DNA from: Candidatus Poribacteria bacterium
GTDB lineage: Bacteria; Poribacteria; WGA-4E; GCA-2687025
Reading direction: 5' to 3'
Length of the DNA: 64,000 nt
NCBI GenBank assembly: GCA_963665845.2
Contig: OY762492.1
Location: 128,001 to 192,000, forward strand
The notes under the pieces are model-generated. The model worked only from the letters and a program-made list of their open reading frames with translations. It was not told where the DNA came from and did no database searches. This document shows, in pieces, positions 1 to 64,000 of this stretch. A program made the translations under genes and the position numbers. The first letter of the stretch is position 1. Every line of letters starts with the position of its first letter.

Positions 1-916
1 TGATGTCGATAGCGAAGGAGCTGATGTCGACGCCCGCCCATTTTCGTTTCAAGCGTTCAGCCGCGTCCATTGCAGTGCCGCAGCCGCAGAACGGATCTAA
101 AACGATGCCGCCCTCGTTGGACGACGCCTTGATGATTCGCTCTAACAGAGACAGCGGCTTCTGCGTCGGATAGCCTAGACGTTCATTTCTTAAGCGTCCA
201 ACCGGCGAGAAATCAGGCCACCATGTTTCCGGCACTTTCCCTTTCTGCAGGTACCTGTCCCGAACTTCCGGCGTCATATTGTCGCCCATCATGGCGCCGC
301 CGCGGTGAGTATTTAATTTTTTGTAAGGGATGCGCACATCGTCAACGTTGAATATCCATGAATCTCCGTTGGAGTACCAAAAGATGACGTCATGCTTGCG
401 TTTGAATTGGCGGACCTTTGACGATCCTGGACCTGTATAAGCCCAGATGATTTCGTTTCGGAAGTTGGCTTGTCCGAAGATGGCGTCCATGAGCAATTTT
501 AGGCTGTGGCTCGCGGTCGGGTCGCAGTGGAGGTAGATGGAGCCTGTCGGTTTCAGAATGCGCCGCATCTCTTCAAGGCGCTCCGCCATGTAGGTCAGAT
601 ATGCCAGCATGCCGCTCTCGCCCAGCATATGCCACAGCCCGACAATCGCCTTATGCGCCGGACGCCCGACCGCGTCTCGAAACCCGTTATACCGACGAGC
701 CGCAGCCGTATCCCAGTACCAGGTGTCTTTGAACGCCCGGTATTGAGCCTTGCCCGCGCCTTTTGTCCCGAAGAGAATGCTGTAATTCGCGTTGGAATTG
801 AACGGCGGATCTAGGTAGATCAGGTCAACGCAGTCCGCGTCCCATTTTCGCATCCAGTCGAAGCAATCGCCGTAGTAGAGGCTGTTGGGTTGAAGCTGGT
901 TTCCGCTGTCAGCCAT
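1..916 (-). CDS. Site-specific DNA methyltransferase (N6/N4, beta-type motif order); runs off the window start
   Basis: Not in ORF track. Manual translation from ATG at 916: MADSGNQLQPNSLYYGDCFDWMRKWDADCVDLIYLDPPFNS...GYPTQKPLSLLERIIKASSNEGGIVLDPFCGCGTAMDAA; catalytic DPPF precedes the SAM-binding FxGxG. Confidence 0.92.
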   Translation of the reverse strand, partial: MADSGNQLQPNSLYYGDCFDWMRKWDADCVDLIYLDPPFNSNANYSILFGTKGAGKAQYRAFKDTWYWDTAAARRYNGFRDAVGRPAHKAIVGLWHMLGESGMLAYLTYMAERLEEMRRILKPTGSIYLHCDPTASHSLKLLMDAIFGQANFRNEIIWAYTGPGSSKVRQFKRKHDVIFWYSNGDSWIFNVDDVRIPYKKLNTHRGGAMMGDNMTPEVRDRYLQKGKVPETWWPDFSPVGRLRNERLGYPTQKPLSLLERIIKASSNEGGIVLDPFCGCGTAMDAAERLKRKWAGVDISSFAIDI

Positions 917-985
917 TTTCCGTATCCTTTCTTGAGCCGCGCCTTCATGATACCATAAAGCCGCCGTAGACGGCAACGATAACGC

Positions 986-1130
986 CCGACCTTGAGTCCT
1001 TAGTTGAGACAAGTCGGCATGCGAAAGCAGACGGATTTTGCGGCGCCTAAGATTCCCGCTTACGCGGGAATGACGACCCGCAGGGGCGGCTTTTCCGCTG
1101 ATCATCGCAGTTCTTTCGGCATGAGGTCAG
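986..1130. mobile_element. MITE-like element (145 bp) with terminal inverted repeats, 6-bp target duplication and internal REP hairpin
   Basis: TAACGC at 980-985 and 1131-1136 flank it; ends CCGACCTTGAGTCC and GGCATGAGGTCAG; internal GATTCCCGCTTACGCGGGAATGAC at 1051-1074. Confidence 0.75.
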
Positions 1131-1149
1131 TAACGCAGGGAGGCGCCCA

Positions 1150-1989
1150 ATGAAACGGATCGACGTCCATGTCCACATCGGCAGGTTGTGGGACTCCTAC
1201 CCGCCCATGACGGTCGACATCATGCTGCGCTGGATGGACGCGAACGAGATCGAAATGGCGGTTCCGCTGCCGCTTGAAAGCCCCGAAAGCTCCAGCTACT
1301 ACATCTTGACGCGCGACATGCTCGCCCTCTGCAAACAGCATCCGGACCGATTCATTCCGTTCTGCGTTGTCGACCCGCGCGTCGCCGTCTCGGACGGAAA
1401 GCGCAGCGTCCGCAACATCATTCAGCAGTATGTGGAGGAGGGCGCCAAAGGGTTCGGCGAGCTGAAAGCGGGGCTGCCGTTCAACGACCCGAAGATGCAG
1501 GCGCTCTATGCGGCGTGCGACGAGTTCCGCCTGCCGCTGCTGTTTCACTGCGACCATGTCCGCTGCACAGACGATCCGCAGCTGACAGGGCTGGAGGCGA
1601 TGCTGGCGGCGTATCCGAACGTTCAGTTCATCGGGCATGCGCAGGGGTTCTGGGCGGCGGTCTCCGGCGACGCGCGGCAAGAAGAGATGAGCGGATACCC
1701 GAAGCGCCCCGTCGCGCCGGGCGGGGCGGTGGATCGTCTCATGGACGCCTACGGCAACCTGTACGCCGACCTGTCCGCCGGGTCGGGGCATAACGCAATC
1801 ACGCGCGATTGGGAGTTCGGGGAAGCGTTTTTAGAGAGGCGGCATACGCGCCTGCTGTTCGGCACCGACTTTCTCCGCCCGAATCAGCCGATCCCGCAGT
1901 TTGAGATGTTGGCGAAGGCGGATCTGTCGGAGAAGGCGCGCCGCGCCATCGCGTATGAAAACGCGAGTCGGCTGTTTGGGCTGACATGA
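1150..1989 (+). CDS. Amidohydrolase family (Amidohydro_2) metal-dependent hydrolase
   Basis: IDVHVH at N-terminus, GFGELK, LLFH, LLFGTD; GGAGG RBS upstream. Confidence 0.9.
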   Translation: MKRIDVHVHIGRLWDSYPPMTVDIMLRWMDANEIEMAVPLPLESPESSSYYILTRDMLALCKQHPDRFIPFCVVDPRVAVSDGKRSVRNIIQQYVEEGAKGFGELKAGLPFNDPKMQALYAACDEFRLPLLFHCDHVRCTDDPQLTGLEAMLAAYPNVQFIGHAQGFWAAVSGDARQEEMSGYPKRPVAPGGAVDRLMDAYGNLYADLSAGSGHNAITRDWEFGEAFLERRHTRLLFGTDFLRPNQPIPQFEMLAKADLSEKARRAIAYENASRLFGLT

Positions 1990-3089
1990 AAACCCCTGCG
2001 CGCGTGGCGCTGGCGGGTCTCGGTCAACGCGGGCTGCAGCATCTGAACGCGCTGACATCCCCGCCCCTGCGGGAGCTGGCGCAGATAACGGCGCTCATTG
2101 ATGTGAACGAAGAGAATCTGCGCCTCGACAAGCTCGCCCGATACGCCCCCGCGCTGGACAGCTCCAGCGCCGCGCGTTTCACAAACGTTCATGACGCGCT
2201 CAAGTCGCGCCGTTTCGATGCGCTGTACATCGCCATTCCCCCGTCCATGCATGAAGGAGAAGCTGCCGCCTCGGCGGAAGCGGGCGTTCATCTTTTTGTT
2301 GAAAAGCCGATGAGCCTCTGTATGGAGCAGGCGGAAGAGATGCGCCGCGCCATCGACAAGGCGGGCGTCGTCTCGGCGGTCGGATTTCAGCAGCGGTATG
2401 TACCCGCCAATGAAGCCGTCCACAACTTCCTCGCCGACAAGCGCGTCGTCATGATAACCGCCGTCCACAACGGCGCGCTGGAACATCACTCGGTGAAACA
2501 CACCGCCGCCGAGCGTCAAGGCGGACCGAAGAACCGCGTATGGACGGCGAACCGCGCATGGTCGGGAACAACCGTCGTCGAAGCGGGCATACATCAGGTC
2601 GACCTGATGCGCTACTGGGCGGGCGATATCGCCTGGGTGGAAGCGACCTACATCCATCGGGACGAGAGCGACATCGAAGACGGCGCGGACAACCCTTACG
2701 CCTACCGCGTCGCGCTGGGGTTTGAATCGGGCGCGGCGGGCAACCTGATCATCTCGCGGCTGCGCAGAACCTACTACTCCGATTCCTATACGAGCGTTTT
2801 ATGGACGAACGGGCATATCAAGTTTGAAGCGGACGGCGCCGCTGCTTATTACTACGACGGGGACGATCCGCCGCCGACGCGCCCATCGATAGAATCGCTG
2901 CGCCGCCTGTTGCCGAGTCCGCCTCCCTGCGACCCGACGGTCGAGATTCACCGCGCATTTTTAAACGCGGCAGCGTCGGGCGATCCTTCCAGCATACGCA
3001 GTACCTTCGGCGGCTCCATGAACAGCCTTGCCGCCGTCCTCGGCGCGAACCTGTCAGACGAACGGGGCGGCGAACGCGTCTGGTTATAG
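1986..3089 (+). CDS. Gfo/Idh/MocA family oxidoreductase
   Basis: GLGQRG Rossmann motif, HLFVEKP, EAGIHQVD; ATGA overlap with the upstream gene. Confidence 0.9.
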   Translation: MKTPARVALAGLGQRGLQHLNALTSPPLRELAQITALIDVNEENLRLDKLARYAPALDSSSAARFTNVHDALKSRRFDALYIAIPPSMHEGEAAASAEAGVHLFVEKPMSLCMEQAEEMRRAIDKAGVVSAVGFQQRYVPANEAVHNFLADKRVVMITAVHNGALEHHSVKHTAAERQGGPKNRVWTANRAWSGTTVVEAGIHQVDLMRYWAGDIAWVEATYIHRDESDIEDGADNPYAYRVALGFESGAAGNLIISRLRRTYYSDSYTSVLWTNGHIKFEADGAAAYYYDGDDPPPTRPSIESLRRLLPSPPPCDPTVEIHRAFLNAAASGDPSSIRSTFGGSMNSLAAVLGANLSDERGGERVWL

Positions 3090-3109
3090 AAAAAACTTCG
3101 CGCCGCCGG

Positions 3110-4081
3110 TCAGGGTCGGCGCCGCGGCTCCCGTAGAAAGCGGCTGCCGATCGTCTCCGCGTTCTCCTTGATCCAGGCGGTCAGGCTAATTGAGCCGGCG
3201 GGCGGCTCTTGAGAGTCGAGACGGTTGCGCGACAGCCCTTTCAGCTCGTCAAGCGTCAAAATCGTTTCGCGCATGAGATGCGAAGCGGCGCCGTAAAGAA
3301 AATGACAAACGCCAATGGGCAAGCGGACGATTTGGGTACGGGCGTTGATGGTACGCGCGATATAACGAATCAGCTCTTGGAACTCGATACGGTCGGGACC
3401 CGTCGCGTCTTGTATAAAAGTCTCCGTTCCGCGGCAGGCGTCCGCAACCAGCTGGGCGTAGTCGTCCACATGGATGGGGCGGACATGGTAGGGATCGCCT
3501 GAAGGAATCGGAAAAACCGGCAGATGACGAACCGCCCAGGCAATGTTTTCAATCAAAAGACCGCCGGGACCGAAAAAGCAGGCGGGGCGGAGGATGGCGT
3601 ACGGAATGCCGCTCTCCTTGACAAAGCGTTCAACCTGCGCTTTGCCGGCGTAATAGGACAGGTCGGGGTCAAGTCCAGGGTTGCCGATGGAGGTCCATAC
3701 CAAGCGCGAGACGCCGGCGGCAAGCGCGCTGTCGACAAGCATGCCGGAACGTTCGGCCGCTTCGGCGTGGGAAAGCCAGGGTCCTTTGTGTCCGACGGGC
3801 GGGCGGTTGTGGCGCGTCCAGTAGGCGCAGGCAAGAATGTCGGCGCCTTCGAGAGCTGAAGTCAGCGCGTCCGGCGCGAAGTTGAACGGAATGCGCTGCA
3901 CAGCCCCCTCGAACGGATCCGGCGACGGGATCGGTCGATTGGTAAGAGAAGCGACCCGATACCCGTCCGCCAAGAGACGGCGCGCGATATGCCGCCCGGA
4001 GTAGGACCAGGCGCCCGTGATGACGACTTTGCGGGACGACGCCTCGCTTGCGGCGTGGTTCGTTTCAGGGGGAATCGTCAT
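3110..4081 (-). CDS. NAD(P)-binding epimerase/atypical SDR (NDUFA9-like)
   Basis: ITGAWSYSG, YYAGK, ILRP, RPIHVDD; ATG at 4081 preferred because GGAG lies upstream. Confidence 0.8.
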   Translation of the reverse strand: MTIPPETNHAASEASSRKVVITGAWSYSGRHIARRLLADGYRVASLTNRPIPSPDPFEGAVQRIPFNFAPDALTSALEGADILACAYWTRHNRPPVGHKGPWLSHAEAAERSGMLVDSALAAGVSRLVWTSIGNPGLDPDLSYYAGKAQVERFVKESGIPYAILRPACFFGPGGLLIENIAWAVRHLPVFPIPSGDPYHVRPIHVDDYAQLVADACRGTETFIQDATGPDRIEFQELIRYIARTINARTQIVRLPIGVCHFLYGAASHLMRETILTLDELKGLSRNRLDSQEPPAGSISLTAWIKENAETIGSRFLREPRRRP

Positions 4082-4179
4082 GGATGCTCCGTGTTTCCGC
4101 CTTGGCGTGTGAATCATGCCTATCGTTTATATAACATGCGGCGGAAGGGCGAGTCAAGCGTTTTGCTGCCCCCATGCCC

Positions 4180-4300
4180 GTCATTCCCGCGTAAGCGGGA
4201 ATCTAGAGGCGCCGCAGAAGACGTCCGCGTTCACCTCAAGCGTCCGGCGGCTCAAACCGTCATTCCCGCCCTTGCGGTAAAACGTGCGGGAATCTTAGGC
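4180..4300 (+). repeat. Two REP-like hairpins (canonical at 4180-4203; long-loop variant at 4259-4294)
   Basis: GTCATTCCCGCGTAAGCGGGAATC and GTCATTCCCGCCCTTGCGGTAAAACGTGCGGGAATC. Confidence 0.9.
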
Positions 4301-4432
4301 GCCTGCGCCGTCCCCGTTGTCTGAACTAGGATTTTCAGGATTGAAAAGAAGGACAGGATTCGGAATGACGCTGAAAAAGGCAGCCGCATTTAAAATAGCC
4401 CGCCCGCGCCCAAAGCGGTATCATATCCCTCG

Positions 4433-7400
4433 TTGACCGCTGAACCAACCCGCTCATCCGATTTGGAGAGCCTGATGAGACGCCCGCTTCGTTCTGTGAT
4501 GCTTCGCCTTTTCTGCTTGACGGCGCCGCTGCTGTTCGCCGGCATTTTTAACCAAAACAGCCAGGCGCAAACGATGAAAACGCTGGCGGGGCATTCTGCC
4601 AATGTCTGGTCTGTGGCGTATTCACCGGACGGCAAGACGATTGCCAGCGGCAGCGATGACACAACGATTCGTATCTGGGACGCCTATACAGGCGGATTTA
4701 TTCAAGCATTCGTGGGACATACGAGCCGTGTTCATGTTGTGGCGTATTCACCAAATGGTCAAATGCTTGCAAGCAGCAGTCTTGACCGGTCTATCCGCAT
4801 ATGGGAAACTAACACCGGGGAGCTCCTTCGAATCTTTACAGGCCATCACGGCAGCATTGAATCTATGGCGTATTCGCCGGACGGTCAGACGATTGCCAGC
4901 GGCAGCCACGACAGAACGATTCGGATTTGGAATATCCGCACTGGAGCTCAAATCCGAGCGCTTGCCGGTCATGAAAGCTATGTCTTATCTGTGGCATATT
5001 CCCCGGATGGTCAGACGATTGCCAGCGGCAGCTATGACAGAACGATTCGCATATGGGATGCTGATACAGGGGAAACGATCCGAACGCTCACTGGGCATTC
5101 AGAAGGCGTCCGATCACTGGCGTTTTCTCCGGATGGTCAGACGCTCGCGAGCGGCAGTCATGATGACACAATTCGTCTTTGGGACGCCTCGACAGGGACA
5201 CCTCTCCGAACGCTCACCGGGCACGTTGGAGATGTTTGGTCTGTGGCGTATTCTCCGGATGGTCAGACGCTTGCCAGCGTCGATGATCATCACAGCGAAC
5301 TTCGTATATGGAACGCCAAAAATGGGGCGTTAATTCAAACCATTCAATACGCCGGCCGTATGTACTCCCGCCCTAGATCAATAGCCTTTTCGCCTGATGG
5401 AGCGGCAGTTGCCGGAGGGGGCGATGACGATGCCGTTCATATCTATGACGCCAAGATAGGGACGCATCTCCGCACGCTTGCAGGACATGCGCAAGCTGTT
5501 TCTGCCGCGGCGTTTTCTCCAAACGGAAGAGTTGTTGCCACCGGCGGTCATGACCATAGAATTTTGTTTTGGAACGCGAAAACCGGCGCGCATCTCAAAA
5601 CGCTTGAGGGTCATTCCGATCTGGTCGCTTCTGTAGCGTATTCGCCGAACGGAAGGTTGCTTGCGAGCGGAAGTTTAGACAATGAGATCATACTATGGAA
5701 CGCCAATACGGGCGCGCAAATTAATACGCTCACTGGACATGACGACAGGCTCTCTGCCGTCCGATTTTCTCCCGACAATTCCAAGCTTGCCAGCGGAAGC
5801 TTCGACAACACGATACTGCTCTGGGATGTTGAAACCGGCGATCGCATGCAAACCATAAGGGGACATGACGACTGGGTCGTCTCGGTCGATTTCTCGCCGG
5901 ACGGTTCTAAGCTTGTCAGCGGCAGCAGGGACAGCTCCATCCGCGTCTGGAACGCTGAAACGGGCGAGGAGCTGCGGACGCTCAACGGGCATATCGGCGC
6001 CGTTCTCTCCGTCGCTTATTCTCCCGACGGCTCTAAGATTGTCAGCGGCGGGAACGACAAGACGGCGCGCCTCTGGAGCGCTGAAACAGGCGAGCTGCTG
6101 CAAACGCTGGAGGGACATACGGACGCGGTCTGGTCGGTCGCCTTTTCTCCTGACGGTCAACAGATCGCCAGCGGCAGCTGGGACAATGCGATACGGCTCT
6201 GGAACGCCGAGACGGGCGAGCCGATTCAAACGCTCATCGGACATTCTGATCAGGTCTGGTCGGTTGCGTATTCGCCGGACGGGCGGCGCATCGCCAGCGC
6301 GAGCGGCGACAAAACGGTGCGCATCTGGTCGTTCGGCATTCGGCGTCAGGACGCGCCGGACGTTTTAGCTGGACATAAAGGCGGCGTTCTTGCGGCGGCG
6401 TATTCGCCCACCGCTGCTGTTGTCGCCAGCGGCAGCGCCGACAAAACGATACATCTTTGGGACGCGAACACAAGCGAACATCTGCGAACGCTGGAGGGTC
6501 ATACCGATTATGTGTACGCCCTCGCTTATTCTCCCGACGGTTCCGCGCTTGTCAGCGGCAGCAAGGACGGCTCCCTTCGCGTCTGGGATGCGTCAACAGG
6601 GGACGCGCTCCACATCCTGAAACGGCATGACGGCTCCGTTCATGCGGTCGTCTATTCACCGGACGGAAGGCGGATTGCAAGCGGCGGCGCCGACCGAACC
6701 GTACGTCTATGGAGCGCCGAAACGGGCGAGCTGTTGAACACGATCCGAGGGCATACGGGGGCGGTACGGTCGATCGCTTTTTCGCCGGACGGGAGCCTGC
6801 TGGTCAGCGGAAGCGGCGACAAGTCGATCCGTTTCTGGAACCCCGAAACAGGCGAGCAGACTGCGCAGCTGGTTGAGCATCATCGGGCGGTCATGGCGCT
6901 CGCTTTTTCGCCGGACGGTCAGACGCTCGCCAGCGGCAGCTCCGATAAGACGATCCGCTTTTGGGATGTGTCGACGCGGACATTGACGCATGTATTGGGC
7001 GCGAATACAGGCTTGGTGTTCTCGGTCGCCTTTTCGCCGGACGGTCAGACGCTCGCCGCCGGAAATGAGGACGGGACAGCGCGCCTTTATGCGTCCGGAA
7101 ACGGCAGGCATAAAGCGGCGCTGGAGGGTCATACCAGCAACATATATGCGGTCGCGTTTTCGCCGGACGGTACCTCTCTCGTGTCGGCAAGCCGCGACAA
7201 AACGCTGCGCTTCTGGTCGACGCCGACCATCGACCCGGATGTGAACGGCGACGGCGTCGTGGACGCGTACGATCTGCAGATTGTCGCCGCCAATTACGGC
7301 AGAACGACCGCCAGCGACGCCAATCTGCAGGCGGATGTGAACGGCGACGGCGCGGTTGACGTCACCGATGTGCTGCTTGTCGCGGACGCGCTGGGGTCGG

Positions 7401-7855
7401 TTTTGGCGGCTCCCTCTTTGAACGCGCCGCGCGGGATCGTTCCGCCCGCCGCCGTGTCGACATGGCTGAACGACGCCGACCGGCTCCTTGTCCGCAGCGA
7501 CTCGGCGAAGCGCGGCATCGCCGTTTTGGAAAGCATGCTTTTGTCGTCTCGTCATGTTGTGTCCACCAACGCGCTCCTGCCGAATTACCCAAACCCGTTC
7601 AACCCCGAAACCTGGATTCCGTTTGAGTTGGCGGAAGCGGCGCGCGTGAAGATGACGATCTACAACTCGGCGGGTCAAATCGCGCGCGTTTTAGAGCTGG
7701 GCGAGTTGCCTGCAGGCGCCTACCGCAGCCGCGCCAAAGCTGCCCACTGGGACGGGCGGAACAGCATGGGCGAACCAGTCGCCAGCGGCGTTTATTATGT
7801 CCGCATTGAGGCAGGTTCATTCACGGCGCTGCGCCGCATGGTCGTCTTGAAGTAA
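4433..7855 (+). CDS. Secreted WD40 protein (21 repeats, 3 propellers) + dockerin-like pair + FlgD-Ig/T9SS-type-A-like C-terminal domain
   Basis: Signal peptide ending SQAQ; 21 GH...SPDG...W(D/N) units counted; DVNGDGVVD/DVNGDGAVD; LLPNYPNPFNPETWIPF...WDGRN...VASGVYY. True start probably a downstream ATG (about 4475-4499). Confidence 0.93.
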   Translation: MTAEPTRSSDLESLMRRPLRSVMLRLFCLTAPLLFAGIFNQNSQAQTMKTLAGHSANVWSVAYSPDGKTIASGSDDTTIRIWDAYTGGFIQAFVGHTSRVHVVAYSPNGQMLASSSLDRSIRIWETNTGELLRIFTGHHGSIESMAYSPDGQTIASGSHDRTIRIWNIRTGAQIRALAGHESYVLSVAYSPDGQTIASGSYDRTIRIWDADTGETIRTLTGHSEGVRSLAFSPDGQTLASGSHDDTIRLWDASTGTPLRTLTGHVGDVWSVAYSPDGQTLASVDDHHSELRIWNAKNGALIQTIQYAGRMYSRPRSIAFSPDGAAVAGGGDDDAVHIYDAKIGTHLRTLAGHAQAVSAAAFSPNGRVVATGGHDHRILFWNAKTGAHLKTLEGHSDLVASVAYSPNGRLLASGSLDNEIILWNANTGAQINTLTGHDDRLSAVRFSPDNSKLASGSFDNTILLWDVETGDRMQTIRGHDDWVVSVDFSPDGSKLVSGSRDSSIRVWNAETGEELRTLNGHIGAVLSVAYSPDGSKIVSGGNDKTARLWSAETGELLQTLEGHTDAVWSVAFSPDGQQIASGSWDNAIRLWNAETGEPIQTLIGHSDQVWSVAYSPDGRRIASASGDKTVRIWSFGIRRQDAPDVLAGHKGGVLAAAYSPTAAVVASGSADKTIHLWDANTSEHLRTLEGHTDYVYALAYSPDGSALVSGSKDGSLRVWDASTGDALHILKRHDGSVHAVVYSPDGRRIASGGADRTVRLWSAETGELLNTIRGHTGAVRSIAFSPDGSLLVSGSGDKSIRFWNPETGEQTAQLVEHHRAVMALAFSPDGQTLASGSSDKTIRFWDVSTRTLTHVLGANTGLVFSVAFSPDGQTLAAGNEDGTARLYASGNGRHKAALEGHTSNIYAVAFSPDGTSLVSASRDKTLRFWSTPTIDPDVNGDGVVDAYDLQIVAANYGRTTASDANLQADVNGDGAVDVTDVLLVADALGSVLAAPSLNAPRGIVPPAAVSTWLNDADRLLVRSDSAKRGIAVLESMLLSSRHVVSTNALLPNYPNPFNPETWIPFELAEAARVKMTIYNSAGQIARVLELGELPAGAYRSRAKAAHWDGRNSMGEPVASGVYYVRIEAGSFTALRRMVVLK

Positions 7856-7865
7856 AGCACAGCGA

Positions 7866-7898
7866 ATTCCCCTTGAAAAGGGGGGCTAGGGGGGTTTT
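7866..7898. repeat. Second REP-like family (CCCCCTAGCCCCCCTTTTCAAGGGGG); hairpin just after a stop codon, possible terminator role
   Basis: Related copies at about 10053, 11386, 18230, 26539, 43662, 49281, 54141. Confidence 0.8.
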
Positions 7899-7934
7899 AG
7901 CGTCAGCAGATGTCCTCTCCTGCGCCTCCTTGCC

Positions 7935-7963
7935 TTGACACCCGCCCCCTCCTGCTGTACACT
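7935..7963 (+). promoter_or_regulatory. Sigma70-type promoter for the downstream WD40 gene
   Basis: TTGACA (7935-7940), 17 bp, TACACT (7958-7963). Confidence 0.7.
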
Positions 7964-8008
7964 CGCCGCAGAAGAAACGCGCGTTTCAACCTGAATGCAT
8001 GTGCCGAC

Positions 8009-9865
8009 ATGACCCAAAAAAACCGCATCCGTTCCAACATTCTGCGCCTTGCGCTGCTGCTCGCCGCGCCGCTTGTTTTAGCCGACGCGCCCGCTCCGCC
8101 TCATAGAACGCTCGCGGGGCATACCTACAACCCGACCTCCATCGCGTATTCTCCGGACGGCAGCCGCCTTGTGTCAGCCGCCTGGGACGGGACGATACGG
8201 CTCTGGGACGCGCGGACTGGCGCCCCGATTCGTCTGATTGAGGGGCATAACGCGCGCATCTATTTCATCTCTTACGCGCCGGACGGGCGGACATTTGCCT
8301 CCGGCGGCTCCGATTTCGCCGTGCGCGTCTGGAACGCCGAAACGGGCGATCCGATCCATACGCTTCCAGGACATACAAACACGATCCGATATGTAACCTA
8401 CTCCCTCGACGGCAAAACGATTGTCAGCGCCGGCAACGACAGCTCCATCCGCGTTTGGAACGCCAAGACGGGCGCGCATCTTCGGACGCTGGAAGGGCAT
8501 ACGGACGATGTGATCTGCATCGCTTTTTCGCCGGACGGCAAGACCCTTGTCAGCGGAAGCGCCGACCATACCATTCGCCTTTGGAACGCCGAAACGGGCG
8601 CGCATCTTCGAACGCTGGAAGGGCATACGAGCGAGGTGAGAACCGTCCAGTACTCCCCCGACGGCAAGACGCTCGCCAGCGGCGCCGAAGACAACGCGAT
8701 ACTGCTCTGGGACGCCGCGACAGGCAAACAGCGCCAAAAGATCGAGGGGCATACGCGCTATGTCTGCTATTTGAGATACGCGCCCGACGGCAGCTTCTTC
8801 GCCACCGCCAGCGACGACCGAACGATCCGCTTCTGGGACGCCAAAACGGGCGGACTCATGCGAACCTTGCGGCGGCATGGAACGTTTGTGGTGTCGCTTG
8901 CTTTTTCGCCGGACGGCAAGACGCTCGCCTCCGCCAGCTTTGACGAAACGATCCGTTTCTGGAACGCCAAAACAGGCGCCGCTCTCCATATGATCGCCGC
9001 GCATGTGTCGGAGGAGGTCCGCGCGGTCGCCTTTTCGCCGGACGGCAACATGATCGCCACAGGCGGCGGGGACAAGACGGCGCGGCTCTGGAACGCGCAG
9101 ACGGGGGCGTATCTTCGGACGCTGGAGGGTCTTTCTGAAGGGGCGTCTTCGGTCGCGTTTTCTCCCGACAGCAAGACGCTTGCCGCCGCCTCCGGCGTGG
9201 GCGTCTGGCTTTGGAACGCGCAGACAGGCGATTTTCTTCAGACGCTGTTTGGGCATCAGGGCGAAGTCGCGGACGTCGTCTTTTCGCCGGACAGCAAGCG
9301 TATCGCCTCCGTTGGGATGGACGACACGGCGCGGATATGGGACGCCCAGACAGGCGGTCTGCTCAACACCCTGCGCGGACATGTCAGTTTTCTGTATGCC
9401 GCCGCGTATTCGCCGGACGGCAAAACGCTCGCTACGGGCGGACAGGACAAAACGGTGCGTATCTGGGACGCGCAGACGGGTCAACATTTAAAAACGCTTG
9501 GAGACAAAAAAGCGGTCGTTCACGACATCGCCTATTCTCCCGACAGCAAGACGCTTGCAGAGACCGGCGGAGGAGGAGAAACGCGCCTCTGGAATGTTCA
9601 AACAGGCGCTCTTCTCAAAACGTTCGGCGCTGGCGCGAAAAACAGGTACGCCTGCGCCTTTTCGCCGGACGGCAAGCTGCTTGCGTCAGCGGGCGAAGAG
9701 GAGGTTATACAGGTTTGGGATGTTGAGACGGGCAAGGTTGTTCATACGTTTTTGGCGGAGGGGGCGCCGATACGTTCATTGGCGTTTTCGCCGGACGGCA
9801 AGAGCCTCGCCGCCGCCGCTGCGGACCACAGCGCGCGCCTCTATCTCCTCGCCCCGCCTGAATAA
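8009..9865 (+). CDS. Secreted WD40 protein (14 repeats, 2 propellers)
   Basis: Start moved to ATG 8009 (downstream of the promoter, gives signal peptide MTQKNR...LAAPLVLA); 14 WD units counted. Confidence 0.92.
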   Translation: MTQKNRIRSNILRLALLLAAPLVLADAPAPPHRTLAGHTYNPTSIAYSPDGSRLVSAAWDGTIRLWDARTGAPIRLIEGHNARIYFISYAPDGRTFASGGSDFAVRVWNAETGDPIHTLPGHTNTIRYVTYSLDGKTIVSAGNDSSIRVWNAKTGAHLRTLEGHTDDVICIAFSPDGKTLVSGSADHTIRLWNAETGAHLRTLEGHTSEVRTVQYSPDGKTLASGAEDNAILLWDAATGKQRQKIEGHTRYVCYLRYAPDGSFFATASDDRTIRFWDAKTGGLMRTLRRHGTFVVSLAFSPDGKTLASASFDETIRFWNAKTGAALHMIAAHVSEEVRAVAFSPDGNMIATGGGDKTARLWNAQTGAYLRTLEGLSEGASSVAFSPDSKTLAAASGVGVWLWNAQTGDFLQTLFGHQGEVADVVFSPDSKRIASVGMDDTARIWDAQTGGLLNTLRGHVSFLYAAAYSPDGKTLATGGQDKTVRIWDAQTGQHLKTLGDKKAVVHDIAYSPDSKTLAETGGGGETRLWNVQTGALLKTFGAGAKNRYACAFSPDGKLLASAGEEEVIQVWDVETGKVVHTFLAEGAPIRSLAFSPDGKSLAAAAADHSARLYLLAPPE

Positions 9866-9891
9866 ACGCCTCCCGCCCGCGTCCGATTCCT

Positions 9892-10052
9892 CTGACCTCA
9901 TGCCAAGGTTGGGCATCTGAATCAACAAAGCCTTTATTCATGGGAAAAGGCGCCGCCAACCAGACCGTCATTCCCGCGCAAGCGGGAATCCAGAGGCGCG
10001 GCAGACGACGTCCGCGTTCGTCCGCCGCCGTGTCCCAACGACATAAGGTCAG
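9892..10052. mobile_element. MITE-like element (161 bp) inserted into a family-2 repeat
   Basis: Ends CTGACCTCATGCC / GACATAAGGTCAG; ATTCCT duplicated at 9886-9891 and 10053-10058; internal REP at 9967-9990. Confidence 0.85.
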
Positions 10053-10131
10053 ATTCCTCCCTTAAAATAAGGGCTAGGGAGGTTTGAGCGCCGGCGGACG
10101 GACGGGGCGGGTTAAGAGCCGTTTCCGCGCT

Positions 10132-11238
10132 TCAATCAAGTCCCGCCGCCGCGCGAAACTCCGCATCCTCCTGCACATCTGCGAACGCATGCTCATTTAA
10201 AAAGCTTTCAGCGATGACGCGGCTTTGATTGAGCATGAAATCGGCGGCAATTTTTAGATGATGAAGCGCCTTGCAGCGGTCTTTTTCGCCCGCCCAGAGG
10301 CTCGCCGCCAGACAATAATGCGTATCCGGAAGGATGTCGTCCGTCTCAATCGCTTTTGTTAGAAAATCGACCGCCTCTTGATACCGCCCCAACCTGAACA
10401 TGCAGGAGCCGACATCATGGCATGTCCAGCGCAGTTCTTCAGTATCGATAGGCTCCCCGGCGTTCTGTTTTTTCTGGAGCCTGTCGATATAGGCGCGCGC
10501 TTCCGCCGCCGCTTCTTCAAACAGCTCCCGCTCAGCCCGCCGCCCATGAACAAGGAGGCGGTTTGAAACGCATGCGAGCCAGAAACTGAAGCCGTCCTTC
10601 CAGTCGGGGTCGTCGTTCGCCTTCTCCAGAGCGGCTTGATAGCGCAGAGCCTCATCCAGCCGTCCATACATCATGCAGACCTCCATCCCGCCCTGCAAAA
10701 AACAGCATCGGCGATACAGGCTCACTTTGGGGCTGTTGAGATTCTGCGCCGCCTCATTGTAAAGCTGAAACCAGTCGTCCAGCCGCCCCTCCCGCTCCCA
10801 GCAGCGCGCATGGGAGGTGTCGTCCAGCGCCTTCAGCGCGTATTCATGGGGCGAAACGGATAACGCCCAGCGGTAGAGCCTCTCTTGTTGCTTGACCGTC
10901 TCCTTGTTTCGTTCGAGGGCGGCGAGCGCGTCGATCATCTCCCAATGCGACCAGAGCCGCTCGCTGTCGTCCAGGTCGCTTTTCAAGTAACGTCGGTGAA
11001 GCTGAACGCGCTTTGCCCAGCCGCGCTTGCCCTTGTAGTAAAAGATGTCATGGGCGAGATGCGCCAGCTCGCGCGTCAGCTCACCCTCCAGCGCCGCTTC
11101 CGCCTTCTCGTACGCTTCATTCAGCAAATCGCTTCCGGCGGTCGGGTCTTTTTTCGCCGTTGACATAAACGAGTCAAAGGCGCGGCGCATCTCCTGGATC
11201 GTATCCGGCACGGCTCTCATCCTTTCGTTACGGTTCAT
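10132..11238 (-). CDS. TPR-like helical repeat protein
   Basis: HDVGSCMFRLGRYQEAVDFLTKAIE, THYCLAA, C-terminal cap-like AFADVQEDAEF. Confidence 0.7.
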   Translation of the reverse strand: MNRNERMRAVPDTIQEMRRAFDSFMSTAKKDPTAGSDLLNEAYEKAEAALEGELTRELAHLAHDIFYYKGKRGWAKRVQLHRRYLKSDLDDSERLWSHWEMIDALAALERNKETVKQQERLYRWALSVSPHEYALKALDDTSHARCWEREGRLDDWFQLYNEAAQNLNSPKVSLYRRCCFLQGGMEVCMMYGRLDEALRYQAALEKANDDPDWKDGFSFWLACVSNRLLVHGRRAERELFEEAAAEARAYIDRLQKKQNAGEPIDTEELRWTCHDVGSCMFRLGRYQEAVDFLTKAIETDDILPDTHYCLAASLWAGEKDRCKALHHLKIAADFMLNQSRVIAESFLNEHAFADVQEDAEFRAAAGLD

Positions 11239-11319
11239 TTCGTTCCGCTCAATTGTAGACGTACCCTCCGAAAATTTTAGCGGATTTTATTCGATAGAAC
11301 AGCTGTGGGCTTCCGGCGC

Positions 11320-11529
11320 GTTACGTTTACCGCAAGGGCGGGAATGACCCCCGTTTTCACGGGGGCAGGCTATGAGGCGCGTCCGATTTCCCCTTGAAAA
11401 GGGGGCTAGGGGGGTTTAAAGGACGGGCGCGGCGGCTGCGATGCCTTAAGATTCCCGCTTGCGCGGGAATGACGCCGCGCGGGGCGGGGCTTTTCCGCTG
11501 TCATAAGGATTCTTCCGTCATGATGTCAG
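11320..11529. repeat. Composite repeat cluster: partial REP, family-2 hairpin, REP (11450-11473) and one MITE end (GTCATGATGTCAG ending 11529)
   Basis: 11378-11474 is nearly identical to 26531-26626. Confidence 0.85.
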
Positions 11530-11538
11530 ATGCGCCTG

Positions 11539-11567
11539 TTGATTTTTAACCTGTAAGACGATAACAT
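11539..11567 (+). promoter_or_regulatory. Sigma70-type promoter for the HEAT/ABC-permease operon
   Basis: TTGATT, 17 bp, TAACAT; GGAGG RBS before ATG 11597. Confidence 0.5.
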
Positions 11568-11596
11568 ACATCCATACAACGAAAGCGGGAGGCGCG

Positions 11597-12544
11597 ATGA
11601 AGTGTAAGGGTCAGGCGTTGAAAGGTTTTCAAGGCGTATGCGCATTGGCGGCGCTGGCGCTCATATTCGGATGCGGACAGCAGAATGAGTCGCTCACCGA
11701 GGCAAAGTCGCTTCTCAAATCGGAGAAGCGCAACCGCATTGAGCTTGCCGCCAATCAGCTGAAACAGGCGCTAGAGGCGGAACTGACAAGCCGAGACGAG
11801 GCTGAAGCGCGTTACCTGCTCGGTTATTACGGCATCAACCTTGCCGTTGAAAAGCGCGCCGAGCTGTTTTCAGAAGCCGCCCGCTTGGAACCAAGACGCT
11901 ACGAAGACTCGCTCATCCATGAGGCGCTGCGCGACCAAGACAGCGATATTCGAGAAGCGGTGCGCGCGGCGCTGGCGGAGCGGTATGAATCCCGCAAAGA
12001 ACCAATACGGCGCGCCTTGATGGACGCGCTGAAAGGCAAGGACAACCGCGCCCGCGCCGACGCCGCCTGGGTTCTCGGATACCTCGCCGCCCAAGACAGC
12101 GCCTTGAAGGACGGGATCAAGCAAGCGTTGACGCACAAGCGCATGGAGACGCGCCTGAACGCTGTCGCCGCCATCGAAGAGCTGGCGCAGCACAACCCCG
12201 AAGCCGCCCGCTCCTTTATCCCAGAGCTGCTGGAAAAGATCGACGGAAAGCCGAAGCGCGTCTGGTGGAAAGTATGGGATCGAGAAGGCGAACGCGAAGC
12301 GCCCGAAACGCGCGCCCTGTCGGTACGCGCCCTCGGAACGATGGGAGCGGTTGACGAACTGCTCGGCGTCCTGCGCAACAAAGGCTCCTCGCTCCGCGCC
12401 GACGCCCTGCAGGCGCTCATCGCCGCCGGCGGAAGCGAAACGACCATCGACGCGCTGTTAGACCTGCTCCAAGAAGAGAGCGGCGGCGCAGACGGATGGA
12501 ATTCATCCCGGCGAGACGGACAAACCTTGACGCAGGTACGATGA
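11597..12544 (+). CDS. HEAT-repeat lipoprotein
   Basis: Lipobox LIFGC; HEAT-like units RADAAWVLG, RLNAVAAI, RALSVRALG, RADALQAL. Confidence 0.75.
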   Translation: MKCKGQALKGFQGVCALAALALIFGCGQQNESLTEAKSLLKSEKRNRIELAANQLKQALEAELTSRDEAEARYLLGYYGINLAVEKRAELFSEAARLEPRRYEDSLIHEALRDQDSDIREAVRAALAERYESRKEPIRRALMDALKGKDNRARADAAWVLGYLAAQDSALKDGIKQALTHKRMETRLNAVAAIEELAQHNPEAARSFIPELLEKIDGKPKRVWWKVWDREGEREAPETRALSVRALGTMGAVDELLGVLRNKGSSLRADALQALIAAGGSETTIDALLDLLQEESGGADGWNSSRRDGQTLTQVR

Positions 12545-12545
12545 G

Positions 12546-13847
12546 ATGATCAAAGGCTTAACAACAATCCAACGCGCCGGCTGGATATACGCCGCGGTTC
12601 TTTTGACGGCCGCCTTAGCAGGCTGCGGCGAATTGAACGAATGGAAAGACGAACGGCTAGGGCTGACAGCGGAGCGGCTGGACCCGCAGCTCGAAGATCG
12701 ATGGGGCGCCAAGGGGGTCGCCGCGGCGCAGGTTCCGCCCAGTTCCGACCTGGAGCAGGGCGATCTCATCACGCATCTGGCGGCGCGTTACCCTGTCTCT
12801 ACTCAAGGCGAGCTGGAGGCGGCTCTGAAACGCGCGATGGCGCCGCAAAAACGGTTTTGGCATATCGGCGCGGAAGACCGATCCGACGCGTCGGCGCTGC
12901 TTGAAATTGAGCGGAACGGCGAGACGATCTATATCGAACTTGCCGCCCGAAAGCCGTCCGAATGGAACACGCATGGCGCCGCCTTTTCAGGAACGCAGGT
13001 TTCGTCGGTCCGCGCGGGCTATGAATCGTCCCAGTCGCTTAGCCCGGCGGAAGCGGCGGGTCTCGCGCCCGGCGACCGCGTCGCCGCTGTCATCGACGAA
13101 GAAGCGGTCGAAAGCGTCAAGGCGTTCAAAAAAGCGGCGGAACGCGCCCAAAACGCCGCGCAGATTTATGTGTACACCCGCGAGCTGGCGGGCGTCAAAA
13201 TCGAAGCGATACACGCTGTAGGGCAGCTCGGCGCCGACAGCCCAGAAGCGCTGGACAGACTCTTAGCGATCATGGAGCGGGAGAAAGACCCCGCCGTCCG
13301 CCGAACCGCGGCGCGCGCCCTGGAGGCTCTGGCGCCAAGCCAAAAAGACAAACGCCTGCTGGAAGCCGCGCTGCGGCGCCTCAACGAGGCGAATGAGCCG
13401 GATGTCGAGATACGCCGAAGCGCCGCCTCCATGATCGAATCGCTTTCAAAAACGCTAGGGGCAAACGCCTTTGACGAAAACGCGGTCGCCTCGGCCGCCG
13501 AGGCGATGAACGACTCCGACCCAGGCGTGCAGCTGAAAGCGGGCGTTATCTTGAGCCGTCTAGGAGAGCGCTCTCTGCCGGCGCTCCGTTCGGCGCTGAA
13601 CGCGGGCGAATCGCTGCGCGTTCAGGACATCGCCGCTTCCGCTCTGGGCGACATCGGCGGAAACGAAGCGCGCCGAGAGCTGATCAACGCGCTACGTACC
13701 GCTGAAGATGTGACGCTTCAACTGACCATCGCAACGGCGCTCGCCAAAGTGGGCGGAACGCAGCAACTGCGCGCGTTCCTGCAAACCTCCCCCAGCCCAG
13801 GCGTTGAGGAGTTTGTGCGCCAATTGGTTGAATCGCCCGATTCATAG
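12546..13847 (+). CDS. Lipoprotein with PDZ-like segments and HEAT repeats
   Basis: Lipobox LAGC; SPAEAAGLAPGDRV and LEQGDLI (PDZ-like); VRRTAARALE, IRRSAA, IAASALGDIG. Confidence 0.75.
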   Translation: MIKGLTTIQRAGWIYAAVLLTAALAGCGELNEWKDERLGLTAERLDPQLEDRWGAKGVAAAQVPPSSDLEQGDLITHLAARYPVSTQGELEAALKRAMAPQKRFWHIGAEDRSDASALLEIERNGETIYIELAARKPSEWNTHGAAFSGTQVSSVRAGYESSQSLSPAEAAGLAPGDRVAAVIDEEAVESVKAFKKAAERAQNAAQIYVYTRELAGVKIEAIHAVGQLGADSPEALDRLLAIMEREKDPAVRRTAARALEALAPSQKDKRLLEAALRRLNEANEPDVEIRRSAASMIESLSKTLGANAFDENAVASAAEAMNDSDPGVQLKAGVILSRLGERSLPALRSALNAGESLRVQDIAASALGDIGGNEARRELINALRTAEDVTLQLTIATALAKVGGTQQLRAFLQTSPSPGVEEFVRQLVESPDS

Positions 13848-13865
13848 GATGTAGAGCGAAAAGCG

Positions 13866-15107
13866 GTGCGTATCCTTGAAGGCATTTTTTCCGGCTGGTC
13901 GGCGCTGAAAGCGAACAAGCTGCGCTCCCTCTTAACGATGCTCGGAATCGTCATCGGAACGGGCGGCGTCATCGGCACCATCTCCTTCGGCGACGGCGCC
14001 CGTCAACTGGTCATGCTGGAGGTGGACAAGATCGGCGGCGCCTCCACCTTCAACGTACACCGCCCCAGCTGGGTGCGCCGAGACGGGCGGTGGATCCCGA
14101 ACCCGAGCAGCGAACGCCTCTCGATGCGCGATGTACAACTGATCGAAACCTACTGCCCCTCCGTTGAATGGGTCGCCCCGGACGCCGGCCGCAGGGTGTT
14201 TCTCTCCAACGAAGGCGATTCCAAAACATCCGACCTCCGCGCCACTACCGGCGTCTATAAACATATCCGCGAATGGTCAAACAGCCTCGGCCGATTCTTA
14301 GAGGATGCCGACGTTGATCTCTGGAACAAAGTGGTCGTCATCGGATCGGAGGTTGCCTCCGATCTTTTCGGCAAGCTGGACCCTGTCGGCGAAGGGCTGC
14401 GCATCAACAACCAACGGTTCACCGTTGTCGGCGTTATGGAATCGAAAGGCGGCGGAGACAGCCCCGCCGGCAGCCTCGACAACCAGGTCTTCGTCCCCTA
14501 CACAACGGCGCATACCGCCTTCTGGGGAGGACAGAAGGTCGACAATCTTCTGCTGAAAGCGTTCTCGCCGGAGCTGCGCGAAAAAGCGGAGAAAGAAACG
14601 CAGGCGGTCCTCCGCCGACACCACGGCGGCGACGACTTTGTCCGTATCTATTCCCAGGCGGCTGAAATGGAAAGCGCCGGCAACTTTCTGGGAAAAGCGA
14701 TACAGATCGCCCTCGGCGCCATCGCCGCCATGTCGCTTCTGATTGCCGGCATCGGCATACTCAACATCATGCTGGTCAGCGTCGCCGAACGGGTGCGCGA
14801 GATCGGGCTGCGAAAAGCGGTCGGCGCGACGCGCATCAATATCGCCGTTCAGTTTCTGGTGGAAGGCGCCTTTCTCTGCCTGATAGGGAGTCTTGTCGGC
14901 GTCTTCTTCGGATGGCTCACCGAACGCGCCCTCGCCTTCGCCGTCGTCACGTTTGTCATGAAGGGCGGCTCTTGGCCCTCTCTCATCTCTTGGACCTCCG
15001 TAGCGCTCTCCGTGTCGGTCGGCTCGTTGACAGGCGTCGTCGCCAGCGCGGCGCCCGCCGTCCGCGCCGCAAAACTTCCGCCCGTTGACGCGCTGAGGCA
15101 TCAGTAA
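13866..15107 (+). CDS. MacB/FtsX-family ABC transporter permease
   Basis: NKLRSLLTMLGIVIG, GIGILNIMLVSVAERVREIGLRKAVGA, PVDALRHQ. Confidence 0.93.
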   Translation: MRILEGIFSGWSALKANKLRSLLTMLGIVIGTGGVIGTISFGDGARQLVMLEVDKIGGASTFNVHRPSWVRRDGRWIPNPSSERLSMRDVQLIETYCPSVEWVAPDAGRRVFLSNEGDSKTSDLRATTGVYKHIREWSNSLGRFLEDADVDLWNKVVVIGSEVASDLFGKLDPVGEGLRINNQRFTVVGVMESKGGGDSPAGSLDNQVFVPYTTAHTAFWGGQKVDNLLLKAFSPELREKAEKETQAVLRRHHGGDDFVRIYSQAAEMESAGNFLGKAIQIALGAIAAMSLLIAGIGILNIMLVSVAERVREIGLRKAVGATRINIAVQFLVEGAFLCLIGSLVGVFFGWLTERALAFAVVTFVMKGGSWPSLISWTSVALSVSVGSLTGVVASAAPAVRAAKLPPVDALRHQ

Positions 15108-16375
15108 TGGTCTTCAGCCACAGCTTCTTTCAGGGACTCATGGCGCTGTTCCGCCACAAATTCCGCGCCTTTTTAACGACGCTCGGAATGGTCATCGGCA
15201 TCGCTTCCGTTACCGTCTCCGTCTCCGTCAGCGAGGGCTTGAACCAGATGATCATGGACCTGCTCAACCAGATGGGCATGGGCAATACGGTCATCTGCTT
15301 TCGCCCCGAATGGATTGAGCGCGAGGATGGACGCTGGGAGCGGAACGACTCCCGCGCCTACCTGCGCTACGGCGACGTTCAGGCGATCGAGTCGAACGCG
15401 CCGTCGGTCGAGTTTGTGCTGCCGGAGATGTGGTGGGACCTGCGCGCGACCCATGGCGGACGCTCAAAACAGACGCGCGCTGTCGGCACAACGCAGCATT
15501 ACGCGGTTGGACACAACTGGAAGCTGGACAGAGGCAGATTTATAACCGAACTGGATGTGGAGCGGGAGGACAAGGTGTGCGTCGTCGGAGCCGACCTGGA
15601 ACGCGATCTTTACCCAGGCGACTCCGCCTTAGGCAAGGACATCACCTTGGCGGGGGAGAGGCTGACCGTCGTCGGCGTGATGGAGCGCAAACCGGACGAT
15701 ACGCCCGACTTCACAGGCTCCAACGACAGCCTCATCATGCCGTTGACCACCTTCAGCCAGCGGTTCGCCGGGCATGACGGCGTCGGCGTGTTCTTTATAC
15801 GGGCAAAGTCCGCCCTCGCGGTTGAAGACGCGGTGAAGGAGGTGAAACTGACGCTGCGCCGCCGGCACCGTTTGAGCGCGGCGACGGACGCTTTTCAGTT
15901 CCAAACATCGGACGAAATCATCCGCGCCGTTGAGCAGGTCAGCTTCATCATGAAAGCGTTTCTGTCAGGCGTCGCCAGCATTGCGCTGCTGGTAGGCGGC
16001 GTCGGAATCATGAACATGATGCTCGTGACCGTCACCGAACGAACGCATGAGATCGGTTTGCGAAAGGCGGTCGGCGCCAGACGGCGGCATATCCTTTCGC
16101 AGTTTCTGATTGAGGCGGTCGTTCTCGGCGGACTCGGCGGAGTTATCGGCGTCGGCTTCGGATGGTGTTTAAGCAAACTCGCCTCGTTCGGCATTTCGTC
16201 CGCCCTGCGCCGTTCCAGCGCCGAGGGTTTGATCGTCGATTGGCCCTCCGTCGTCTCGCTGGAGTCGGCTCTGTTCGCCATGCTCATTTCGGGATGCATC
16301 GGCGTCTTGGCGGGGATCTTTCCCGCTTTCCGCGCCGGGCTAATGCCGCCTGTTGATGCGATACGTCATCAATAG
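15107..16375 (+). CDS. MacB/FtsX-family ABC transporter permease (paralogue)
   Basis: KFRAFLTTLGMVIG, GVGIMNMMLVTVTERTHEIGLRKAVGA; TAATG stop/start overlap. Confidence 0.93.
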   Translation: MVFSHSFFQGLMALFRHKFRAFLTTLGMVIGIASVTVSVSVSEGLNQMIMDLLNQMGMGNTVICFRPEWIEREDGRWERNDSRAYLRYGDVQAIESNAPSVEFVLPEMWWDLRATHGGRSKQTRAVGTTQHYAVGHNWKLDRGRFITELDVEREDKVCVVGADLERDLYPGDSALGKDITLAGERLTVVGVMERKPDDTPDFTGSNDSLIMPLTTFSQRFAGHDGVGVFFIRAKSALAVEDAVKEVKLTLRRRHRLSAATDAFQFQTSDEIIRAVEQVSFIMKAFLSGVASIALLVGGVGIMNMMLVTVTERTHEIGLRKAVGARRRHILSQFLIEAVVLGGLGGVIGVGFGWCLSKLASFGISSALRRSSAEGLIVDWPSVVSLESALFAMLISGCIGVLAGIFPAFRAGLMPPVDAIRHQ

Positions 16376-16462
16376 AAGTTGGGTCGCCAAACAGCCCATG
16401 TGTCGCCCCGCGCTTGACGCCTCCGCCGCCGCATGCGAAACTGAAACCGCTGCGAAGAGAGG

Positions 16463-18133
16463 ATGCCGATGTTTGAACAGATGATCCCTGACGACTGCGT
16501 CTCCGTCGCCGAAGCGGGAAGATGGGCAAGCGAGCGCCTGAACCGAGAGGTGACCCCCGCCAACATCGCCTACCTGATCCAGTACGGGCGCGTCCAAAAA
16601 TACGAAAAAGAAGGCGCGCCCGCCGTCTCCAAACAGGAGCTGCTGGACTACTACCGCGCCTTTCTGGGACGGCGCGAACTGGACTGGAAAGACCGCCTCG
16701 GCGGCGTCAACTGGAAACTCTCCTTTGACCAATACAAAGAGGCGGAAACGACGAAGCATGTCCATCGGCTGCATCCGTATAAGGGCAAATTCATTCCGCA
16801 GCTGGCGGAGTATTTTTTGGACGGCGGCGTGGACGAGTTCAAAAAAGAGGCGCGCTTCCAGCCAGGCGACATCGTCCTAGACCCGTTCTGTGGAAGCGGC
16901 ACCACGCTTGTTCAAGCAAACGAGCTGGGCATGCATGCGGTCGGAGTGGATGTGTCCGCGTTCAACGCGCGCATCAGCAATGTGAAGGTTGGACGCCAGC
17001 CTCTTGTGAAGGCGCTGACGGAGCTGGACAACATCACGCGCTCGCTGCGCCTGCATGCCGACTCCACAACGATACCTGCATTTGAGGCGCGCTTGTCCGA
17101 GGAGCTGTCCGCATTCAACCGCCGCTTTTTTCCATCCCCAGAATTCAAACGCAAAGCGCGCCTTGGACAGATCGACGAGAAGGCGTACGGCAACGAAAAA
17201 GCGGACAAGTTCACGCGCCGTTTTCTAGAGTTGACCGACGAATACGGCGTCCAGATTCTGCAAGACGGCTCCGACCGATTTCTTGACAAGTGGTTTCTTC
17301 AGCCGGTCCGCGTTGAGATCGACCTTGCCGCCGAGGCGGTCGCGCGCATAGCGGACGAGGCGATACGGCATCTTGCGGAGCTGATCTTGAGCCGAACCAT
17401 CCGCACCTGCCGCGCGACGACGCATGCGGATCTGGCGACGCTGAAGGAGCCGGTGTCGGCGCCGTACTACTGCGCGAAACACGGCAAGATTTGCCGCCCC
17501 CTGTTTTCGATGCTGGGCTGGTGGACGCGGTATTGTCAGGACACGCTGCAGCGGCTTGACCAGTTCAACCAGCTGCGCACCGACACGCGGCAGATCTGCC
17601 TTGTCGGCGATTCGCGCGCCATCGATCTGGAGGCGGAGCTGGCGCAGGAAATGCCGGCGCTGGGTCGGTTGATGAAGGAGCGCGGGATACGCGGAATCTT
17701 CACGAGTCCGCCGTACGTGGGTCTTATCAACTACCATGAGCAGCATGCGTATTCGTACGACCTGTTTTCGTTTGAGCGGCGCGACGCGCTGGAGATCGGT
17801 CCGCTTTTTAAAGGTACGGGAAAGAAGGCGCGGGAAGAGTATGCGGCGGGAGTGTCGGCGGCGCTGCGGAATTGCGCCCGTTTTCTGGCGGACGATTACG
17901 ACGCCTATGTGGTCGCCAACGACAAGCATGGGCTGTACGAGACGATCGCGGACAGGGCGGGCATGCGGATTGTTCAGCGTTATGAGCGCCCCGTCTTAAA
18001 CCGCACCGAGAAGGACAAGAGCGCCTATTCGGAGACGATTTTTCATATGAAAGCGAAACGAGGACAACTTAAGCATGGCGTTTTCAAGCGAACAAAGGCA
18101 GTACCTACAGGCGATGATATTCATTTTGCGTGA
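16463..18133 (+). CDS. Site-specific DNA methyltransferase, probably N4-cytosine, with N-terminal HTH-like segment
   Basis: HPYKGKFIPQL, LDPFCGSGTT, TSPPY; N-terminus VSVAEAGRWASERLNREVTPANIAYLIQYG. Confidence 0.88.
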   Translation: MPMFEQMIPDDCVSVAEAGRWASERLNREVTPANIAYLIQYGRVQKYEKEGAPAVSKQELLDYYRAFLGRRELDWKDRLGGVNWKLSFDQYKEAETTKHVHRLHPYKGKFIPQLAEYFLDGGVDEFKKEARFQPGDIVLDPFCGSGTTLVQANELGMHAVGVDVSAFNARISNVKVGRQPLVKALTELDNITRSLRLHADSTTIPAFEARLSEELSAFNRRFFPSPEFKRKARLGQIDEKAYGNEKADKFTRRFLELTDEYGVQILQDGSDRFLDKWFLQPVRVEIDLAAEAVARIADEAIRHLAELILSRTIRTCRATTHADLATLKEPVSAPYYCAKHGKICRPLFSMLGWWTRYCQDTLQRLDQFNQLRTDTRQICLVGDSRAIDLEAELAQEMPALGRLMKERGIRGIFTSPPYVGLINYHEQHAYSYDLFSFERRDALEIGPLFKGTGKKAREEYAAGVSAALRNCARFLADDYDAYVVANDKHGLYETIADRAGMRIVQRYERPVLNRTEKDKSAYSETIFHMKAKRGQLKHGVFKRTKAVPTGDDIHFA

Positions 18134-18167
18134 CGGCCCGCCGATCCAGACCGTCATTCCCGCGTAA
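18075..18167 (+). pseudogene. Possible truncated remnant of a downstream gene (30 aa) ending inside a REP
   Basis: GAGGA RBS at about 18060, then MAFSSEQRQYLQAMIFILRDGPPIQTVIPA*; the stop lies in the REP at 18153-18176. Confidence 0.3.
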
Positions 18168-18263
18168 GCGGGAATCCAGAGGCGAACGCATAACGTCCCG
18201 CGTTCGGCTGTTATGCCCGCGTCCGCGGAAACCCCCCCAGCCCCCCTTTTCAAGGGGGGAATC
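18153..18263 (+). repeat. REP hairpin plus family-2 hairpin between convergent genes
   Basis: GTCATTCCCGCGTAAGCGGGAATC and CCCCCCCAGCCCCCCTTTTCAAGGGGGGAATC. Confidence 0.9.
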
Positions 18264-18283
18264 GGACGCGGCGGCGCGTCGGA

Positions 18284-19369
18284 TTACCGCGCGGACTTTT
18301 CCCTGTTGCACGATTTACAAAGCATCTGGCAATTCTCTTCGTCGGTCTTGCCGCCTTCTGACCATGGCGTTTTATGGTCGGCTTCCATCGCTTTGATTTC
18401 AAATTTCTCCTTACAGACGGGGCAAACGCCGGACTGCTTTTCGTACACCTTTTGCTTCGTCTTGTCTGGAAAGGCGCGTATGTTCAGATGTTTCTCATCG
18501 CCCGTCAGAATGTACGGGTAGATGCCCGCGTCCCGGGTCACCTCATCGTCGTCTACAAGTCGGGCGGTTTCCGCCTCGATCTCATCAGGGTCAAGGTCGG
18601 CGTCTTTAAAATCGCGGTGCAGCGTACCCCAATCTACGCCCCGCATCATTTTTGGTCTTGTGTTCGTGAACGTGGATTTGACCCACTCGATCACCGATTG
18701 AAAATACTCCCATAGGGGCAGCGCGTTTTCTTTCTGCTGATGCGTCCCCATGTAGTCCTCAATCGCGTCTTCGCTGATCCACCTGATCGCTGTCTCCAAG
18801 TACTCTTGTCGGTTTGCCCTACCGCTGACATAATCCTTGCCGATTTGGTATGCTGGGCCAAGATGCCGACTAAAATACCGCTTGGCGTCGGACAACCATG
18901 ATCCAGCGTAGACGGCGTTGCGCAATTCTTGATTCGTCAACTTCAGTCCCGCAATGTTGATCGTCTTGAACCAGTCCAACTTCTCGCTGTCGGTCCCAGT
19001 GCAAACGTAGACCATCAACTTGTAATTCTCGACCAACGCTTTCTCGTCGGATTGGAGATTGTCAAAATATTTGTAGTCGACCGAGAATTTGCCGCCCACA
19101 TACCGCGCAATGGAGATGGTGCGCTGCTGACCGTCAATGATCTCGAACGTGCCGTCTTCCCGAGCTGCCCAGTACATCACGTTCAACGGGAACCCTTTCA
19201 GGATCGAATCGATGACGGCGTTGCGCTCCTTCTCCTTGTAGATAAACTCCCGCTGAAACGGCGGACGGATGTCCAGTTTGCCGCTGTACCCGGTCACGCC
19301 ACCGTCGCCATCGTCCCTGTAATCCTTGACAAGCTCTTCCACCGTGATGTCCAACAACTCGATTTTCAT
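18284..19369 (-). CDS. DUF262 (GmrSD N-terminal-like) + HNH endonuclease
   Basis: RPPFQREF, IIDGQQR, FKTIN; C-terminal CPVC...EADH...GG...N...LCKSCN. Confidence 0.9.
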   Translation of the reverse strand: MKIELLDITVEELVKDYRDDGDGGVTGYSGKLDIRPPFQREFIYKEKERNAVIDSILKGFPLNVMYWAAREDGTFEIIDGQQRTISIARYVGGKFSVDYKYFDNLQSDEKALVENYKLMVYVCTGTDSEKLDWFKTINIAGLKLTNQELRNAVYAGSWLSDAKRYFSRHLGPAYQIGKDYVSGRANRQEYLETAIRWISEDAIEDYMGTHQQKENALPLWEYFQSVIEWVKSTFTNTRPKMMRGVDWGTLHRDFKDADLDPDEIEAETARLVDDDEVTRDAGIYPYILTGDEKHLNIRAFPDKTKQKVYEKQSGVCPVCKEKFEIKAMEADHKTPWSEGGKTDEENCQMLCKSCNREKSAR

Positions 19370-20358
19370 GGCTGCAGCCTCCTGTTGCGGATGACGATTC
19401 GCGCATAAAGCATTTTGCCGTTGATTTTAAATCTACTTGACTTGCCTGTTATCTGCTTTACGAGAGACGTATCCACATCGATAATTTCAAACTGTTCGGG
19501 ATTGTGCTTGTCCAAAAAGGTGATCGGCACGCCCATTTCTCCAGCATAGTCCGCTGGGATTTTAGCGACCCTGCCTACTTCGATGGCGTCATAGTTGTCG
19601 TAATTCGGGTATTCCTCCGGCGAATATCGTTTGAACAAAACCAGTTCTTCATTTCGCTTCTTGTGGCCTAGGTTGGTGAACCAACAAGCGTTTCCCAATC
19701 TGCCCTTGACGACGCCATCCACCCGTCGGTAGGCGCTGCCCTCCTTCTTGTTTTTAACCAATTCTCTCGCATAGGCTTCCGGCACATCAAAAAGCATATC
19801 TTTGCCAGCCGGACCATGACCAAGCCACAACTTGCCGCTTCTGATAAGGGGAAATACCTCCTTGTAAGTGATCGCGTTCATGCTTCCGATAACGACAAAT
19901 TTTTTGCCGTATTCGACCAGTTGCGCGACATACTCCCTGAACAATGAAAACGGCGGATTCGTAACGACGATGTCCGCCTGTTGAAGCAGATCAATGCATT
20001 CCTGGCTTCTAAAATCGCCGTCTTCTTCGAGTTGAAATTCGGCGGGTTCCGCTCCAATGCCGACATACTCAAGTCCGGCGGCAGTTTCCATGTCGTGATT
20101 GCTGAAGAGGTCTGTCTGCCGATTTTTGTAGCAGGTTGTGATCAGTCTTTTGAGTTCAAGTTGCTCGAACTTCAAATGAAAGTAGCGGAAGAAATTGCTG
20201 ACGGCGGGATCGTCGCAATTGCAGTAAACGGTTTTGCCGCGAAAATGTTCATCGTAATGCGTCAGCTCATTCTCGATGTCCGGGAGCTGCGTGTAAAATT
20301 CATCGTTCTTTGCCCTGTTCGCAGCGTGCAGAGCCTGATTTTTCGCCATAATACGCAT
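19366..20358 (-). CDS. Adenine-specific methyltransferase, EcoRI-methylase family
   Basis: KNDEFYT, VYCNCDDP, GDFRSQEC, VVTNPPFSLF, MGVPITFL; ATGA overlap with the nuclease. Confidence 0.9.
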   Translation of the reverse strand: MRIMAKNQALHAANRAKNDEFYTQLPDIENELTHYDEHFRGKTVYCNCDDPAVSNFFRYFHLKFEQLELKRLITTCYKNRQTDLFSNHDMETAAGLEYVGIGAEPAEFQLEEDGDFRSQECIDLLQQADIVVTNPPFSLFREYVAQLVEYGKKFVVIGSMNAITYKEVFPLIRSGKLWLGHGPAGKDMLFDVPEAYARELVKNKKEGSAYRRVDGVVKGRLGNACWFTNLGHKKRNEELVLFKRYSPEEYPNYDNYDAIEVGRVAKIPADYAGEMGVPITFLDKHNPEQFEIIDVDTSLVKQITGKSSRFKINGKMLYARIVIRNRRLQP

Positions 20359-20381
20359 CCAATTCCGCCTGTATGCGTGTA

Positions 20382-20410
20382 AGTCTACACCATGCCGTCT
20401 TTTGATTCAA
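20382..20410 (-). promoter_or_regulatory. Sigma70-type promoter for the MTase-nuclease pair
   Basis: Minus strand TTGAAT, 17 bp, TAGACT. Confidence 0.5.
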
Positions 20411-20419
20411 GTCGCCTAA

Positions 20420-20602
20420 GATTCCCGCTTACGCGGGAATGACGCCAGCTGGAGCGGCGCCTCTGGATTCCCGCTTACGCGGGAATGACGTTTTGGGCCG
20501 CCGGACGCTTCAGGTGAACGCGGACGGTTTCAGCGGCGCCTCTGGATTCCCGCACATTTTACCGCAAGGACGGGAATGCATGTCCTCGCGGAAGCGGGGA
20601 AC
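20420..20602 (-). repeat. Array of three REP hairpins (20420-20443, 20466-20489, long-loop variant 20545-20602 with 22-nt insert)
   Basis: GATTCCCGCTTACGCGGGAATGAC twice plus a variant. Confidence 0.9.
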
Positions 20603-20612
20603 GATCCTGAAC

Positions 20613-23600
20613 TTACAGCCCAAGCGCCTCGCGCAAAAACTTGCCCGTGTAGGAGCTTTCCGCCGCGGCGATCTCTTCAGGCGAACCCTGCGCGACGATA
20701 TACCCGCCCGACTCGCCCCCTTCAGGACCAAGATCGATCACATGATCCGCCGCCGCGATGACCGACAGATGATGCTCAATCACAATCACCGCGCTGCCCT
20801 GGTCCACCAGCCGATGTATAACATTCAGCAGCTTGCGCACATCGTCATAATGCAGCCCTGTCGTCGGCTCGTCCATCAGATACGCCGTCCCCTGCGTTGA
20901 ACGGCGCGCCAGCTCTTTGGCGAGCTTCACCCGCTGCGCCTCCCCGCCGGACAGCGTCGGCGCCGGCTGCCCAAGCTGAACATAATCCAAACCGACATCC
21001 TTGAGCGTCTGCAGCCGCCGCCGTATTTGCGGGATGCTGTCAAAATGCGCCAGCGCATCGTTCACCGTCATTTGTAGAATTTCGGCGATGTTTTTGCCGC
21101 GGTACTGCACATCCAGCGTCTCTCGGTTGTAGCCTGTCCCTGCGCATGTCTCGCACTCGATCCACACATCCGGCAGAAACTGCATCTCAATGCGGTTATG
21201 CCCATGCCCATGGCACGATTCGCACTGCCCGATCGGGAGGTTGGAGCTGAAACGGCGGGCGTCGTAGCCGCGCGCCTGCGCCTCCGGCATTTCGGCAAAA
21301 ATCTTACGTATATCGGTGAACACATCCGTATAGGTGGCGGGGTTGGAACGCGGCGTTTCGCCGATCGGCTTCTGGTCTATGTTGATCACCTTGTCAAGCC
21401 GCTCAACGCCCAGCAGTTGATGGAACGGTCCAGGATCGCGCGACTGGACGCCTCCAAGCCGGCGGGCGAGCGCGGGGTACAACGTCTCTTGAACCAGCGA
21501 CGATTTGCCGGAACCGGAAACGCCCGTAACGCATGTGAGCGCGCCCAGCGGAAACGCCGCGTCAATGTTTTTTAGGTTGTTCAGTTTCGCGCCAGTGATG
21601 CGAATATATCCTCTCGGCGGCTGCCGCTGTCCGTTTCGGCGCGGGATAGCCTCTTTCCCTGACAGGTACAACCCTGTCAACGATGTTGGATTCTGCGTCA
21701 AATCGTCTGCGCCGCCTTCCGCCACGATCTCTCCGCCATGCCGCCCCGCTCTGGGACCGAAATCGAATACCCTGTCGGCGGAACGAATCGTCGCGTCGTC
21801 ATGTTCAACAACAATGACCGTGTTTCCAAGATCGCGCAGCCGCGCCAGCGCTTTCAGCAGCCGCTCATTGTCGCGCGGATGCAAGCCGATCGTCGGCTCA
21901 TCCAGCACATACAGCACGCCTGTCAAGCCCGACCCCAGCTGCGACGCGAGGCGAATGCGCTGCGCCTCCCCGCCGGAGAGGCCCGGCGCCGGGCGGTTCA
22001 ACGTCAGATACTCAAGCCCGACATCCACTAAAAACTGCAGCCGGTTGATCGTTTCGCTCAACAGCTCCTGCGCGATCTGCGCCTTCTGCCCTTCGAGCCG
22101 CAGGTCGCGGAAAAAACGCAGCGCCGCCTCGGTCGTCAGCTCGGTGACCTCCGTCATGTTCAGCCCCCCGATCTGCGCGCCCAGCGCAAACGGGTTCAGC
22201 CGCGAGCCTTTGCATGACGGGCAGACCACCTCGCGCACAAACGGGCGAACCTCCCGCGTCCGCGCGCCGCGTACATGGAGCCAGTCAACCGTCCCGACCG
22301 CGCCGCGGAATTGAACCTTGCCGCCGTCCATCTCATAAAGCTTGTCGGAACCGTAGAGCAGGATCTCCTGCGCCTCCAGCGGTATTTTTTCAAACGAAGT
22401 CGAGAGCGAGAACCCGTACTCTCGGCACAAGCTGGCGATGAAGCCCGCAAGCGGATTCCCCGGCAGCACAGGTCCCCATGCCAGAACCGCCCCGCCGCGC
22501 AGCGACTTTCGGGGGTTGGCGACAACCGCCTTCGCGTCCGCCCCTGTGACCCGCCCGATGCCCTCGCATCGATCGCAGCGCCCAAGCGGGCTGTTGAACG
22601 AAAAATGCTGCGGCGTCAGCGGCTCAAAACTAAGCCCGCACGGCGCGCACGCAAAATGTTCAGAGTAGGTCTCCGACAAACGCCGAGTCTCCTCAACCCC
22701 CTCCTCGTTCAAAACGCGGCAGCTTCCTTCGATGCGCATGACGCCTTTGCCCTGCTCCAGAGCCGTTTCAACCGCTTCGGCGAGGCGCGACTTTTCCGAC
22801 TCGCGCAAGATTAGCCTGTCGATCACGATGCCGGCGTCATGGCGTATGCGCCTGTCCAGCTCCATGTTTTCAACGATGTCGACCGTCTCTCCGTTCACCC
22901 ATGCGCGTATGAATCCGTCTTTTGCGGCGCGTTGAAAAACCTCGCTGTATTCTTCCCCGCGCGCCAGCTGTATCGGAGCCAGAATGTTCAGACGGCTCTC
23001 CGCCGGGAGCGTCATGATGTTGTCGACGATCTGCTGCGAGGTTTGCGTCCCGACAGGAGAGCCGCATTCTGTGCAGTGCGCCGTCCCCGCCCGCGCAAAC
23101 AGCACTCGCAGATAATCGTAGATCTCCGTCACCGTTCCGACGGTTGAGCGCGGGCTTTTGCTCGGCGCTTTTTGGTCGATGGCAATCGCCGGCGACAGAC
23201 CCTCGATGCTCTCCACATGCGGCTTGTCGACGCGCCCTAAAAATTGCCGCGCATACGCCGAAAGCGACTCCACATAACGCCGCTGCCCCTCGGCGTAGAT
23301 CGTGTCCAGCGCCAGCGACGTCTTCCCCGACCCTGAAACCCCTGTGAACGCGACCATCTGCCGCATCGGAATATCGACATCGATGTTTTTCAGGTTATGC
23401 TCGGCGGCGCCGCGCACCTTGATTTCGCGCAATGGTTCCGGCCGCTCTGACGGCGCCGCCTCCTCCTTCTCCGCCTCCTTGACGGAGGACCGCTTCTGAA
23501 GAGCCGCTTTCAAAAAACGCCCCGTTTCGGTCAGATTCTCGGCGGAGGCGATCTCTTCGGGCGTCCCGGCGGCGAGAAGATAACCGCCCTCCTCCCCGCC

Positions 23601-26345
23601 TTCAGGACCGAGGTCGATAATATGGTCAGCCGTCTTCACCACCTCCATATTATGCTCAATGACGACGACCGCGTTGCCCCGATCCACGAACGCATGCAGC
23701 GCCTCCAGCAGTTTGCGCACATCCTCAAAATGAAGCCCTGTCGTCGGCTCGTCCAAGATATACAGCGTATGTCCGGTTGAGGCGCGGCTCAGCTCCTTGG
23801 CGAGCTTGACGCGCTGCGCCTCGCCGCCGGAGAGCGTCGGCGCCGGCTGACCTAACTTGATATAGTCCAGCCCAACATCCAGCAGCCCTTGCAGCTTCCG
23901 CGCGATCTTCGGCAGACCGCCAAAATGCGCCATCGCTTCGTTCACATCCATATTCAAAATGTCGGCGATATGCTTGCCTTTGAAATCGATGCTCAGCGTT
24001 TCGTCGTTGAAACGGGAGCCGTTGCACACCTCGCATTTGATCCAGACATCCGCCATCAGCTGCATCTCGATCTTTTTATACCCGTACCCTTGGCACGCTT
24101 CGCACCGCCCGCCTTTGACGTTGAAGCTGAACCTGCCAGGTTTGTATCCGCGCACCTGCGATTCAGGCAGCTGGGCGTATAAGGCGCGAATCGCGTCCCA
24201 CACTTTGACATAGGTTGCGGGGTTGGAGCGCGGCGTCCTGCCGATGGGCGACTGGTTGATGCAGATCATTTTGTCGACATCGTCCATCCCTTCGACATCG
24301 TCATGGTCGCCTGGGCGCTCGTCGGCGCGCATGAGATCGCGCGACAGACGCTTCGCCAGAATATCGTTCACCAGCGACGACTTGCCCGACCCGCTGACGC
24401 CCGTGACGCATGTGAACGCGCCGAGAGGAATTGCCGCATCGATATTTTTCAGATTGTTATGCCGCGCGCCTTTGACCTTGAGCCAGCTGCCGTTCGGCGT
24501 CCGCCGCGTTTCAGGAACCGGTATCTCCTTTTTCCCTGAAAGATATTGACCCGTGATGGAATCGGGGCTTTGCATGAGGCGCGAAGGCGAACCCGCCGCC
24601 ACCAGCTCTCCGCCCTGAACGCCTGCTCCAGGACCGAAATCGACCAGATAATCCGACTCCAGCATCGTCTCTTCGTCATGCTCAACGATGATGATCGTGT
24701 TGCCGATGTCGCGCAGCTGCTTGAGCGTATTGAGAAGTTTGAGATTGTCGCGCGCATGGAGGCCGATGCTCGGCTCGTCCAGCACATACAGCGCGCCGAC
24801 CAGACCCGCCCCAATCTGGCTCGCCAGTCGTATTCGCTGCGATTCGCCGCCCGACAGCGTCGGCGCCGTTCGGTTCAGCGCCAGATAATGCAGCCCGACA
24901 TTTTTTAAAAACCAGAGACGCGCGCGGATCTCCTTCAACACCTGCTCGCCAATCTGCAGCTGCCGCGGCGTCAGCTCTAGGTTGTCAAAAAACGCCTGCG
25001 CCTCGCCGACCGGCATCGCGGCAATGTCAAAAATCGTTTTTCCGTTGATAAGCGCCGCGGACGCTTCCCGCCGAAGCCGCCGCCCGTCGCATTCCGCGCA
25101 TGTCTGTACCTCCATGAACTTCATGAGCCATTTGCGGACATTTTCGGAATGCGTGTTGTTGAACCGCCGGTTCACGTTGTTGAGCAGCCCTTCAAAACGC
25201 CATCTCCGCTGTCTCGCCTCGCCGTTGCGGTAGACGGTGACAGGAAGCCGCCTTCTTCCAATTCCGTTTAAAACGGCGTTCTGGGCGCGCTTCGAGAGCG
25301 TCTCCCATGGCTCGTCCAGCGAAAAGCCGATATACTCCGCCAGCCCCTCCGCCGTCGGGTGATGATCCTTCAATTCGCCCCAAGGCGCGACCGCCCCTTC
25401 GCGTATCGACAACGAGGCGTCCTTGATCATTCGGTCCGCCGACGCCTGCGTCGCGCTTCCGATGCCGTTGCAGGTCGGGCATGCCCCCTTCGGGCTGTTG
25501 AAGGAGAACATCTGCGGCGACGGCTCCTCATAGCTGACGCCGCACTCGGCGCAGGCGTAAAGCTGGCTGAACATGATCTCTTCGCCGTCAACGATGTCGG
25601 CGATCATGATTCCGCCCGCCAGCTGAAGCGCGCTCTCCACCGAGTCGGAAAGCCGCTCCCGTATATCCTCTTTGACGACGATGCGGTCGATGACGATTTC
25701 GATGTTGTGGCGCAGGTTCTTGTCCAGCTGAACGGCGTTCGTCAGTTCGTAAATTTCCCCGTCGATGCGGGCGCGGGCGTAACCGGCGCGGAGGGCGTCC
25801 TCCAGCTCCTCTTTGTGTTCGCCTTTTCTCCCCTGCGCGACGGGCGCGAGTATCTGCAGCCGCGTACCTGTTTCCAGGTTGAGCAGCTTGTTGACGATCT
25901 CCTCTCGGCTCTGCGCGCCGACCTCGCCGCCGCATTCCAGGCATGTCATGGAGCCGACGCGCGCATACAACAGCCGAAGGTAGTCGTAGATCTCGGTGAT
26001 CGTGGCGACCGTGGAGCGCGGGTTGTAGCCAGTCGATTTCTGATCAATGGAGATGGTCGGCGACAAGCCGCCGATGAAGTCAACCGCCGGCTTTTCCATC
26101 TGACCTAGAAACTGCCGGGCGTAGGCGGAGAGCGATTCAATATACCGGCGGCGCCCTTCGGCGTAAAGCGTGTCGAAGGCGAGCGAGGATTTGCCGGATC
26201 CGCTCACGCCGGTGAAACAGATCAGCTGGTTTTTGGGAAGGTCAAGGTCAATGTTGCGCAGATTGTGTTCGCGGGCGCCCCGCACGGTGATCAGTTCGAG
26301 TTGACTATTTTTTGGGCGTTCGTTCGATTGCATGCCGTGTTCCAC
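20613..26345 (-). CDS. uvrA: Excinuclease ABC subunit A, double-length (two fused UvrA units)
   Basis: Four Walker A motifs ([10 protein letters not shown]), four LSGGE signatures, repeated CxxC zinc fingers, YAEG(R/Q)RRY(I/V)[12 protein letters not shown] twice. Start GTG 26345 or ATG 26333. Confidence 0.96.
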
Positions 26346-26530
26346 ACGCCTTAGAGGGTGAGACGATTCCTGTTTGCCATATTATATCGTATCATGGGGC
26401 GTCAGACGGCTGCGTCAAGCAATATGTGAACGCAAATCGGGCGCGCCATCCCCGTGATGGATACGTTTATGCGGGCGCGTCCGTTTCATGAAACGCGGAC
26501 CGAACGCCCATACGGCCCTATTCGCGGCGC

Positions 26531-26626
26531 CGCGTCCGATTCCCCCTTGAAAAGGGGCTAGGGGGGTTTAAAGGACGGGCGCCGCGACTGCGATGCCTTA
26601 AGATTCCCGCTTACGCGGGAATGACG
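26531..26626. repeat. Composite family-2 hairpin + REP element
   Basis: Near-identical to 11378-11474; related inverted copy at 49225-49314. Confidence 0.9.
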
Positions 26627-26678
26627 ACCAGCGGCGCAGCGCTTTAGAGTCAAAAATGAAAATCCCCGCATGGGCGAA

Positions 26679-27350
26679 CTATCCTCTCGTCCACCGCTTC
26701 ACCTGCCAGCCCTCCCGCCGCGCCAAAGAGAGCAGCCCCCGCGACGGATTCACCGCTGTCGGATTGCCGACCAGACGCAGCAGCTCCGCGTCCGCCATGC
26801 TGTCGCCGTAGGCGTAACTTGCCGACAAATCGATCTCCCGTTCCGCCGCGAACGCGCGCGCCGCGTCCGCCTTCGCTTCCCCGCTCAACGGCGGAGTCGT
26901 CAGCTCGCCTGTAAAAAGCCCCTCCGACGCCTCCAGCTGAACCGCCATCACCCCAGACGCGCCCAGCAGACGTCCCAGCGGCGCGGCGATCATCTCCGCA
27001 GTCCCCGTCACCAGAGCCGTCTCATGCCCCTGCGACGCATGACGCTCAAACGTCTCTTTCGCTTTAGGAAACATTTTCGGCAGCGCATACGACTCCGCCG
27101 TCTCCTCCATCAGACGAAAAAGCCGCTCCGCCTCCATCCCTTTGTAAAAGCGGTAAAACATGCGGTTGAACGCCGCGCGGCTAAAAGCGTCAACGGCTAA
27201 GAGGACGGGGATCCAGGGAGCGAAGCGAATCTTCCACCAAGCGCGCTGACGCCGAGACATCCCCGCCGTCGAAAGATGCGCATAAAAATGTACGATGGTC
27301 GAGTCGAGAAGCGTTCCGTCAATGTCAAAAAATGCGGCAGGCTTGCTCAT
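26679..27350 (-). CDS. HAD-IB family phosphatase
   Basis: FFDIDGTL, LVTG, YAYGDSMAD, AVNP; ATGA-coupled to the upstream gene. Confidence 0.9.
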   Translation of the reverse strand: MSKPAAFFDIDGTLLDSTIVHFYAHLSTAGMSRRQRAWWKIRFAPWIPVLLAVDAFSRAAFNRMFYRFYKGMEAERLFRLMEETAESYALPKMFPKAKETFERHASQGHETALVTGTAEMIAAPLGRLLGASGVMAVQLEASEGLFTGELTTPPLSGEAKADAARAFAAEREIDLSASYAYGDSMADAELLRLVGNPTAVNPSRGLLSLARREGWQVKRWTRG

Positions 27351-29908
27351 ACGCCTCCAAGCTCTCTCACCGCCCGCTCCACTCGGTCTGCGATCTCTCG
27401 ATAGAGACGAAAATTCGGCTCGGAATCGGCGCGCTCCTGATAGGGCGACATCAAAATCGGCTCCCCAAAACGGGTCTGAACCGGCGCCGGTATCGGAAAG
27501 GCGCGCCCTACCGGCATCGCCTGCCGCGTCCCCGAAATATACGCCGGCACAATCGCGGCGCCCAGCTCCAGCGCCAAAAGCCCCAGACCAGGTTTGAACG
27601 GCTGAAGGCTCCCGTCCCGCGACCGCGTGCCTTCAGGAAAAATCAGCAGCGACCGACCGCGGTTCAGAGCCTCCCGCGACAGCTGCAAACTGCGCAAAAA
27701 GTTGCCGCGCCGATCAAACGGAAGAACGTTCAAAAGCGTGTTGACCGCCCATCCTTTAGCGTATGAATCAAAAAAGTAATCCTTCGCCCCAAGCACATGA
27801 AAACGCGACGCCGACCGCCCCAAAGCCGAAAGCAACGCGGGGCTGTCCAAATGACTGGAATGGTTCGCCGCGACGATACAGGGCGATTCGGTCAGCAGCC
27901 GATCCGCCCCTTCCGTTTTCAAACGAAACGCCGTCTTGAAAACCAGGCGAGTCGTCCAACGAAAACTGCGCCCAACAACCTTCTGAAGCGGCGAATAGTC
28001 CAAATACTGCATCTCCGCTTCAAGCGACGCCGATTCGTCAGACTGAAGCGCATCGCCCTGCGGAATCCGCTTCTCAACATACGGCTCCAAAAAATCGACC
28101 GCGTCCTGAACCGTCTGAAAACGAAGCGCAATCTGTTCTGGAATCGAGACGTTGAAACGCTTCTCCACCGCCGCCAGCATCTCCACCTTCATGAGCGAAT
28201 CGAGCTGCAGATCCTTGTCAAGGTCGTCGCTCAACTGCACCGATCCGGCGTCCGCGCCCGATATGAGCGCCATCTCATTCGCCAGCTCCCGCTTCCAGCC
28301 CTCCTCTATCGGCTCGCCCGCTTCGGCGCGGGGCGCCTCAACCGTCTGCTTCCCCCCGCCTTCCAGAATCCACTCCCGCACGGCGTCCCGCCGCAGACGC
28401 ATGGCGCTCGTCTTCGGCAGCTCCTCAACCCGAAAATGAGTCCTCTGAAGACGCTGATAAGACGGAATCGCCGCCCCCCGCTCCTGTATCGCCGCCTGTA
28501 GTTCCGCCATCTTCTCCATGTCGTTCAGAACGACCGACGCGACCGTGAAGACGCCGTGGACCTCCTCCCGCTGCTGCCGGCTCTTGACGCCGATGACGCA
28601 CATCTCGCGCACATACGGCAGGTTTTTGTAAATCAGCTCCACCTCGTCCGGGTACACATTTTTGCCGGCGCTGGTGACGATCATGTCCTTGAGGCGCCCC
28701 GTCAGGTAAAGGTACCGATCCTCGTCCAGACGCCCTAGATCGCCTGTTCGGAGCCATCCGCCGCGCAGCTTCTCCTCGCTTGCTGTCGCGTTGTTTAAGT
28801 ACCCTTGCATCACATTCGGACCGCGCGCGATCACCTCGCCGATTTCGTCGTCCCCCGGCGCGTCGATCTGAATCTCCACCTCCGGCACGGCGACGCCGAC
28901 GCTCGCTTTTTTCGTCTTACGGTACGGATTCACCGTCAACACGGGCGACGCCTCCGTCAACCCGTAACCCTCATGAATCGGCATGTCCGCGCTCAAAAAC
29001 AGATCGTACGCGTCATGATCAAGAGCCGAACCGCCGCACACCAGAACGCGGACGCTGTCGCCAAACAGCTTTCGCAATTCGCTTTCCGGCGATTCGTTCG
29101 ACTCGGCGGCGCGTCGGCGCGCCATGTCCGCGCACATCTGAAACAGCCGCGGGATGCCGAGCATGACGGTCGCGCCCACTTCGTTCAACATCGCCAGTAT
29201 CTTGCGCGGGTTGAACGTGCCGGCATAGGTTACCGACGCGCCCGCGGTGATCGGTCCCAAAAGCCCGTTCGTGAACTCAAAACCGGCGTTCAACGGCAAG
29301 GTGGATAAAAACTCGTCTGTCGGAAACGGATGCAGGAGGCGCGAGACGCTCCCGACATTCGCCAGCAGATTTGAATGCGACAGCATGGCGGCGCGCGGTT
29401 CAATCGTCGTCCCGGCGATGAAGATGATTGATGCGACGGCGTCCGGCTCTCCGCGGTCGATTTCCTCCCCAGGCGCGTCCGGCAGCGCGTTGAATGTCCA
29501 TACAGGCTCTTCGCCGTCCGCCTCGTCCAAACCTTTTTTGAGATGCGGCGCGAGGCTGTCTGACGCGATGAAACACCGCGCCTCCGCAAAATCGCGTATC
29601 GCCAGCGCCTCGTCCATGCGCGTTTGCGGATCCAGCGGAATGACGCTCATGCCGGCGGCGGCGCACCCGAAATAGGCGACCGCCCATTCGGGGCAACTTT
29701 CCCCCAACAGAATCGCCCGACTCCCCCTGTCGAATCCCCGCTCCGCCAGATGCCGCGCGAATCCCTGCGACCTGCGAGCCGCCTCCCCGTAGGAAAGCTC
29801 ATCCCACACATTCTGCCGCTTCATACGAAAAGCGGTTTTGTCGTCAAACTGCTCCGCCGTCTGAAGCAGCAGCCGCGTCAACGTTATTTCGGAGAAATCT
29901 AAGTCCAT
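27347..29908 (-). CDS. Multidomain adenylation (acyl-CoA synthetase-like) - acyl carrier - PlsC-type acyltransferase
   Basis: GYGLTE, GPNVMQGY, TGDLG, GKNVYP; carrier LQLDSL; acyltransferase ANHSSHLD and FPEGTRS. Confidence 0.92.
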   Translation of the reverse strand: MDLDFSEITLTRLLLQTAEQFDDKTAFRMKRQNVWDELSYGEAARRSQGFARHLAERGFDRGSRAILLGESCPEWAVAYFGCAAAGMSVIPLDPQTRMDEALAIRDFAEARCFIASDSLAPHLKKGLDEADGEEPVWTFNALPDAPGEEIDRGEPDAVASIIFIAGTTIEPRAAMLSHSNLLANVGSVSRLLHPFPTDEFLSTLPLNAGFEFTNGLLGPITAGASVTYAGTFNPRKILAMLNEVGATVMLGIPRLFQMCADMARRRAAESNESPESELRKLFGDSVRVLVCGGSALDHDAYDLFLSADMPIHEGYGLTEASPVLTVNPYRKTKKASVGVAVPEVEIQIDAPGDDEIGEVIARGPNVMQGYLNNATASEEKLRGGWLRTGDLGRLDEDRYLYLTGRLKDMIVTSAGKNVYPDEVELIYKNLPYVREMCVIGVKSRQQREEVHGVFTVASVVLNDMEKMAELQAAIQERGAAIPSYQRLQRTHFRVEELPKTSAMRLRRDAVREWILEGGGKQTVEAPRAEAGEPIEEGWKRELANEMALISGADAGSVQLSDDLDKDLQLDSLMKVEMLAAVEKRFNVSIPEQIALRFQTVQDAVDFLEPYVEKRIPQGDALQSDESASLEAEMQYLDYSPLQKVVGRSFRWTTRLVFKTAFRLKTEGADRLLTESPCIVAANHSSHLDSPALLSALGRSASRFHVLGAKDYFFDSYAKGWAVNTLLNVLPFDRRGNFLRSLQLSREALNRGRSLLIFPEGTRSRDGSLQPFKPGLGLLALELGAAIVPAYISGTRQAMPVGRAFPIPAPVQTRFGEPILMSPYQERADSEPNFRLYREIADRVERAVRELGGV

Positions 29909-31443
29909 GATTCGGAACCCTCCGACATAGGACGATCCACATGCTCAGCGTCATCCGAGATTTTCAATACGTTGCGTTTCAGCCCCGGTATATGCGCCTC
30001 CATCAGATAAGCGCGCCAGTCGATCTTCGAGACGTCAAAACCCCACCGCTGCCGCTCCTCGTCGGTTTGACGCTCCATCATCGCGCGCGTTTTGGATGTG
30101 TCGAACAGATACCGATTCTGAATATACGGTCCGTAAATCTCCGTGTAGTACAGCAGGCGTTCCCCCGCGTTGCGAAGAAGACTCAGGCGCTGCCGACGGC
30201 GCCGCATCCGTTTTGACGGAACCGCGGACAGCAGCTTGTCCACAATGCCGAGCAGTTTCAGTTTACGCCGCAACTGCGCCTGATACGCCTCTATCGGCGG
30301 AAAAGTGAACTCTGGAACCGCCACAGGCGACCCAGACTTGTCGGTCATCGGCCACTGGAGAAAATAGTCGCGCGTGTATTGGTACAGGTTACGGTATGAT
30401 AGCGGGTTTTCGGCGCCGCTGGCGACATGGTAATGCCGCATCCCGCCCTTTTCCGCCGTCTCAACAACCGCGGTGAGCGTCGCGTTGACAACATAATCGA
30501 CCGGTATCAGATCTGCAGTGACCTCTGGGTTGAGCGGAAAATCGGGCAGGCGCCCCTTTCCAAACGCCGCGATGATCGGATCCGCCATCCGAAACCCGTC
30601 GATCCAGCCAGGGTCAGGTTCCCGCAGGCTGCTTTCGATGATCGACGGACGCACAATCAGAACGGGCAGATCGCCGCGCGACAGCTCCGTTACCCGCTCG
30701 CCGAGAGCTTTTGTGTAGGCGTAAGTGTCGCTCCATCCGCGTTCGCGCGCCCTGTCCATGCCGGCTTTGACAAGCGCGGTTCGCCGTTCCTTCTCGTCGG
30801 CGTATTCCCCCTCTTCGCATGCCCGTTTGAGCGTTTCGATCTCTTTGTCGACATCATGCGGCAGAACAGGACCGGTCCATCCGTCGGGCTTGTCTTTCTC
30901 GGTCGGCAGGGCGGCTTCTGGGGCGGCGTTCGGGTTTCCGGCGTTCACATAGGCGGTGGAGATATGCGCCAGAACGGCGCCGCCGCACTCTTGAGCAAAC
31001 TGAACGATGCGCCTCGGCGCCTCCGCGTTCATCTCCAAAGCCTCGTCCAACGGCGAATCGAAGACGACGACCGCCGCGCTGTTGACGACGATCTGAACCT
31101 CCGCGGCGAGAGCGTCGTACACCTCGTCTGACATGCCGAGTTTCGGCAGGCCGATGTCGCCGTTGACCGCCTTCACCTTCTCCCGTACGCGCGCGTCAAA
31201 GTCGGCGCCCCATTCTTCGCGCAGCCTGTCGAAGACCCCTATCGGCAGCATCTCCTGTTCAAACCGCTCCTGAGCAGTCATGGTACGTCCGCGCGCGTCG
31301 GTCTTTTCGCGTATGAGAACATAGACGCGGCGTATATCGGGCGCGGCGCGCAGCAGTTTTTCTACCAGCGGTTTTCCCAAAAAGCCGGTGGCTCCTACAA
31401 TGAGAGCGGTTTTTCCGGCGTAGAAACCTTGAACACGATCCAT
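29899..31443 (-). CDS. Alcohol-forming fatty acyl-CoA/ACP reductase (male-sterility family)
   Basis: GATGFLGK, NSAAVVVFD, HISTAYV, YAYTKALGE, RPSIIES, DLIPVD, FDVSKIDW. Confidence 0.92.
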   Translation of the reverse strand: MDRVQGFYAGKTALIVGATGFLGKPLVEKLLRAAPDIRRVYVLIREKTDARGRTMTAQERFEQEMLPIGVFDRLREEWGADFDARVREKVKAVNGDIGLPKLGMSDEVYDALAAEVQIVVNSAAVVVFDSPLDEALEMNAEAPRRIVQFAQECGGAVLAHISTAYVNAGNPNAAPEAALPTEKDKPDGWTGPVLPHDVDKEIETLKRACEEGEYADEKERRTALVKAGMDRARERGWSDTYAYTKALGERVTELSRGDLPVLIVRPSIIESSLREPDPGWIDGFRMADPIIAAFGKGRLPDFPLNPEVTADLIPVDYVVNATLTAVVETAEKGGMRHYHVASGAENPLSYRNLYQYTRDYFLQWPMTDKSGSPVAVPEFTFPPIEAYQAQLRRKLKLLGIVDKLLSAVPSKRMRRRRQRLSLLRNAGERLLYYTEIYGPYIQNRYLFDTSKTRAMMERQTDEERQRWGFDVSKIDWRAYLMEAHIPGLKRNVLKISDDAEHVDRPMSEGSESWT

Positions 31444-31524
31444 TGGACGACGCCTTTCTTTGCTGCGCCTGTTTCTCGCATGGAATCATATCATGCCATG
31501 CTTCGTTTCTAAGCGCAAGCAATG

Positions 31525-31730
31525 CGCGCCGCCGGTCGTCATTCCCGTGAAAACGGGAATCTTAGGCGTCGCAGACGCCGTCCATATCGCGTCTCCGATC
31601 AACATCATCGTATGAGCGTACTGCCATGCCGCGCCGCCGGCCGTCATTCCCGTGAAAACGGGAATCTTAGGCGTCGGAGACGCCGTCCATATCGCGTCTC
31701 CGATCAACATCATCGTATGAGCGTACTACC
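31525..31730 (+). repeat. Tandem duplication, 105-bp period, each unit with a REP variant
   Basis: ATTCCCGTGAAAACGGGAAT at 31541 and 31646 with near-identical flanks. Confidence 0.95.
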
Positions 31731-31740
31731 GCGCCGCCCG

Positions 31741-31769
31741 TTGACCTCCCTCCAAAAGTCGTCTATGAT
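31741..31769 (+). promoter_or_regulatory. Sigma70-type promoter for the epimerase-sulfatase genes
   Basis: TTGACC, 17 bp, TATGAT; AAGGAG RBS before ATG 31808. Confidence 0.65.
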
Positions 31770-31807
31770 CATCGCATGATCAGCATTGAGAAAAGGAGCG
31801 GCTTCGA

Positions 31808-32755
31808 ATGAATGTCCTCATCACCGGCGGCTTCGGATGCATCGGCAGCTACGCCGCCCGCGATCTGTTGAACGCCGGCGATCATGTCGTCATTTACGAT
31901 ATGGCAGACGATCGGTCCATACCGCGCATGGCGATGCCGATTGAACAGGCGGAGGCGCTTGTTTTTGAGCCAGGGGACATAACCGACCTGCCGGCGCTTC
32001 TGCGCGTTGTCAAGAATCATCGAATCGACCGCATCGTTCATCTCGCCTCATGGCAGGTGCCAGCCTGTCAAGCAAACCCGCCGAAAGCGCTGCGCGTCGT
32101 CTCCGAAGGCACCATCAACGTCTTTGAAGCGGCGCGTCTCTATGAACTGCCGCGCGTCGTCTGGGCAAGCAGCGTCGCTGTCTTTGGCTCCCCCGACGAC
32201 TACGGCGGAAAAGCGGTACAAAACGACGACCCGCACTACCCCAAATTTATCTACGGCGCGAACAAGTCGCTCTGTGAACGGTACGCCGTCCATTATGTGA
32301 ACGAGTACGGCTGCGACATCATCGGTCTGCGCTTCACCAGCGTTTACGGCGTTGGGCGCACACGCGGCATGAGCTCCTTCACCACCAAAATGATTGAGGC
32401 GGCGGCGTACGACGAGCCGTACACCGCCCCGTTCGGCGACGACATTGTGGACTGGCAGTATGTGGAGGATGTGTCGGCGGCGGTCTGCGTCGCGCTGACA
32501 GCGCCCGCGCCAAAAACGCGCAACTTCACCGTCAAGGGCGATTACCGCTCCGTCAAGGAGGGGGTGGAGCATCTGCGGTCGCTGGTTCCGTCGGCGCGGC
32601 TGGATGTGGAACCTGGACTCTTCGGCATTCAGTGGGAATACGACGCTTCCGCGCTGGAGAAAGAGCTTGGCTTCACCCCGCAATACAGTATGGAGCGCGG
32701 CATTGAGCGAACCTTAGAACGTTTTAGAGAGCTGAAACCGCTCCTTCGACCTTAA
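31808..32755 (+). CDS. NAD-dependent epimerase/dehydratase (extended SDR)
   Basis: TGGFGCIG, ASSVAVFG, YGANK, LRFTSVYG. Confidence 0.92.
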   Translation: MNVLITGGFGCIGSYAARDLLNAGDHVVIYDMADDRSIPRMAMPIEQAEALVFEPGDITDLPALLRVVKNHRIDRIVHLASWQVPACQANPPKALRVVSEGTINVFEAARLYELPRVVWASSVAVFGSPDDYGGKAVQNDDPHYPKFIYGANKSLCERYAVHYVNEYGCDIIGLRFTSVYGVGRTRGMSSFTTKMIEAAAYDEPYTAPFGDDIVDWQYVEDVSAAVCVALTAPAPKTRNFTVKGDYRSVKEGVEHLRSLVPSARLDVEPGLFGIQWEYDASALEKELGFTPQYSMERGIERTLERFRELKPLLRP

Positions 32756-32781
32756 CCGAAACCCGAACAGAAAGCGGCGTC

Positions 32782-34329
32782 ATGGCGCAACATCCAAACT
32801 TCCTTTTCATTTTCAGCGACGAACACAGCTTCCGTTTCATGGGGCATCGGTCAGAAGAAGACGGCGGAGAGAAGGTGGACACGCCCAACTTCGACCGCCT
32901 CGCCGCTCAAGGTACCGTCTTTACGGACGCCTACTGCCAGATGCCGCTCTGCACCCCCTCCCGTTTGAGCATGCTGACGGGGCGCGAAGTCCGCGGCGCG
33001 GGCGCATGGGGCAACGGCAGCGTCATGAAGCCGGATGTTCCGACGATGGCGGGCGTTCTCGGCGGCGCGGGGTATGAAACATGCCTCCTCGGCAAGATGC
33101 ATCTCGGCGGCAGCCGTCAGTTTGCCGGCTTCAACCATCGCCCGTACGGCGACCTGACCGGCAGAACGGGGCATCAGCGCGACCCGATCCAAGGCGGAGG
33201 CGGCGGCATGCGCTCGCGCACAACTTATTCGGTCGGCGTGACGGAGATACCCGAAAGCCTGTTTCAAGAGCAGGTTTCCGCCCAAGAATCGATCGCGTTT
33301 CTGCGCGAGCATGAAGCGTCCAACCCTGACCAGCCATGGTTTTTGATGGCAAGTTTGAGCCGCCCGCATTTTCCGTTGACGGCGCCGCGCCGATGGGTTG
33401 AGCGTTATCCGCCGGACGCGATCTCCGAACCGAAGGTCGGGCGGACAGGCGACGCCTACGACCATCCGATGAGCGTCGGCATGCGCAAAGGTTTCCAAGC
33501 GGACGCGATTGAACATGACGAGATGATGCGCGCGAGAGGCTCCTACTTCGCCTGCGTCAGCTATCTGGACGAACTGCTGGGCGACATGTTCATACGGCTC
33601 GAAGCGACTGGGCAGCTTGACAATACGATCATCATTTACACGACCGACCATGGCGAGATGGCGGGCGAACATGGCGTCTGGTGGAAAAACAGCTGGCATG
33701 AAGCGAGCGCGCGCGTCCCGCTCATCATTTCAACGCCGGAGCAGCGCCGAGGCGAACAGCCTGCGCAAGAGATCCGAACGCCCGCCGCGCTGACGGATCT
33801 GTTCCCGACGATGTGCGGACTTGCAGGCGTTTCGGCGCCTGAAGGGCTGGACGGGGTCGACCTGTCCGACGTTGTGAACGGCAGCGGCGGCGCGCCCGAC
33901 CGCCCCGTTTTCACCGACGCGCTGGCGGGGCGATGGGGTCCTGGGACCGAGTTTCGCATGGTAAGGCAGGGAAAATGGAAATATGTGCATTTCAGAAACG
34001 CCCCGGCGCTTTTCTTTAACCTCGAAAACGACCCGCATGAGCAGCGCAACCTGATCGCGCGCGGATGCGAAGGCGGGGACGCCGAGGCGCTGCGCCGACT
34101 CAAGCGGACGGCGGAGGAGACGATGGACTTTGACGCCGCGGCGGAAGAACGCAAACGCGACCAGCGGCTGAAACAGCAATTCCCGCTCAAAACGCCCGGC
34201 AGCCAAGGCAACCTGTACACGCTGCCAAACGGCAAGATCGTGAACGCCGACGACGCGCTTTACAACCCGACCGTCATCGTTGAGGACGCCGTCGAAGCGT
34301 ACAGCGACCATCCCGCGCGGAACGAGTGA
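32782..34329 (+). CDS. Cys-type formylglycine sulfatase (choline-sulfatase-like)
   Basis: PNFLFIFSDEH, LCTPSR, GKMH, PHFP, TDHGEM. Confidence 0.93.
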   Translation: MAQHPNFLFIFSDEHSFRFMGHRSEEDGGEKVDTPNFDRLAAQGTVFTDAYCQMPLCTPSRLSMLTGREVRGAGAWGNGSVMKPDVPTMAGVLGGAGYETCLLGKMHLGGSRQFAGFNHRPYGDLTGRTGHQRDPIQGGGGGMRSRTTYSVGVTEIPESLFQEQVSAQESIAFLREHEASNPDQPWFLMASLSRPHFPLTAPRRWVERYPPDAISEPKVGRTGDAYDHPMSVGMRKGFQADAIEHDEMMRARGSYFACVSYLDELLGDMFIRLEATGQLDNTIIIYTTDHGEMAGEHGVWWKNSWHEASARVPLIISTPEQRRGEQPAQEIRTPAALTDLFPTMCGLAGVSAPEGLDGVDLSDVVNGSGGAPDRPVFTDALAGRWGPGTEFRMVRQGKWKYVHFRNAPALFFNLENDPHEQRNLIARGCEGGDAEALRRLKRTAEETMDFDAAAEERKRDQRLKQQFPLKTPGSQGNLYTLPNGKIVNADDALYNPTVIVEDAVEAYSDHPARNE

Positions 34330-34336
34330 GAAGCGC

Positions 34337-35878
34337 ATGCGTTCACAACCGAACATCCTGTTCATTTTGAGCGACGAGCATAACTTTCGGTTCATGGGGC
34401 ATGTGAGCCGGGCGGACGGCGGCGAAAATGTGGAAACGCCCGCCCTAGACCGCCTCGCCGCGCAGGGGACGGTCTACACGGACGCCTACTGCCAGATGCC
34501 GCTTTGCACTCCGTCTCGTTTGAGCATGCTGACAGGGATGGAGGCGCGCGCGGCGGGCGCTTGGTCAAACCAAAGCGTTATGAAGCCTGGGCTGCCGACG
34601 CTGCCGGGCGTCTTTGCGGAGGCGGGGTATGAAACATGCCTTGTCGGGAAAATGCATCTGGGCGGCAACCGCCAATTCGTCGGCTTTCGACACCGACCCT
34701 ACGGCGATTTAACCGGCAGATCGATAGCGCAGCGCGACCCGCTGGACGGGGATGTAGGCCTCCGCGGTCGGACAACCAGCTCCGTCGGCGTCACGCAGGT
34801 TCCAGAGAGCTTGATTCAAGATCAAGCGATCGCGCAGGAGACGGTCGCCTTTGCGCGCGAGCATGAAGCGGCGAACCCAGAGCAGCCTTGGTTCCTTATG
34901 GCGAGCGTCATCCGCCCCCATTTTCCGTTGACGGCGCCGCGCCGATGGATTGAGCGTTACCGCCCCGATGCCGTCTCCGAGCCGAAGGTCGGGCGGACGG
35001 GCGACGCCTACGACCACCCGATGAGCGCCGCCATGCGCAAGGGGTTCCGCGCGGACGAGATCGACCATGACGAAATGATGCGGGCGCGCGCCGCCTATTT
35101 TGCCTCCGTCAGCTATCTGGACGAGCTGCTAAACGACATGCTTCTGCGGCTTGAGTTCACCGGACAGCTGGAAAATACGATCATCGTCTACACGAGCGAC
35201 CATGGGGAAATGGCGGGCGAACATGGGCTTTGGTGGAAAAACTGCTGGCATGAAGCGAGCGCGCGCGTTCCGCTGATCATCTCCACGCCAGAGCAGCGGC
35301 GAGGCGAACTGCCGGCGCGCGAAGTAAAAACGCCTGTCGCGCTGACGGATGCGTTCCCGACGCTGTGCGCTATGGCGGGAATCTCGGCGCCGAGCGGACT
35401 GGACGGCGTCGATTTGACGCAGGGCGCGCCCGACCGCCCGATCTTTACAGACGCGCTCGGAGGGCGATGGGGTCCAGGGCGGCGTTTCCGCGCGGTCAGG
35501 CAGGGGCGGTGGAAATACATACGTTTTCATGACGCGCCGCCGCTTTTCTTTAACTTAGAAAACGATCCGATGGAGCAGCGCAACCTGATCGAACGCGGCT
35601 GCGAAGGCGAGGACGCGGAGGCGCTGCGCCGACTCAAGCGGACGGCGGAGGAGACGATGGACTTCGACGCCGCGGCGGAAGACCGCAAGCGCGATCAGCA
35701 GCTCGTCCAAACCTACGCCCTGAACGCGCGCCCCAGCCAGAAAAACCTGTACCTGATGCGGTCAGGCAAGGTGGTGAACGCGAACGATCCGCTCTATCAG
35801 CCGACCGTCATCGCCGAAAACGGCGCCGACATCTTTACCGATCATCCTGCGTATGAGAGCGAATCTGAAAAGAATTAA
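34337..35878 (+). CDS. Cys-type sulfatase, tandem paralogue
   Basis: Start ATG 34337 (MRSQPNILFILSDEH); LCTPSR, GKMH, SDHGEM. Confidence 0.93.
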   Translation: MRSQPNILFILSDEHNFRFMGHVSRADGGENVETPALDRLAAQGTVYTDAYCQMPLCTPSRLSMLTGMEARAAGAWSNQSVMKPGLPTLPGVFAEAGYETCLVGKMHLGGNRQFVGFRHRPYGDLTGRSIAQRDPLDGDVGLRGRTTSSVGVTQVPESLIQDQAIAQETVAFAREHEAANPEQPWFLMASVIRPHFPLTAPRRWIERYRPDAVSEPKVGRTGDAYDHPMSAAMRKGFRADEIDHDEMMRARAAYFASVSYLDELLNDMLLRLEFTGQLENTIIVYTSDHGEMAGEHGLWWKNCWHEASARVPLIISTPEQRRGELPAREVKTPVALTDAFPTLCAMAGISAPSGLDGVDLTQGAPDRPIFTDALGGRWGPGRRFRAVRQGRWKYIRFHDAPPLFFNLENDPMEQRNLIERGCEGEDAEALRRLKRTAEETMDFDAAAEDRKRDQQLVQTYALNARPSQKNLYLMRSGKVVNANDPLYQPTVIAENGADIFTDHPAYESESEKN

Positions 35879-35883
35879 AATGA

Positions 35884-35997
35884 CAGACCTCATGCCGAAG
35901 AACAGCGATGATCAGGGGAAAAACCGTCGTCCCGCCCCTCGTCATTCCCGCGCAAGCGGGAATCTTAGGCGCCGCAGGCATGTTCCAACTAAATCAG
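35884..35997. mobile_element. Degenerate MITE copy (114 bp)
   Basis: Left end CAGACCTCATGCC; interior matches the reverse complement of 986-1130; REP at 35941-35964; flanks AAATGA / AGATGA (5/6). Confidence 0.6.
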
Positions 35998-36043
35998 AGA
36001 TGAGCCAAACCACTCACCCTAACAGAACGAAAAAGGAGGGCTG

Positions 36044-36736
36044 ATGCCCAAACATGTTGCCTTTCTCATTGGCGAAAACGAATACAAATCGGAACGCACC
36101 ATGCCGCCCATCGCGCATGAGCTGATTGTGAAGCATGGGATGAGCGTCTCCGTCTTGACAGCGAAGCCGGACCTGAAAAGCATCCCCGGCATGGGCGCGC
36201 TGGACGACGCCGACCTGCTCGTCGCCTATCTCCGCTTCACGCAGCTCCCCGGCGAACAGCTGGAGAAGCTGCGCGCCTATCTCGATTCAAGGCGCCCCAT
36301 CGTCGGGCTGCGCACGTCAACCCATGCGTTCCGATACCCCGGCGATTCGGAACATGTGGAATGGAACAACTTTGGCGCCGAAGCGTTCGGCACGAACTGG
36401 AAATTTCACTACGGCGGCGGCTCCAACTCGATTGTCTACCCCGCCGCCGGCAAGCAGGACGATCCACTTCTGAACGATGTCGGCTTGCCGCTGCGCGTCC
36501 GCTCTTGGCTTTATTATGTTCATCCGCTGCCGGATTCGTGCGAGCCTGTTCTGCTCGGCTCGTCGGTCGGTCCGTCGGGGCGGGAGGAGCGGGAAGTCAA
36601 CCCGGTCGCATGGACAAAGACAGACGCCAATCGGCGCGTCTTTTACACCTCGCTCGGACATCCGGAGGAGTTTCAGCTGCCCAGCTTCCGACAGCTGCTT
36701 TTCAACGGAATCGACTGGGCGTTGAACGGGGGATAA
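36044..36736 (+). CDS. ThuA-like (class I glutamine amidotransferase fold) protein
   Basis: IGENEY, VGLRTSTHAF, NPVAWT, RVFYTSLGH, NGIDWA. Confidence 0.85.
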   Translation: MPKHVAFLIGENEYKSERTMPPIAHELIVKHGMSVSVLTAKPDLKSIPGMGALDDADLLVAYLRFTQLPGEQLEKLRAYLDSRRPIVGLRTSTHAFRYPGDSEHVEWNNFGAEAFGTNWKFHYGGGSNSIVYPAAGKQDDPLLNDVGLPLRVRSWLYYVHPLPDSCEPVLLGSSVGPSGREEREVNPVAWTKTDANRRVFYTSLGHPEEFQLPSFRQLLFNGIDWALNGG

Positions 36737-36742
36737 AGCGGC

Positions 36743-38338
36743 CTATTTGTCAAACGCGGCGGACAACAGCTCAAGGGTGTACGGGTTCTGCGGGTTGTCA
36801 AACAGCTCCTCGGCGGGACCCGACTCCACCGCCTTGCCCTGCCGCATGACAATCACCTCGTCCGCGACAGCGCGAATCACCTTCAGGTCGTGGCTGATGA
36901 ACAGGTACGCCAGCCCGTAGTCTTGCTGTAGGCGCAGCAGCAGGTTCAGCGTCTGCGCCTGAACGCTCGCGTCCAGCGACGAGGTCGGCTCGTCCAGCAC
37001 AACAAAGCGCGGCTTGATCGCCATCGCGCGCGCGACCGAGATGCGCTGCCGCTGCCCGCCTGAAAACTCATGCGGGTAACGCCGGCGCGTCTCTGGGTCC
37101 AGCCCAACCTCCTCCAGCGTCTCGATGACGATGCGCTCCCGCTCCGCCGCCGTGTCGCCGATGCGATGCACTTTCAACCCCTCTTCGATAATCTGCGCAA
37201 CCGACATGCGCGGGCTGAGCGAGCCGTATGGGTCCTGGAAAATGATCTGCATATGCCGGCGCAGAGGGCGCAGCTGTTTGGAACGCAGGCCTTGTATCGG
37301 CTTTCCGCCGAAATAGACGCCCCCGTCGGACGAAATGAGACGTAGAAGCGCCAATCCAAGCGTCGTCTTGCCGGAGCCTGATTCGCCTACGACGCCGACG
37401 GTGCGCCCCTCCCGCGCGGCGATGTCGATCCCGTCCACCGCCTTCACATAGTCGGTCGAACGGCGCAATACGCCTCGGCGAATCGGATACCAGACGCGCA
37501 GATTCTCGGCGCGGACGACAATCTCTTCAGTCGTCTCCCGCGGTTCCAACGGCTGCGGCTCCGACTGCAGAAGCCGCTGCGTGTACGCATGCCGCGGTTC
37601 GTTGAAGATCCGCTCCGTTTCCCCCTTCTCAACAATCTCCCCCTCCTTCATGACGCAGACGCGGTCCGCCATTTTCCGCACAATGCCAAGGTCATGGGTG
37701 ATGAACAGCATCGCCATGCCGAGCTGCGCCTGCTGCTCCTTTAAAAGAGCGAGTATCTGCGCCTGGACGGTGACATCCAGCGCGGTCGTCGGCTCATCCG
37801 CGATGAGAAGGTCAGGCTCATTCGCCAGCGCCATGGCGATCATGACCCTCTGCCGCTGCCCGCCGGACAGCTCATGCGGGAACGCCGTCAGCCGCTTCTC
37901 CGCCTCGGCGATGCCCACCTGAAGAAGCAGTTGAACGCACCGCTCCCGCGCCTTTTGCCGCGGCATGAGCTGATGCGTCGTCAGAACTTCGCTAATCTGT
38001 TTCTCGATGGAATGGAGCGGGTTGAGCGAGGTCATCGGCTCTTGGAAAATCATGGAGACGCGGTTGCCGCGGACGCTGCGCAGCGTCGGCAGCGGCGCGC
38101 CCATCAGCTCCTCCCCGTCCAGCTGGACGCTGCCGGACGGATGTGCCGCCGGCGGGTAGGGCAGCAGCTGGAGAACGCTCAACGCGGAGGCCGACTTGCC
38201 GGAACCGGACTCGCCGACAAGCGCAAGCGTTTCTCCGCGCTCAATCTGAAACGAGACGCCTTTCACCGCCTCGACCGTCTCATGCTCCACATGGAAATGG
38301 ACTGCCAGGTTTTCAACCTTCAAAAGCGGTTCGTTCAT
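36743..38338 (-). CDS. yejF: Peptide ABC transporter, fused double ATPase (YejF-like)
   Basis: GESGSGKS and GESGSGKT, LSGGQRQR and FSGGQRQR, IFQEPMTSLNP. Confidence 0.85.
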   Translation of the reverse strand: MNEPLLKVENLAVHFHVEHETVEAVKGVSFQIERGETLALVGESGSGKSASALSVLQLLPYPPAAHPSGSVQLDGEELMGAPLPTLRSVRGNRVSMIFQEPMTSLNPLHSIEKQISEVLTTHQLMPRQKARERCVQLLLQVGIAEAEKRLTAFPHELSGGQRQRVMIAMALANEPDLLIADEPTTALDVTVQAQILALLKEQQAQLGMAMLFITHDLGIVRKMADRVCVMKEGEIVEKGETERIFNEPRHAYTQRLLQSEPQPLEPRETTEEIVVRAENLRVWYPIRRGVLRRSTDYVKAVDGIDIAAREGRTVGVVGESGSGKTTLGLALLRLISSDGGVYFGGKPIQGLRSKQLRPLRRHMQIIFQDPYGSLSPRMSVAQIIEEGLKVHRIGDTAAERERIVIETLEEVGLDPETRRRYPHEFSGGQRQRISVARAMAIKPRFVVLDEPTSSLDASVQAQTLNLLLRLQQDYGLAYLFISHDLKVIRAVADEVIVMRQGKAVESGPAEELFDNPQNPYTLELLSAAFDK

Positions 38339-39423
38339 GACGTTTCCGCCTCTTCTGCGTCTGTGTCTTCGTTTTCTTTAGGGGGAGGAGGGGCGGCGGA
38401 CGCTTTGCGCGGGTCAAGAGCGTCGCGCGCCGCCTCGCCGACAAAGATGAGCAGCGTCAAGGTCACGGCGAGCGCGGCAAAGCTGGTCAGCCCGAGCCAC
38501 GGCGCCTGCAGATTGCTTCGCCCTTGATTCACCATCTCGCCGAGAGAGGGGGAGCCGGGCGGCATTCCAAAGCCGAGAAAGTCGAGCGAGGTCAGCTGCG
38601 TGATGGCGCCGCTCACATGAAACGGCAGGAAAGTGATCGTGGCGACCAGCGCGTTCGGGAGCGTGTGTTTGAACATGATGGGAATATTGCCGACGCCGAG
38701 GGCGCGCGCGGCGCGTATGTAATCGAAGTTGCGGGCGCGCAGCGTCTCCGCCCGCACCACGCCGACATAACCCATCCACGTAAACAGCAGCATGATGCCC
38801 ATGAGCCACCAAAAATTCGGCTGAACGACGCTGGCGAGAATGATGAGAAGATAAAGCGTCGGCATGGAGGACCATATCTCCATAAACCGCTGAAAGCCGA
38901 GGTCGAACCATCCGCCGAAATAACCTTGCGCGAGACCCAGCGTCACCCCGACCGTCATCGACACCGCGGAGAGAGCCAGCCCAAACAGTACCGAGATGCG
39001 AAAGCCGTAGATGAGGCGGGCGGCGACATCGCGGCTCTGGTCGTCTGTCCCAAGCCAGTTCACCTTTGAAGGCTTAGCGGGCGCCGGACGCCCATGCGCA
39101 ATCGTGTTATACGAATACGGTATCGGCGGCCAGACCATCCACCCCTTCGCCTCAATCAGCTCCCTCACATACGGGTCGCGGTAGTCCGCTTCGGTTGGGA
39201 AGTCGCCGCCAAAGCGCGTTTCGTTATACGTTTTAAAGACGGGAAACAGCAGCTCCCCCTCGAACGAAATGAGCAGCGGCTTGTCGTTGGCGATGAATTC
39301 GGCGAACAGGCTGACAAAGAACAGGACGCTGAATATCCAGAAAGAGACATACCCGCGCCGATTCGCTTTGAAGTTGGCGAGACGGCGGCGCCCCTGCGGT
39401 CCCAGTTTGAAGCGGCGCCTCAT
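38335..39423 (-). CDS. yejE: Peptide ABC transporter permease (YejE-like)
   Basis: FKANRRGYVS, AEFIANDKP, LGTDDQSRDVAARLIYGFRIS; ATG 39423 preferred. Confidence 0.88.
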   Translation of the reverse strand: MRRRFKLGPQGRRRLANFKANRRGYVSFWIFSVLFFVSLFAEFIANDKPLLISFEGELLFPVFKTYNETRFGGDFPTEADYRDPYVRELIEAKGWMVWPPIPYSYNTIAHGRPAPAKPSKVNWLGTDDQSRDVAARLIYGFRISVLFGLALSAVSMTVGVTLGLAQGYFGGWFDLGFQRFMEIWSSMPTLYLLIILASVVQPNFWWLMGIMLLFTWMGYVGVVRAETLRARNFDYIRAARALGVGNIPIMFKHTLPNALVATITFLPFHVSGAITQLTSLDFLGFGMPPGSPSLGEMVNQGRSNLQAPWLGLTSFAALAVTLTLLIFVGEAARDALDPRKASAAPPPPKENEDTDAEEAETS

Positions 39424-39424
39424 G

Positions 39425-40543
39425 TCAAACTTCCCGCGTTTCAAAGTCGATGCGCGGGTCGACGAAGGCGTAGGTCAGGTCGCTGACAAGCGTCGTCAGC
39501 AAGCCCAGCAGGGAGAAAAAATAAAGCGTCGCAAAGACGATCGGATAGTCGCGGTTGATGGCGGCTTCGTATCCGAGCAAGCCGAGTCCGTTCAGGGAGA
39601 AGATCACCTCGATGAGCAGCGAACTGGTGAAGAAGACGCTGATGAAGGCGCCGGGGAAGCCGGCAATCACAATCAGCATCGCGTTTCTAAAAATATGCCC
39701 GTAGAGTACGCGCTTTTCGGTCAGCCCCTTCGCGCGGGCGGTGACGACATACTGGAGCCGTATCTGGTCGATGAACGAGTTTTTAGTGAGAAGCGTCAGT
39801 GTGGCGAAACCGCCGATGACCATCGCGGAAACCGGCAGGGCGAGATGCCACAGATAATCCGCAATTTGCATAAAGAAACCCATGTCGCTCCAGTTGTCCG
39901 ACACGAGACCTTGAAGCGGAAACAATGAAAAGTAACGCCCGCCGGCAAAAAACACAATCAGCAGCAGCGCAAAAAGAAAACCTGGAACGGCGTATCCGAC
40001 CGTGACGAAACCGCTGGTCACAAGGTCGAACCGAGAGCCGTCCCGCGCCGCCTTGACGATGCCGAGAGGTATCGAGACCAGATAAACGATGAGCGTCGTC
40101 CAAAGCCCCAGCGACATGGAAACGGGCAGCCGTTCGATGACAAGGTCGACCACCTTTCGCCCGATGAAAAAACTTTCCCCAAAATCGAACATCAGATAGC
40201 TTTTCACCATCAGAAAAAAGCGGACATGGACAGGCTTGTCCATCCCGTACATCCGCTCAATCTCTTTGATGAGGTCGGGGTCAAGTCCGCGCGCGCCTCG
40301 ATATTTTGAAGCGGCTTCCCCGCCGGTCGCCGCTTGATTCAGGCGCTGTTGTTGAGAACTGGTGGAGTCGGCTCCGGCGCTGGTGAAACGGCTTGTGGCG
40401 TCCACCTCGTTGCCGGCAATCTCGGCGACAATCCGCTCAACCGGACCGCCCGGCGCCGCCTGCACCACCAGAAAATTGATCAGGATGATGCCGAACAAGG
40501 TCGGCACAATCAGAAGAAGACGGCGGACAATATAGGCGCCCAT
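39425..40543 (-). CDS. yejB: Peptide ABC transporter permease (YejB-like)
   Basis: [41 protein letters not shown]; ATG 40543 with AGGAG RBS. Confidence 0.9.
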
Positions 40544-40598
40544 CCGCTTTACGCTCCTCTTCTTAAAATGAGGAAGACGATGCGCCGACTCTCCCTGT

Positions 40599-41429
40599 TC
40601 ATAAGCCGAAAAACCTTCCGGCAAGCTGTTTCAGCTGCGCGGAGATGTTGGCAAGGCGGTTCTTGGCGGCGGCGATCTTCGTTTCCAGCTCGCGCCGCAG
40701 GTCTGCCAGCATGTCTTCGCCGCGCTCCTTCGCCTGCTCAACCGACTCTTTCAAGCGGTAGGCGTCGCGCGTTTTGAACCGATCGATTTCGCGCTGGAGC
40801 TGACGCGCGGCGCGGTCCAATTTCAGATATTCTCGGTAAAGGCGCCGCTCCTGCTGATTCGGCTGCTCCTCTTCAGGCGCGCTGTCCGCTTCTTCCAGCG
40901 TCGCCGCCAGCTGCTCCAAACGGGACAGATCGCCCGATTCATATGCGGTATTGATGAGCGCCATCACCCGCTTTAACTCCTCTTTCGACTCGCCGCTGTC
41001 CGCCTTGTCCGGATGGTAACGCTTCGCCAGCTTCAGATAAAACGCGCGCATTCTGCGCGACGGCTTCGGCGCGGACGGCTTTTCAGGCGGGGGCTTCGCC
41101 TCGCCGTTCTCCTCCACCTTCCGGCGCTCCACCCGAAACATGCGCTTGACCCGCTTCTCAAGCGAACGTTCGTCATGAACGTCGCCCCGCTCAATCAGGC
41201 GCGCCTTGTAAAGCAGCTCCTTGATCTCCAGCTGAACCCGATCCAGCTCCCCGTAGAGGCGCCCGACCTTCGCGCTGTACTCATGCTCAAACGCGGTCAG
41301 CTCCTCCTCAAGACGCTGCCGCTCTAGGCTCAACTGCAGCGTCTCTTGCCGGCGGGCGGCGATCTTCTCGCGGTAGTCGTCGATGCGCCGCTGCTGGTCG
41401 GAGATGCGCCGGGCAATCTGCGCGCTCAT
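40599..41429 (-). CDS. Coiled-coil protein with internal J-domain
   Basis: [11 protein letters not shown]...MALINTAYE flanked by long coiled coils. Confidence 0.85.
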
Positions 41430-42163
41430 CGCTTCGTCAAGAGGCGCGCCAGCTCCGTCGGCAGCGGCACAACCGTTGTTTCGTTGTTTTCAGACGCCAC
41501 CTCCGAGAGGCTCTGCAAAAAACGCAGATGCAGCGCAAACGGCTCCTGCGACAGGATCTGCGCCGACTGCGACAAACGCTCCGCCGCCGACAGCTCCCCC
41601 TCCGCATGAATCACCTTCGCCCGACGTTCCCGTTCCGCCTCGGCGCGTCGGGCGAGAACGCGCTTCATATCCTCCGGCAGGATCACATCCTTCATTTCAA
41701 CCGACAAAATCTGAATGCCCCAGCCGCTCACCTGCTCCGAAATGATCGCCTGTATGTCGTCCGCAAGACGCTCCTGCTCCGTCAAAACGGCGTCCAGATC
41801 CGCGGCTCCAAGGGCGCTCCGAAGCGCCGTCTGCGATGCCTGCGACGTGGCGAACGGCGCGTCCTCCACCGCCAAGACCGACTGCTCAGGGTCGACAACG
41901 CGGCGGTAAAGAACCGCGTTCACCGTGATCGAAACGCTGTCGCGCGTGATGACATCCTGCGGCGGTATGTCCTCGGTCTGAATGCGCAAATCGGCCTTCA
42001 CCGCGCGGTCGATGAACGGGATCAGCAGGACGAGACCCGGCCCCTTCACCTTCACAAACTTTCCGAGGCGGAAGATGACAGCGCGCTCATACTCCTGAAA
42101 CACTCGAAATGTGTTGTAAAGCAGCGCCGCGGCGGCCGCAGCCGGCAGCAACCATTGCCACAT
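41426..42163 (-). CDS. SPFH/stomatin (slipin) family membrane protein
   Basis: EYERAVIFRLG, QDVITRD, QTALRSALG, AEAERERRAKVIHAEGE. Confidence 0.93.
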   Translation of the reverse strand: MWQWLLPAAAAAALLYNTFRVFQEYERAVIFRLGKFVKVKGPGLVLLIPFIDRAVKADLRIQTEDIPPQDVITRDSVSITVNAVLYRRVVDPEQSVLAVEDAPFATSQASQTALRSALGAADLDAVLTEQERLADDIQAIISEQVSGWGIQILSVEMKDVILPEDMKRVLARRAEAERERRAKVIHAEGELSAAERLSQSAQILSQEPFALHLRFLQSLSEVASENNETTVVPLPTELARLLTKR

Positions 42164-42175
42164 GAGAGACGCCCC

Positions 42176-42865
42176 TTAGGGTGAGAGTAGCCGCTCAAGC
42201 GTTTCTAAGGTCATGCCCTCCAGCGAGTCGACGACCGCGTCCGCCTCCGTCAACCGCTCCGGCGGGTAGGTGTTGCAGACGCCGAGGGCGCGCATGCCCG
42301 CCGCCTTGCCCGCGCGGATGCCGATGTCCGTGTCTTCAATGACGACGCATTCGCTGGGCTTGATCTCCATGCCGCGCTTTTTGTTGATGAGCGCGCATGC
42401 TTCCAGATAGGTTTCAGGGTCCGGCTTGCTGTTGAGAACCATATCGGCGCCGACCGCGCCGACAAACAGACGCGCGATCCCATGCGCGTTCAAGATCGCC
42501 ATGATCTCGCCGTATAAAGCCCCCGAACCGATGGCGACCGGCAGCCGCTCCGACAGCCGCTCAACGCATTCGCGGACGCCGGGGAAAAGAGGCGCGCCCT
42601 TCTCCGCCAGCTGTTCATACCGCTTCGCCTTGTTGCGCATCAGCTGTCCGTACAAGCCGCCTCTCGGCTGCGGACGCCCGGCGCGTTCAAAGGCGGCGCG
42701 AATCGTGTCCCGATCCGACAGCGCGATGTAGATGTTGTTGTAATCCTCTTCCGTCACGCGGATGCCGATCTCGTCAAACACATCGACGAACGCCTGAAAA
42801 TGCAGCGTCTCCGTGTCGGCGATGACGCCGTCAAAATCGAACAGAACGGCGCGGATCGAACTCAC
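42176..42865 (-). CDS. HAD-IA phosphatase (beta-PGM/CbbY-like)
   Basis: FDFDGVIADTE, SKPDPETY, VIEDT. Confidence 0.9.
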   Translation of the reverse strand: MSSIRAVLFDFDGVIADTETLHFQAFVDVFDEIGIRVTEEDYNNIYIALSDRDTIRAAFERAGRPQPRGGLYGQLMRNKAKRYEQLAEKGAPLFPGVRECVERLSERLPVAIGSGALYGEIMAILNAHGIARLFVGAVGADMVLNSKPDPETYLEACALINKKRGMEIKPSECVVIEDTDIGIRAGKAAGMRALGVCNTYPPERLTEADAVVDSLEGMTLETLERLLSP

Positions 42866-42867
42866 GA

Positions 42868-43380
42868 TTAGGCGCCGCGCACCGCCGCGACCGCCGCGTC
42901 GTAATCCGGCTCGTCGACCGTCTCCGGCACAATCTGCTTATAGACCACCTTGCCGTCCTTGACGACCCAGACGCTGCGCGCCAAGACGCCCAGCTCGTCA
43001 ATCCGAACGCCGTAGGACAAGCCGAAGGAGTGGTCGCGGTAGTCGGACAGATAGGTCAGGTTCTCCGCCTCCGCCTCTTCCGCCCATCGACCCTGCGCAG
43101 TCGGCAGGTCCATGCTGACGGTCAGGACGACCGCGGCGTCTCCCAGTTCGCCGGCGATCTCATTGAAACGGCGGCTCTGCGCGTTGCAGACGCCGGTATC
43201 CAGCGACGGAACGACGCTCAAAACGACCGTCTGATCCGCATAGTCGCTCAGCTCGGCAAAATCGCCGAGGCCGTTGGCGATTTTAAAGTTGGGCGCGTTG
43301 TCGCCGACCTTCACTTCATCGCCGACCAGCGTCAGCGGGCCGCCCTGAAAAGTGATGATGCCGGTATGTTTTGTGGGCAT
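42868..43380 (-). CDS. tpx: Thiol peroxidase (Tpx)
   Basis: ITFQGGPLTL, VVPSLDTGVC, SMDLP, EPDYD. Confidence 0.92.
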   Translation of the reverse strand: MPTKHTGIITFQGGPLTLVGDEVKVGDNAPNFKIANGLGDFAELSDYADQTVVLSVVPSLDTGVCNAQSRRFNEIAGELGDAAVVLTVSMDLPTAQGRWAEEAEAENLTYLSDYRDHSFGLSYGVRIDELGVLARSVWVVKDGKVVYKQIVPETVDEPDYDAAVAAVRGA

Positions 43381-43466
43381 GCGAGGCTCCTTGTCTTACC
43401 TGTGCGAGACGATTCAGAACGTCTTAACGATACCCGCCATGCGCCGGCGTTTCAAGCTTCCGTTTC

Positions 43467-43744
43467 CTGACATCATGCCTAAAGTTGGAACAGCTGAAAG
43501 ACGAAAGCCTTTATTCATGGGAAAAGGCTTCGCCAGCCAGACCGTTCCCCGCTTCCGCGAGGACATGCATTCCGCGTAAGCGGGAATCTAGAGGCGCCGC
43601 AGACGACGTCCGCGTTCGCCAGGCGGAACGTTCCAAATCCTGCGCTCTCAAGCCCCCCTTTAAACCCCCCTAGCCCCCCTTTTCAAGGGGGGAATCCAGA
43701 GGCGCCGCAGACGACGTTTGCGTCCGCCCGCCGGCATGACGTCT
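43467..43744. repeat. Composite MITE/REP/family-2 cluster
   Basis: Begins CTGACATCATGCC; 43467-43618 parallels 9892-10020; family-2 hairpin at 43662-43696; no target duplication found. Confidence 0.8.
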
Positions 43745-43776
43745 TACCGCAGGGGCGGGCGGCTTCTGCGGCGCCG

Positions 43777-45387
43777 TTATCGATATGCAGCGCGGTCTTT
43801 CCGAAGCGCCATCCAGACCGAGACCCCCATTCCAACAATGACAAAGGCAAACGGAAAGCCGATGGCGAGCGCGGCGGCTTGCATTGCTTTCAGCCCTCCG
43901 CCGAGCAGAAGCGCGATGGCGACCAGCCCTTCAGCGCTGCACCAAAAGACGCGCTGCGCCGCCGGGGCGTCCAACTTCCCGCCCGCGGTGATCGTGTCCA
44001 CCACCAGCGAGCCGGAATCGGACGAGGTGACGAAAAAGATGGCGAGGAGAACGATGCTGACAAAGGAAGCGATCTGCGTCAACGGCAGCCGCTCAAACAT
44101 TTTGAAGAGCGCAATCTCATACGACCCCGCTTCAACCTGCTCCATGACGCCGGTATAGCCCTCGGTCAGATACTGGTGGATGGCGGTTCCGCCGAAGATG
44201 CTCATGCATAGCAGGGTGATCAGCAGCGGCAGGATCAGCACGCAGAATATAAACTGACGCACGGTGCGCCCCTTTGAAATGCGCGCGATGAACATTCCAA
44301 CAAACGGACCCCAGAGAATCCACCATGCTAAGTGAAACGCCGACCAGTCATGAATAAAATAGCTGTCTGTTCGCCCTACCCAGTTGCTGAACGGGACGAT
44401 GTTAGCGGCGTAGGCGCCGAGTCCTCGGATGAAGTCGTTGAAAATAGCGGCTGTCGGACCGACGCAGACCACAAATAAAAACAGCGCCGACGTAATGCCG
44501 ATATTGATCTGGCTGAGCCGCTTGATGCCGACATCGATCCCGCTAAGGACCGAAGCCATCGCGGCGGCGGTAATCAACGCAATCAGCGTCACCTTAACGG
44601 CATCCGTAGCGGGAATGCCGAATAAGTAGTTCAGCCCGGCGGTCACCTGTTCCGCCCCCAGCCCGAGCGACGGCGCGAGTCCGAACAATGTTGCGAACAC
44701 AGCGAGCGTATCGATCAGATGGCCCGACCAGCCCCATACGCGGTCGCCGAGCAGCGGATAGAAGGCAGAACGCAGGGCGAGCGGCAGCCCCCTGTTGTAT
44801 GTAAAATACGCGATGGCAAGTCCAACGACCGCATAGACAGCCCATCCGTGCAGTCCCCAGTGGAAGGCGACCGATGCGAAACTCATCGTTCGAGCGGCTC
44901 TCGCGTCGGGGTTGGCTATGTCGGGCGGAGTTTCTACGTCATAAACTTTGGTCATGTTGAACGGCGGATTCTGAAAATGCTCAACCGGCTCCGCGACGCC
45001 GAAATAGACGAGACCGATCGCTAAGCCCGCTGAAAACAGCATCGCAATCCATGTGATTGTCGAATAATCGGGCTTTGCGTCCCGCCCGCCAAGACGAATT
45101 TTGCCGAGCGGCGAGACCGTCAGATAGAGGCAAAACAACACAAGCAGGCTGCAGGTAATCATGAACAGCCAGTCCAAGCGCGTTGTGATCCATACCCGGA
45201 TATTCTCAAAAACAACGTCCGCTTTTTCTTGGAACAGCAGCGTCGCAAGGACAAATACGGCGATGGAAATGCTGGATGTCAGGAATACCGGCGCATTGAT
45301 GTCCAGCCCAAATATCTGGAGGTTGTCCTGACCGACCTGGTAATCCGTCGTCTCTTCCGGTTTTGACGCCATCTCATTTTCGTTCAC
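43777..45387 (-). CDS. BCCT family (betaine/choline/carnitine) transporter
   Basis: WIAMLFSAG, FHWGLHGWAVY, GMFIARISKGRTVR, FFVTSSDSGS. Confidence 0.95.
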   Translation of the reverse strand: MNENEMASKPEETTDYQVGQDNLQIFGLDINAPVFLTSSISIAVFVLATLLFQEKADVVFENIRVWITTRLDWLFMITCSLLVLFCLYLTVSPLGKIRLGGRDAKPDYSTITWIAMLFSAGLAIGLVYFGVAEPVEHFQNPPFNMTKVYDVETPPDIANPDARAARTMSFASVAFHWGLHGWAVYAVVGLAIAYFTYNRGLPLALRSAFYPLLGDRVWGWSGHLIDTLAVFATLFGLAPSLGLGAEQVTAGLNYLFGIPATDAVKVTLIALITAAAMASVLSGIDVGIKRLSQINIGITSALFLFVVCVGPTAAIFNDFIRGLGAYAANIVPFSNWVGRTDSYFIHDWSAFHLAWWILWGPFVGMFIARISKGRTVRQFIFCVLILPLLITLLCMSIFGGTAIHQYLTEGYTGVMEQVEAGSYEIALFKMFERLPLTQIASFVSIVLLAIFFVTSSDSGSLVVDTITAGGKLDAPAAQRVFWCSAEGLVAIALLLGGGLKAMQAAALAIGFPFAFVIVGMGVSVWMALRKDRAAYR

Positions 45388-45565
45388 TAAAGTCTCCTTT
45401 CGCCGCCTTGCGAGAACTTACGCGCTTCGGACGCATTATACAACAGCGGGCGGCGCGGCGCCTTCGGAAAAATCACATGCGGGAATCTCAGGCGGCAGAA
45501 TTTGCGTTTCCCGCAAAAAAGCGCCATACTGCCTTAAAGGGCGGCGTTTGCCGTTATGAAACCTG

Positions 45566-46366
45566 TTGGAGGAACCGCCGATCATGAAACGATTCTGGAT
45601 TGCCGCGGCAGCCGCGTTCTTTGCCGCGTTCTCGGCTCTGGCGGTCGATTTTTATGCGTCGGGCGAAGAAAGAGACGAAAAAAAAGCGACGATCGACCTT
45701 GTCAAATTCATCGGCAAAGCTCCGCCCCCCGTCGGCAAATTTGAGGGCAAGACGCAAAAAGCGTCCGCCCATGTGAACATCAAAGACATGAGCGACCTGG
45801 CGGCGGGCGCGCGGGCAATCTTCCGCGTCGACCTCGCGTCGATCAAAACAGGCATGAGGCAGCGCGACACCGATATGCGCGACAAATACCTCCATACAGA
45901 CGAACATCCGTACGCCGAATTCATGCTGGAGAAGATCTCCGCTGTCTATACGGTCAAAGAGGAGGACGGAAAGAAAACAAAGACGCCGGTCAAGGGGCTT
46001 GCGCCGGGCGTCGAAACGCATCTGGACGCGGAAGGTACGCTTCTGATCCGCGGCGTCAAAAAACAGATACAGCTGAAAGGTTTACGGGTTACATACACGC
46101 CGGAAAGCGAGGAAACGAAAAAGATTCGCAAGGGCGGTCTGCTGAAAGCGGTCGGATCGTTTGAGATCGATATGACCGATTACGGCGTCAAGCAACCGCG
46201 CCTCACGCGGTTCTTTACGGTGGAGAAAAAGGTCCAGATTGAGTTCAACATGGTCTTAGGAACCGGCGAAAAGAAAACGCTTACTCTCCCTAAAGAAAAC
46301 GAAGAAGAGAAAGAGGCAGAAACGCCCAAACCTGAATCGGCGCCCGCGGAAAACGAAGCTCCATGA
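45566..46366 (+). CDS. Secreted YceI-family protein
   Basis: Signal peptide; VDLASIKTGMRQRDTDMRDKYLHTDEHP, GTLLIRGV, TDYGV. Confidence 0.85.
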   Translation: MEEPPIMKRFWIAAAAAFFAAFSALAVDFYASGEERDEKKATIDLVKFIGKAPPPVGKFEGKTQKASAHVNIKDMSDLAAGARAIFRVDLASIKTGMRQRDTDMRDKYLHTDEHPYAEFMLEKISAVYTVKEEDGKKTKTPVKGLAPGVETHLDAEGTLLIRGVKKQIQLKGLRVTYTPESEETKKIRKGGLLKAVGSFEIDMTDYGVKQPRLTRFFTVEKKVQIEFNMVLGTGEKKTLTLPKENEEEKEAETPKPESAPAENEAP

Positions 46367-47544
46367 CGACGCGGGGCAGAAGACGCGGAACGTTCGCATG
46401 CATCCTTGGAGCGGTTCTATTGTGCGCCTCCGTTTCAGCGGAAGAGAACGCGCCGGCAGAGCGGGCTAACGCGGAGGAAAGCCGCGCTGTTGAAACGCCT
46501 GAAGCGGAAACCGCCGCCAAACCGAGCGAGAAGCTGATAGAGCAGGTTTGGGAAGGATACAGCGTCTTTTTTCCAGACGACACGCGCCATTCCATTCCCC
46601 TAGAGAACATCTACCCAGGCGCGCCCATCGACATGATCCCCGCCCTGACGCGCCCAAAGATGCTTGCCGCCGACGACGCGGATTATCTGAACGACAGCGA
46701 ATCGGTCATCGGAATCGAAATCAACGGAGACGCGCGCGCCTATCCGCTGCGCGTCATGCGGTGGCATGAGATCGTGAACGACATCGTCGGCGAGAGGTTC
46801 GTATCGATTACATACTGCCCTCTCTGCGGAACCGGCATGGCGTTCGATTCGAACATCAACGGCAGAATGGGACGGTTCGGCGTGTCGGGCTTGCTCCATA
46901 ACAACGGACTCCTCATGTACAACCGCGGCGCGGACGTCCCCTCTTTGTGGCAGCAGGCGCAGGGAAAGGCGGTCGCCGGTCCGTTGACCGGAACGCAGCT
47001 GGAGTTCCTGCCCGTAACGCATACCTCATGGGGCGAATGGAAAGCGCGCCATCCGCAAACGACCGTCCTGAGCATTGAAACGGGGCATCAGCGCAACTAC
47101 GACATGAACCCGTATAAAGATTATGAGCGGGAAGAGCAGCCCTATTTTCCGATGAGCGCCATTCGCGGCGGCATGCCTTTAAAGACATGGGTGTACGGCG
47201 TCGTCGTCAACGGGCGGGCGCGGGCGTATCCTGTCGCGCAGCTCAAAACGAAGCGGGCAACGCATGACAAGCTGGGCGAAACGAACCTGCTGCTGATTGT
47301 CGGAAGCGGGGAGGAGCCGAACGCGCGCGCCTACCTTCGAGGCGCCCATTCGTTTTATTTTAAAGGAGAACAACTGACGGACGAAAGGGACAGAGCTTGG
47401 GAAATGACGGAAGCGGCGCTGAAGGGTCCGGACGGCGAGGAGCTGCCGCGCGTCGCGTCGGCGTTTGCGTCGTACTGGTTTGCATGGGCGGCGTTTTACC
47501 CGCATACCGACATTTACGACATCTACAACAGCAAAGCGCCTTAA
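46363..47544 (+). CDS. Secreted DUF3179-family protein
   Basis: ARAYPL...WHEIVND, YCPLCGTG, FGVSGLL, SLWQQ, YWFAWAAFYP. Confidence 0.85.
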   Translation: MTTRGRRRGTFACILGAVLLCASVSAEENAPAERANAEESRAVETPEAETAAKPSEKLIEQVWEGYSVFFPDDTRHSIPLENIYPGAPIDMIPALTRPKMLAADDADYLNDSESVIGIEINGDARAYPLRVMRWHEIVNDIVGERFVSITYCPLCGTGMAFDSNINGRMGRFGVSGLLHNNGLLMYNRGADVPSLWQQAQGKAVAGPLTGTQLEFLPVTHTSWGEWKARHPQTTVLSIETGHQRNYDMNPYKDYEREEQPYFPMSAIRGGMPLKTWVYGVVVNGRARAYPVAQLKTKRATHDKLGETNLLLIVGSGEEPNARAYLRGAHSFYFKGEQLTDERDRAWEMTEAALKGPDGEELPRVASAFASYWFAWAAFYPHTDIYDIYNSKAP

Positions 47545-47562
47545 CCAAAAGAAAGGAAACGG

Positions 47563-48351
47563 ATGGGTTCATTCAGAGCGTCGGCGGAAGACGCGGCAAG
47601 GTTCAACAAGGACGGGTATCTGCTCGTCCGCGGCATGTTTGACAAAGAGGAGATGTCGCTGCTTCACCAGATCGCCAAAAGCGACATGAAAAAACGAAGC
47701 CGCGTTCATGCGGCGCGCGACGCCGAAGGGCGCGAGAGCAAGCTGTGGCTCTCCAGCGAACCGGGCGAGGACATCTACAACGCGATCGTGCGCTGCGGGC
47801 GCATGGCGGACTCGATGGAGACGCTGATGAACGACGAAGTGTATCTGTACCATTACAAGATGATGGTGAAGGAGCCGGTCGTCGGGGGCGCATGGGAATG
47901 GCATCAGGACTACGGCTACTGGTACCGCAACGGCTGCCTCTATCCGGACATGGCGAGCGTCATGGTGGGGGTTGACCGCGCGTCAAAGGAGAACGGCTGC
48001 CTGCAGGTCATCAAGGGATCGCACCTTTGCGGGCGGGTTGAGCATGGCGTGTCGGGAACGCAGACGGGCGCCGACCCCGCGCGCGTTCAGCTGATGCTGG
48101 AGCATATGGAGCATGTGTATTGCGAGCTGGAGCCTGGGGACGCGCTGTTCTTTCATGCGAACCTGCTGCACTGTTCGGCGCCGAACGAGAGCGACCATCC
48201 GCGCTGGACGCTCATCTGCTGCTACAACACGCGCCATAACCCATGCCGCAACCTGCCAGGACATCCGAGCTACAACCCGATGGAGAAATGGGCGGATGAG
48301 CGCGTGAAAGAGATTGGAGAGGCGCAGCTGGCGGAGGCGCAGAAGGGGTAG
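47563..48351 (+). CDS. PhyH-family Fe(II)/2-oxoglutarate dioxygenase
   Basis: WEWHQDYGYW, ENGCL..GSH, GDALFFH...H.S..N....R. Confidence 0.92.
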   Translation: MGSFRASAEDAARFNKDGYLLVRGMFDKEEMSLLHQIAKSDMKKRSRVHAARDAEGRESKLWLSSEPGEDIYNAIVRCGRMADSMETLMNDEVYLYHYKMMVKEPVVGGAWEWHQDYGYWYRNGCLYPDMASVMVGVDRASKENGCLQVIKGSHLCGRVEHGVSGTQTGADPARVQLMLEHMEHVYCELEPGDALFFHANLLHCSAPNESDHPRWTLICCYNTRHNPCRNLPGHPSYNPMEKWADERVKEIGEAQLAEAQKG

Positions 48352-48354
48352 ACC

Positions 48355-48999
48355 ATGTCGAATCGGAACCGAGGCGAATTGATTGAGGCGGTGGAAACGG
48401 CGAGGGCGCATATTCGCCGCGGAAACGACTACTACGATTCCGGGAAGTTTGAAAAGGCGGTCGCCGAATACAACAAGGCGGTTGAGCTGGAAGCGGAGAT
48501 TGCGCCGCATTTCTGGGGCGGGAATCCGTATGCTGTCGTTTACAACAACCGCGGGGTCTCTTACGAAAACACAGAACAATACGACAAATCGATTTCAGAT
48601 TTTAGTAAAGCCATTGATCTGGAACCAGAGCGCGCGATTTACTACATCAACCGAGGACGCTCTTACGATATGATCGACATCAAAGTCAGAGCGGTTCACG
48701 ATTTTAGCAGGGCGATTCAGCTTGAGCCCGACAACAACGCGGCGTATTTTGGCCGCGCGATGGTTCATTCAGACCTGCGCGAATTGGACAGGGCTGTTGA
48801 AGATATCAACAAGGCGTTAGAGCTCAACCCGCGCGGCCCCGGCGTAGAAACAGTCCATTATTTAGTCCGCGCCGAAACGCGCTTTAAACAACGCAAGTTT
48901 TTCAAGGCGTTTGCGGATCTGTGGATCGCCTTAGCGAGATTGCCGCTCTCTTTATTTCAGCGGGAGTCTGACCAAGACGCTGCATTCAGAAGCGGATGA
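48355..48999 (+). CDS. TPR repeat protein
   Basis: YNNRGVSY, DFSKAIDLEP, YINRG, AYFGRA. Confidence 0.9.
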   Translation: MSNRNRGELIEAVETARAHIRRGNDYYDSGKFEKAVAEYNKAVELEAEIAPHFWGGNPYAVVYNNRGVSYENTEQYDKSISDFSKAIDLEPERAIYYINRGRSYDMIDIKVRAVHDFSRAIQLEPDNNAAYFGRAMVHSDLRELDRAVEDINKALELNPRGPGVETVHYLVRAETRFKQRKFFKAFADLWIALARLPLSLFQRESDQDAAFRSG

Positions 49000-49053
49000 G
49001 CGGAAGTCTCTATAGGCGATGATGTACGAAAATCCTGTTTGAGTTGGGCTATT

Positions 49054-49314
49054 CGTTCCCCGCTTCCCCGTTCCCCGTTTTCACGGGGCATGCTTCACGG
49101 GGGCATGCCCGCTGTCATTGGGCTAATCGTCATTCCCGCGCAAGCGGGAATCCAGAGGCGAACCCAAAACGACCGCGTCCAGCAAAAACCGCCATGCTAC
49201 CCGACATCATCCCGCGCTCCTCCTCGTCATTCCCGCGCAAGCGGGAATCTTAAGGCATCGCAGCCATCGCCCGCGCCTTAAACCCCCCTAGCCCCCCTTT
49301 TCAAGGGGGGAATC
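49054..49314. repeat. Nested REP cluster
   Basis: Nested hairpins 49054-49108; REPs at 49129-49152 and 49226-49249; family-2 hairpin at 49281-49313. Confidence 0.85.
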
Positions 49315-49381
49315 GAGCGCGCCGTTTTACATATGCGGCGCGCCAAGGTACGTTATGCTTATTTCTTAGAAAGAGGACGGC

Positions 49382-51319
49382 ATGCGAGTCGGAGGGGCGA
49401 TGCGTTCAGAATCGGAGCGGCCGAGACACATCACCAAAAAAGCGGTCGCGGTCGGCTTGCTCATGGTCGTCGTCAACGCCTACTGGGTCGGCTTGGCGAG
49501 CGAGCTTTGGTACGCCGTTTATACGCTCGTCTCCCCGTTCTCAAACGCCGTCTTTACGCTGGTCGTCCTGCTGGGTCTGAACGCCGGGCTGCGCCGTCTC
49601 GCGCCGCGCGCCGCGCTCACATCGTCCGAGCTGCTGCTGGTCTATGTGATGGTCACGATGGTCTCGACCATCTCCGGACACGCGATGATGGCGATCTTGA
49701 CCGGCGCGCTTGCGCATCCGTTCTGGTTCGCCTCGCCTGAAAACCAGTACGCCCAGCTGTTTCACCGCTTCATTCCCGACTGGATGACCGTCCGAGACGC
49801 GGAGCTGCTGCGCGGCTACTTCGAGGGCGAGTCAAGCATCCTGTCCCCGGAGCTGCTCAGGGTGTGGACGGGACCCGTTCTGATCTGGTCAGGGTTTATC
49901 TTGGCGCTGTACGGATCGCTTCTCGGCTTCAGCCTTCTTTTTCGAAAACAATGGTCGGAGCGGGAGAAGCTTAGCTTCCCGTTGACGCAGCTCCCCCTGC
50001 AGATGACGACCAACGAAAACTTTTGGAAGACGCGCGGACTATGGATGGGAATCGCGCTCGCCGGCTCGATCCGCGTCATCAACGGCCTCCATGACATCTT
50101 CCCCGCGTTCCCAGGCTTTCCCGCCAGCATCCGCGTCGACCAACATTTCACCGAGCGCCCTTGGAACGCCATCGGCTACACCTCGCTTTCGTTCAATACG
50201 GCGATTGTCGGACTCGCCTACTTTATGCCGTTGGATCTGGCGTTCTCCTGCTGGTTCTTTTTCTGGTTGACTCGGGGGGAGCGCGTTCTTGCGTCGGCGA
50301 TGGGCTGGCAGAATCTGCATCTGAACGACAGGGCGGCGGGCGCATGGATCGGCATCGCGTTCATCGCGCTCTGGTCGGCAAGGCGGCATCTCGCGGAGGT
50401 CGGGCGCCATATTATCGGCAAGGCGCGCGGACAGGACAAGGACGAACCGCTCTCCTACCGCGCGACCGCGGCGTTGACGCTGGGCTGTCTGGCGGTCGTG
50501 TTTCTGTTCTGCGCCGCGGCGGGAATGTCGCTCTGGGCTTTGGCGGTCTGGTATGCGCTCTTCTTCGCGTTTGCGCTCGCGCTGGGGCATGTGCGCGCCG
50601 GCTTGGGACCGCCGTACCATGAGGTGATCGGAATGAGTCCGCGGCAGATCATGACCGACCTGTTCGGCTCGCGCCGGCTGGGCGGACAGAACCTGACGGC
50701 GCTCTCCATGCTGTACGCCTTCAACCGCTGCAACCGCTCGCATCCGATGCCGAATCAGGTGGAGTCGCTGCGCGTCGGCGAGCGGGGCGGCGTACCTGGG
50801 CGGACGCTTGTTTGGATGATGGTCGCCGCGATCGGCGTCGGCGCCGTCGCCACCTTTGCGTCCTATCTTCAGTTTGCGTATCAGCATGGCGCGCTGGCGA
50901 AAAGCCGCGGACATTTTGGGCGTTTCGGATGGGAGGTGTACAACCCGCTGCAGCGGTTGATTCAATCTCCCGCCGACCCTGATCTGACGGCGGGCGCGTA
51001 TATGGGCGGCGGATTTCTGTTTGTCGCGTTTCTGCATGCGATGCGGACGCAATTTTTGTGGTGGCCGCTGCATGCGTCGGGGTATGTGCTGTCGGGCGCG
51101 TCATGGGGCGGGATGGTCTATTTTTGGTTCCCGGTGATGGCGAGCTGGTTTTTGAAGATGACGATTTTGAAGTTGAGCGGTTTGGCGGCGTATCGGCGCT
51201 GGCAGCCGTTTTTTCTCGGTTTAGTGTTGGGAGATTTCATCCCGCGCAGCGTGTTGAGCATTCTCAGCTTTGCGCTCAACCTGTATATGCCGTCCTCCGG
51301 GGCGGGGCATACGTTATAG
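49382..51319 (+). CDS. Polytopic membrane protein, probably DUF6785/DUF6784 family (putative transporter)
   Basis: ELLLVY, PFWFASPEN, RKQWSEREKLSFPL, WWPLH..GY, PFFLGLVLG; many TM segments. Family recalled, not searched. Confidence 0.6.
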   Translation: MRVGGAMRSESERPRHITKKAVAVGLLMVVVNAYWVGLASELWYAVYTLVSPFSNAVFTLVVLLGLNAGLRRLAPRAALTSSELLLVYVMVTMVSTISGHAMMAILTGALAHPFWFASPENQYAQLFHRFIPDWMTVRDAELLRGYFEGESSILSPELLRVWTGPVLIWSGFILALYGSLLGFSLLFRKQWSEREKLSFPLTQLPLQMTTNENFWKTRGLWMGIALAGSIRVINGLHDIFPAFPGFPASIRVDQHFTERPWNAIGYTSLSFNTAIVGLAYFMPLDLAFSCWFFFWLTRGERVLASAMGWQNLHLNDRAAGAWIGIAFIALWSARRHLAEVGRHIIGKARGQDKDEPLSYRATAALTLGCLAVVFLFCAAAGMSLWALAVWYALFFAFALALGHVRAGLGPPYHEVIGMSPRQIMTDLFGSRRLGGQNLTALSMLYAFNRCNRSHPMPNQVESLRVGERGGVPGRTLVWMMVAAIGVGAVATFASYLQFAYQHGALAKSRGHFGRFGWEVYNPLQRLIQSPADPDLTAGAYMGGGFLFVAFLHAMRTQFLWWPLHASGYVLSGASWGGMVYFWFPVMASWFLKMTILKLSGLAAYRRWQPFFLGLVLGDFIPRSVLSILSFALNLYMPSSGAGHTL

Positions 51320-51365
51320 GTAAAGAGCCTTCGTCATCCGATGACGGCGCTCAAGGAGGGCGCTC

Positions 51366-52697
51366 ATGAAAAAGGCGGATCGTTGGCGTTCATTGGCGCT
51401 GATTGGTTTGGCGTCGGCATGTTTGGCGGCGGTGGCGTTCCTCTGGCTTCGAGACAACGCGGGCGAGCCGATTTCGCCGAAAACGGTCTTGCCGGGGCAT
51501 GCCGCCGGCGTTGTCGTATCGCTTGAGTTTTTCCAGGACGGCAAAACGCTCCTCAGCGCATATGAGGATGACTCTATCCGCCTCTGGGACGTCGACTCTG
51601 GACAGCTTCTTCAAACAGTGAAATTCCCCGGAATTAATGTCGGCGGCGCATTGGTTTCGAACGACGGCAGAACCATCGCTGTTGACGGCTATAGAGAACT
51701 GCGCCTGTGGAATGTCTCGACCGGCGGGATCATAACCTTGAAACCAACATTAACCGGAGGCTGGCTCGGGGGCAGGATGGATAAGGGCGCGATACAGTTT
51801 TCCTCCGACGGCAAAACGATCGCCGCCTCTAGAGAGCGCCGACACGAGTATTCGATTTATATATGGAATGTTGAGACCGGCGCGCTGCTCCATACGCTTG
51901 ATGCGCTCAATAGAAATCGCGTCTTGTATTCGCCGGACGGCAAGCGGATCGTTAGCGCCGGCGGCAATGAGGTCAAGGTGTGGGATGTGAAAACAGGCGC
52001 GCTGCTCCATACATTTCATGGAATTGAGCGCGCGGATGCCAACGCGCTTTCGCCTGACAAAAGCCTGACTGCCGGAACGCTGGCGGCTGTCTGCGGCGAT
52101 CCTTCGATCAAGGTATGGGATCTGGAGACGGGCGCGCTGCTCCACACCCTTCATGGCGCGTCCAGCGCCTTCAAGTACTCGCCGGACGGCAAGCGGATCG
52201 TCAGCGTCAGCGGCAACGAAGCCAAGGTATGGGATATGAAAACGGGCGCGCCGCTCCATACGTTTGAAGTCAATTATAGCTCGTGGCCTTATATTGCTGA
52301 TTATTCGCCGGACGGCAAAAGCATTCTCATCATCAACCCAGCCGGCGGGCCGGGCGAGGTTTGGGATGTGGAAACGGGCGCGCGGCTGCTCCGTACGTTT
52401 AGAGCTCTTCATTTCTGGGGCGTTTATTCGCTGGACGGAAAGAAGCTGATCGGGATCAAATCCCAGCACGATAAGCTTTCTCAACAGTCGGTCATGGAGG
52501 GGCTTGGCGAGGTTTCCCCTCTCGCCTGGGTTGAGGTATGGGACGCGGCGGAATGGAAGCTTCTTCAATCCTCTAAGCGTTCTCCAGAACGGATCGACAA
52601 TCTTGCCTATTCTCAAGACCGAACGACGCTCGCCTGCGCCCTCGACAACGGCGAAATACAGATTTGGCGCCTGGAAGAGGCGGCGCCCGCGCCTTGA
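51366..52697 (+). CDS. Membrane-anchored/secreted WD40 protein
   Basis: N-terminal basic + hydrophobic segment; repeated (Y/F)SPDG...W(D/N)V(E/K)TGALLHT. Confidence 0.9.
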   Translation: MKKADRWRSLALIGLASACLAAVAFLWLRDNAGEPISPKTVLPGHAAGVVVSLEFFQDGKTLLSAYEDDSIRLWDVDSGQLLQTVKFPGINVGGALVSNDGRTIAVDGYRELRLWNVSTGGIITLKPTLTGGWLGGRMDKGAIQFSSDGKTIAASRERRHEYSIYIWNVETGALLHTLDALNRNRVLYSPDGKRIVSAGGNEVKVWDVKTGALLHTFHGIERADANALSPDKSLTAGTLAAVCGDPSIKVWDLETGALLHTLHGASSAFKYSPDGKRIVSVSGNEAKVWDMKTGAPLHTFEVNYSSWPYIADYSPDGKSILIINPAGGPGEVWDVETGARLLRTFRALHFWGVYSLDGKKLIGIKSQHDKLSQQSVMEGLGEVSPLAWVEVWDAAEWKLLQSSKRSPERIDNLAYSQDRTTLACALDNGEIQIWRLEEAAPAP

Positions 52698-52742
52698 CGC
52701 TCATCCCCGCCGCTGTTATGATGGCGCTTAGGGAGAACGTTC

Positions 52743-54104
52743 ATGAAAAAGGTTGGTCGCTGGCGTTCATTGACGCTGATTGGTTTGGCGCTGGTCGGTT
52801 TGGCGGCGGCGGCGTTTCTATGGCTTCGAGACAACAACGCGGGCGAGCCGATGGCGCCGAAAATGGTCTTGCCGGGGTACGGCGCCGGCCGCGTCATGCA
52901 CCAGAAGCTTATGTTTTTCCCGGACAGCAAAACGCTTCTCAGCGCATACGAGGATGGATCCGTCCGCCTCTGGGATGTCGACTCTGGACATCTTCTTCAA
53001 ACAAAGAGCTTCCCCGGAATCAATGTCGGCGGCGCATTGGTTTCGAACGACGGCCGAACCATTGCTGTCAAAGGCTATTCGGAACTGCATCTGTGGAATG
53101 TTTCGACCGGCGAGATCAAGGTTTCGAAATTGGCGGACATGGGAATGGGGAGGATCTACTTTTCCCCCGACAGCCGAACCATCGCCTCCGTCGTCTCCGC
53201 CGTCCTAAAGGTACCCGGAGCAGCCCCCAGAAGCGAGTATTCGACCTGTATCTGGGATGTCGAGACCGGCGCGCTGCTGCATACACTTGATACGCCAGGT
53301 CAACTTTGGGGACACCCCGTCCTGTATTCGCCGGACAGCAGGAAGATCGTTAGCGCGGGCAGCAATACCGCCAAGGTGTGGGATGTGAAAACGGGCGCGC
53401 TGCTCCATACGTTCCATGGAATTGCGCGCGCGGACACCATCGCCTTTTCGCCGGACAGAAGCCATACTGCCGGAGTTTTGGCGGCTGTCTGCGACGGTCC
53501 TTCGACTAAGGTATGGGATCCGGATGCGATTAAGGTATGGGATCTGGAAACAGGCGCGTTGCTCCATACGCTTCAAACCCATAGATCTCCCTGGTCCTTC
53601 AAGTTTTCGCCGGACGGCAGGAGGATCGCTAGCGTGAACTACAGGGTCTTCAATATCAGGGATACGGACGCCAATATCTGGGATGTGAAAACGGGCGCGC
53701 TGCTCCATACATCTGAAGTCCCTAGCATGTCGAGCCCGTATATTCTTGATTATTTCCCAGACGGCAAGAGCATTCTCATCAACGCGTCCGGCGGGTTTGG
53801 CGAGGTCTGGGATGTGGAAACGGGCGCGCGGCTCCAAAGGTTTAGAGGCGGCAGTTTATCGCGGACTTATTCGCGGGCGGGGAAGAAGCTGATCAGCGTC
53901 ATATTCCAGGAGCGCGGCATTTACCCACCCGCGCGGGTTGAGGTATGGGACGCGGAGTCATGGAAGCTCCTTAAAAAGTCTGGGGATTCTCCTGAAGGGG
54001 TTAACGGCGTCGCCTATTCTAAAGACCGAACGACGCTCGCCTTCTCCCTCGATAACGGCGAGATCCTGATTTGGGACCTGGAAGCAGCTGCGCCAGAACC
54101 TTGA
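52743..54104 (+). CDS. Membrane-anchored/secreted WD40 protein, tandem paralogue
   Basis: Colinear with 51366-52697, including the RBS region. Confidence 0.9.
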   Translation: MKKVGRWRSLTLIGLALVGLAAAAFLWLRDNNAGEPMAPKMVLPGYGAGRVMHQKLMFFPDSKTLLSAYEDGSVRLWDVDSGHLLQTKSFPGINVGGALVSNDGRTIAVKGYSELHLWNVSTGEIKVSKLADMGMGRIYFSPDSRTIASVVSAVLKVPGAAPRSEYSTCIWDVETGALLHTLDTPGQLWGHPVLYSPDSRKIVSAGSNTAKVWDVKTGALLHTFHGIARADTIAFSPDRSHTAGVLAAVCDGPSTKVWDPDAIKVWDLETGALLHTLQTHRSPWSFKFSPDGRRIASVNYRVFNIRDTDANIWDVKTGALLHTSEVPSMSSPYILDYFPDGKSILINASGGFGEVWDVETGARLQRFRGGSLSRTYSRAGKKLISVIFQERGIYPPARVEVWDAESWKLLKKSGDSPEGVNGVAYSKDRTTLAFSLDNGEILIWDLEAAAPEP

Positions 54105-54178
54105 GGCTGCAGGAGTCCTTCATTCCCGCGCCCGTCCTTTAAACCCCCCTTTCAAGGGGGGAATCGGACGCGGCAATC

Positions 54179-54207
54179 TGGACGCGCAGCGTTTCTAGGG
54201 TTAAGAT
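54179..54207 (+). promoter_or_regulatory. Possible sigma70-type promoter
   Basis: TGGACG, 17 bp, TAAGAT; GGAGG RBS follows. Confidence 0.45.
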
Positions 54208-54226
54208 AACGGGCGGGAGGATTGCG

Positions 54227-55363
54227 ATGAAGATAGAGCGAATCGATCTGATACCTGTCGAGTATCCGTTTCGGGGAGAGTTTCGCATCTCGCGCGGTTC
54301 GGTCGGCTCGGCGGCGCTCGGACGCCAAACCGTGATCGCCAAGCTGACAACGGAGGACGGAACGGTCGGATGGGGCGAATCGGCTCCCATTCGGCAATGG
54401 TCGTATGAGACGCTGGAGTCGGTCTATTCAACCTTGTCGCGCTATCTTGTACCAGCCGTTCTCGGCGCCGACCTGTTCGATCTTGACGGGCTGCATCGGC
54501 GCATGGACGCCGAGATCGCCCCGGGCTACACGCTCGGACAGCCGATTGCGCGGGCGGCTATCGACATCGCGGCGCATGACGCGCTCGGCAAAACGCTCGG
54601 CGCGTCGCTCTCGCAGTATTGGGGGGCGGCGCGGCGGCGTTCCGTTCCGCTTTCATGGACGGTCGCCGTTCCGACGCTTGAAAAGGCGGAAGAAGCGGTT
54701 GAAGAAGGACGCGCCGCCGGCTATTCCCATTTCAACATCAAAGTCGGAAGCGAAGAGCGGCTCGATTTTGACATCGCGCTCGCGCAGTATGTTCGCCAAG
54801 CGGCGCCGGACGGGTTTTTATGGGCGGACGCGAACGGCGGATACTCGGTTCAAACCGCCAAAGAAGCCGCCCGCCGCCTCGCCGCTGTCGGCGTTGATGT
54901 CCTTGAACAGCCTATTCCGATCAACGCCGTATCGGGTTACCGCGAACTGCGCCGACTGAACGCGCTGCCGCTCGCGGTGGACGAAGGGATTGTATCGCCG
55001 CGCGACCTCATCGAGTGGATACGGCTTGACCTGATCGACGGAATCGCCATGAAGCCGATGCGCGTCGGCGGCTTGTATCCGCAGCGTCGGCTGATCGAAA
55101 CGGCGCTGGACGCGGGGCTGATGTTTCTCGGCAGCGGCTTGACCGACCCTGACATCGGTTTTGCGGCGAGCGTTCAGATCTACGCGGCATACGGTTTGAA
55201 ATACCCCGCCGCTTTGAACGGTCCGCAGTTTTTGTCCGCGTCGGCGGCGTCCAAGGGCGTTCAGGTTGAGAACGGCTGCGCGCATGTCCCCGACGGCGCA
55301 GGTCTCGGCATCGAGATGGACGAATCGGCGTTGGAACGCATGCGCATTGAAGTTGGCTTTTGA
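54227..55363 (+). CDS. Enolase superfamily enzyme (muconate cycloisomerase/dipeptide epimerase-like)
   Basis: GWGES, AIDIAAHD, NIKVG, DANGG, EQP, VDE. Confidence 0.88.
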   Translation: MKIERIDLIPVEYPFRGEFRISRGSVGSAALGRQTVIAKLTTEDGTVGWGESAPIRQWSYETLESVYSTLSRYLVPAVLGADLFDLDGLHRRMDAEIAPGYTLGQPIARAAIDIAAHDALGKTLGASLSQYWGAARRRSVPLSWTVAVPTLEKAEEAVEEGRAAGYSHFNIKVGSEERLDFDIALAQYVRQAAPDGFLWADANGGYSVQTAKEAARRLAAVGVDVLEQPIPINAVSGYRELRRLNALPLAVDEGIVSPRDLIEWIRLDLIDGIAMKPMRVGGLYPQRRLIETALDAGLMFLGSGLTDPDIGFAASVQIYAAYGLKYPAALNGPQFLSASAASKGVQVENGCAHVPDGAGLGIEMDESALERMRIEVGF

Positions 55364-55373
55364 GGAGAACGGC

Positions 55374-56027
55374 ATGAAGCGAATCGTAGAGCCGGAGGTG
55401 ATGGACACGCGCGAGGAGGCGGAGGCGTACGACGCGATGGGGCATGGAGAGGTGGACAGAGCCTTTGCGAAGCGATTTTTGGAGTTGGGGGGAGGGTTTG
55501 GGCATGCGCTGGATGTCGGCTGCGGGCCGGCGCAGATACCGATCATGCTGACAAGCCGACGCCCTGATATGCGCTTTGACGCGGTGGATCTGTCCGAGGA
55601 GATGCTGAGGATCGCGCGGCGGAGGGCGGAGGAGGCGGGGGTTCAAGACCGCATCGCGTTCAGGCTGGCGGACGCGAAGGCGCTGCCGTTTCCCGACAAC
55701 TTTTTTGACAGCTTGATCTCCAACAGCATCGTTCATCATGTGCATGACGCCATGCGGGCGCTGCGGGAGATGAGCCGCGTTGTGAAGCCGGCAGGCGCGG
55801 TTCTCATCCGCGACCTGATACGCCCAGAAACGACAGCGGAGGCGCAGGCGTTTGTGGACAAATACGCCGGCGGGGACACGCCCCATCAACAGCAGATGTA
55901 CTACGATTCGTATTTGGCCGCCTTCACGATAAAGGAGGTTAAAGCGATGCTGGCGAAGATGAACCTGCCGGGAGCCCGCGTCGTCCAGAGCAGCGACCGG
56001 CACTGGTCAATAGAGCGTTCAGCCTAG
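55374..56027 (+). CDS. Class I SAM-dependent methyltransferase
   Basis: ATG 55374 with GAGGAG RBS; EPEVMD, LDVGCGP, VDLSEEML, SNSIVHH. Confidence 0.9.
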   Translation: MKRIVEPEVMDTREEAEAYDAMGHGEVDRAFAKRFLELGGGFGHALDVGCGPAQIPIMLTSRRPDMRFDAVDLSEEMLRIARRRAEEAGVQDRIAFRLADAKALPFPDNFFDSLISNSIVHHVHDAMRALREMSRVVKPAGAVLIRDLIRPETTAEAQAFVDKYAGGDTPHQQQMYYDSYLAAFTIKEVKAMLAKMNLPGARVVQSSDRHWSIERSA

Positions 56028-56079
56028 CGGTCGGGAGAGGTTGACATGGCGAACGCCGAACGGTTTTGGTAAGACTCTG

Positions 56080-56103
56080 GATTCCCGCTTGCGCGGGAAT
56101 GAC
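56080..56103 (-). repeat. REP hairpin
   Basis: GATTCCCGCTTGCGCGGGAATGAC. Confidence 0.9.
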
Positions 56104-56201
56104 GTCAGAAACTGCCGTCTCTTAGTTGATATTGGGCGCGAATCTGTGCCATGATTAGAGGCGGCAAATCCGTAGAGGCTTCATTGGAAAAGGCGGTACG
56201 C

Positions 56202-56330
56202 ATGAGTAAGTTTATGAGCGTCCTGATCGCGCTGTTGCTGATGTATCTGTGCGTCATTGAGACGGTGCAGGTGTTCGGGCTGTATAAGGCGGTCGAATAC
56301 GCCCAGCAGGAGCTGTCCGAAAGAGAATGA
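56202..56330 (+). CDS. Small single-TM protein (42 aa; 59 aa from ATG 56151)
   Basis: Below the ORF-track cutoff. MSKFMSVLIALLLMYLCVIETVQVFGLYKAVEYAQQELSERE; fills the gap and abuts the next gene. Confidence 0.5.
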   Translation: MSKFMSVLIALLLMYLCVIETVQVFGLYKAVEYAQQELSERE

Positions 56331-57166
56331 GTATCGGCGGCGGAAAGAGGCGCATGAACGATCAGACATCTTCGGGCGCCGGCTTGGCGCATCGCGCGGC
56401 AGAGGCGGCAAAGGAGGCGGGAGCCATCCTGCTCGCTTTTTTCAAAAAGTTAGAGCGGATTGACTACAAAGCGCCCGGCAACCCCGTGACGGAAGCCGAC
56501 CGCGCCTCCGAACGTTTTTTGGCGGACGCGCTGGGTAAAGCGGCTCCTGACGCCGCGTTTTACGGCGAAGAATTTGGAATGCAACGCGGCGGCGACCCGC
56601 TCCAAGGCGACTGCTGGGTCGTGGATCCGCTGGACGGGACGGCGAATTACTCGGCGGGCGTTCCGATCTTCTCCGTCTCCATCGCGTTCATGAGAGGCGG
56701 CGCGCCCGTTCTCGGCGTCATTTACGACCCGACGCGGGACGATCTATTTCAGGCGGTTCAGGGGGAGCCATGTCTGCGAAACGGTTCTCCTTGCCGAGTG
56801 AGCGCGCGTCCGCTGTTCGGCGGCATATCGCCCTCCGCCGTTTCCGCCGACATCATCCGCGCGCGCCCCTCTTTTTTGTCGTCCTTGTCGAAGGGTCGCA
56901 GCCTCGGTTCCGCGGCGCTGCAGATGGCGTATGTGGCCGCCGGGGCGTTTGATCTGGCGATGGATTCAAAGACGCGCTTGTGGGACGCCGCGGCCGGGTC
57001 GCTGTTAATCGAGAGCGCCGGGGGAAGCGTCACCGCATTGGACGGCTCGCCTCTGTTTCCTTTAAAAAGCGCCGAGGCGTTTGAAGGCGCGCCGTTCCCG
57101 TTTTTGGCAACCAACGGCGTCAACCATGAAGCCGCTGTGCGCCGCGTCGGATCGGAACTCTCATGA
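56327..57166 (+). CDS. Inositol monophosphatase family (SuhB-like)
   Basis: VTEAD, GEE, WVVDPLDGTANY, GSAAL, WDAAAG; start may be ATG 56354. Confidence 0.93.
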   Translation: MSIGGGKRRMNDQTSSGAGLAHRAAEAAKEAGAILLAFFKKLERIDYKAPGNPVTEADRASERFLADALGKAAPDAAFYGEEFGMQRGGDPLQGDCWVVDPLDGTANYSAGVPIFSVSIAFMRGGAPVLGVIYDPTRDDLFQAVQGEPCLRNGSPCRVSARPLFGGISPSAVSADIIRARPSFLSSLSKGRSLGSAALQMAYVAAGAFDLAMDSKTRLWDAAAGSLLIESAGGSVTALDGSPLFPLKSAEAFEGAPFPFLATNGVNHEAAVRRVGSELS

Positions 57167-57471
57167 ACGGCGCCGACAGCCGAGAGAATCCCGCGCGCGC
57201 CCCCGACGCCCCTTTGACAATCGCCGCCCTGCGTTTCATGATCAAGGCGGTACCTTTTGCGTCGGTCGTTTTTGCTGTCGGCTCGATGGTCTACGGTTTG
57301 CTAACGCTGCTAAAAGGCGACGAGACGATCTGGCCGGCGGTATGGGGTTTTTTGGTACCGGCGCTGTCGGCTCCTGCAGGTCTCGCCGTTCAGTATCTAT
57401 TGGTGAAAGCGATACCCTCGCGCTATGAAACGGAGGAATATGATGAACCAGATGAATCGTCCTTTTTGTAA
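57163..57471 (+). CDS. Small 2-TM membrane protein, unknown function
   Basis: Two hydrophobic segments, acidic tail, ATGA coupling. Confidence 0.6.
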   Translation: MNGADSRENPARAPDAPLTIAALRFMIKAVPFASVVFAVGSMVYGLLTLLKGDETIWPAVWGFLVPALSAPAGLAVQYLLVKAIPSRYETEEYDEPDESSFL

Positions 57472-59197
57472 AACGCCGCGCCGCCGTTTGGGGAGATACT
57501 GGGCGGCGGCTGTTGCGCTCTCTCTTCTGTGCTGCGCTTCGTCGGCTGAAGAAAAGTATGTGGAGGTGCGGCTGTCGGGCGGGGGAGATCTGTTTTCCGC
57601 CTTTCCCCTTGGTCCGATGGAGCCGGACGCTTCGCGCCTGCTCAAGTTGATTCAGCGCATCGAAACGCTGCGGGAAGACGACGCGGTCGCCGGCATTGTG
57701 CTGCGTTCGTCCGGGTCGGGCGTTTCGCGCTCCGACCGGTATGAGCTGGCGGCGGAGATTCGCAAGTTTCAACAGAAAGGGAAGAAGGTTGTTTTCTGGG
57801 CGCCGACCATCGGCGGAAACGGGTATCTTCTCGCGGCGCAGGCGGATCTTGTTCTGCTTCCGCCAAGCGGCATGCTCGATTTGACAGGCGTTTCGGCAAG
57901 CGTCATGTTTTACAAGGATCTGATGGATAAGATCGGGGTGAAGGCGGATTTTGTGCGCGCGGGCGAATTCAAAACGGCGGTGGAACCGTACACCCGCGCC
58001 GACATGTCGGACGAAGCGCGCGCCATGATGGAGCGCATGCTCAATTCGCTTTATGAGCAGATGACAATCGAAGTGGCGGCGGGGCGCGGCATCGACATCA
58101 AAAAAGCGGAGCGTCTCATCGATGGCGGGCCGTATACGGCGAAGGAGGCGCTGGACGCCGGCCTCATCGACGAGCTGCGTTACCCAGACGAGCTGGACGA
58201 GGTTGCGGACGCGCTTGCCGGCAAAGATGTGGCCTATTCGCGTTCGAAGCCCAGCTCCCAGACGTCCGACCCGGAGAGCGCGCTCTTTAGCCATCTTCTG
58301 CGCGGCATCTTCGGCGGAAGCGGCTCGTCGTCCGGTTCAGGAGCCGACAAGATCGCGCTCATCCATGCGGAGGGGGTCATCGCGCCTGATCAGGCAGCGT
58401 CTCCGTTTTTGATGGGTTCCGTGGTGACATCCGCCGATATGGTGGCGGCGCTGGATAAGGCGCGGCGCGACGAGACCGTCAAGGCGATCGTGCTTCGCGT
58501 CAACAGCCCCGGCGGCTCCGCTCTGGCGTCCGATCTCATCTGGCGCGCGGCGCAACGGGCGCGCGAGGCGAAGCCGGTCGTCGTCTCTATGGGCAATGTG
58601 GCCGCATCGGGCGGTTACTACATCGCCATGGGCGCCGACTATATCGTCGCCAACCCTGGAACGCTCACCGGAAGCGTCGGCGTGTTCGGCGGAAAGATGG
58701 ATCTGGGCGGTTTATACGAGAAGATCGGCGTCCGAAAACAGATTGTCAAACGAGGCAAAAACGCGAACATTTACGACGAAGCGAGCGGGTTCACCGACTC
58801 GGAGCGGGAGCGGCTGCGCAGTCTCATCGACGCTGTCTATGACGATTTCATCTCCAAAGCGGCGCAGGGGCGCTCCATGGATCAAAAGAAGATTGAGGCG
58901 CTGGCAAAGGGGCAGGTCTGGACAGGAGCGGAGGCGGTCAAAAACGGGCTGGTTGATGAGCTGGGCGGACTAAAAGAGGCGTTTGCCATCGCCAAAACGC
59001 GCGCCGGCTTCAGCCCCGACGACAAGCTGGAGCTGCTGGAGCTGCCGAATAAACCGTCCCTCTTCTCCCTGTTCGGCGAGGGGGCGTCGTCGCCGCTTGG
59101 GACGGGAGAGGCGCTCGCCGGCTGGTTCCGCGCGTTGGAGGCGATGCAGCGCGAGCGCGTGTTCATGCTGCTGCCGTATTCAACGCCCGATCGGTAA
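57425..59197 (+). CDS. sppA: Signal peptide peptidase SppA (long form)
   Basis: GEFKTAVEPY, LRVNSPGGS, VSMGNVAASGGY, TGSVGV, GQVWTG, GLVDELGG. Confidence 0.95.
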   Translation: MKRRNMMNQMNRPFCKTPRRRLGRYWAAAVALSLLCCASSAEEKYVEVRLSGGGDLFSAFPLGPMEPDASRLLKLIQRIETLREDDAVAGIVLRSSGSGVSRSDRYELAAEIRKFQQKGKKVVFWAPTIGGNGYLLAAQADLVLLPPSGMLDLTGVSASVMFYKDLMDKIGVKADFVRAGEFKTAVEPYTRADMSDEARAMMERMLNSLYEQMTIEVAAGRGIDIKKAERLIDGGPYTAKEALDAGLIDELRYPDELDEVADALAGKDVAYSRSKPSSQTSDPESALFSHLLRGIFGGSGSSSGSGADKIALIHAEGVIAPDQAASPFLMGSVVTSADMVAALDKARRDETVKAIVLRVNSPGGSALASDLIWRAAQRAREAKPVVVSMGNVAASGGYYIAMGADYIVANPGTLTGSVGVFGGKMDLGGLYEKIGVRKQIVKRGKNANIYDEASGFTDSERERLRSLIDAVYDDFISKAAQGRSMDQKKIEALAKGQVWTGAEAVKNGLVDELGGLKEAFAIAKTRAGFSPDDKLELLELPNKPSLFSLFGEGASSPLGTGEALAGWFRALEAMQRERVFMLLPYSTPDR

Positions 59198-59235
59198 GCG
59201 GGAAATGCGCGTCAAGGCGCGTCGCCAACCAGATC

Positions 59236-59383
59236 GTTCCCCGCTTCCGCGAGGACATGCATTCCCGCGCCCCTTTCTGTCATCCCGCGCCTTTTTCCGT
59301 CATTCCCGCGCCCCTTTCTGTCATTCCCGCGTAAGCGGGAATCTTAGGCGCCGCAGAAGCCGTCCGCGTTCGCATAAGGTCAG
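59236..59383 (+). repeat. REP cluster: 22-nt insert, three tandem half-REPs, full REP (59320-59343), MITE-like end
   Basis: CATTCCCGCGCCCCTTTCTGT-type unit three times; GCATAAGGTCAG ending 59383. Confidence 0.85.
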
Positions 59384-60306
59384 GCTCCGTTCTGGTCTTG
59401 AACAGCCTGCAGGATTCGCATGGCGGGCATGACCGCTTCGGCGGAGACGCTGGGCGCGCGGCCGCCGCGGACTGCCGCTAAGAACTCGGCGTTCTGCGCC
59501 TCAAGAGCCGACGCGCCGCCCTCAAAGACGACCTGATCGGCGGCGTAAAGCTTGCCGTTCTCATAACGGTAGGTCTCCTCCTCGCCGATAAACAGGTAGT
59601 CATGGAAGGGGCGGCGCGTGTTGTACGACATCGCCGCGCTGACGACCGCCCCCGACGCCGTCTTGAAGCACATGTTGAGATCCAGCGGGATGTTGAGCGG
59701 AGGCGTCGGCGGAGCGAGAACGCCTTTCACATCCACAATCTCCGTTTCGTCAAGCATCCAGACCGCCATGTCGATGATATGCGCTCCGTGGTGCCAGAGC
59801 AGGTTGTCTGTCCAGCTGCGTTTTTGCCCTTTCCAGTTCTCATTTTTTCGGCGGAGGAAGCCCCATTTGCATGCAATCTGTTTGATATGGAAGGAGCCGT
59901 CTTGAACGCGGCGGCGCAACTCCTGCAGGGCGGGAAAGAACCGCTGCGTGTGGCAGATCATGAGCTGTTTGGGGGAAGACGCGGCAAGGCGCGCCGCTTC
60001 CAGCGCATCCTCTAGATTTACGCTGAGCGGTATCTCGCATAGAACATGCTTCTCGGCGCGCAGACAAGCCATCGTCTGCTCGGCATGAATATCGCTTGGC
60101 GAGGCGATGAGGACCGCGTCGGCGGGGCAGTCCAGCGCTTCCTCTAGAGAGACGGTCGCCCGCTCAAAGCCGTGCCGGTCGGCGAATCGGCGCGCCGATT
60201 CCTCCACCCTGCCCATGACAGCGCTGAACTGAACCCCGCCCAGTTTTTTAAACGCCGTCGCATGCTCCTCGGCGATGCCGCCGTAGCCCAAGAATGTCAA
60301 ACGCAT
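59380..60306 (-). CDS. Gfo/Idh/MocA family oxidoreductase
   Basis: ATG 60306 (MRLTFLGYGGIA), HVLCEIP, RSWTDNLLWHHGAHIID. Confidence 0.88.
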   Translation of the reverse strand: MRLTFLGYGGIAEEHATAFKKLGGVQFSAVMGRVEESARRFADRHGFERATVSLEEALDCPADAVLIASPSDIHAEQTMACLRAEKHVLCEIPLSVNLEDALEAARLAASSPKQLMICHTQRFFPALQELRRRVQDGSFHIKQIACKWGFLRRKNENWKGQKRSWTDNLLWHHGAHIIDMAVWMLDETEIVDVKGVLAPPTPPLNIPLDLNMCFKTASGAVVSAAMSYNTRRPFHDYLFIGEEETYRYENGKLYAADQVVFEGGASALEAQNAEFLAAVRGGRAPSVSAEAVMPAMRILQAVQDQNGA

Positions 60307-60358
60307 GGACGCCTCCGCCGTCTGCTTTTCACAAGCGTTGTGAATTTTCTGAAAACGA

Positions 60359-61408
60359 TCACTCGATTTTGACTGACTCGCCTTTTTCCGCCGATTCGTA
60401 AATCGCGTCAAAGATCTTCATCAGCTTCAGGACCTGCTCGCCCGGCACAAGCGACGGGGAGCCTTCCCGCGCCGACTTATGAAACGAGGCGAACTCCTTG
60501 GGCGTCCGCTTCAACGGCTCAAGGTCGTACTCCATCAGCCCCGAATGGTCTTTTTTGTCGGTGAAGATTTTGACAGGCGCGCTCAAGGAGGCTCCCGCCT
60601 TCTCGCCGACGATGAAATCCACCCCGACATTGCCGAGATGCGCCGCCCAGGAGGTCTCCACCGTCACGGTCGCGCCGTTGGCGAATTTCACCTGCCCGAC
60701 CGCAAAATCTTCCACATCAAAATCGTCCTGATTCCACATGCCCCATCCGCCGGTGAACAGCTTTTCGCGCTTGGCGAATTTCTGATAGGTGGAGCCGAAC
60801 GCTTCGACAGGATCGGGGTAACCCATCAGAAACAGCATCAGGTCGAACGAGTGGACGCCGATGTCGATGAGCGGTCCGCCGCCGGAGATCGCTTTTTTGA
60901 CGAAGGTCGGAGCGGCGGGGATGCCGCGCCTGCGCAGCGACATCGTCCGCCCGTAGTAGATCTCGCCGAGCAGCCCCTGCTGAATGCGTCTGGCGAGCGT
61001 CCAGTAGTGCGGGTTGAAGCGCGACTGCAGCCCGATCTGCAGCGTCTTGCCCGATTTGCGCTGCGCTTCGACCATCTTCGCGCCGTCGGCGGCGTTGCCC
61101 GCGAGCGGCTTTTCGCAGAGGACATGCTTGCCGGCGTTCAGCGCGGCGACGGTGGGCGGGGCGTGAAAGTTGTTCGGCGTGCAGACCGAGACGGCGTTCA
61201 GCTCCTCCATTTCGACCATCTTGTTGTAGTCGGTGAAGACATGCTTGATGCCGTTTCTTTCGGCGAAGGCTTTTGCCCGTTTTTCGTCGATGTCGCAGCA
61301 TGCGAACAGCTCCACATTTTTGACGCTTTTGTGTCCTGGGACATGCTTGCCCTGCGCGATTCCGCCTGAGCCGACAAATCCGACGCGCATCTTTTTCGGC
61401 GTTGCCAT
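60359..61408 (-). CDS. Gfo/Idh/MocA family oxidoreductase
   Basis: GSGGIA, HVLCEKP, GGGPLIDIGVH. Confidence 0.93.
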   Translation of the reverse strand: MATPKKMRVGFVGSGGIAQGKHVPGHKSVKNVELFACCDIDEKRAKAFAERNGIKHVFTDYNKMVEMEELNAVSVCTPNNFHAPPTVAALNAGKHVLCEKPLAGNAADGAKMVEAQRKSGKTLQIGLQSRFNPHYWTLARRIQQGLLGEIYYGRTMSLRRRGIPAAPTFVKKAISGGGPLIDIGVHSFDLMLFLMGYPDPVEAFGSTYQKFAKREKLFTGGWGMWNQDDFDVEDFAVGQVKFANGATVTVETSWAAHLGNVGVDFIVGEKAGASLSAPVKIFTDKKDHSGLMEYDLEPLKRTPKEFASFHKSAREGSPSLVPGEQVLKLMKIFDAIYESAEKGESVKIE

Positions 61409-61439
61409 ATCGTACTCCTAAGAGGTTCTTGTTCCGCGC

Positions 61440-61468
61440 ATTGTACAGCGAATGGCGGTTTCGTTCAA
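61440..61468 (-). promoter_or_regulatory. Sigma70-type promoter for the oxidoreductase pair
   Basis: Minus strand TTGAAC, 17 bp, TACAAT. Confidence 0.65.
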
Positions 61469-61531
61469 CGATAGTACGCTCAAACGAAGTTATTGGCGGC
61501 TACGGGGTTTGATCAGAAGATGGGTTTTTAA

Positions 61532-61555
61532 GATTCCCGCTTACGCGGGAATGAC
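61532..61555 (-). repeat. REP hairpin
   Basis: GATTCCCGCTTACGCGGGAATGAC. Confidence 0.9.
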
Positions 61556-61599
61556 GCCTTGGGCGCGGCGGCGCGTTGTATAGTGAACGGAGGTTTCGT

Positions 61600-64000
61600 T
61601 CAACGGGCGCGGGCGCGTTCTTTTGCGCCGCGCAGGCGGGCGAAGAGGGGCGGTTCCTCCACAAACGCTTCCGGCGAAGAATACGGCGCCTGCTCCGCTG
61701 CAGCGCGCTTTCGGGAGGGCAGGCGCAGCTTGCGCAGTATCCATTCAACCGCCATGAGCGTCAGCGCGCCGAGGAGCAGCCAAGTGGACAGGGAACGCGG
61801 CTCTTTGTCCGGCGGAAGAATCCAATCGCCCAGTTTGGAGGCCGTCGTTCCGCCGGTCGCGTCGGACAGCGCCTTGAGCAGGTTCATGTCGGGCGGGATG
61901 AGCGTCTCCGCATTTCCGTCGTAATGGACGCGGCGGAGAATCGTTTGACCGCCCAAGGGGCCGGCGGAAACGGCGTACGCGCCCGCCGGCCCGAGACGGC
62001 CGCGTCCAACAAACCCGTTCCCCTCTCTCTTCATCTCTATCGAGGCGCGCCTGCCGGTCGGGTCGACCGCCTCGGCGGAGAAACGGCTTGGGGTCTCCGC
62101 TTCGTTTGGGAATTCCGCTCTGATTGTCAGGGCGGAGCCGACCGTTTCGATGCTCAGGTCGTACTCCGCTCCCGTTTCTGCGGAGGGCGCCGTCCAGCGC
62201 AGCCATGAGCGCCAGCGGTTCGCATAGCCTTCGGACGCAGCCCAGTCGGTCGTCCATCGGTTTCCGCTGTCCGAGAGGAACGCGAGCGCGCGCCCCAGCC
62301 CGTATCGCCCTCCGACGAGAAGCGGGTCGCCCTCTTGCGCCTTTAAAAAAACGGCGGCGGTAGATTTCGCCTCGGCGGAAACATACCCGTCTATCGTCAG
62401 CTCAAGCGCCTCCGCGAGCGCGGATGGAAACGGGGCGGACGCTTCCGTTTTTTGTTGAATGATCAGTTCGCCAGTCTGCGCCGTCTCTCTGACAAACACA
62501 TCCGGCAGGTCCGAGGCGTCTTTGAGCGGGTAAAACGCTCCTCCGCCGAGACGGGACGCCTCCTCCAATCCGACGCGCGCGTCAGCGCCGACAGCGGCGG
62601 CAGAGACGGTCATGCCCGCCTCAAACATTCGCCGCGCCGTTTCGGACGGATCGGTTGTGGAGTGTCCGTCCGAGAAGATGACTGCATGTTTGCGCGGCGC
62701 GTCCGCCTTTTGCAGCAGATCGTAGGCGGCTTGAAGCCCCGCCGCCAGATCGGTGCCGCCGCCTGGCGAGAGTTCCGTCAGCCGTTCGATTCGCGTTCCG
62801 CGCTTTCCCGCTTCGATGAGCGGAACGGCCGTTTGCGGCTTCGCATCGAAGACGATGACGGCCACCTTGTCTTTCGGGTGAAGGGCGCGCGCCGCCGCTT
62901 CCGCCGCTCTCACGGCGAGCGTCCATTTGGATCGGCGCGCGGCGCTGCCCGACTTGTCAAGCAGGAGAACGAGCGCGAGCGGCTTGCGCTTGTCAGGGGG
63001 AGTCATCATTACGGGAGCCGCTTTCTCCAGCGCCGTTTGCGTCCATTTTCCGGCGCCGAAGCTGTTCGGTCCGCCGACCGCGAGCCATCCTCCCCCGTTT
63101 TCAACCCAAGCGCGAAACGACTCCATCCATTCAAACGAAAGCGATTCGGCGGAAACGTTGTCGAACACGGCGGCGTCGTACTCCTGTAGACGCAGACCTG
63201 ACGAATCCAGCGCGTCGGCTTCTATCTCCCGCCATTCGATGGACGGGTCGGCGACGAGCGCCGACCATGCCGCCGTCCGTTCGGATCCTCCATGTACATA
63301 GAGCGCTTTTAATTTGCCGTCGATCTGAACATAGGCGGCGGAACGCGCCTCCTCTCCGCTTGACAGGCGTATCGTCGCGGCGACATGTTTTTCGCCGCTG
63401 GATTCAGCTGTGAACAAAAAACCGTGCGAAGAATAGCCCGCCTCTAACTGCAGACGGCGGCGCATGACAAGTTTTCCGTCCAGATATGCTGTCAATTCCG
63501 CTTCGCCGCTTGTCTCGCTTTCAACCGCGATTCTCCCTCCGACGGAGCCGACGGGAGCGGACGGCGGGAGGCGCAGCTCGCGGATGCGCAGCGGGGGCGG
63601 CTTTGCGCTGTCGAACGGCGCGGCAAAGACGGAGACGCCCTCCGCTTGTAAACGGGGGATCATCGCGCGCGCGTTTCCATAGGTTTCCGCGCCGTCCGAG
63701 AAGAGCAGGATGCGTCCGCGTTCAGAGGCGCGGAGCGTATCCGCCGCGTAAGCGAGCGCGCCTTCGATGTCGGTTGAGGAGGGATCCAGCGTCCGCGCGT
63801 CGGTTCCCAACGCGGCGCGCTTGGCAAAACGTATAAACCGTACCCGTTTGTCGTTCGACAACCGCTCCATGTCGTTTCGCTGCTGTTCGTTCGGGGCGGC
63901 GCTGTCGGAGGCGTCCATGAGCGCGGCGACGGTCGGGCGTCCGCCGGGGCGCAGGGCGGCAGGTTCGATGAGCGCGGCGCAGATGAGCAGGCAGGCGGAG
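61600..64000 (-). CDS. Membrane-anchored double-VWA protein with GATase1-like domain; N-terminus beyond the window
   Basis: Frame stays open past 63918 (…PTVAALMDASDS); MIDAS-like DASDS/TD/SDG and DKSGS/GGTD/SDG; GGPNSFGAG; C-terminal TM LMAVEW. Confidence 0.85.
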   Translation of the reverse strand, partial: SACLLICAALIEPAALRPGGRPTVAALMDASDSAAPNEQQRNDMERLSNDKRVRFIRFAKRAALGTDARTLDPSSTDIEGALAYAADTLRASERGRILLFSDGAETYGNARAMIPRLQAEGVSVFAAPFDSAKPPPLRIRELRLPPSAPVGSVGGRIAVESETSGEAELTAYLDGKLVMRRRLQLEAGYSSHGFLFTAESSGEKHVAATIRLSSGEEARSAAYVQIDGKLKALYVHGGSERTAAWSALVADPSIEWREIEADALDSSGLRLQEYDAAVFDNVSAESLSFEWMESFRAWVENGGGWLAVGGPNSFGAGKWTQTALEKAAPVMMTPPDKRKPLALVLLLDKSGSAARRSKWTLAVRAAEAAARALHPKDKVAVIVFDAKPQTAVPLIEAGKRGTRIERLTELSPGGGTDLAAGLQAAYDLLQKADAPRKHAVIFSDGHSTTDPSETARRMFEAGMTVSAAAVGADARVGLEEASRLGGGAFYPLKDASDLPDVFVRETAQTGELIIQQKTEASAPFPSALAEALELTIDGYVSAEAKSTAAVFLKAQEGDPLLVGGRYGLGRALAFLSDSGNRWTTDWAASEGYANRWRSWLRWTAPSAETGAEYDLSIETVGSALTIRAEFPNEAETPSRFSAEAVDPTGRRASIEMKREGNGFVGRGRLGPAGAYAVSAGPLGGQTILRRVHYDGNAETLIPPDMNLLKALSDATGGTTASKLGDWILPPDKEPRSLSTWLLLGALTLMAVEWILRKLRLPSRKRAAAEQAPYSSPEAFVEEPPLFARLRGAKERARAR

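Follow-up and report, generated by a model that had tools for sequence, protein, structure and literature searches.

A split elbD-elbB operon in a Candidatus Poribacteria genome and an unlinked LarA-family protein, ElbC, as a candidate replacement for AGPS in ether-lipid synthesis

The window analysed here, a 64,000-nucleotide stretch of contig OY762492.1 from a Candidatus Poribacteria bacterium, contains a three-gene operon that is, judged from its sequence, a split elbD followed by elbB. We propose, with a probability of roughly 0.58, that the products of these genes make two precursors of an alkyl ether lipid and that ElbC, encoded by an unlinked gene, takes the place of the flavin enzyme AGPS in joining them. 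The three operon genes alone are likely insufficient for formation of the ether bond, with the unlinked elbC and probably nickel-cofactor genes also needed. On their own, the three genes are what would be expected of an already described cluster type. A 2026 preprint (bioRxiv 10.64898/2026.06.23.733905) reports the split form of elbD for Poribacteria, and the interest lies in what comparison exposes beyond these genes.

The preliminary description of this locus proposed three overlapping, co-directional genes, and these are borne out as three minus-strand open reading frames with domains assigned by Pfam:

29899..31443, minus strand: FAR gene, fatty acyl reductase, 514 aa (PF07993, E 3e-67; PF03015, E 5e-10); detached N-terminal half of ElbD
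29918..29923, minus strand: Shine-Dalgarno-like GGAGGG within the end of the FAR gene, 9 nt ahead of the ATG of the second gene (read from the sequence)
27347..29908, minus strand: adenylation-ACP-acyltransferase (A-ACP-AT) protein, 853 aa (PF00501, PF13193, PF00550 and PF01553, in that order); C-terminal half of ElbD
28406..29863, minus strand: adenylation (ANL) domain, residues 16-501, with A5, A7 and A8 motifs intact
29393..29419, minus strand: altered phosphate-binding loop (A3), I164-R172, replacing TSGTTGxPK (consensus from PMC10510592)
28397..28399, minus strand: R504 in place of the catalytic A10 lysine, with no lysine within two residues
28088..28288, minus strand: acyl carrier domain (PF00550) with a DSL motif; phosphopantetheine serine S571 at 28196-28198
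27533..27922, minus strand: PlsC-type acyltransferase domain (PF01553) with HxxxxD and FPEG motifs
26679..27350, minus strand: HAD-IB phosphatase, 223 aa, ElbB homologue (TIGR01490, 138.8 bits against a cut-off of 98.3)

Read from the sequence, the first two genes share 10 nt, each in its own frame, and the second overlaps the HAD gene as ATGA, through which the HAD gene may be translationally coupled. The FAR YxxxK and HAD DxD motifs are both present, the top PDB match of the FAR protein is 7EOZ ("Fatty acyl-CoA reductase", E 9e-89), and the 853-aa protein is predicted with a mean pLDDT of 84 and an ANL fold. A promoter scan gave no site immediately ahead of the FAR gene on the strand that encodes it.

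The suggestion that this is the ElbD pathway with its reductase split off is supported by grouping with ElbD, end-to-end alignment and HAD adjacency. In a tree of 57 FAR-bearing and 7 FAR-less rows, the A-ACP-AT protein joined FAR-bearing ElbD, apart from the FAR-less A-T-AT proteins (SH-aLRT 100). Aligned to the ElbD of L185, a Myxococcus-like proxy standing in for M. xanthus ElbD itself, the FAR protein matched at 30% over residues 43-574 and the 853-aa protein at 33% over residues 593-1471; the start of elbC in L185 agrees with the MXAN_1529 row of PMC7583248. The order FAR, adenylation, carrier, acyltransferase is present here across two genes, and a tree of adenylation domains only leaves the link between this ElbD clade and the myxobacterial clade unresolved. 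An ordinary Aas-like pathway for fatty-acid salvage and lysophospholipid re-acylation, with FAR as a chance neighbour, would explain why adenylation and PlsC domains share one chain and why Aas models match weakly, but those matches reach only 136-182 bits against cut-offs of 886-1349, and the protein clusters with FAR-fused ElbD, the fused form being found in 27/27 other class genomes with a full match. The tree and the fusions largely refute this explanation, which we consider very improbable.

FAR is separate from A-ACP-AT in all eight genomes of the family (this genome and seven others), a family that carries the label Ca. Poribacteria, as the preliminary description had guessed of the host. 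A single 4,947-nt contig spans positions 26608-31554 of the window with zero differences in each of two sequencing runs, which may be the source samples; the identical contig in both runs and the same split in seven relatives exclude assembly error as its cause. In 34 of 35 class genomes with a full match, the next gene downstream is the HAD gene, and the synteny suggested as a check is thereby conserved. In the sponge Poribacteria clusters of GCFs 6 and 8, as far as the available text of the preprint describes them, elbD is likewise divided between the reductase and adenylation domains, an elbB homologue is likewise the sole other core cluster gene, and elbE/elbA are likewise missing; that portion of text contains no mention of an unlinked elbC, the LarA family, AGPS exclusion or loss of the catalytic lysine. 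The M. xanthus elbA-E cluster (MXAN_1531-1527; MIBiG BGC0000871) encodes the same four domains in the same order, and ElbB (HAD) and ElbC have orthologues here. In contrast to that cluster, ElbD here is encoded by two genes, has altered adenylation motifs and belongs to a different clade, the HAD gene is downstream, and elbC is distant. Moreover, the genome, which is 90% complete, yielded no AGPS, no orthologue of elbE/elbA (NAD-dependent epimerase/dehydratase; best matches 27-35%, partial) and, in a search for ElbE or the zinc dehydrogenase found in relatives, none of either (best matches 24-35%); CarF/PEDS1 (PF10520) had no match, the control being silent too.

The adenylation domain departs from the motifs of an active adenylate-forming ligase in two places. 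A3 reads IAGTTIEPR, compared with the motif (S/T)(S/T)G(S/T)TGxPK, and TSG is found in A3 in 3/35 class rows versus 53/54 standalone rows. A lysine occupies the A10 column in 4/35 class rows (6 have one at most two positions away) versus 51/55 standalone rows, although this lysine is shifted in the Myxococcus-like proxy, so its position alone is no proof. The A5, A7 and A8 motifs and the ANL fold are retained. The catalytic lysine is lost (R504) and the P-loop altered, as they are in most of the class, and on these grounds the domain is predicted to be unable to adenylate; the ElbD of M. xanthus has acyl-CoA synthetase activity in vitro (PMC9131029). The inactive first A domain of PyrG (PMC10510592) similarly combines an ANL fold with absence of the A3 residues and the catalytic lysine, and the non-adenylating ANL enzyme PtmA2 is described in a review as performing only the second half-reaction; unlike those cases, no partner adenylating domain lies inside this operon. 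Coupled loss of A3 and A10 is unsupported (4 independent pairs, median p 1), and the text of the mSystems supplement has nothing on residues of the A domain. Neither the altered P-loop nor the replacement of the A10 lysine had been remarked on in the preliminary description.

Degenerate A3 and A10 motifs, a long branch to the genus and the missing reductase orthologue could instead mark a decaying locus that has been split and separated from elbC, has lost the function of its adenylation domain and lacks a reductase. We regard this as highly improbable, because all three frames are intact in a sister species (88-91% identical), the carrier serine and the acyltransferase His and Asp are invariant in 35/35 class rows, and elbC is intact and 72% identical to a linked copy. 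Contigs from two RNA libraries fall on all three genes as well; they come from relatives 5-15% divergent and offer a weak hint against decay rather than a demonstration of transcription for this locus.

In this genome elbC is located at G000:C1:2223784-2225385, about 2 Mb from the operon, where the gene order is elbC-kinase-cstA-larE; in five genomes of the family, elbC sits just downstream of the split operon. The protein is 45-48% identical to myxobacterial-type ElbC and passes NF052592, the model for the LarAH14/15/16 nickel-pincer family (786 bits against a cut-off of 740). It keeps D85, H128, K204 and H220, corresponding to LarA D72, H108, K184 and H200, lacks H174, and has a predicted model resembling 9Q3K (TM 0.75). 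The one-histidine enzymes LarA_Sp and LarA_Bw (PDB 9Q2U, 9Q3K, 9Q3J; PMC12611868) have the fold, the cofactor-anchoring lysine and the nickel histidine in common with ElbC, with His174 absent; an asparagine loop present in LarA_Sp is deleted in ElbC. ElbC is accordingly predicted, from these sequence features, to use the nickel-pincer cofactor. According to locus tags in PMC13012113, elbC is MXAN_1529, which falls in LarAH group 15 of the PMC7583248 dataset; Table S1 of that paper gives acyltransferase, HAD, reductase and acyl-CoA synthetase as neighbours, and its main text contains neither "lipid" nor "ether". The genome carries larC and larE, for both of which a second, ordinary LarA could account. 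Because larC is present in AGPS-type and ElbC-type genomes alike (5/5 and 10/10 of those tested), it has no discriminating power.

The distribution of ElbC relative to AGPS is what singles it out. Searching 136 elbD-type genomes for the two proteins gave 63 with ElbC only, 72 with AGPS only, one with both and none with neither. The corresponding counts (ElbC only/AGPS only/both/neither) were 35/0/0/0 in the class, 21/10/1/0 in Acidobacteriota, 5/59/0/0 in Latescibacterota, where 19 of the 64 elbD matches span only the FAR part, and 2/3/0/0 in Planctomycetota, where 5 of 17 genomes were tested for AGPS, the outcome was predicted ahead of the search and the AGPS is of a different type. Every elbD genome tested that lacks AGPS has ElbC (63/63), and many elbD genomes use a true AGPS. 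ElbC was found in 35/35 class genomes with full elbD and 0/6 without it, as well as in 56/56 Myxococcota with elbD. A search of all 41 class genomes gave no full-length AGPS match and three partial, GlcD-like ones, using a query that finds AGPS in other phyla, and the FAD oxidase of this genome is likewise GlcD-like, not AGPS. Six independent pairs drawn from a quick tree, with G168 and Myxococcota left out, were all opposite for ElbC and AGPS (p 0.031). AGPS also occurs in 107 of 141 Latescibacterota, 48 of these having no elbD match, and the two proteins coexist in the acidobacterial genome G168, in M. xanthus (PMC9131029) and probably in many Myxococcota. M. xanthus ether lipids require ElbD, and loss of AGPS has only a minor effect there (PMC9131029), which argues that an AGPS-independent ether step exists. 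Together, the swap counts and the six opposite pairs suggest that ElbC likely forms the ether bond, a role that we did not find proposed in the literature searched.

Because the HAD, dehydrogenase and ElbC genes travel as a block, AGPS could be replaced by any one of them. The operon could belong to the Elb ether pathway while ElbC acts at an adjacent step, either oxidising or epimerising the glycerol backbone or handling a fatty aldehyde, and the ether bond arises by another route, such as reductive etherification of an aldehyde involving FAR and the partner reductase. Every LarA-family enzyme characterised so far is a racemase or epimerase that works by hydride transfer, and it was i15:0 aldehyde, not alcohol, that followed elbD in M. 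xanthus. We nevertheless find this account unlikely, if the most serious of the alternatives: this genome has ElbC and neither AGPS nor a clear dehydrogenase orthologue, and the reductase slot varies between ElbE, a zinc dehydrogenase and a short-chain reductase while ElbC is constant in AGPS-less elbD genomes. In addition, racemisation requires a second histidine, which ElbC lacks, and none of seven racemase assays showed activity for LarAH14.

Three published observations count against ether-lipid synthesis at this locus: the available preprint text has no record of it in Poribacteria (bioRxiv 10.64898/2026.06.23.733905), Pontiella has ElbD homologues yet no detected ether lipids (PMC11868695), and isolated ElbD gave no FAR or acyltransferase product in vitro (PMC9131029). 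The first two would suit an operon whose products are fatty alcohols and wax esters, or some other neutral lipid lacking an ether bond, the acyltransferase using the alcohol as its acceptor; on paper FAR and an acyltransferase are enough for this. Such products are improbable given that all 136 elbD-type genomes tested for both carry ElbC or a true AGPS, which wax esters do not need, and that no more than a few kb separate AGPS from elbD in L163 and L171, and from a FAR gene in L197. Wax synthase (PF03007, WS/DGAT) had no match in this genome, and the control genomes were silent too.

Under the favoured reading, in which ElbC substitutes for AGPS, the carrier serine, whose motif is present, would be loaded with a fatty acyl chain, probably from acyl-CoA or acyl-ACP made elsewhere, since the adenylation domain lacks its catalytic lysine. 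The free-standing FAR, by analogy with its family, would convert the acyl-thioester into a fatty alcohol, and the acyltransferase would acylate dihydroxyacetone phosphate, since in close relatives the same ElbD occurs together with AGPS, an enzyme that requires acyl-DHAP. The HAD phosphatase, which accompanies ElbC and not AGPS, its gene being beside 0/16 AGPS-type elbD loci, would then strip the phosphate. ElbC, as its distribution suggests, would exchange the acyl group for the fatty alcohol, speculatively by elimination and addition, during which the nickel-pincer cofactor would briefly take up a hydride or electrons. A reductase, for which relatives have ElbE or a zinc dehydrogenase and this genome gave no candidate, would yield 1-O-alkylglycerol, which the YegS/DAGK-type kinase adjoining elbC may re-phosphorylate for ordinary phospholipid synthesis. 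The products would be alkyl rather than vinyl ethers. This scheme follows the logic of the FAR/GNPAT (FARAT)/AGPS route of animals, protists and MXAN_1675-1676, in which a fatty alcohol and an acylated triose undergo acyl-to-alkyl exchange and reduction; it differs in having no AGPS, a carrier-tethered ElbD and an extra phosphatase.

A more specific version, which we hold tentatively and at somewhat less than even odds, is that ElbC is a non-homologous replacement of AGPS applying nickel-pincer chemistry to a substrate dephosphorylated by ElbB, which would make it the first lactate-racemase superfamily member to act on a lipid and the first to form a C-O bond, while the adenylation domain of Poribacteria ElbD has ceased to activate fatty acids and functions solely in acyl transfer or as a scaffold. 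If our proposal is correct, the Elb ether-bond step, to which no enzyme had been assigned (PMC9131029), has a named candidate, the near-perfect ElbC/AGPS swap singling out one gene; the orphan LarAH14/15/16 enzymes acquire a substrate class; and ether-lipid synthesis becomes nickel-dependent. This step is relevant to myxobacterial signalling lipids, sponge alkylglycerols and the Acidobacteriota ether lipids that serve as climate proxies. For genome surveys, elbD matches are best scored jointly with elbC or AGPS. The natural two-piece ElbD may also express more easily than the 1,470-residue protein.

The three open reading frames of the operon lie at the positions first described, all on the minus strand, with overlaps of 10 and 4 nt. 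A candidate partner gene, elbC, lies at another locus of the same genome (G000):

29899-31443, minus strand: fatty acyl reductase (FAR)
27347-29908, minus strand: adenylation-carrier-acyltransferase protein (A-ACP-AT)
26679-27350, minus strand: HAD-IB phosphatase
C1:2223784-2225385 of G000: elbC, followed by genes for a kinase, cstA and larE

A UvrA-like gene and a divergent epimerase gene flank the operon, indicating that the unit consists of the three genes. Each is present in one copy in the genome, and a single contig covers all three with zero differences in each of two runs (which may be source samples). Upstream of the operon is a 105-nt tandem duplication (window 31525-31734) and downstream a palindromic repeat (about 26530-26660); pieces of them gave 600 and 1,126 blastn matches in the genome, and they constitute a REP-like family.

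The preliminary description regarded the first two genes as an ElbD whose reductase had been split off, in a probably Poribacteria-like host. As reference we used ElbD of L185, a Myxococcus-like stand-in for M. xanthus with the gene order HAD, ElbC, ElbD, ElbE, the start of whose elbC corresponds to the MXAN_1529 row of PMC7583248. FAR and A-ACP-AT align collinearly and end to end with this stand-in (30% and 33%). An ordinary Aas/PlsC origin for A-ACP-AT is disfavored: in a quick tree the protein groups with 57 FAR-bearing rows versus 7 FAR-less rows (SH-aLRT 100), and Aas models score far under cut-off. The host assignment is borne out by genes of three genomes from the window's family (G004, G006 and G007), which are 99.9-100% identical to proteins that NCBI labels Ca. 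Poribacteria. A full A-ACP-AT match is present in 35 of 41 genomes of the class; elbD is split in all eight family genomes and fused, in open frames of 1,417-1,505 aa, in all 27 others with a full match. Because the split proteins form one clade in our trees, the simplest reading is one fission in the family's ancestor. Synteny is conserved, with the HAD gene directly downstream in 34 of the 35 genomes.

Clusters of this kind are already in print. According to the available sections of a preprint (bioRxiv 10.64898/2026.06.23.733905), sponge Poribacteria carry clusters resembling elb; in some the reductase and adenylation domains of elbD are encoded by separate genes, and some consist of elbD and elbB alone. 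The preprint also cites split forms in soil Acidobacteria and states that Poribacteria have no ether lipid on record, a point against an ether-lipid product. The clusters were described earlier in PMC9426513. The three-gene finding as stated is therefore a further member of a described cluster type.

The A3 phosphate-binding loop of the adenylation domain reads IAGTTIEPR, and R504 occupies the position of the A10 catalytic lysine; both motifs are described as required for adenylation (PMC10510592). Among the 35 class rows, 4 have lysine in the A10 column (6 if a shift of up to two positions is allowed) and 3 have TSG in A3; for standalone ligases the figures are 51 of 55 and 53 of 54. All 35 class rows retain the carrier serine, the acyltransferase His and Asp, and the residues of A5 and A7. 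We predict from these motifs that adenylation is weak or lost and that acyl groups come from elsewhere, although arginine at A10 might support residual activity; a canonical ligase is encoded elsewhere in G000, at C1:1559625-1560854. In 17 of the 35 rows (class families f8, 17 genomes) histidine replaces the A8 hinge arginine, which, judged by the residues, is further erosion of the domain. A second caution on the prediction comes from L185 ElbD, where the A10 lysine (within residues 1114-1126) sits two positions off, as it does in three standalone ligases (L090, L097 and L099): a natural variant missed by a count of that column.

Judging from their domains, the three operon genes would account for a fatty alcohol and an acylated triose but not for the ether bond. 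AGPS, the flavin-dependent ether synthase (alkyl-DHAP synthase), can be lost in M. xanthus with only a minor effect, whereas elbD matters most, and no function is assigned to elbC (PMC9131029). The elbA-E genes are MXAN_1531-1527 (PMC13012113), MXAN_1529 is listed in LarAH group 15 (PMC7583248), and the gene at the elbC position carries a lactate-racemase N-domain in Myxococcota- and Acidobacteriota-labelled loci. An elbC orthologue lies directly downstream of the split operon in five family genomes, and four relatives keep the order FAR, A-ACP-AT, HAD, zinc dehydrogenase, elbC, kinase. The G000 run of elbC, YegS/DAGK kinase, cstA and larE, all on one strand (L137, C1:2220192-2225385), looks like a tail that became detached from the operon, which these four keep whole. 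Ortholog queries against G000 found no clear ElbE or zinc dehydrogenase, and the divergent epimerase (PF01370) was absent from the best matches of the ElbE queries. G000 ElbC passes the LarAH14/15/16 family model (NF052592) and keeps D85, H128, K204 and H220, without the His174 loop; its predicted structure matches 9Q3K, a one-histidine LarA (PMC12611868), with a TM of 0.75. Since larC is found in ElbC-type and AGPS-type genomes alike, the cofactor genes permit nickel dependence without supporting it. A second, ordinary LarA-family gene of G000 (L138:5566-6894) could use the same cofactor genes, and a second HAD-IB gene, 31% to that of the operon, lies about 3 kb from larC (C1:3249898-3254895).

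The distribution of ElbC was compared with that of AGPS. Within the class, ElbC is present in 35/35 genomes with full elbD and 0/6 without, and no full AGPS match was found. Among 201 Acidobacteriota genomes, 32 have FAR-fused elbD and 22 have elbC, all within those 32. At two of the ten elbC-less loci, elbD adjoins an FAD oxidase with a match to AGPS of solved structure (E 3e-148 for L171); with this oxidase as query, AGPS was found in 10/10 elbC-less genomes versus 1/22 with elbC, and ten more genomes without elbD gave weak matches (26-30%). These counts include the unpublished G095; dropping it lowers them to 31, 21 and 20 and the overall total to 135. In Latescibacterota (141 genomes), 64 match the elbD query (41 over all or nearly all of its length, 4 partially and 19 in the FAR part only), of which 5 have elbC without AGPS and 59 AGPS without elbC; two further genomes have elbC but neither an elbD match nor AGPS. 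The 19 FAR-only genomes, and 48 with AGPS but no elbD match, suggest a further reduced ether pathway. In L197 and other Latescibacterota loci, a free-standing FAR adjoins AGPS and a short-chain reductase. Seventeen of 221 Planctomycetota genomes have elbD, 14 of them with elbC; the other three all have AGPS of the Dictyostelium type, found in 0/2 tested elbC controls. In Myxococcota (121 genomes), elbC accompanies elbD in 56/56, AGPS being outside this count, and elbC is present in 0/7 elbD-less controls from these two phyla.

Across the 136 genomes searched for both, 63 have ElbC only, 72 AGPS only, one both and none neither, kin among them not being independent. The state changes at least seven times on the ElbD tree, and six independent pairs on well-supported branches are all opposite (p 0.031; 44 rows, G168 and Myxococcota left out). 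At none of 16 AGPS-type loci, one of them truncated by the end of its contig, does the HAD gene adjoin elbD; at the majority of ElbC-type loci, though not at every one, it neighbours elbD or elbC. ElbC and AGPS are not strictly exclusive: both occur in M. xanthus and in G168, the sole tested elbD genome with ElbC plus strong AGPS (C7:6810-8504), and probably in many Myxococcota, since ElbD homologues are reported in 121 and AGPS homologues in 120 of 347 MAGs of that phylum (PMC11868695).

From the domains, motifs, gene order and distributions observed directly, we propose that FAR would supply fatty alcohol and the acyltransferase acyl-DHAP, which HAD would dephosphorylate; ElbC would then exchange acyl for alkyl, and a reductase and the kinase would yield 1-O-alkylglycerol phosphate. 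The exchange might, speculatively, proceed by elimination-addition with the cofactor as transient sink. If such enediol chemistry required a substrate whose terminal hydroxyl is free, the place of the phosphatase in the scheme would be accounted for. The cluster type is known, and ElbC is a testable candidate for its key enzyme that has so far not appeared in print. In literature outside subscription papers we found nothing on MXAN_1529 and nothing joining ether lipids with lactate racemase; a review on elbC and ether lipids gives elbC no known function, and the accessible parts of PMC11770544 and PMC13524815 do not mention lipids.

On the flanks of the operon, the UvrA-like protein, named by reading the sequence, is of double length (1,910 aa; window 20613-26345, minus strand) and directly downstream; a UvrA-like gene occupies this place in the sister species too. 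The divergent epimerase and two sulfatase-like genes span window 31808-35878 (plus strand). By reading, a lower-GC stretch at 16463-20358 holds two ORFs resembling DNA methylases and one of 361 aa whose C-terminal part carries an HNH-like motif, possibly a restriction-modification system.
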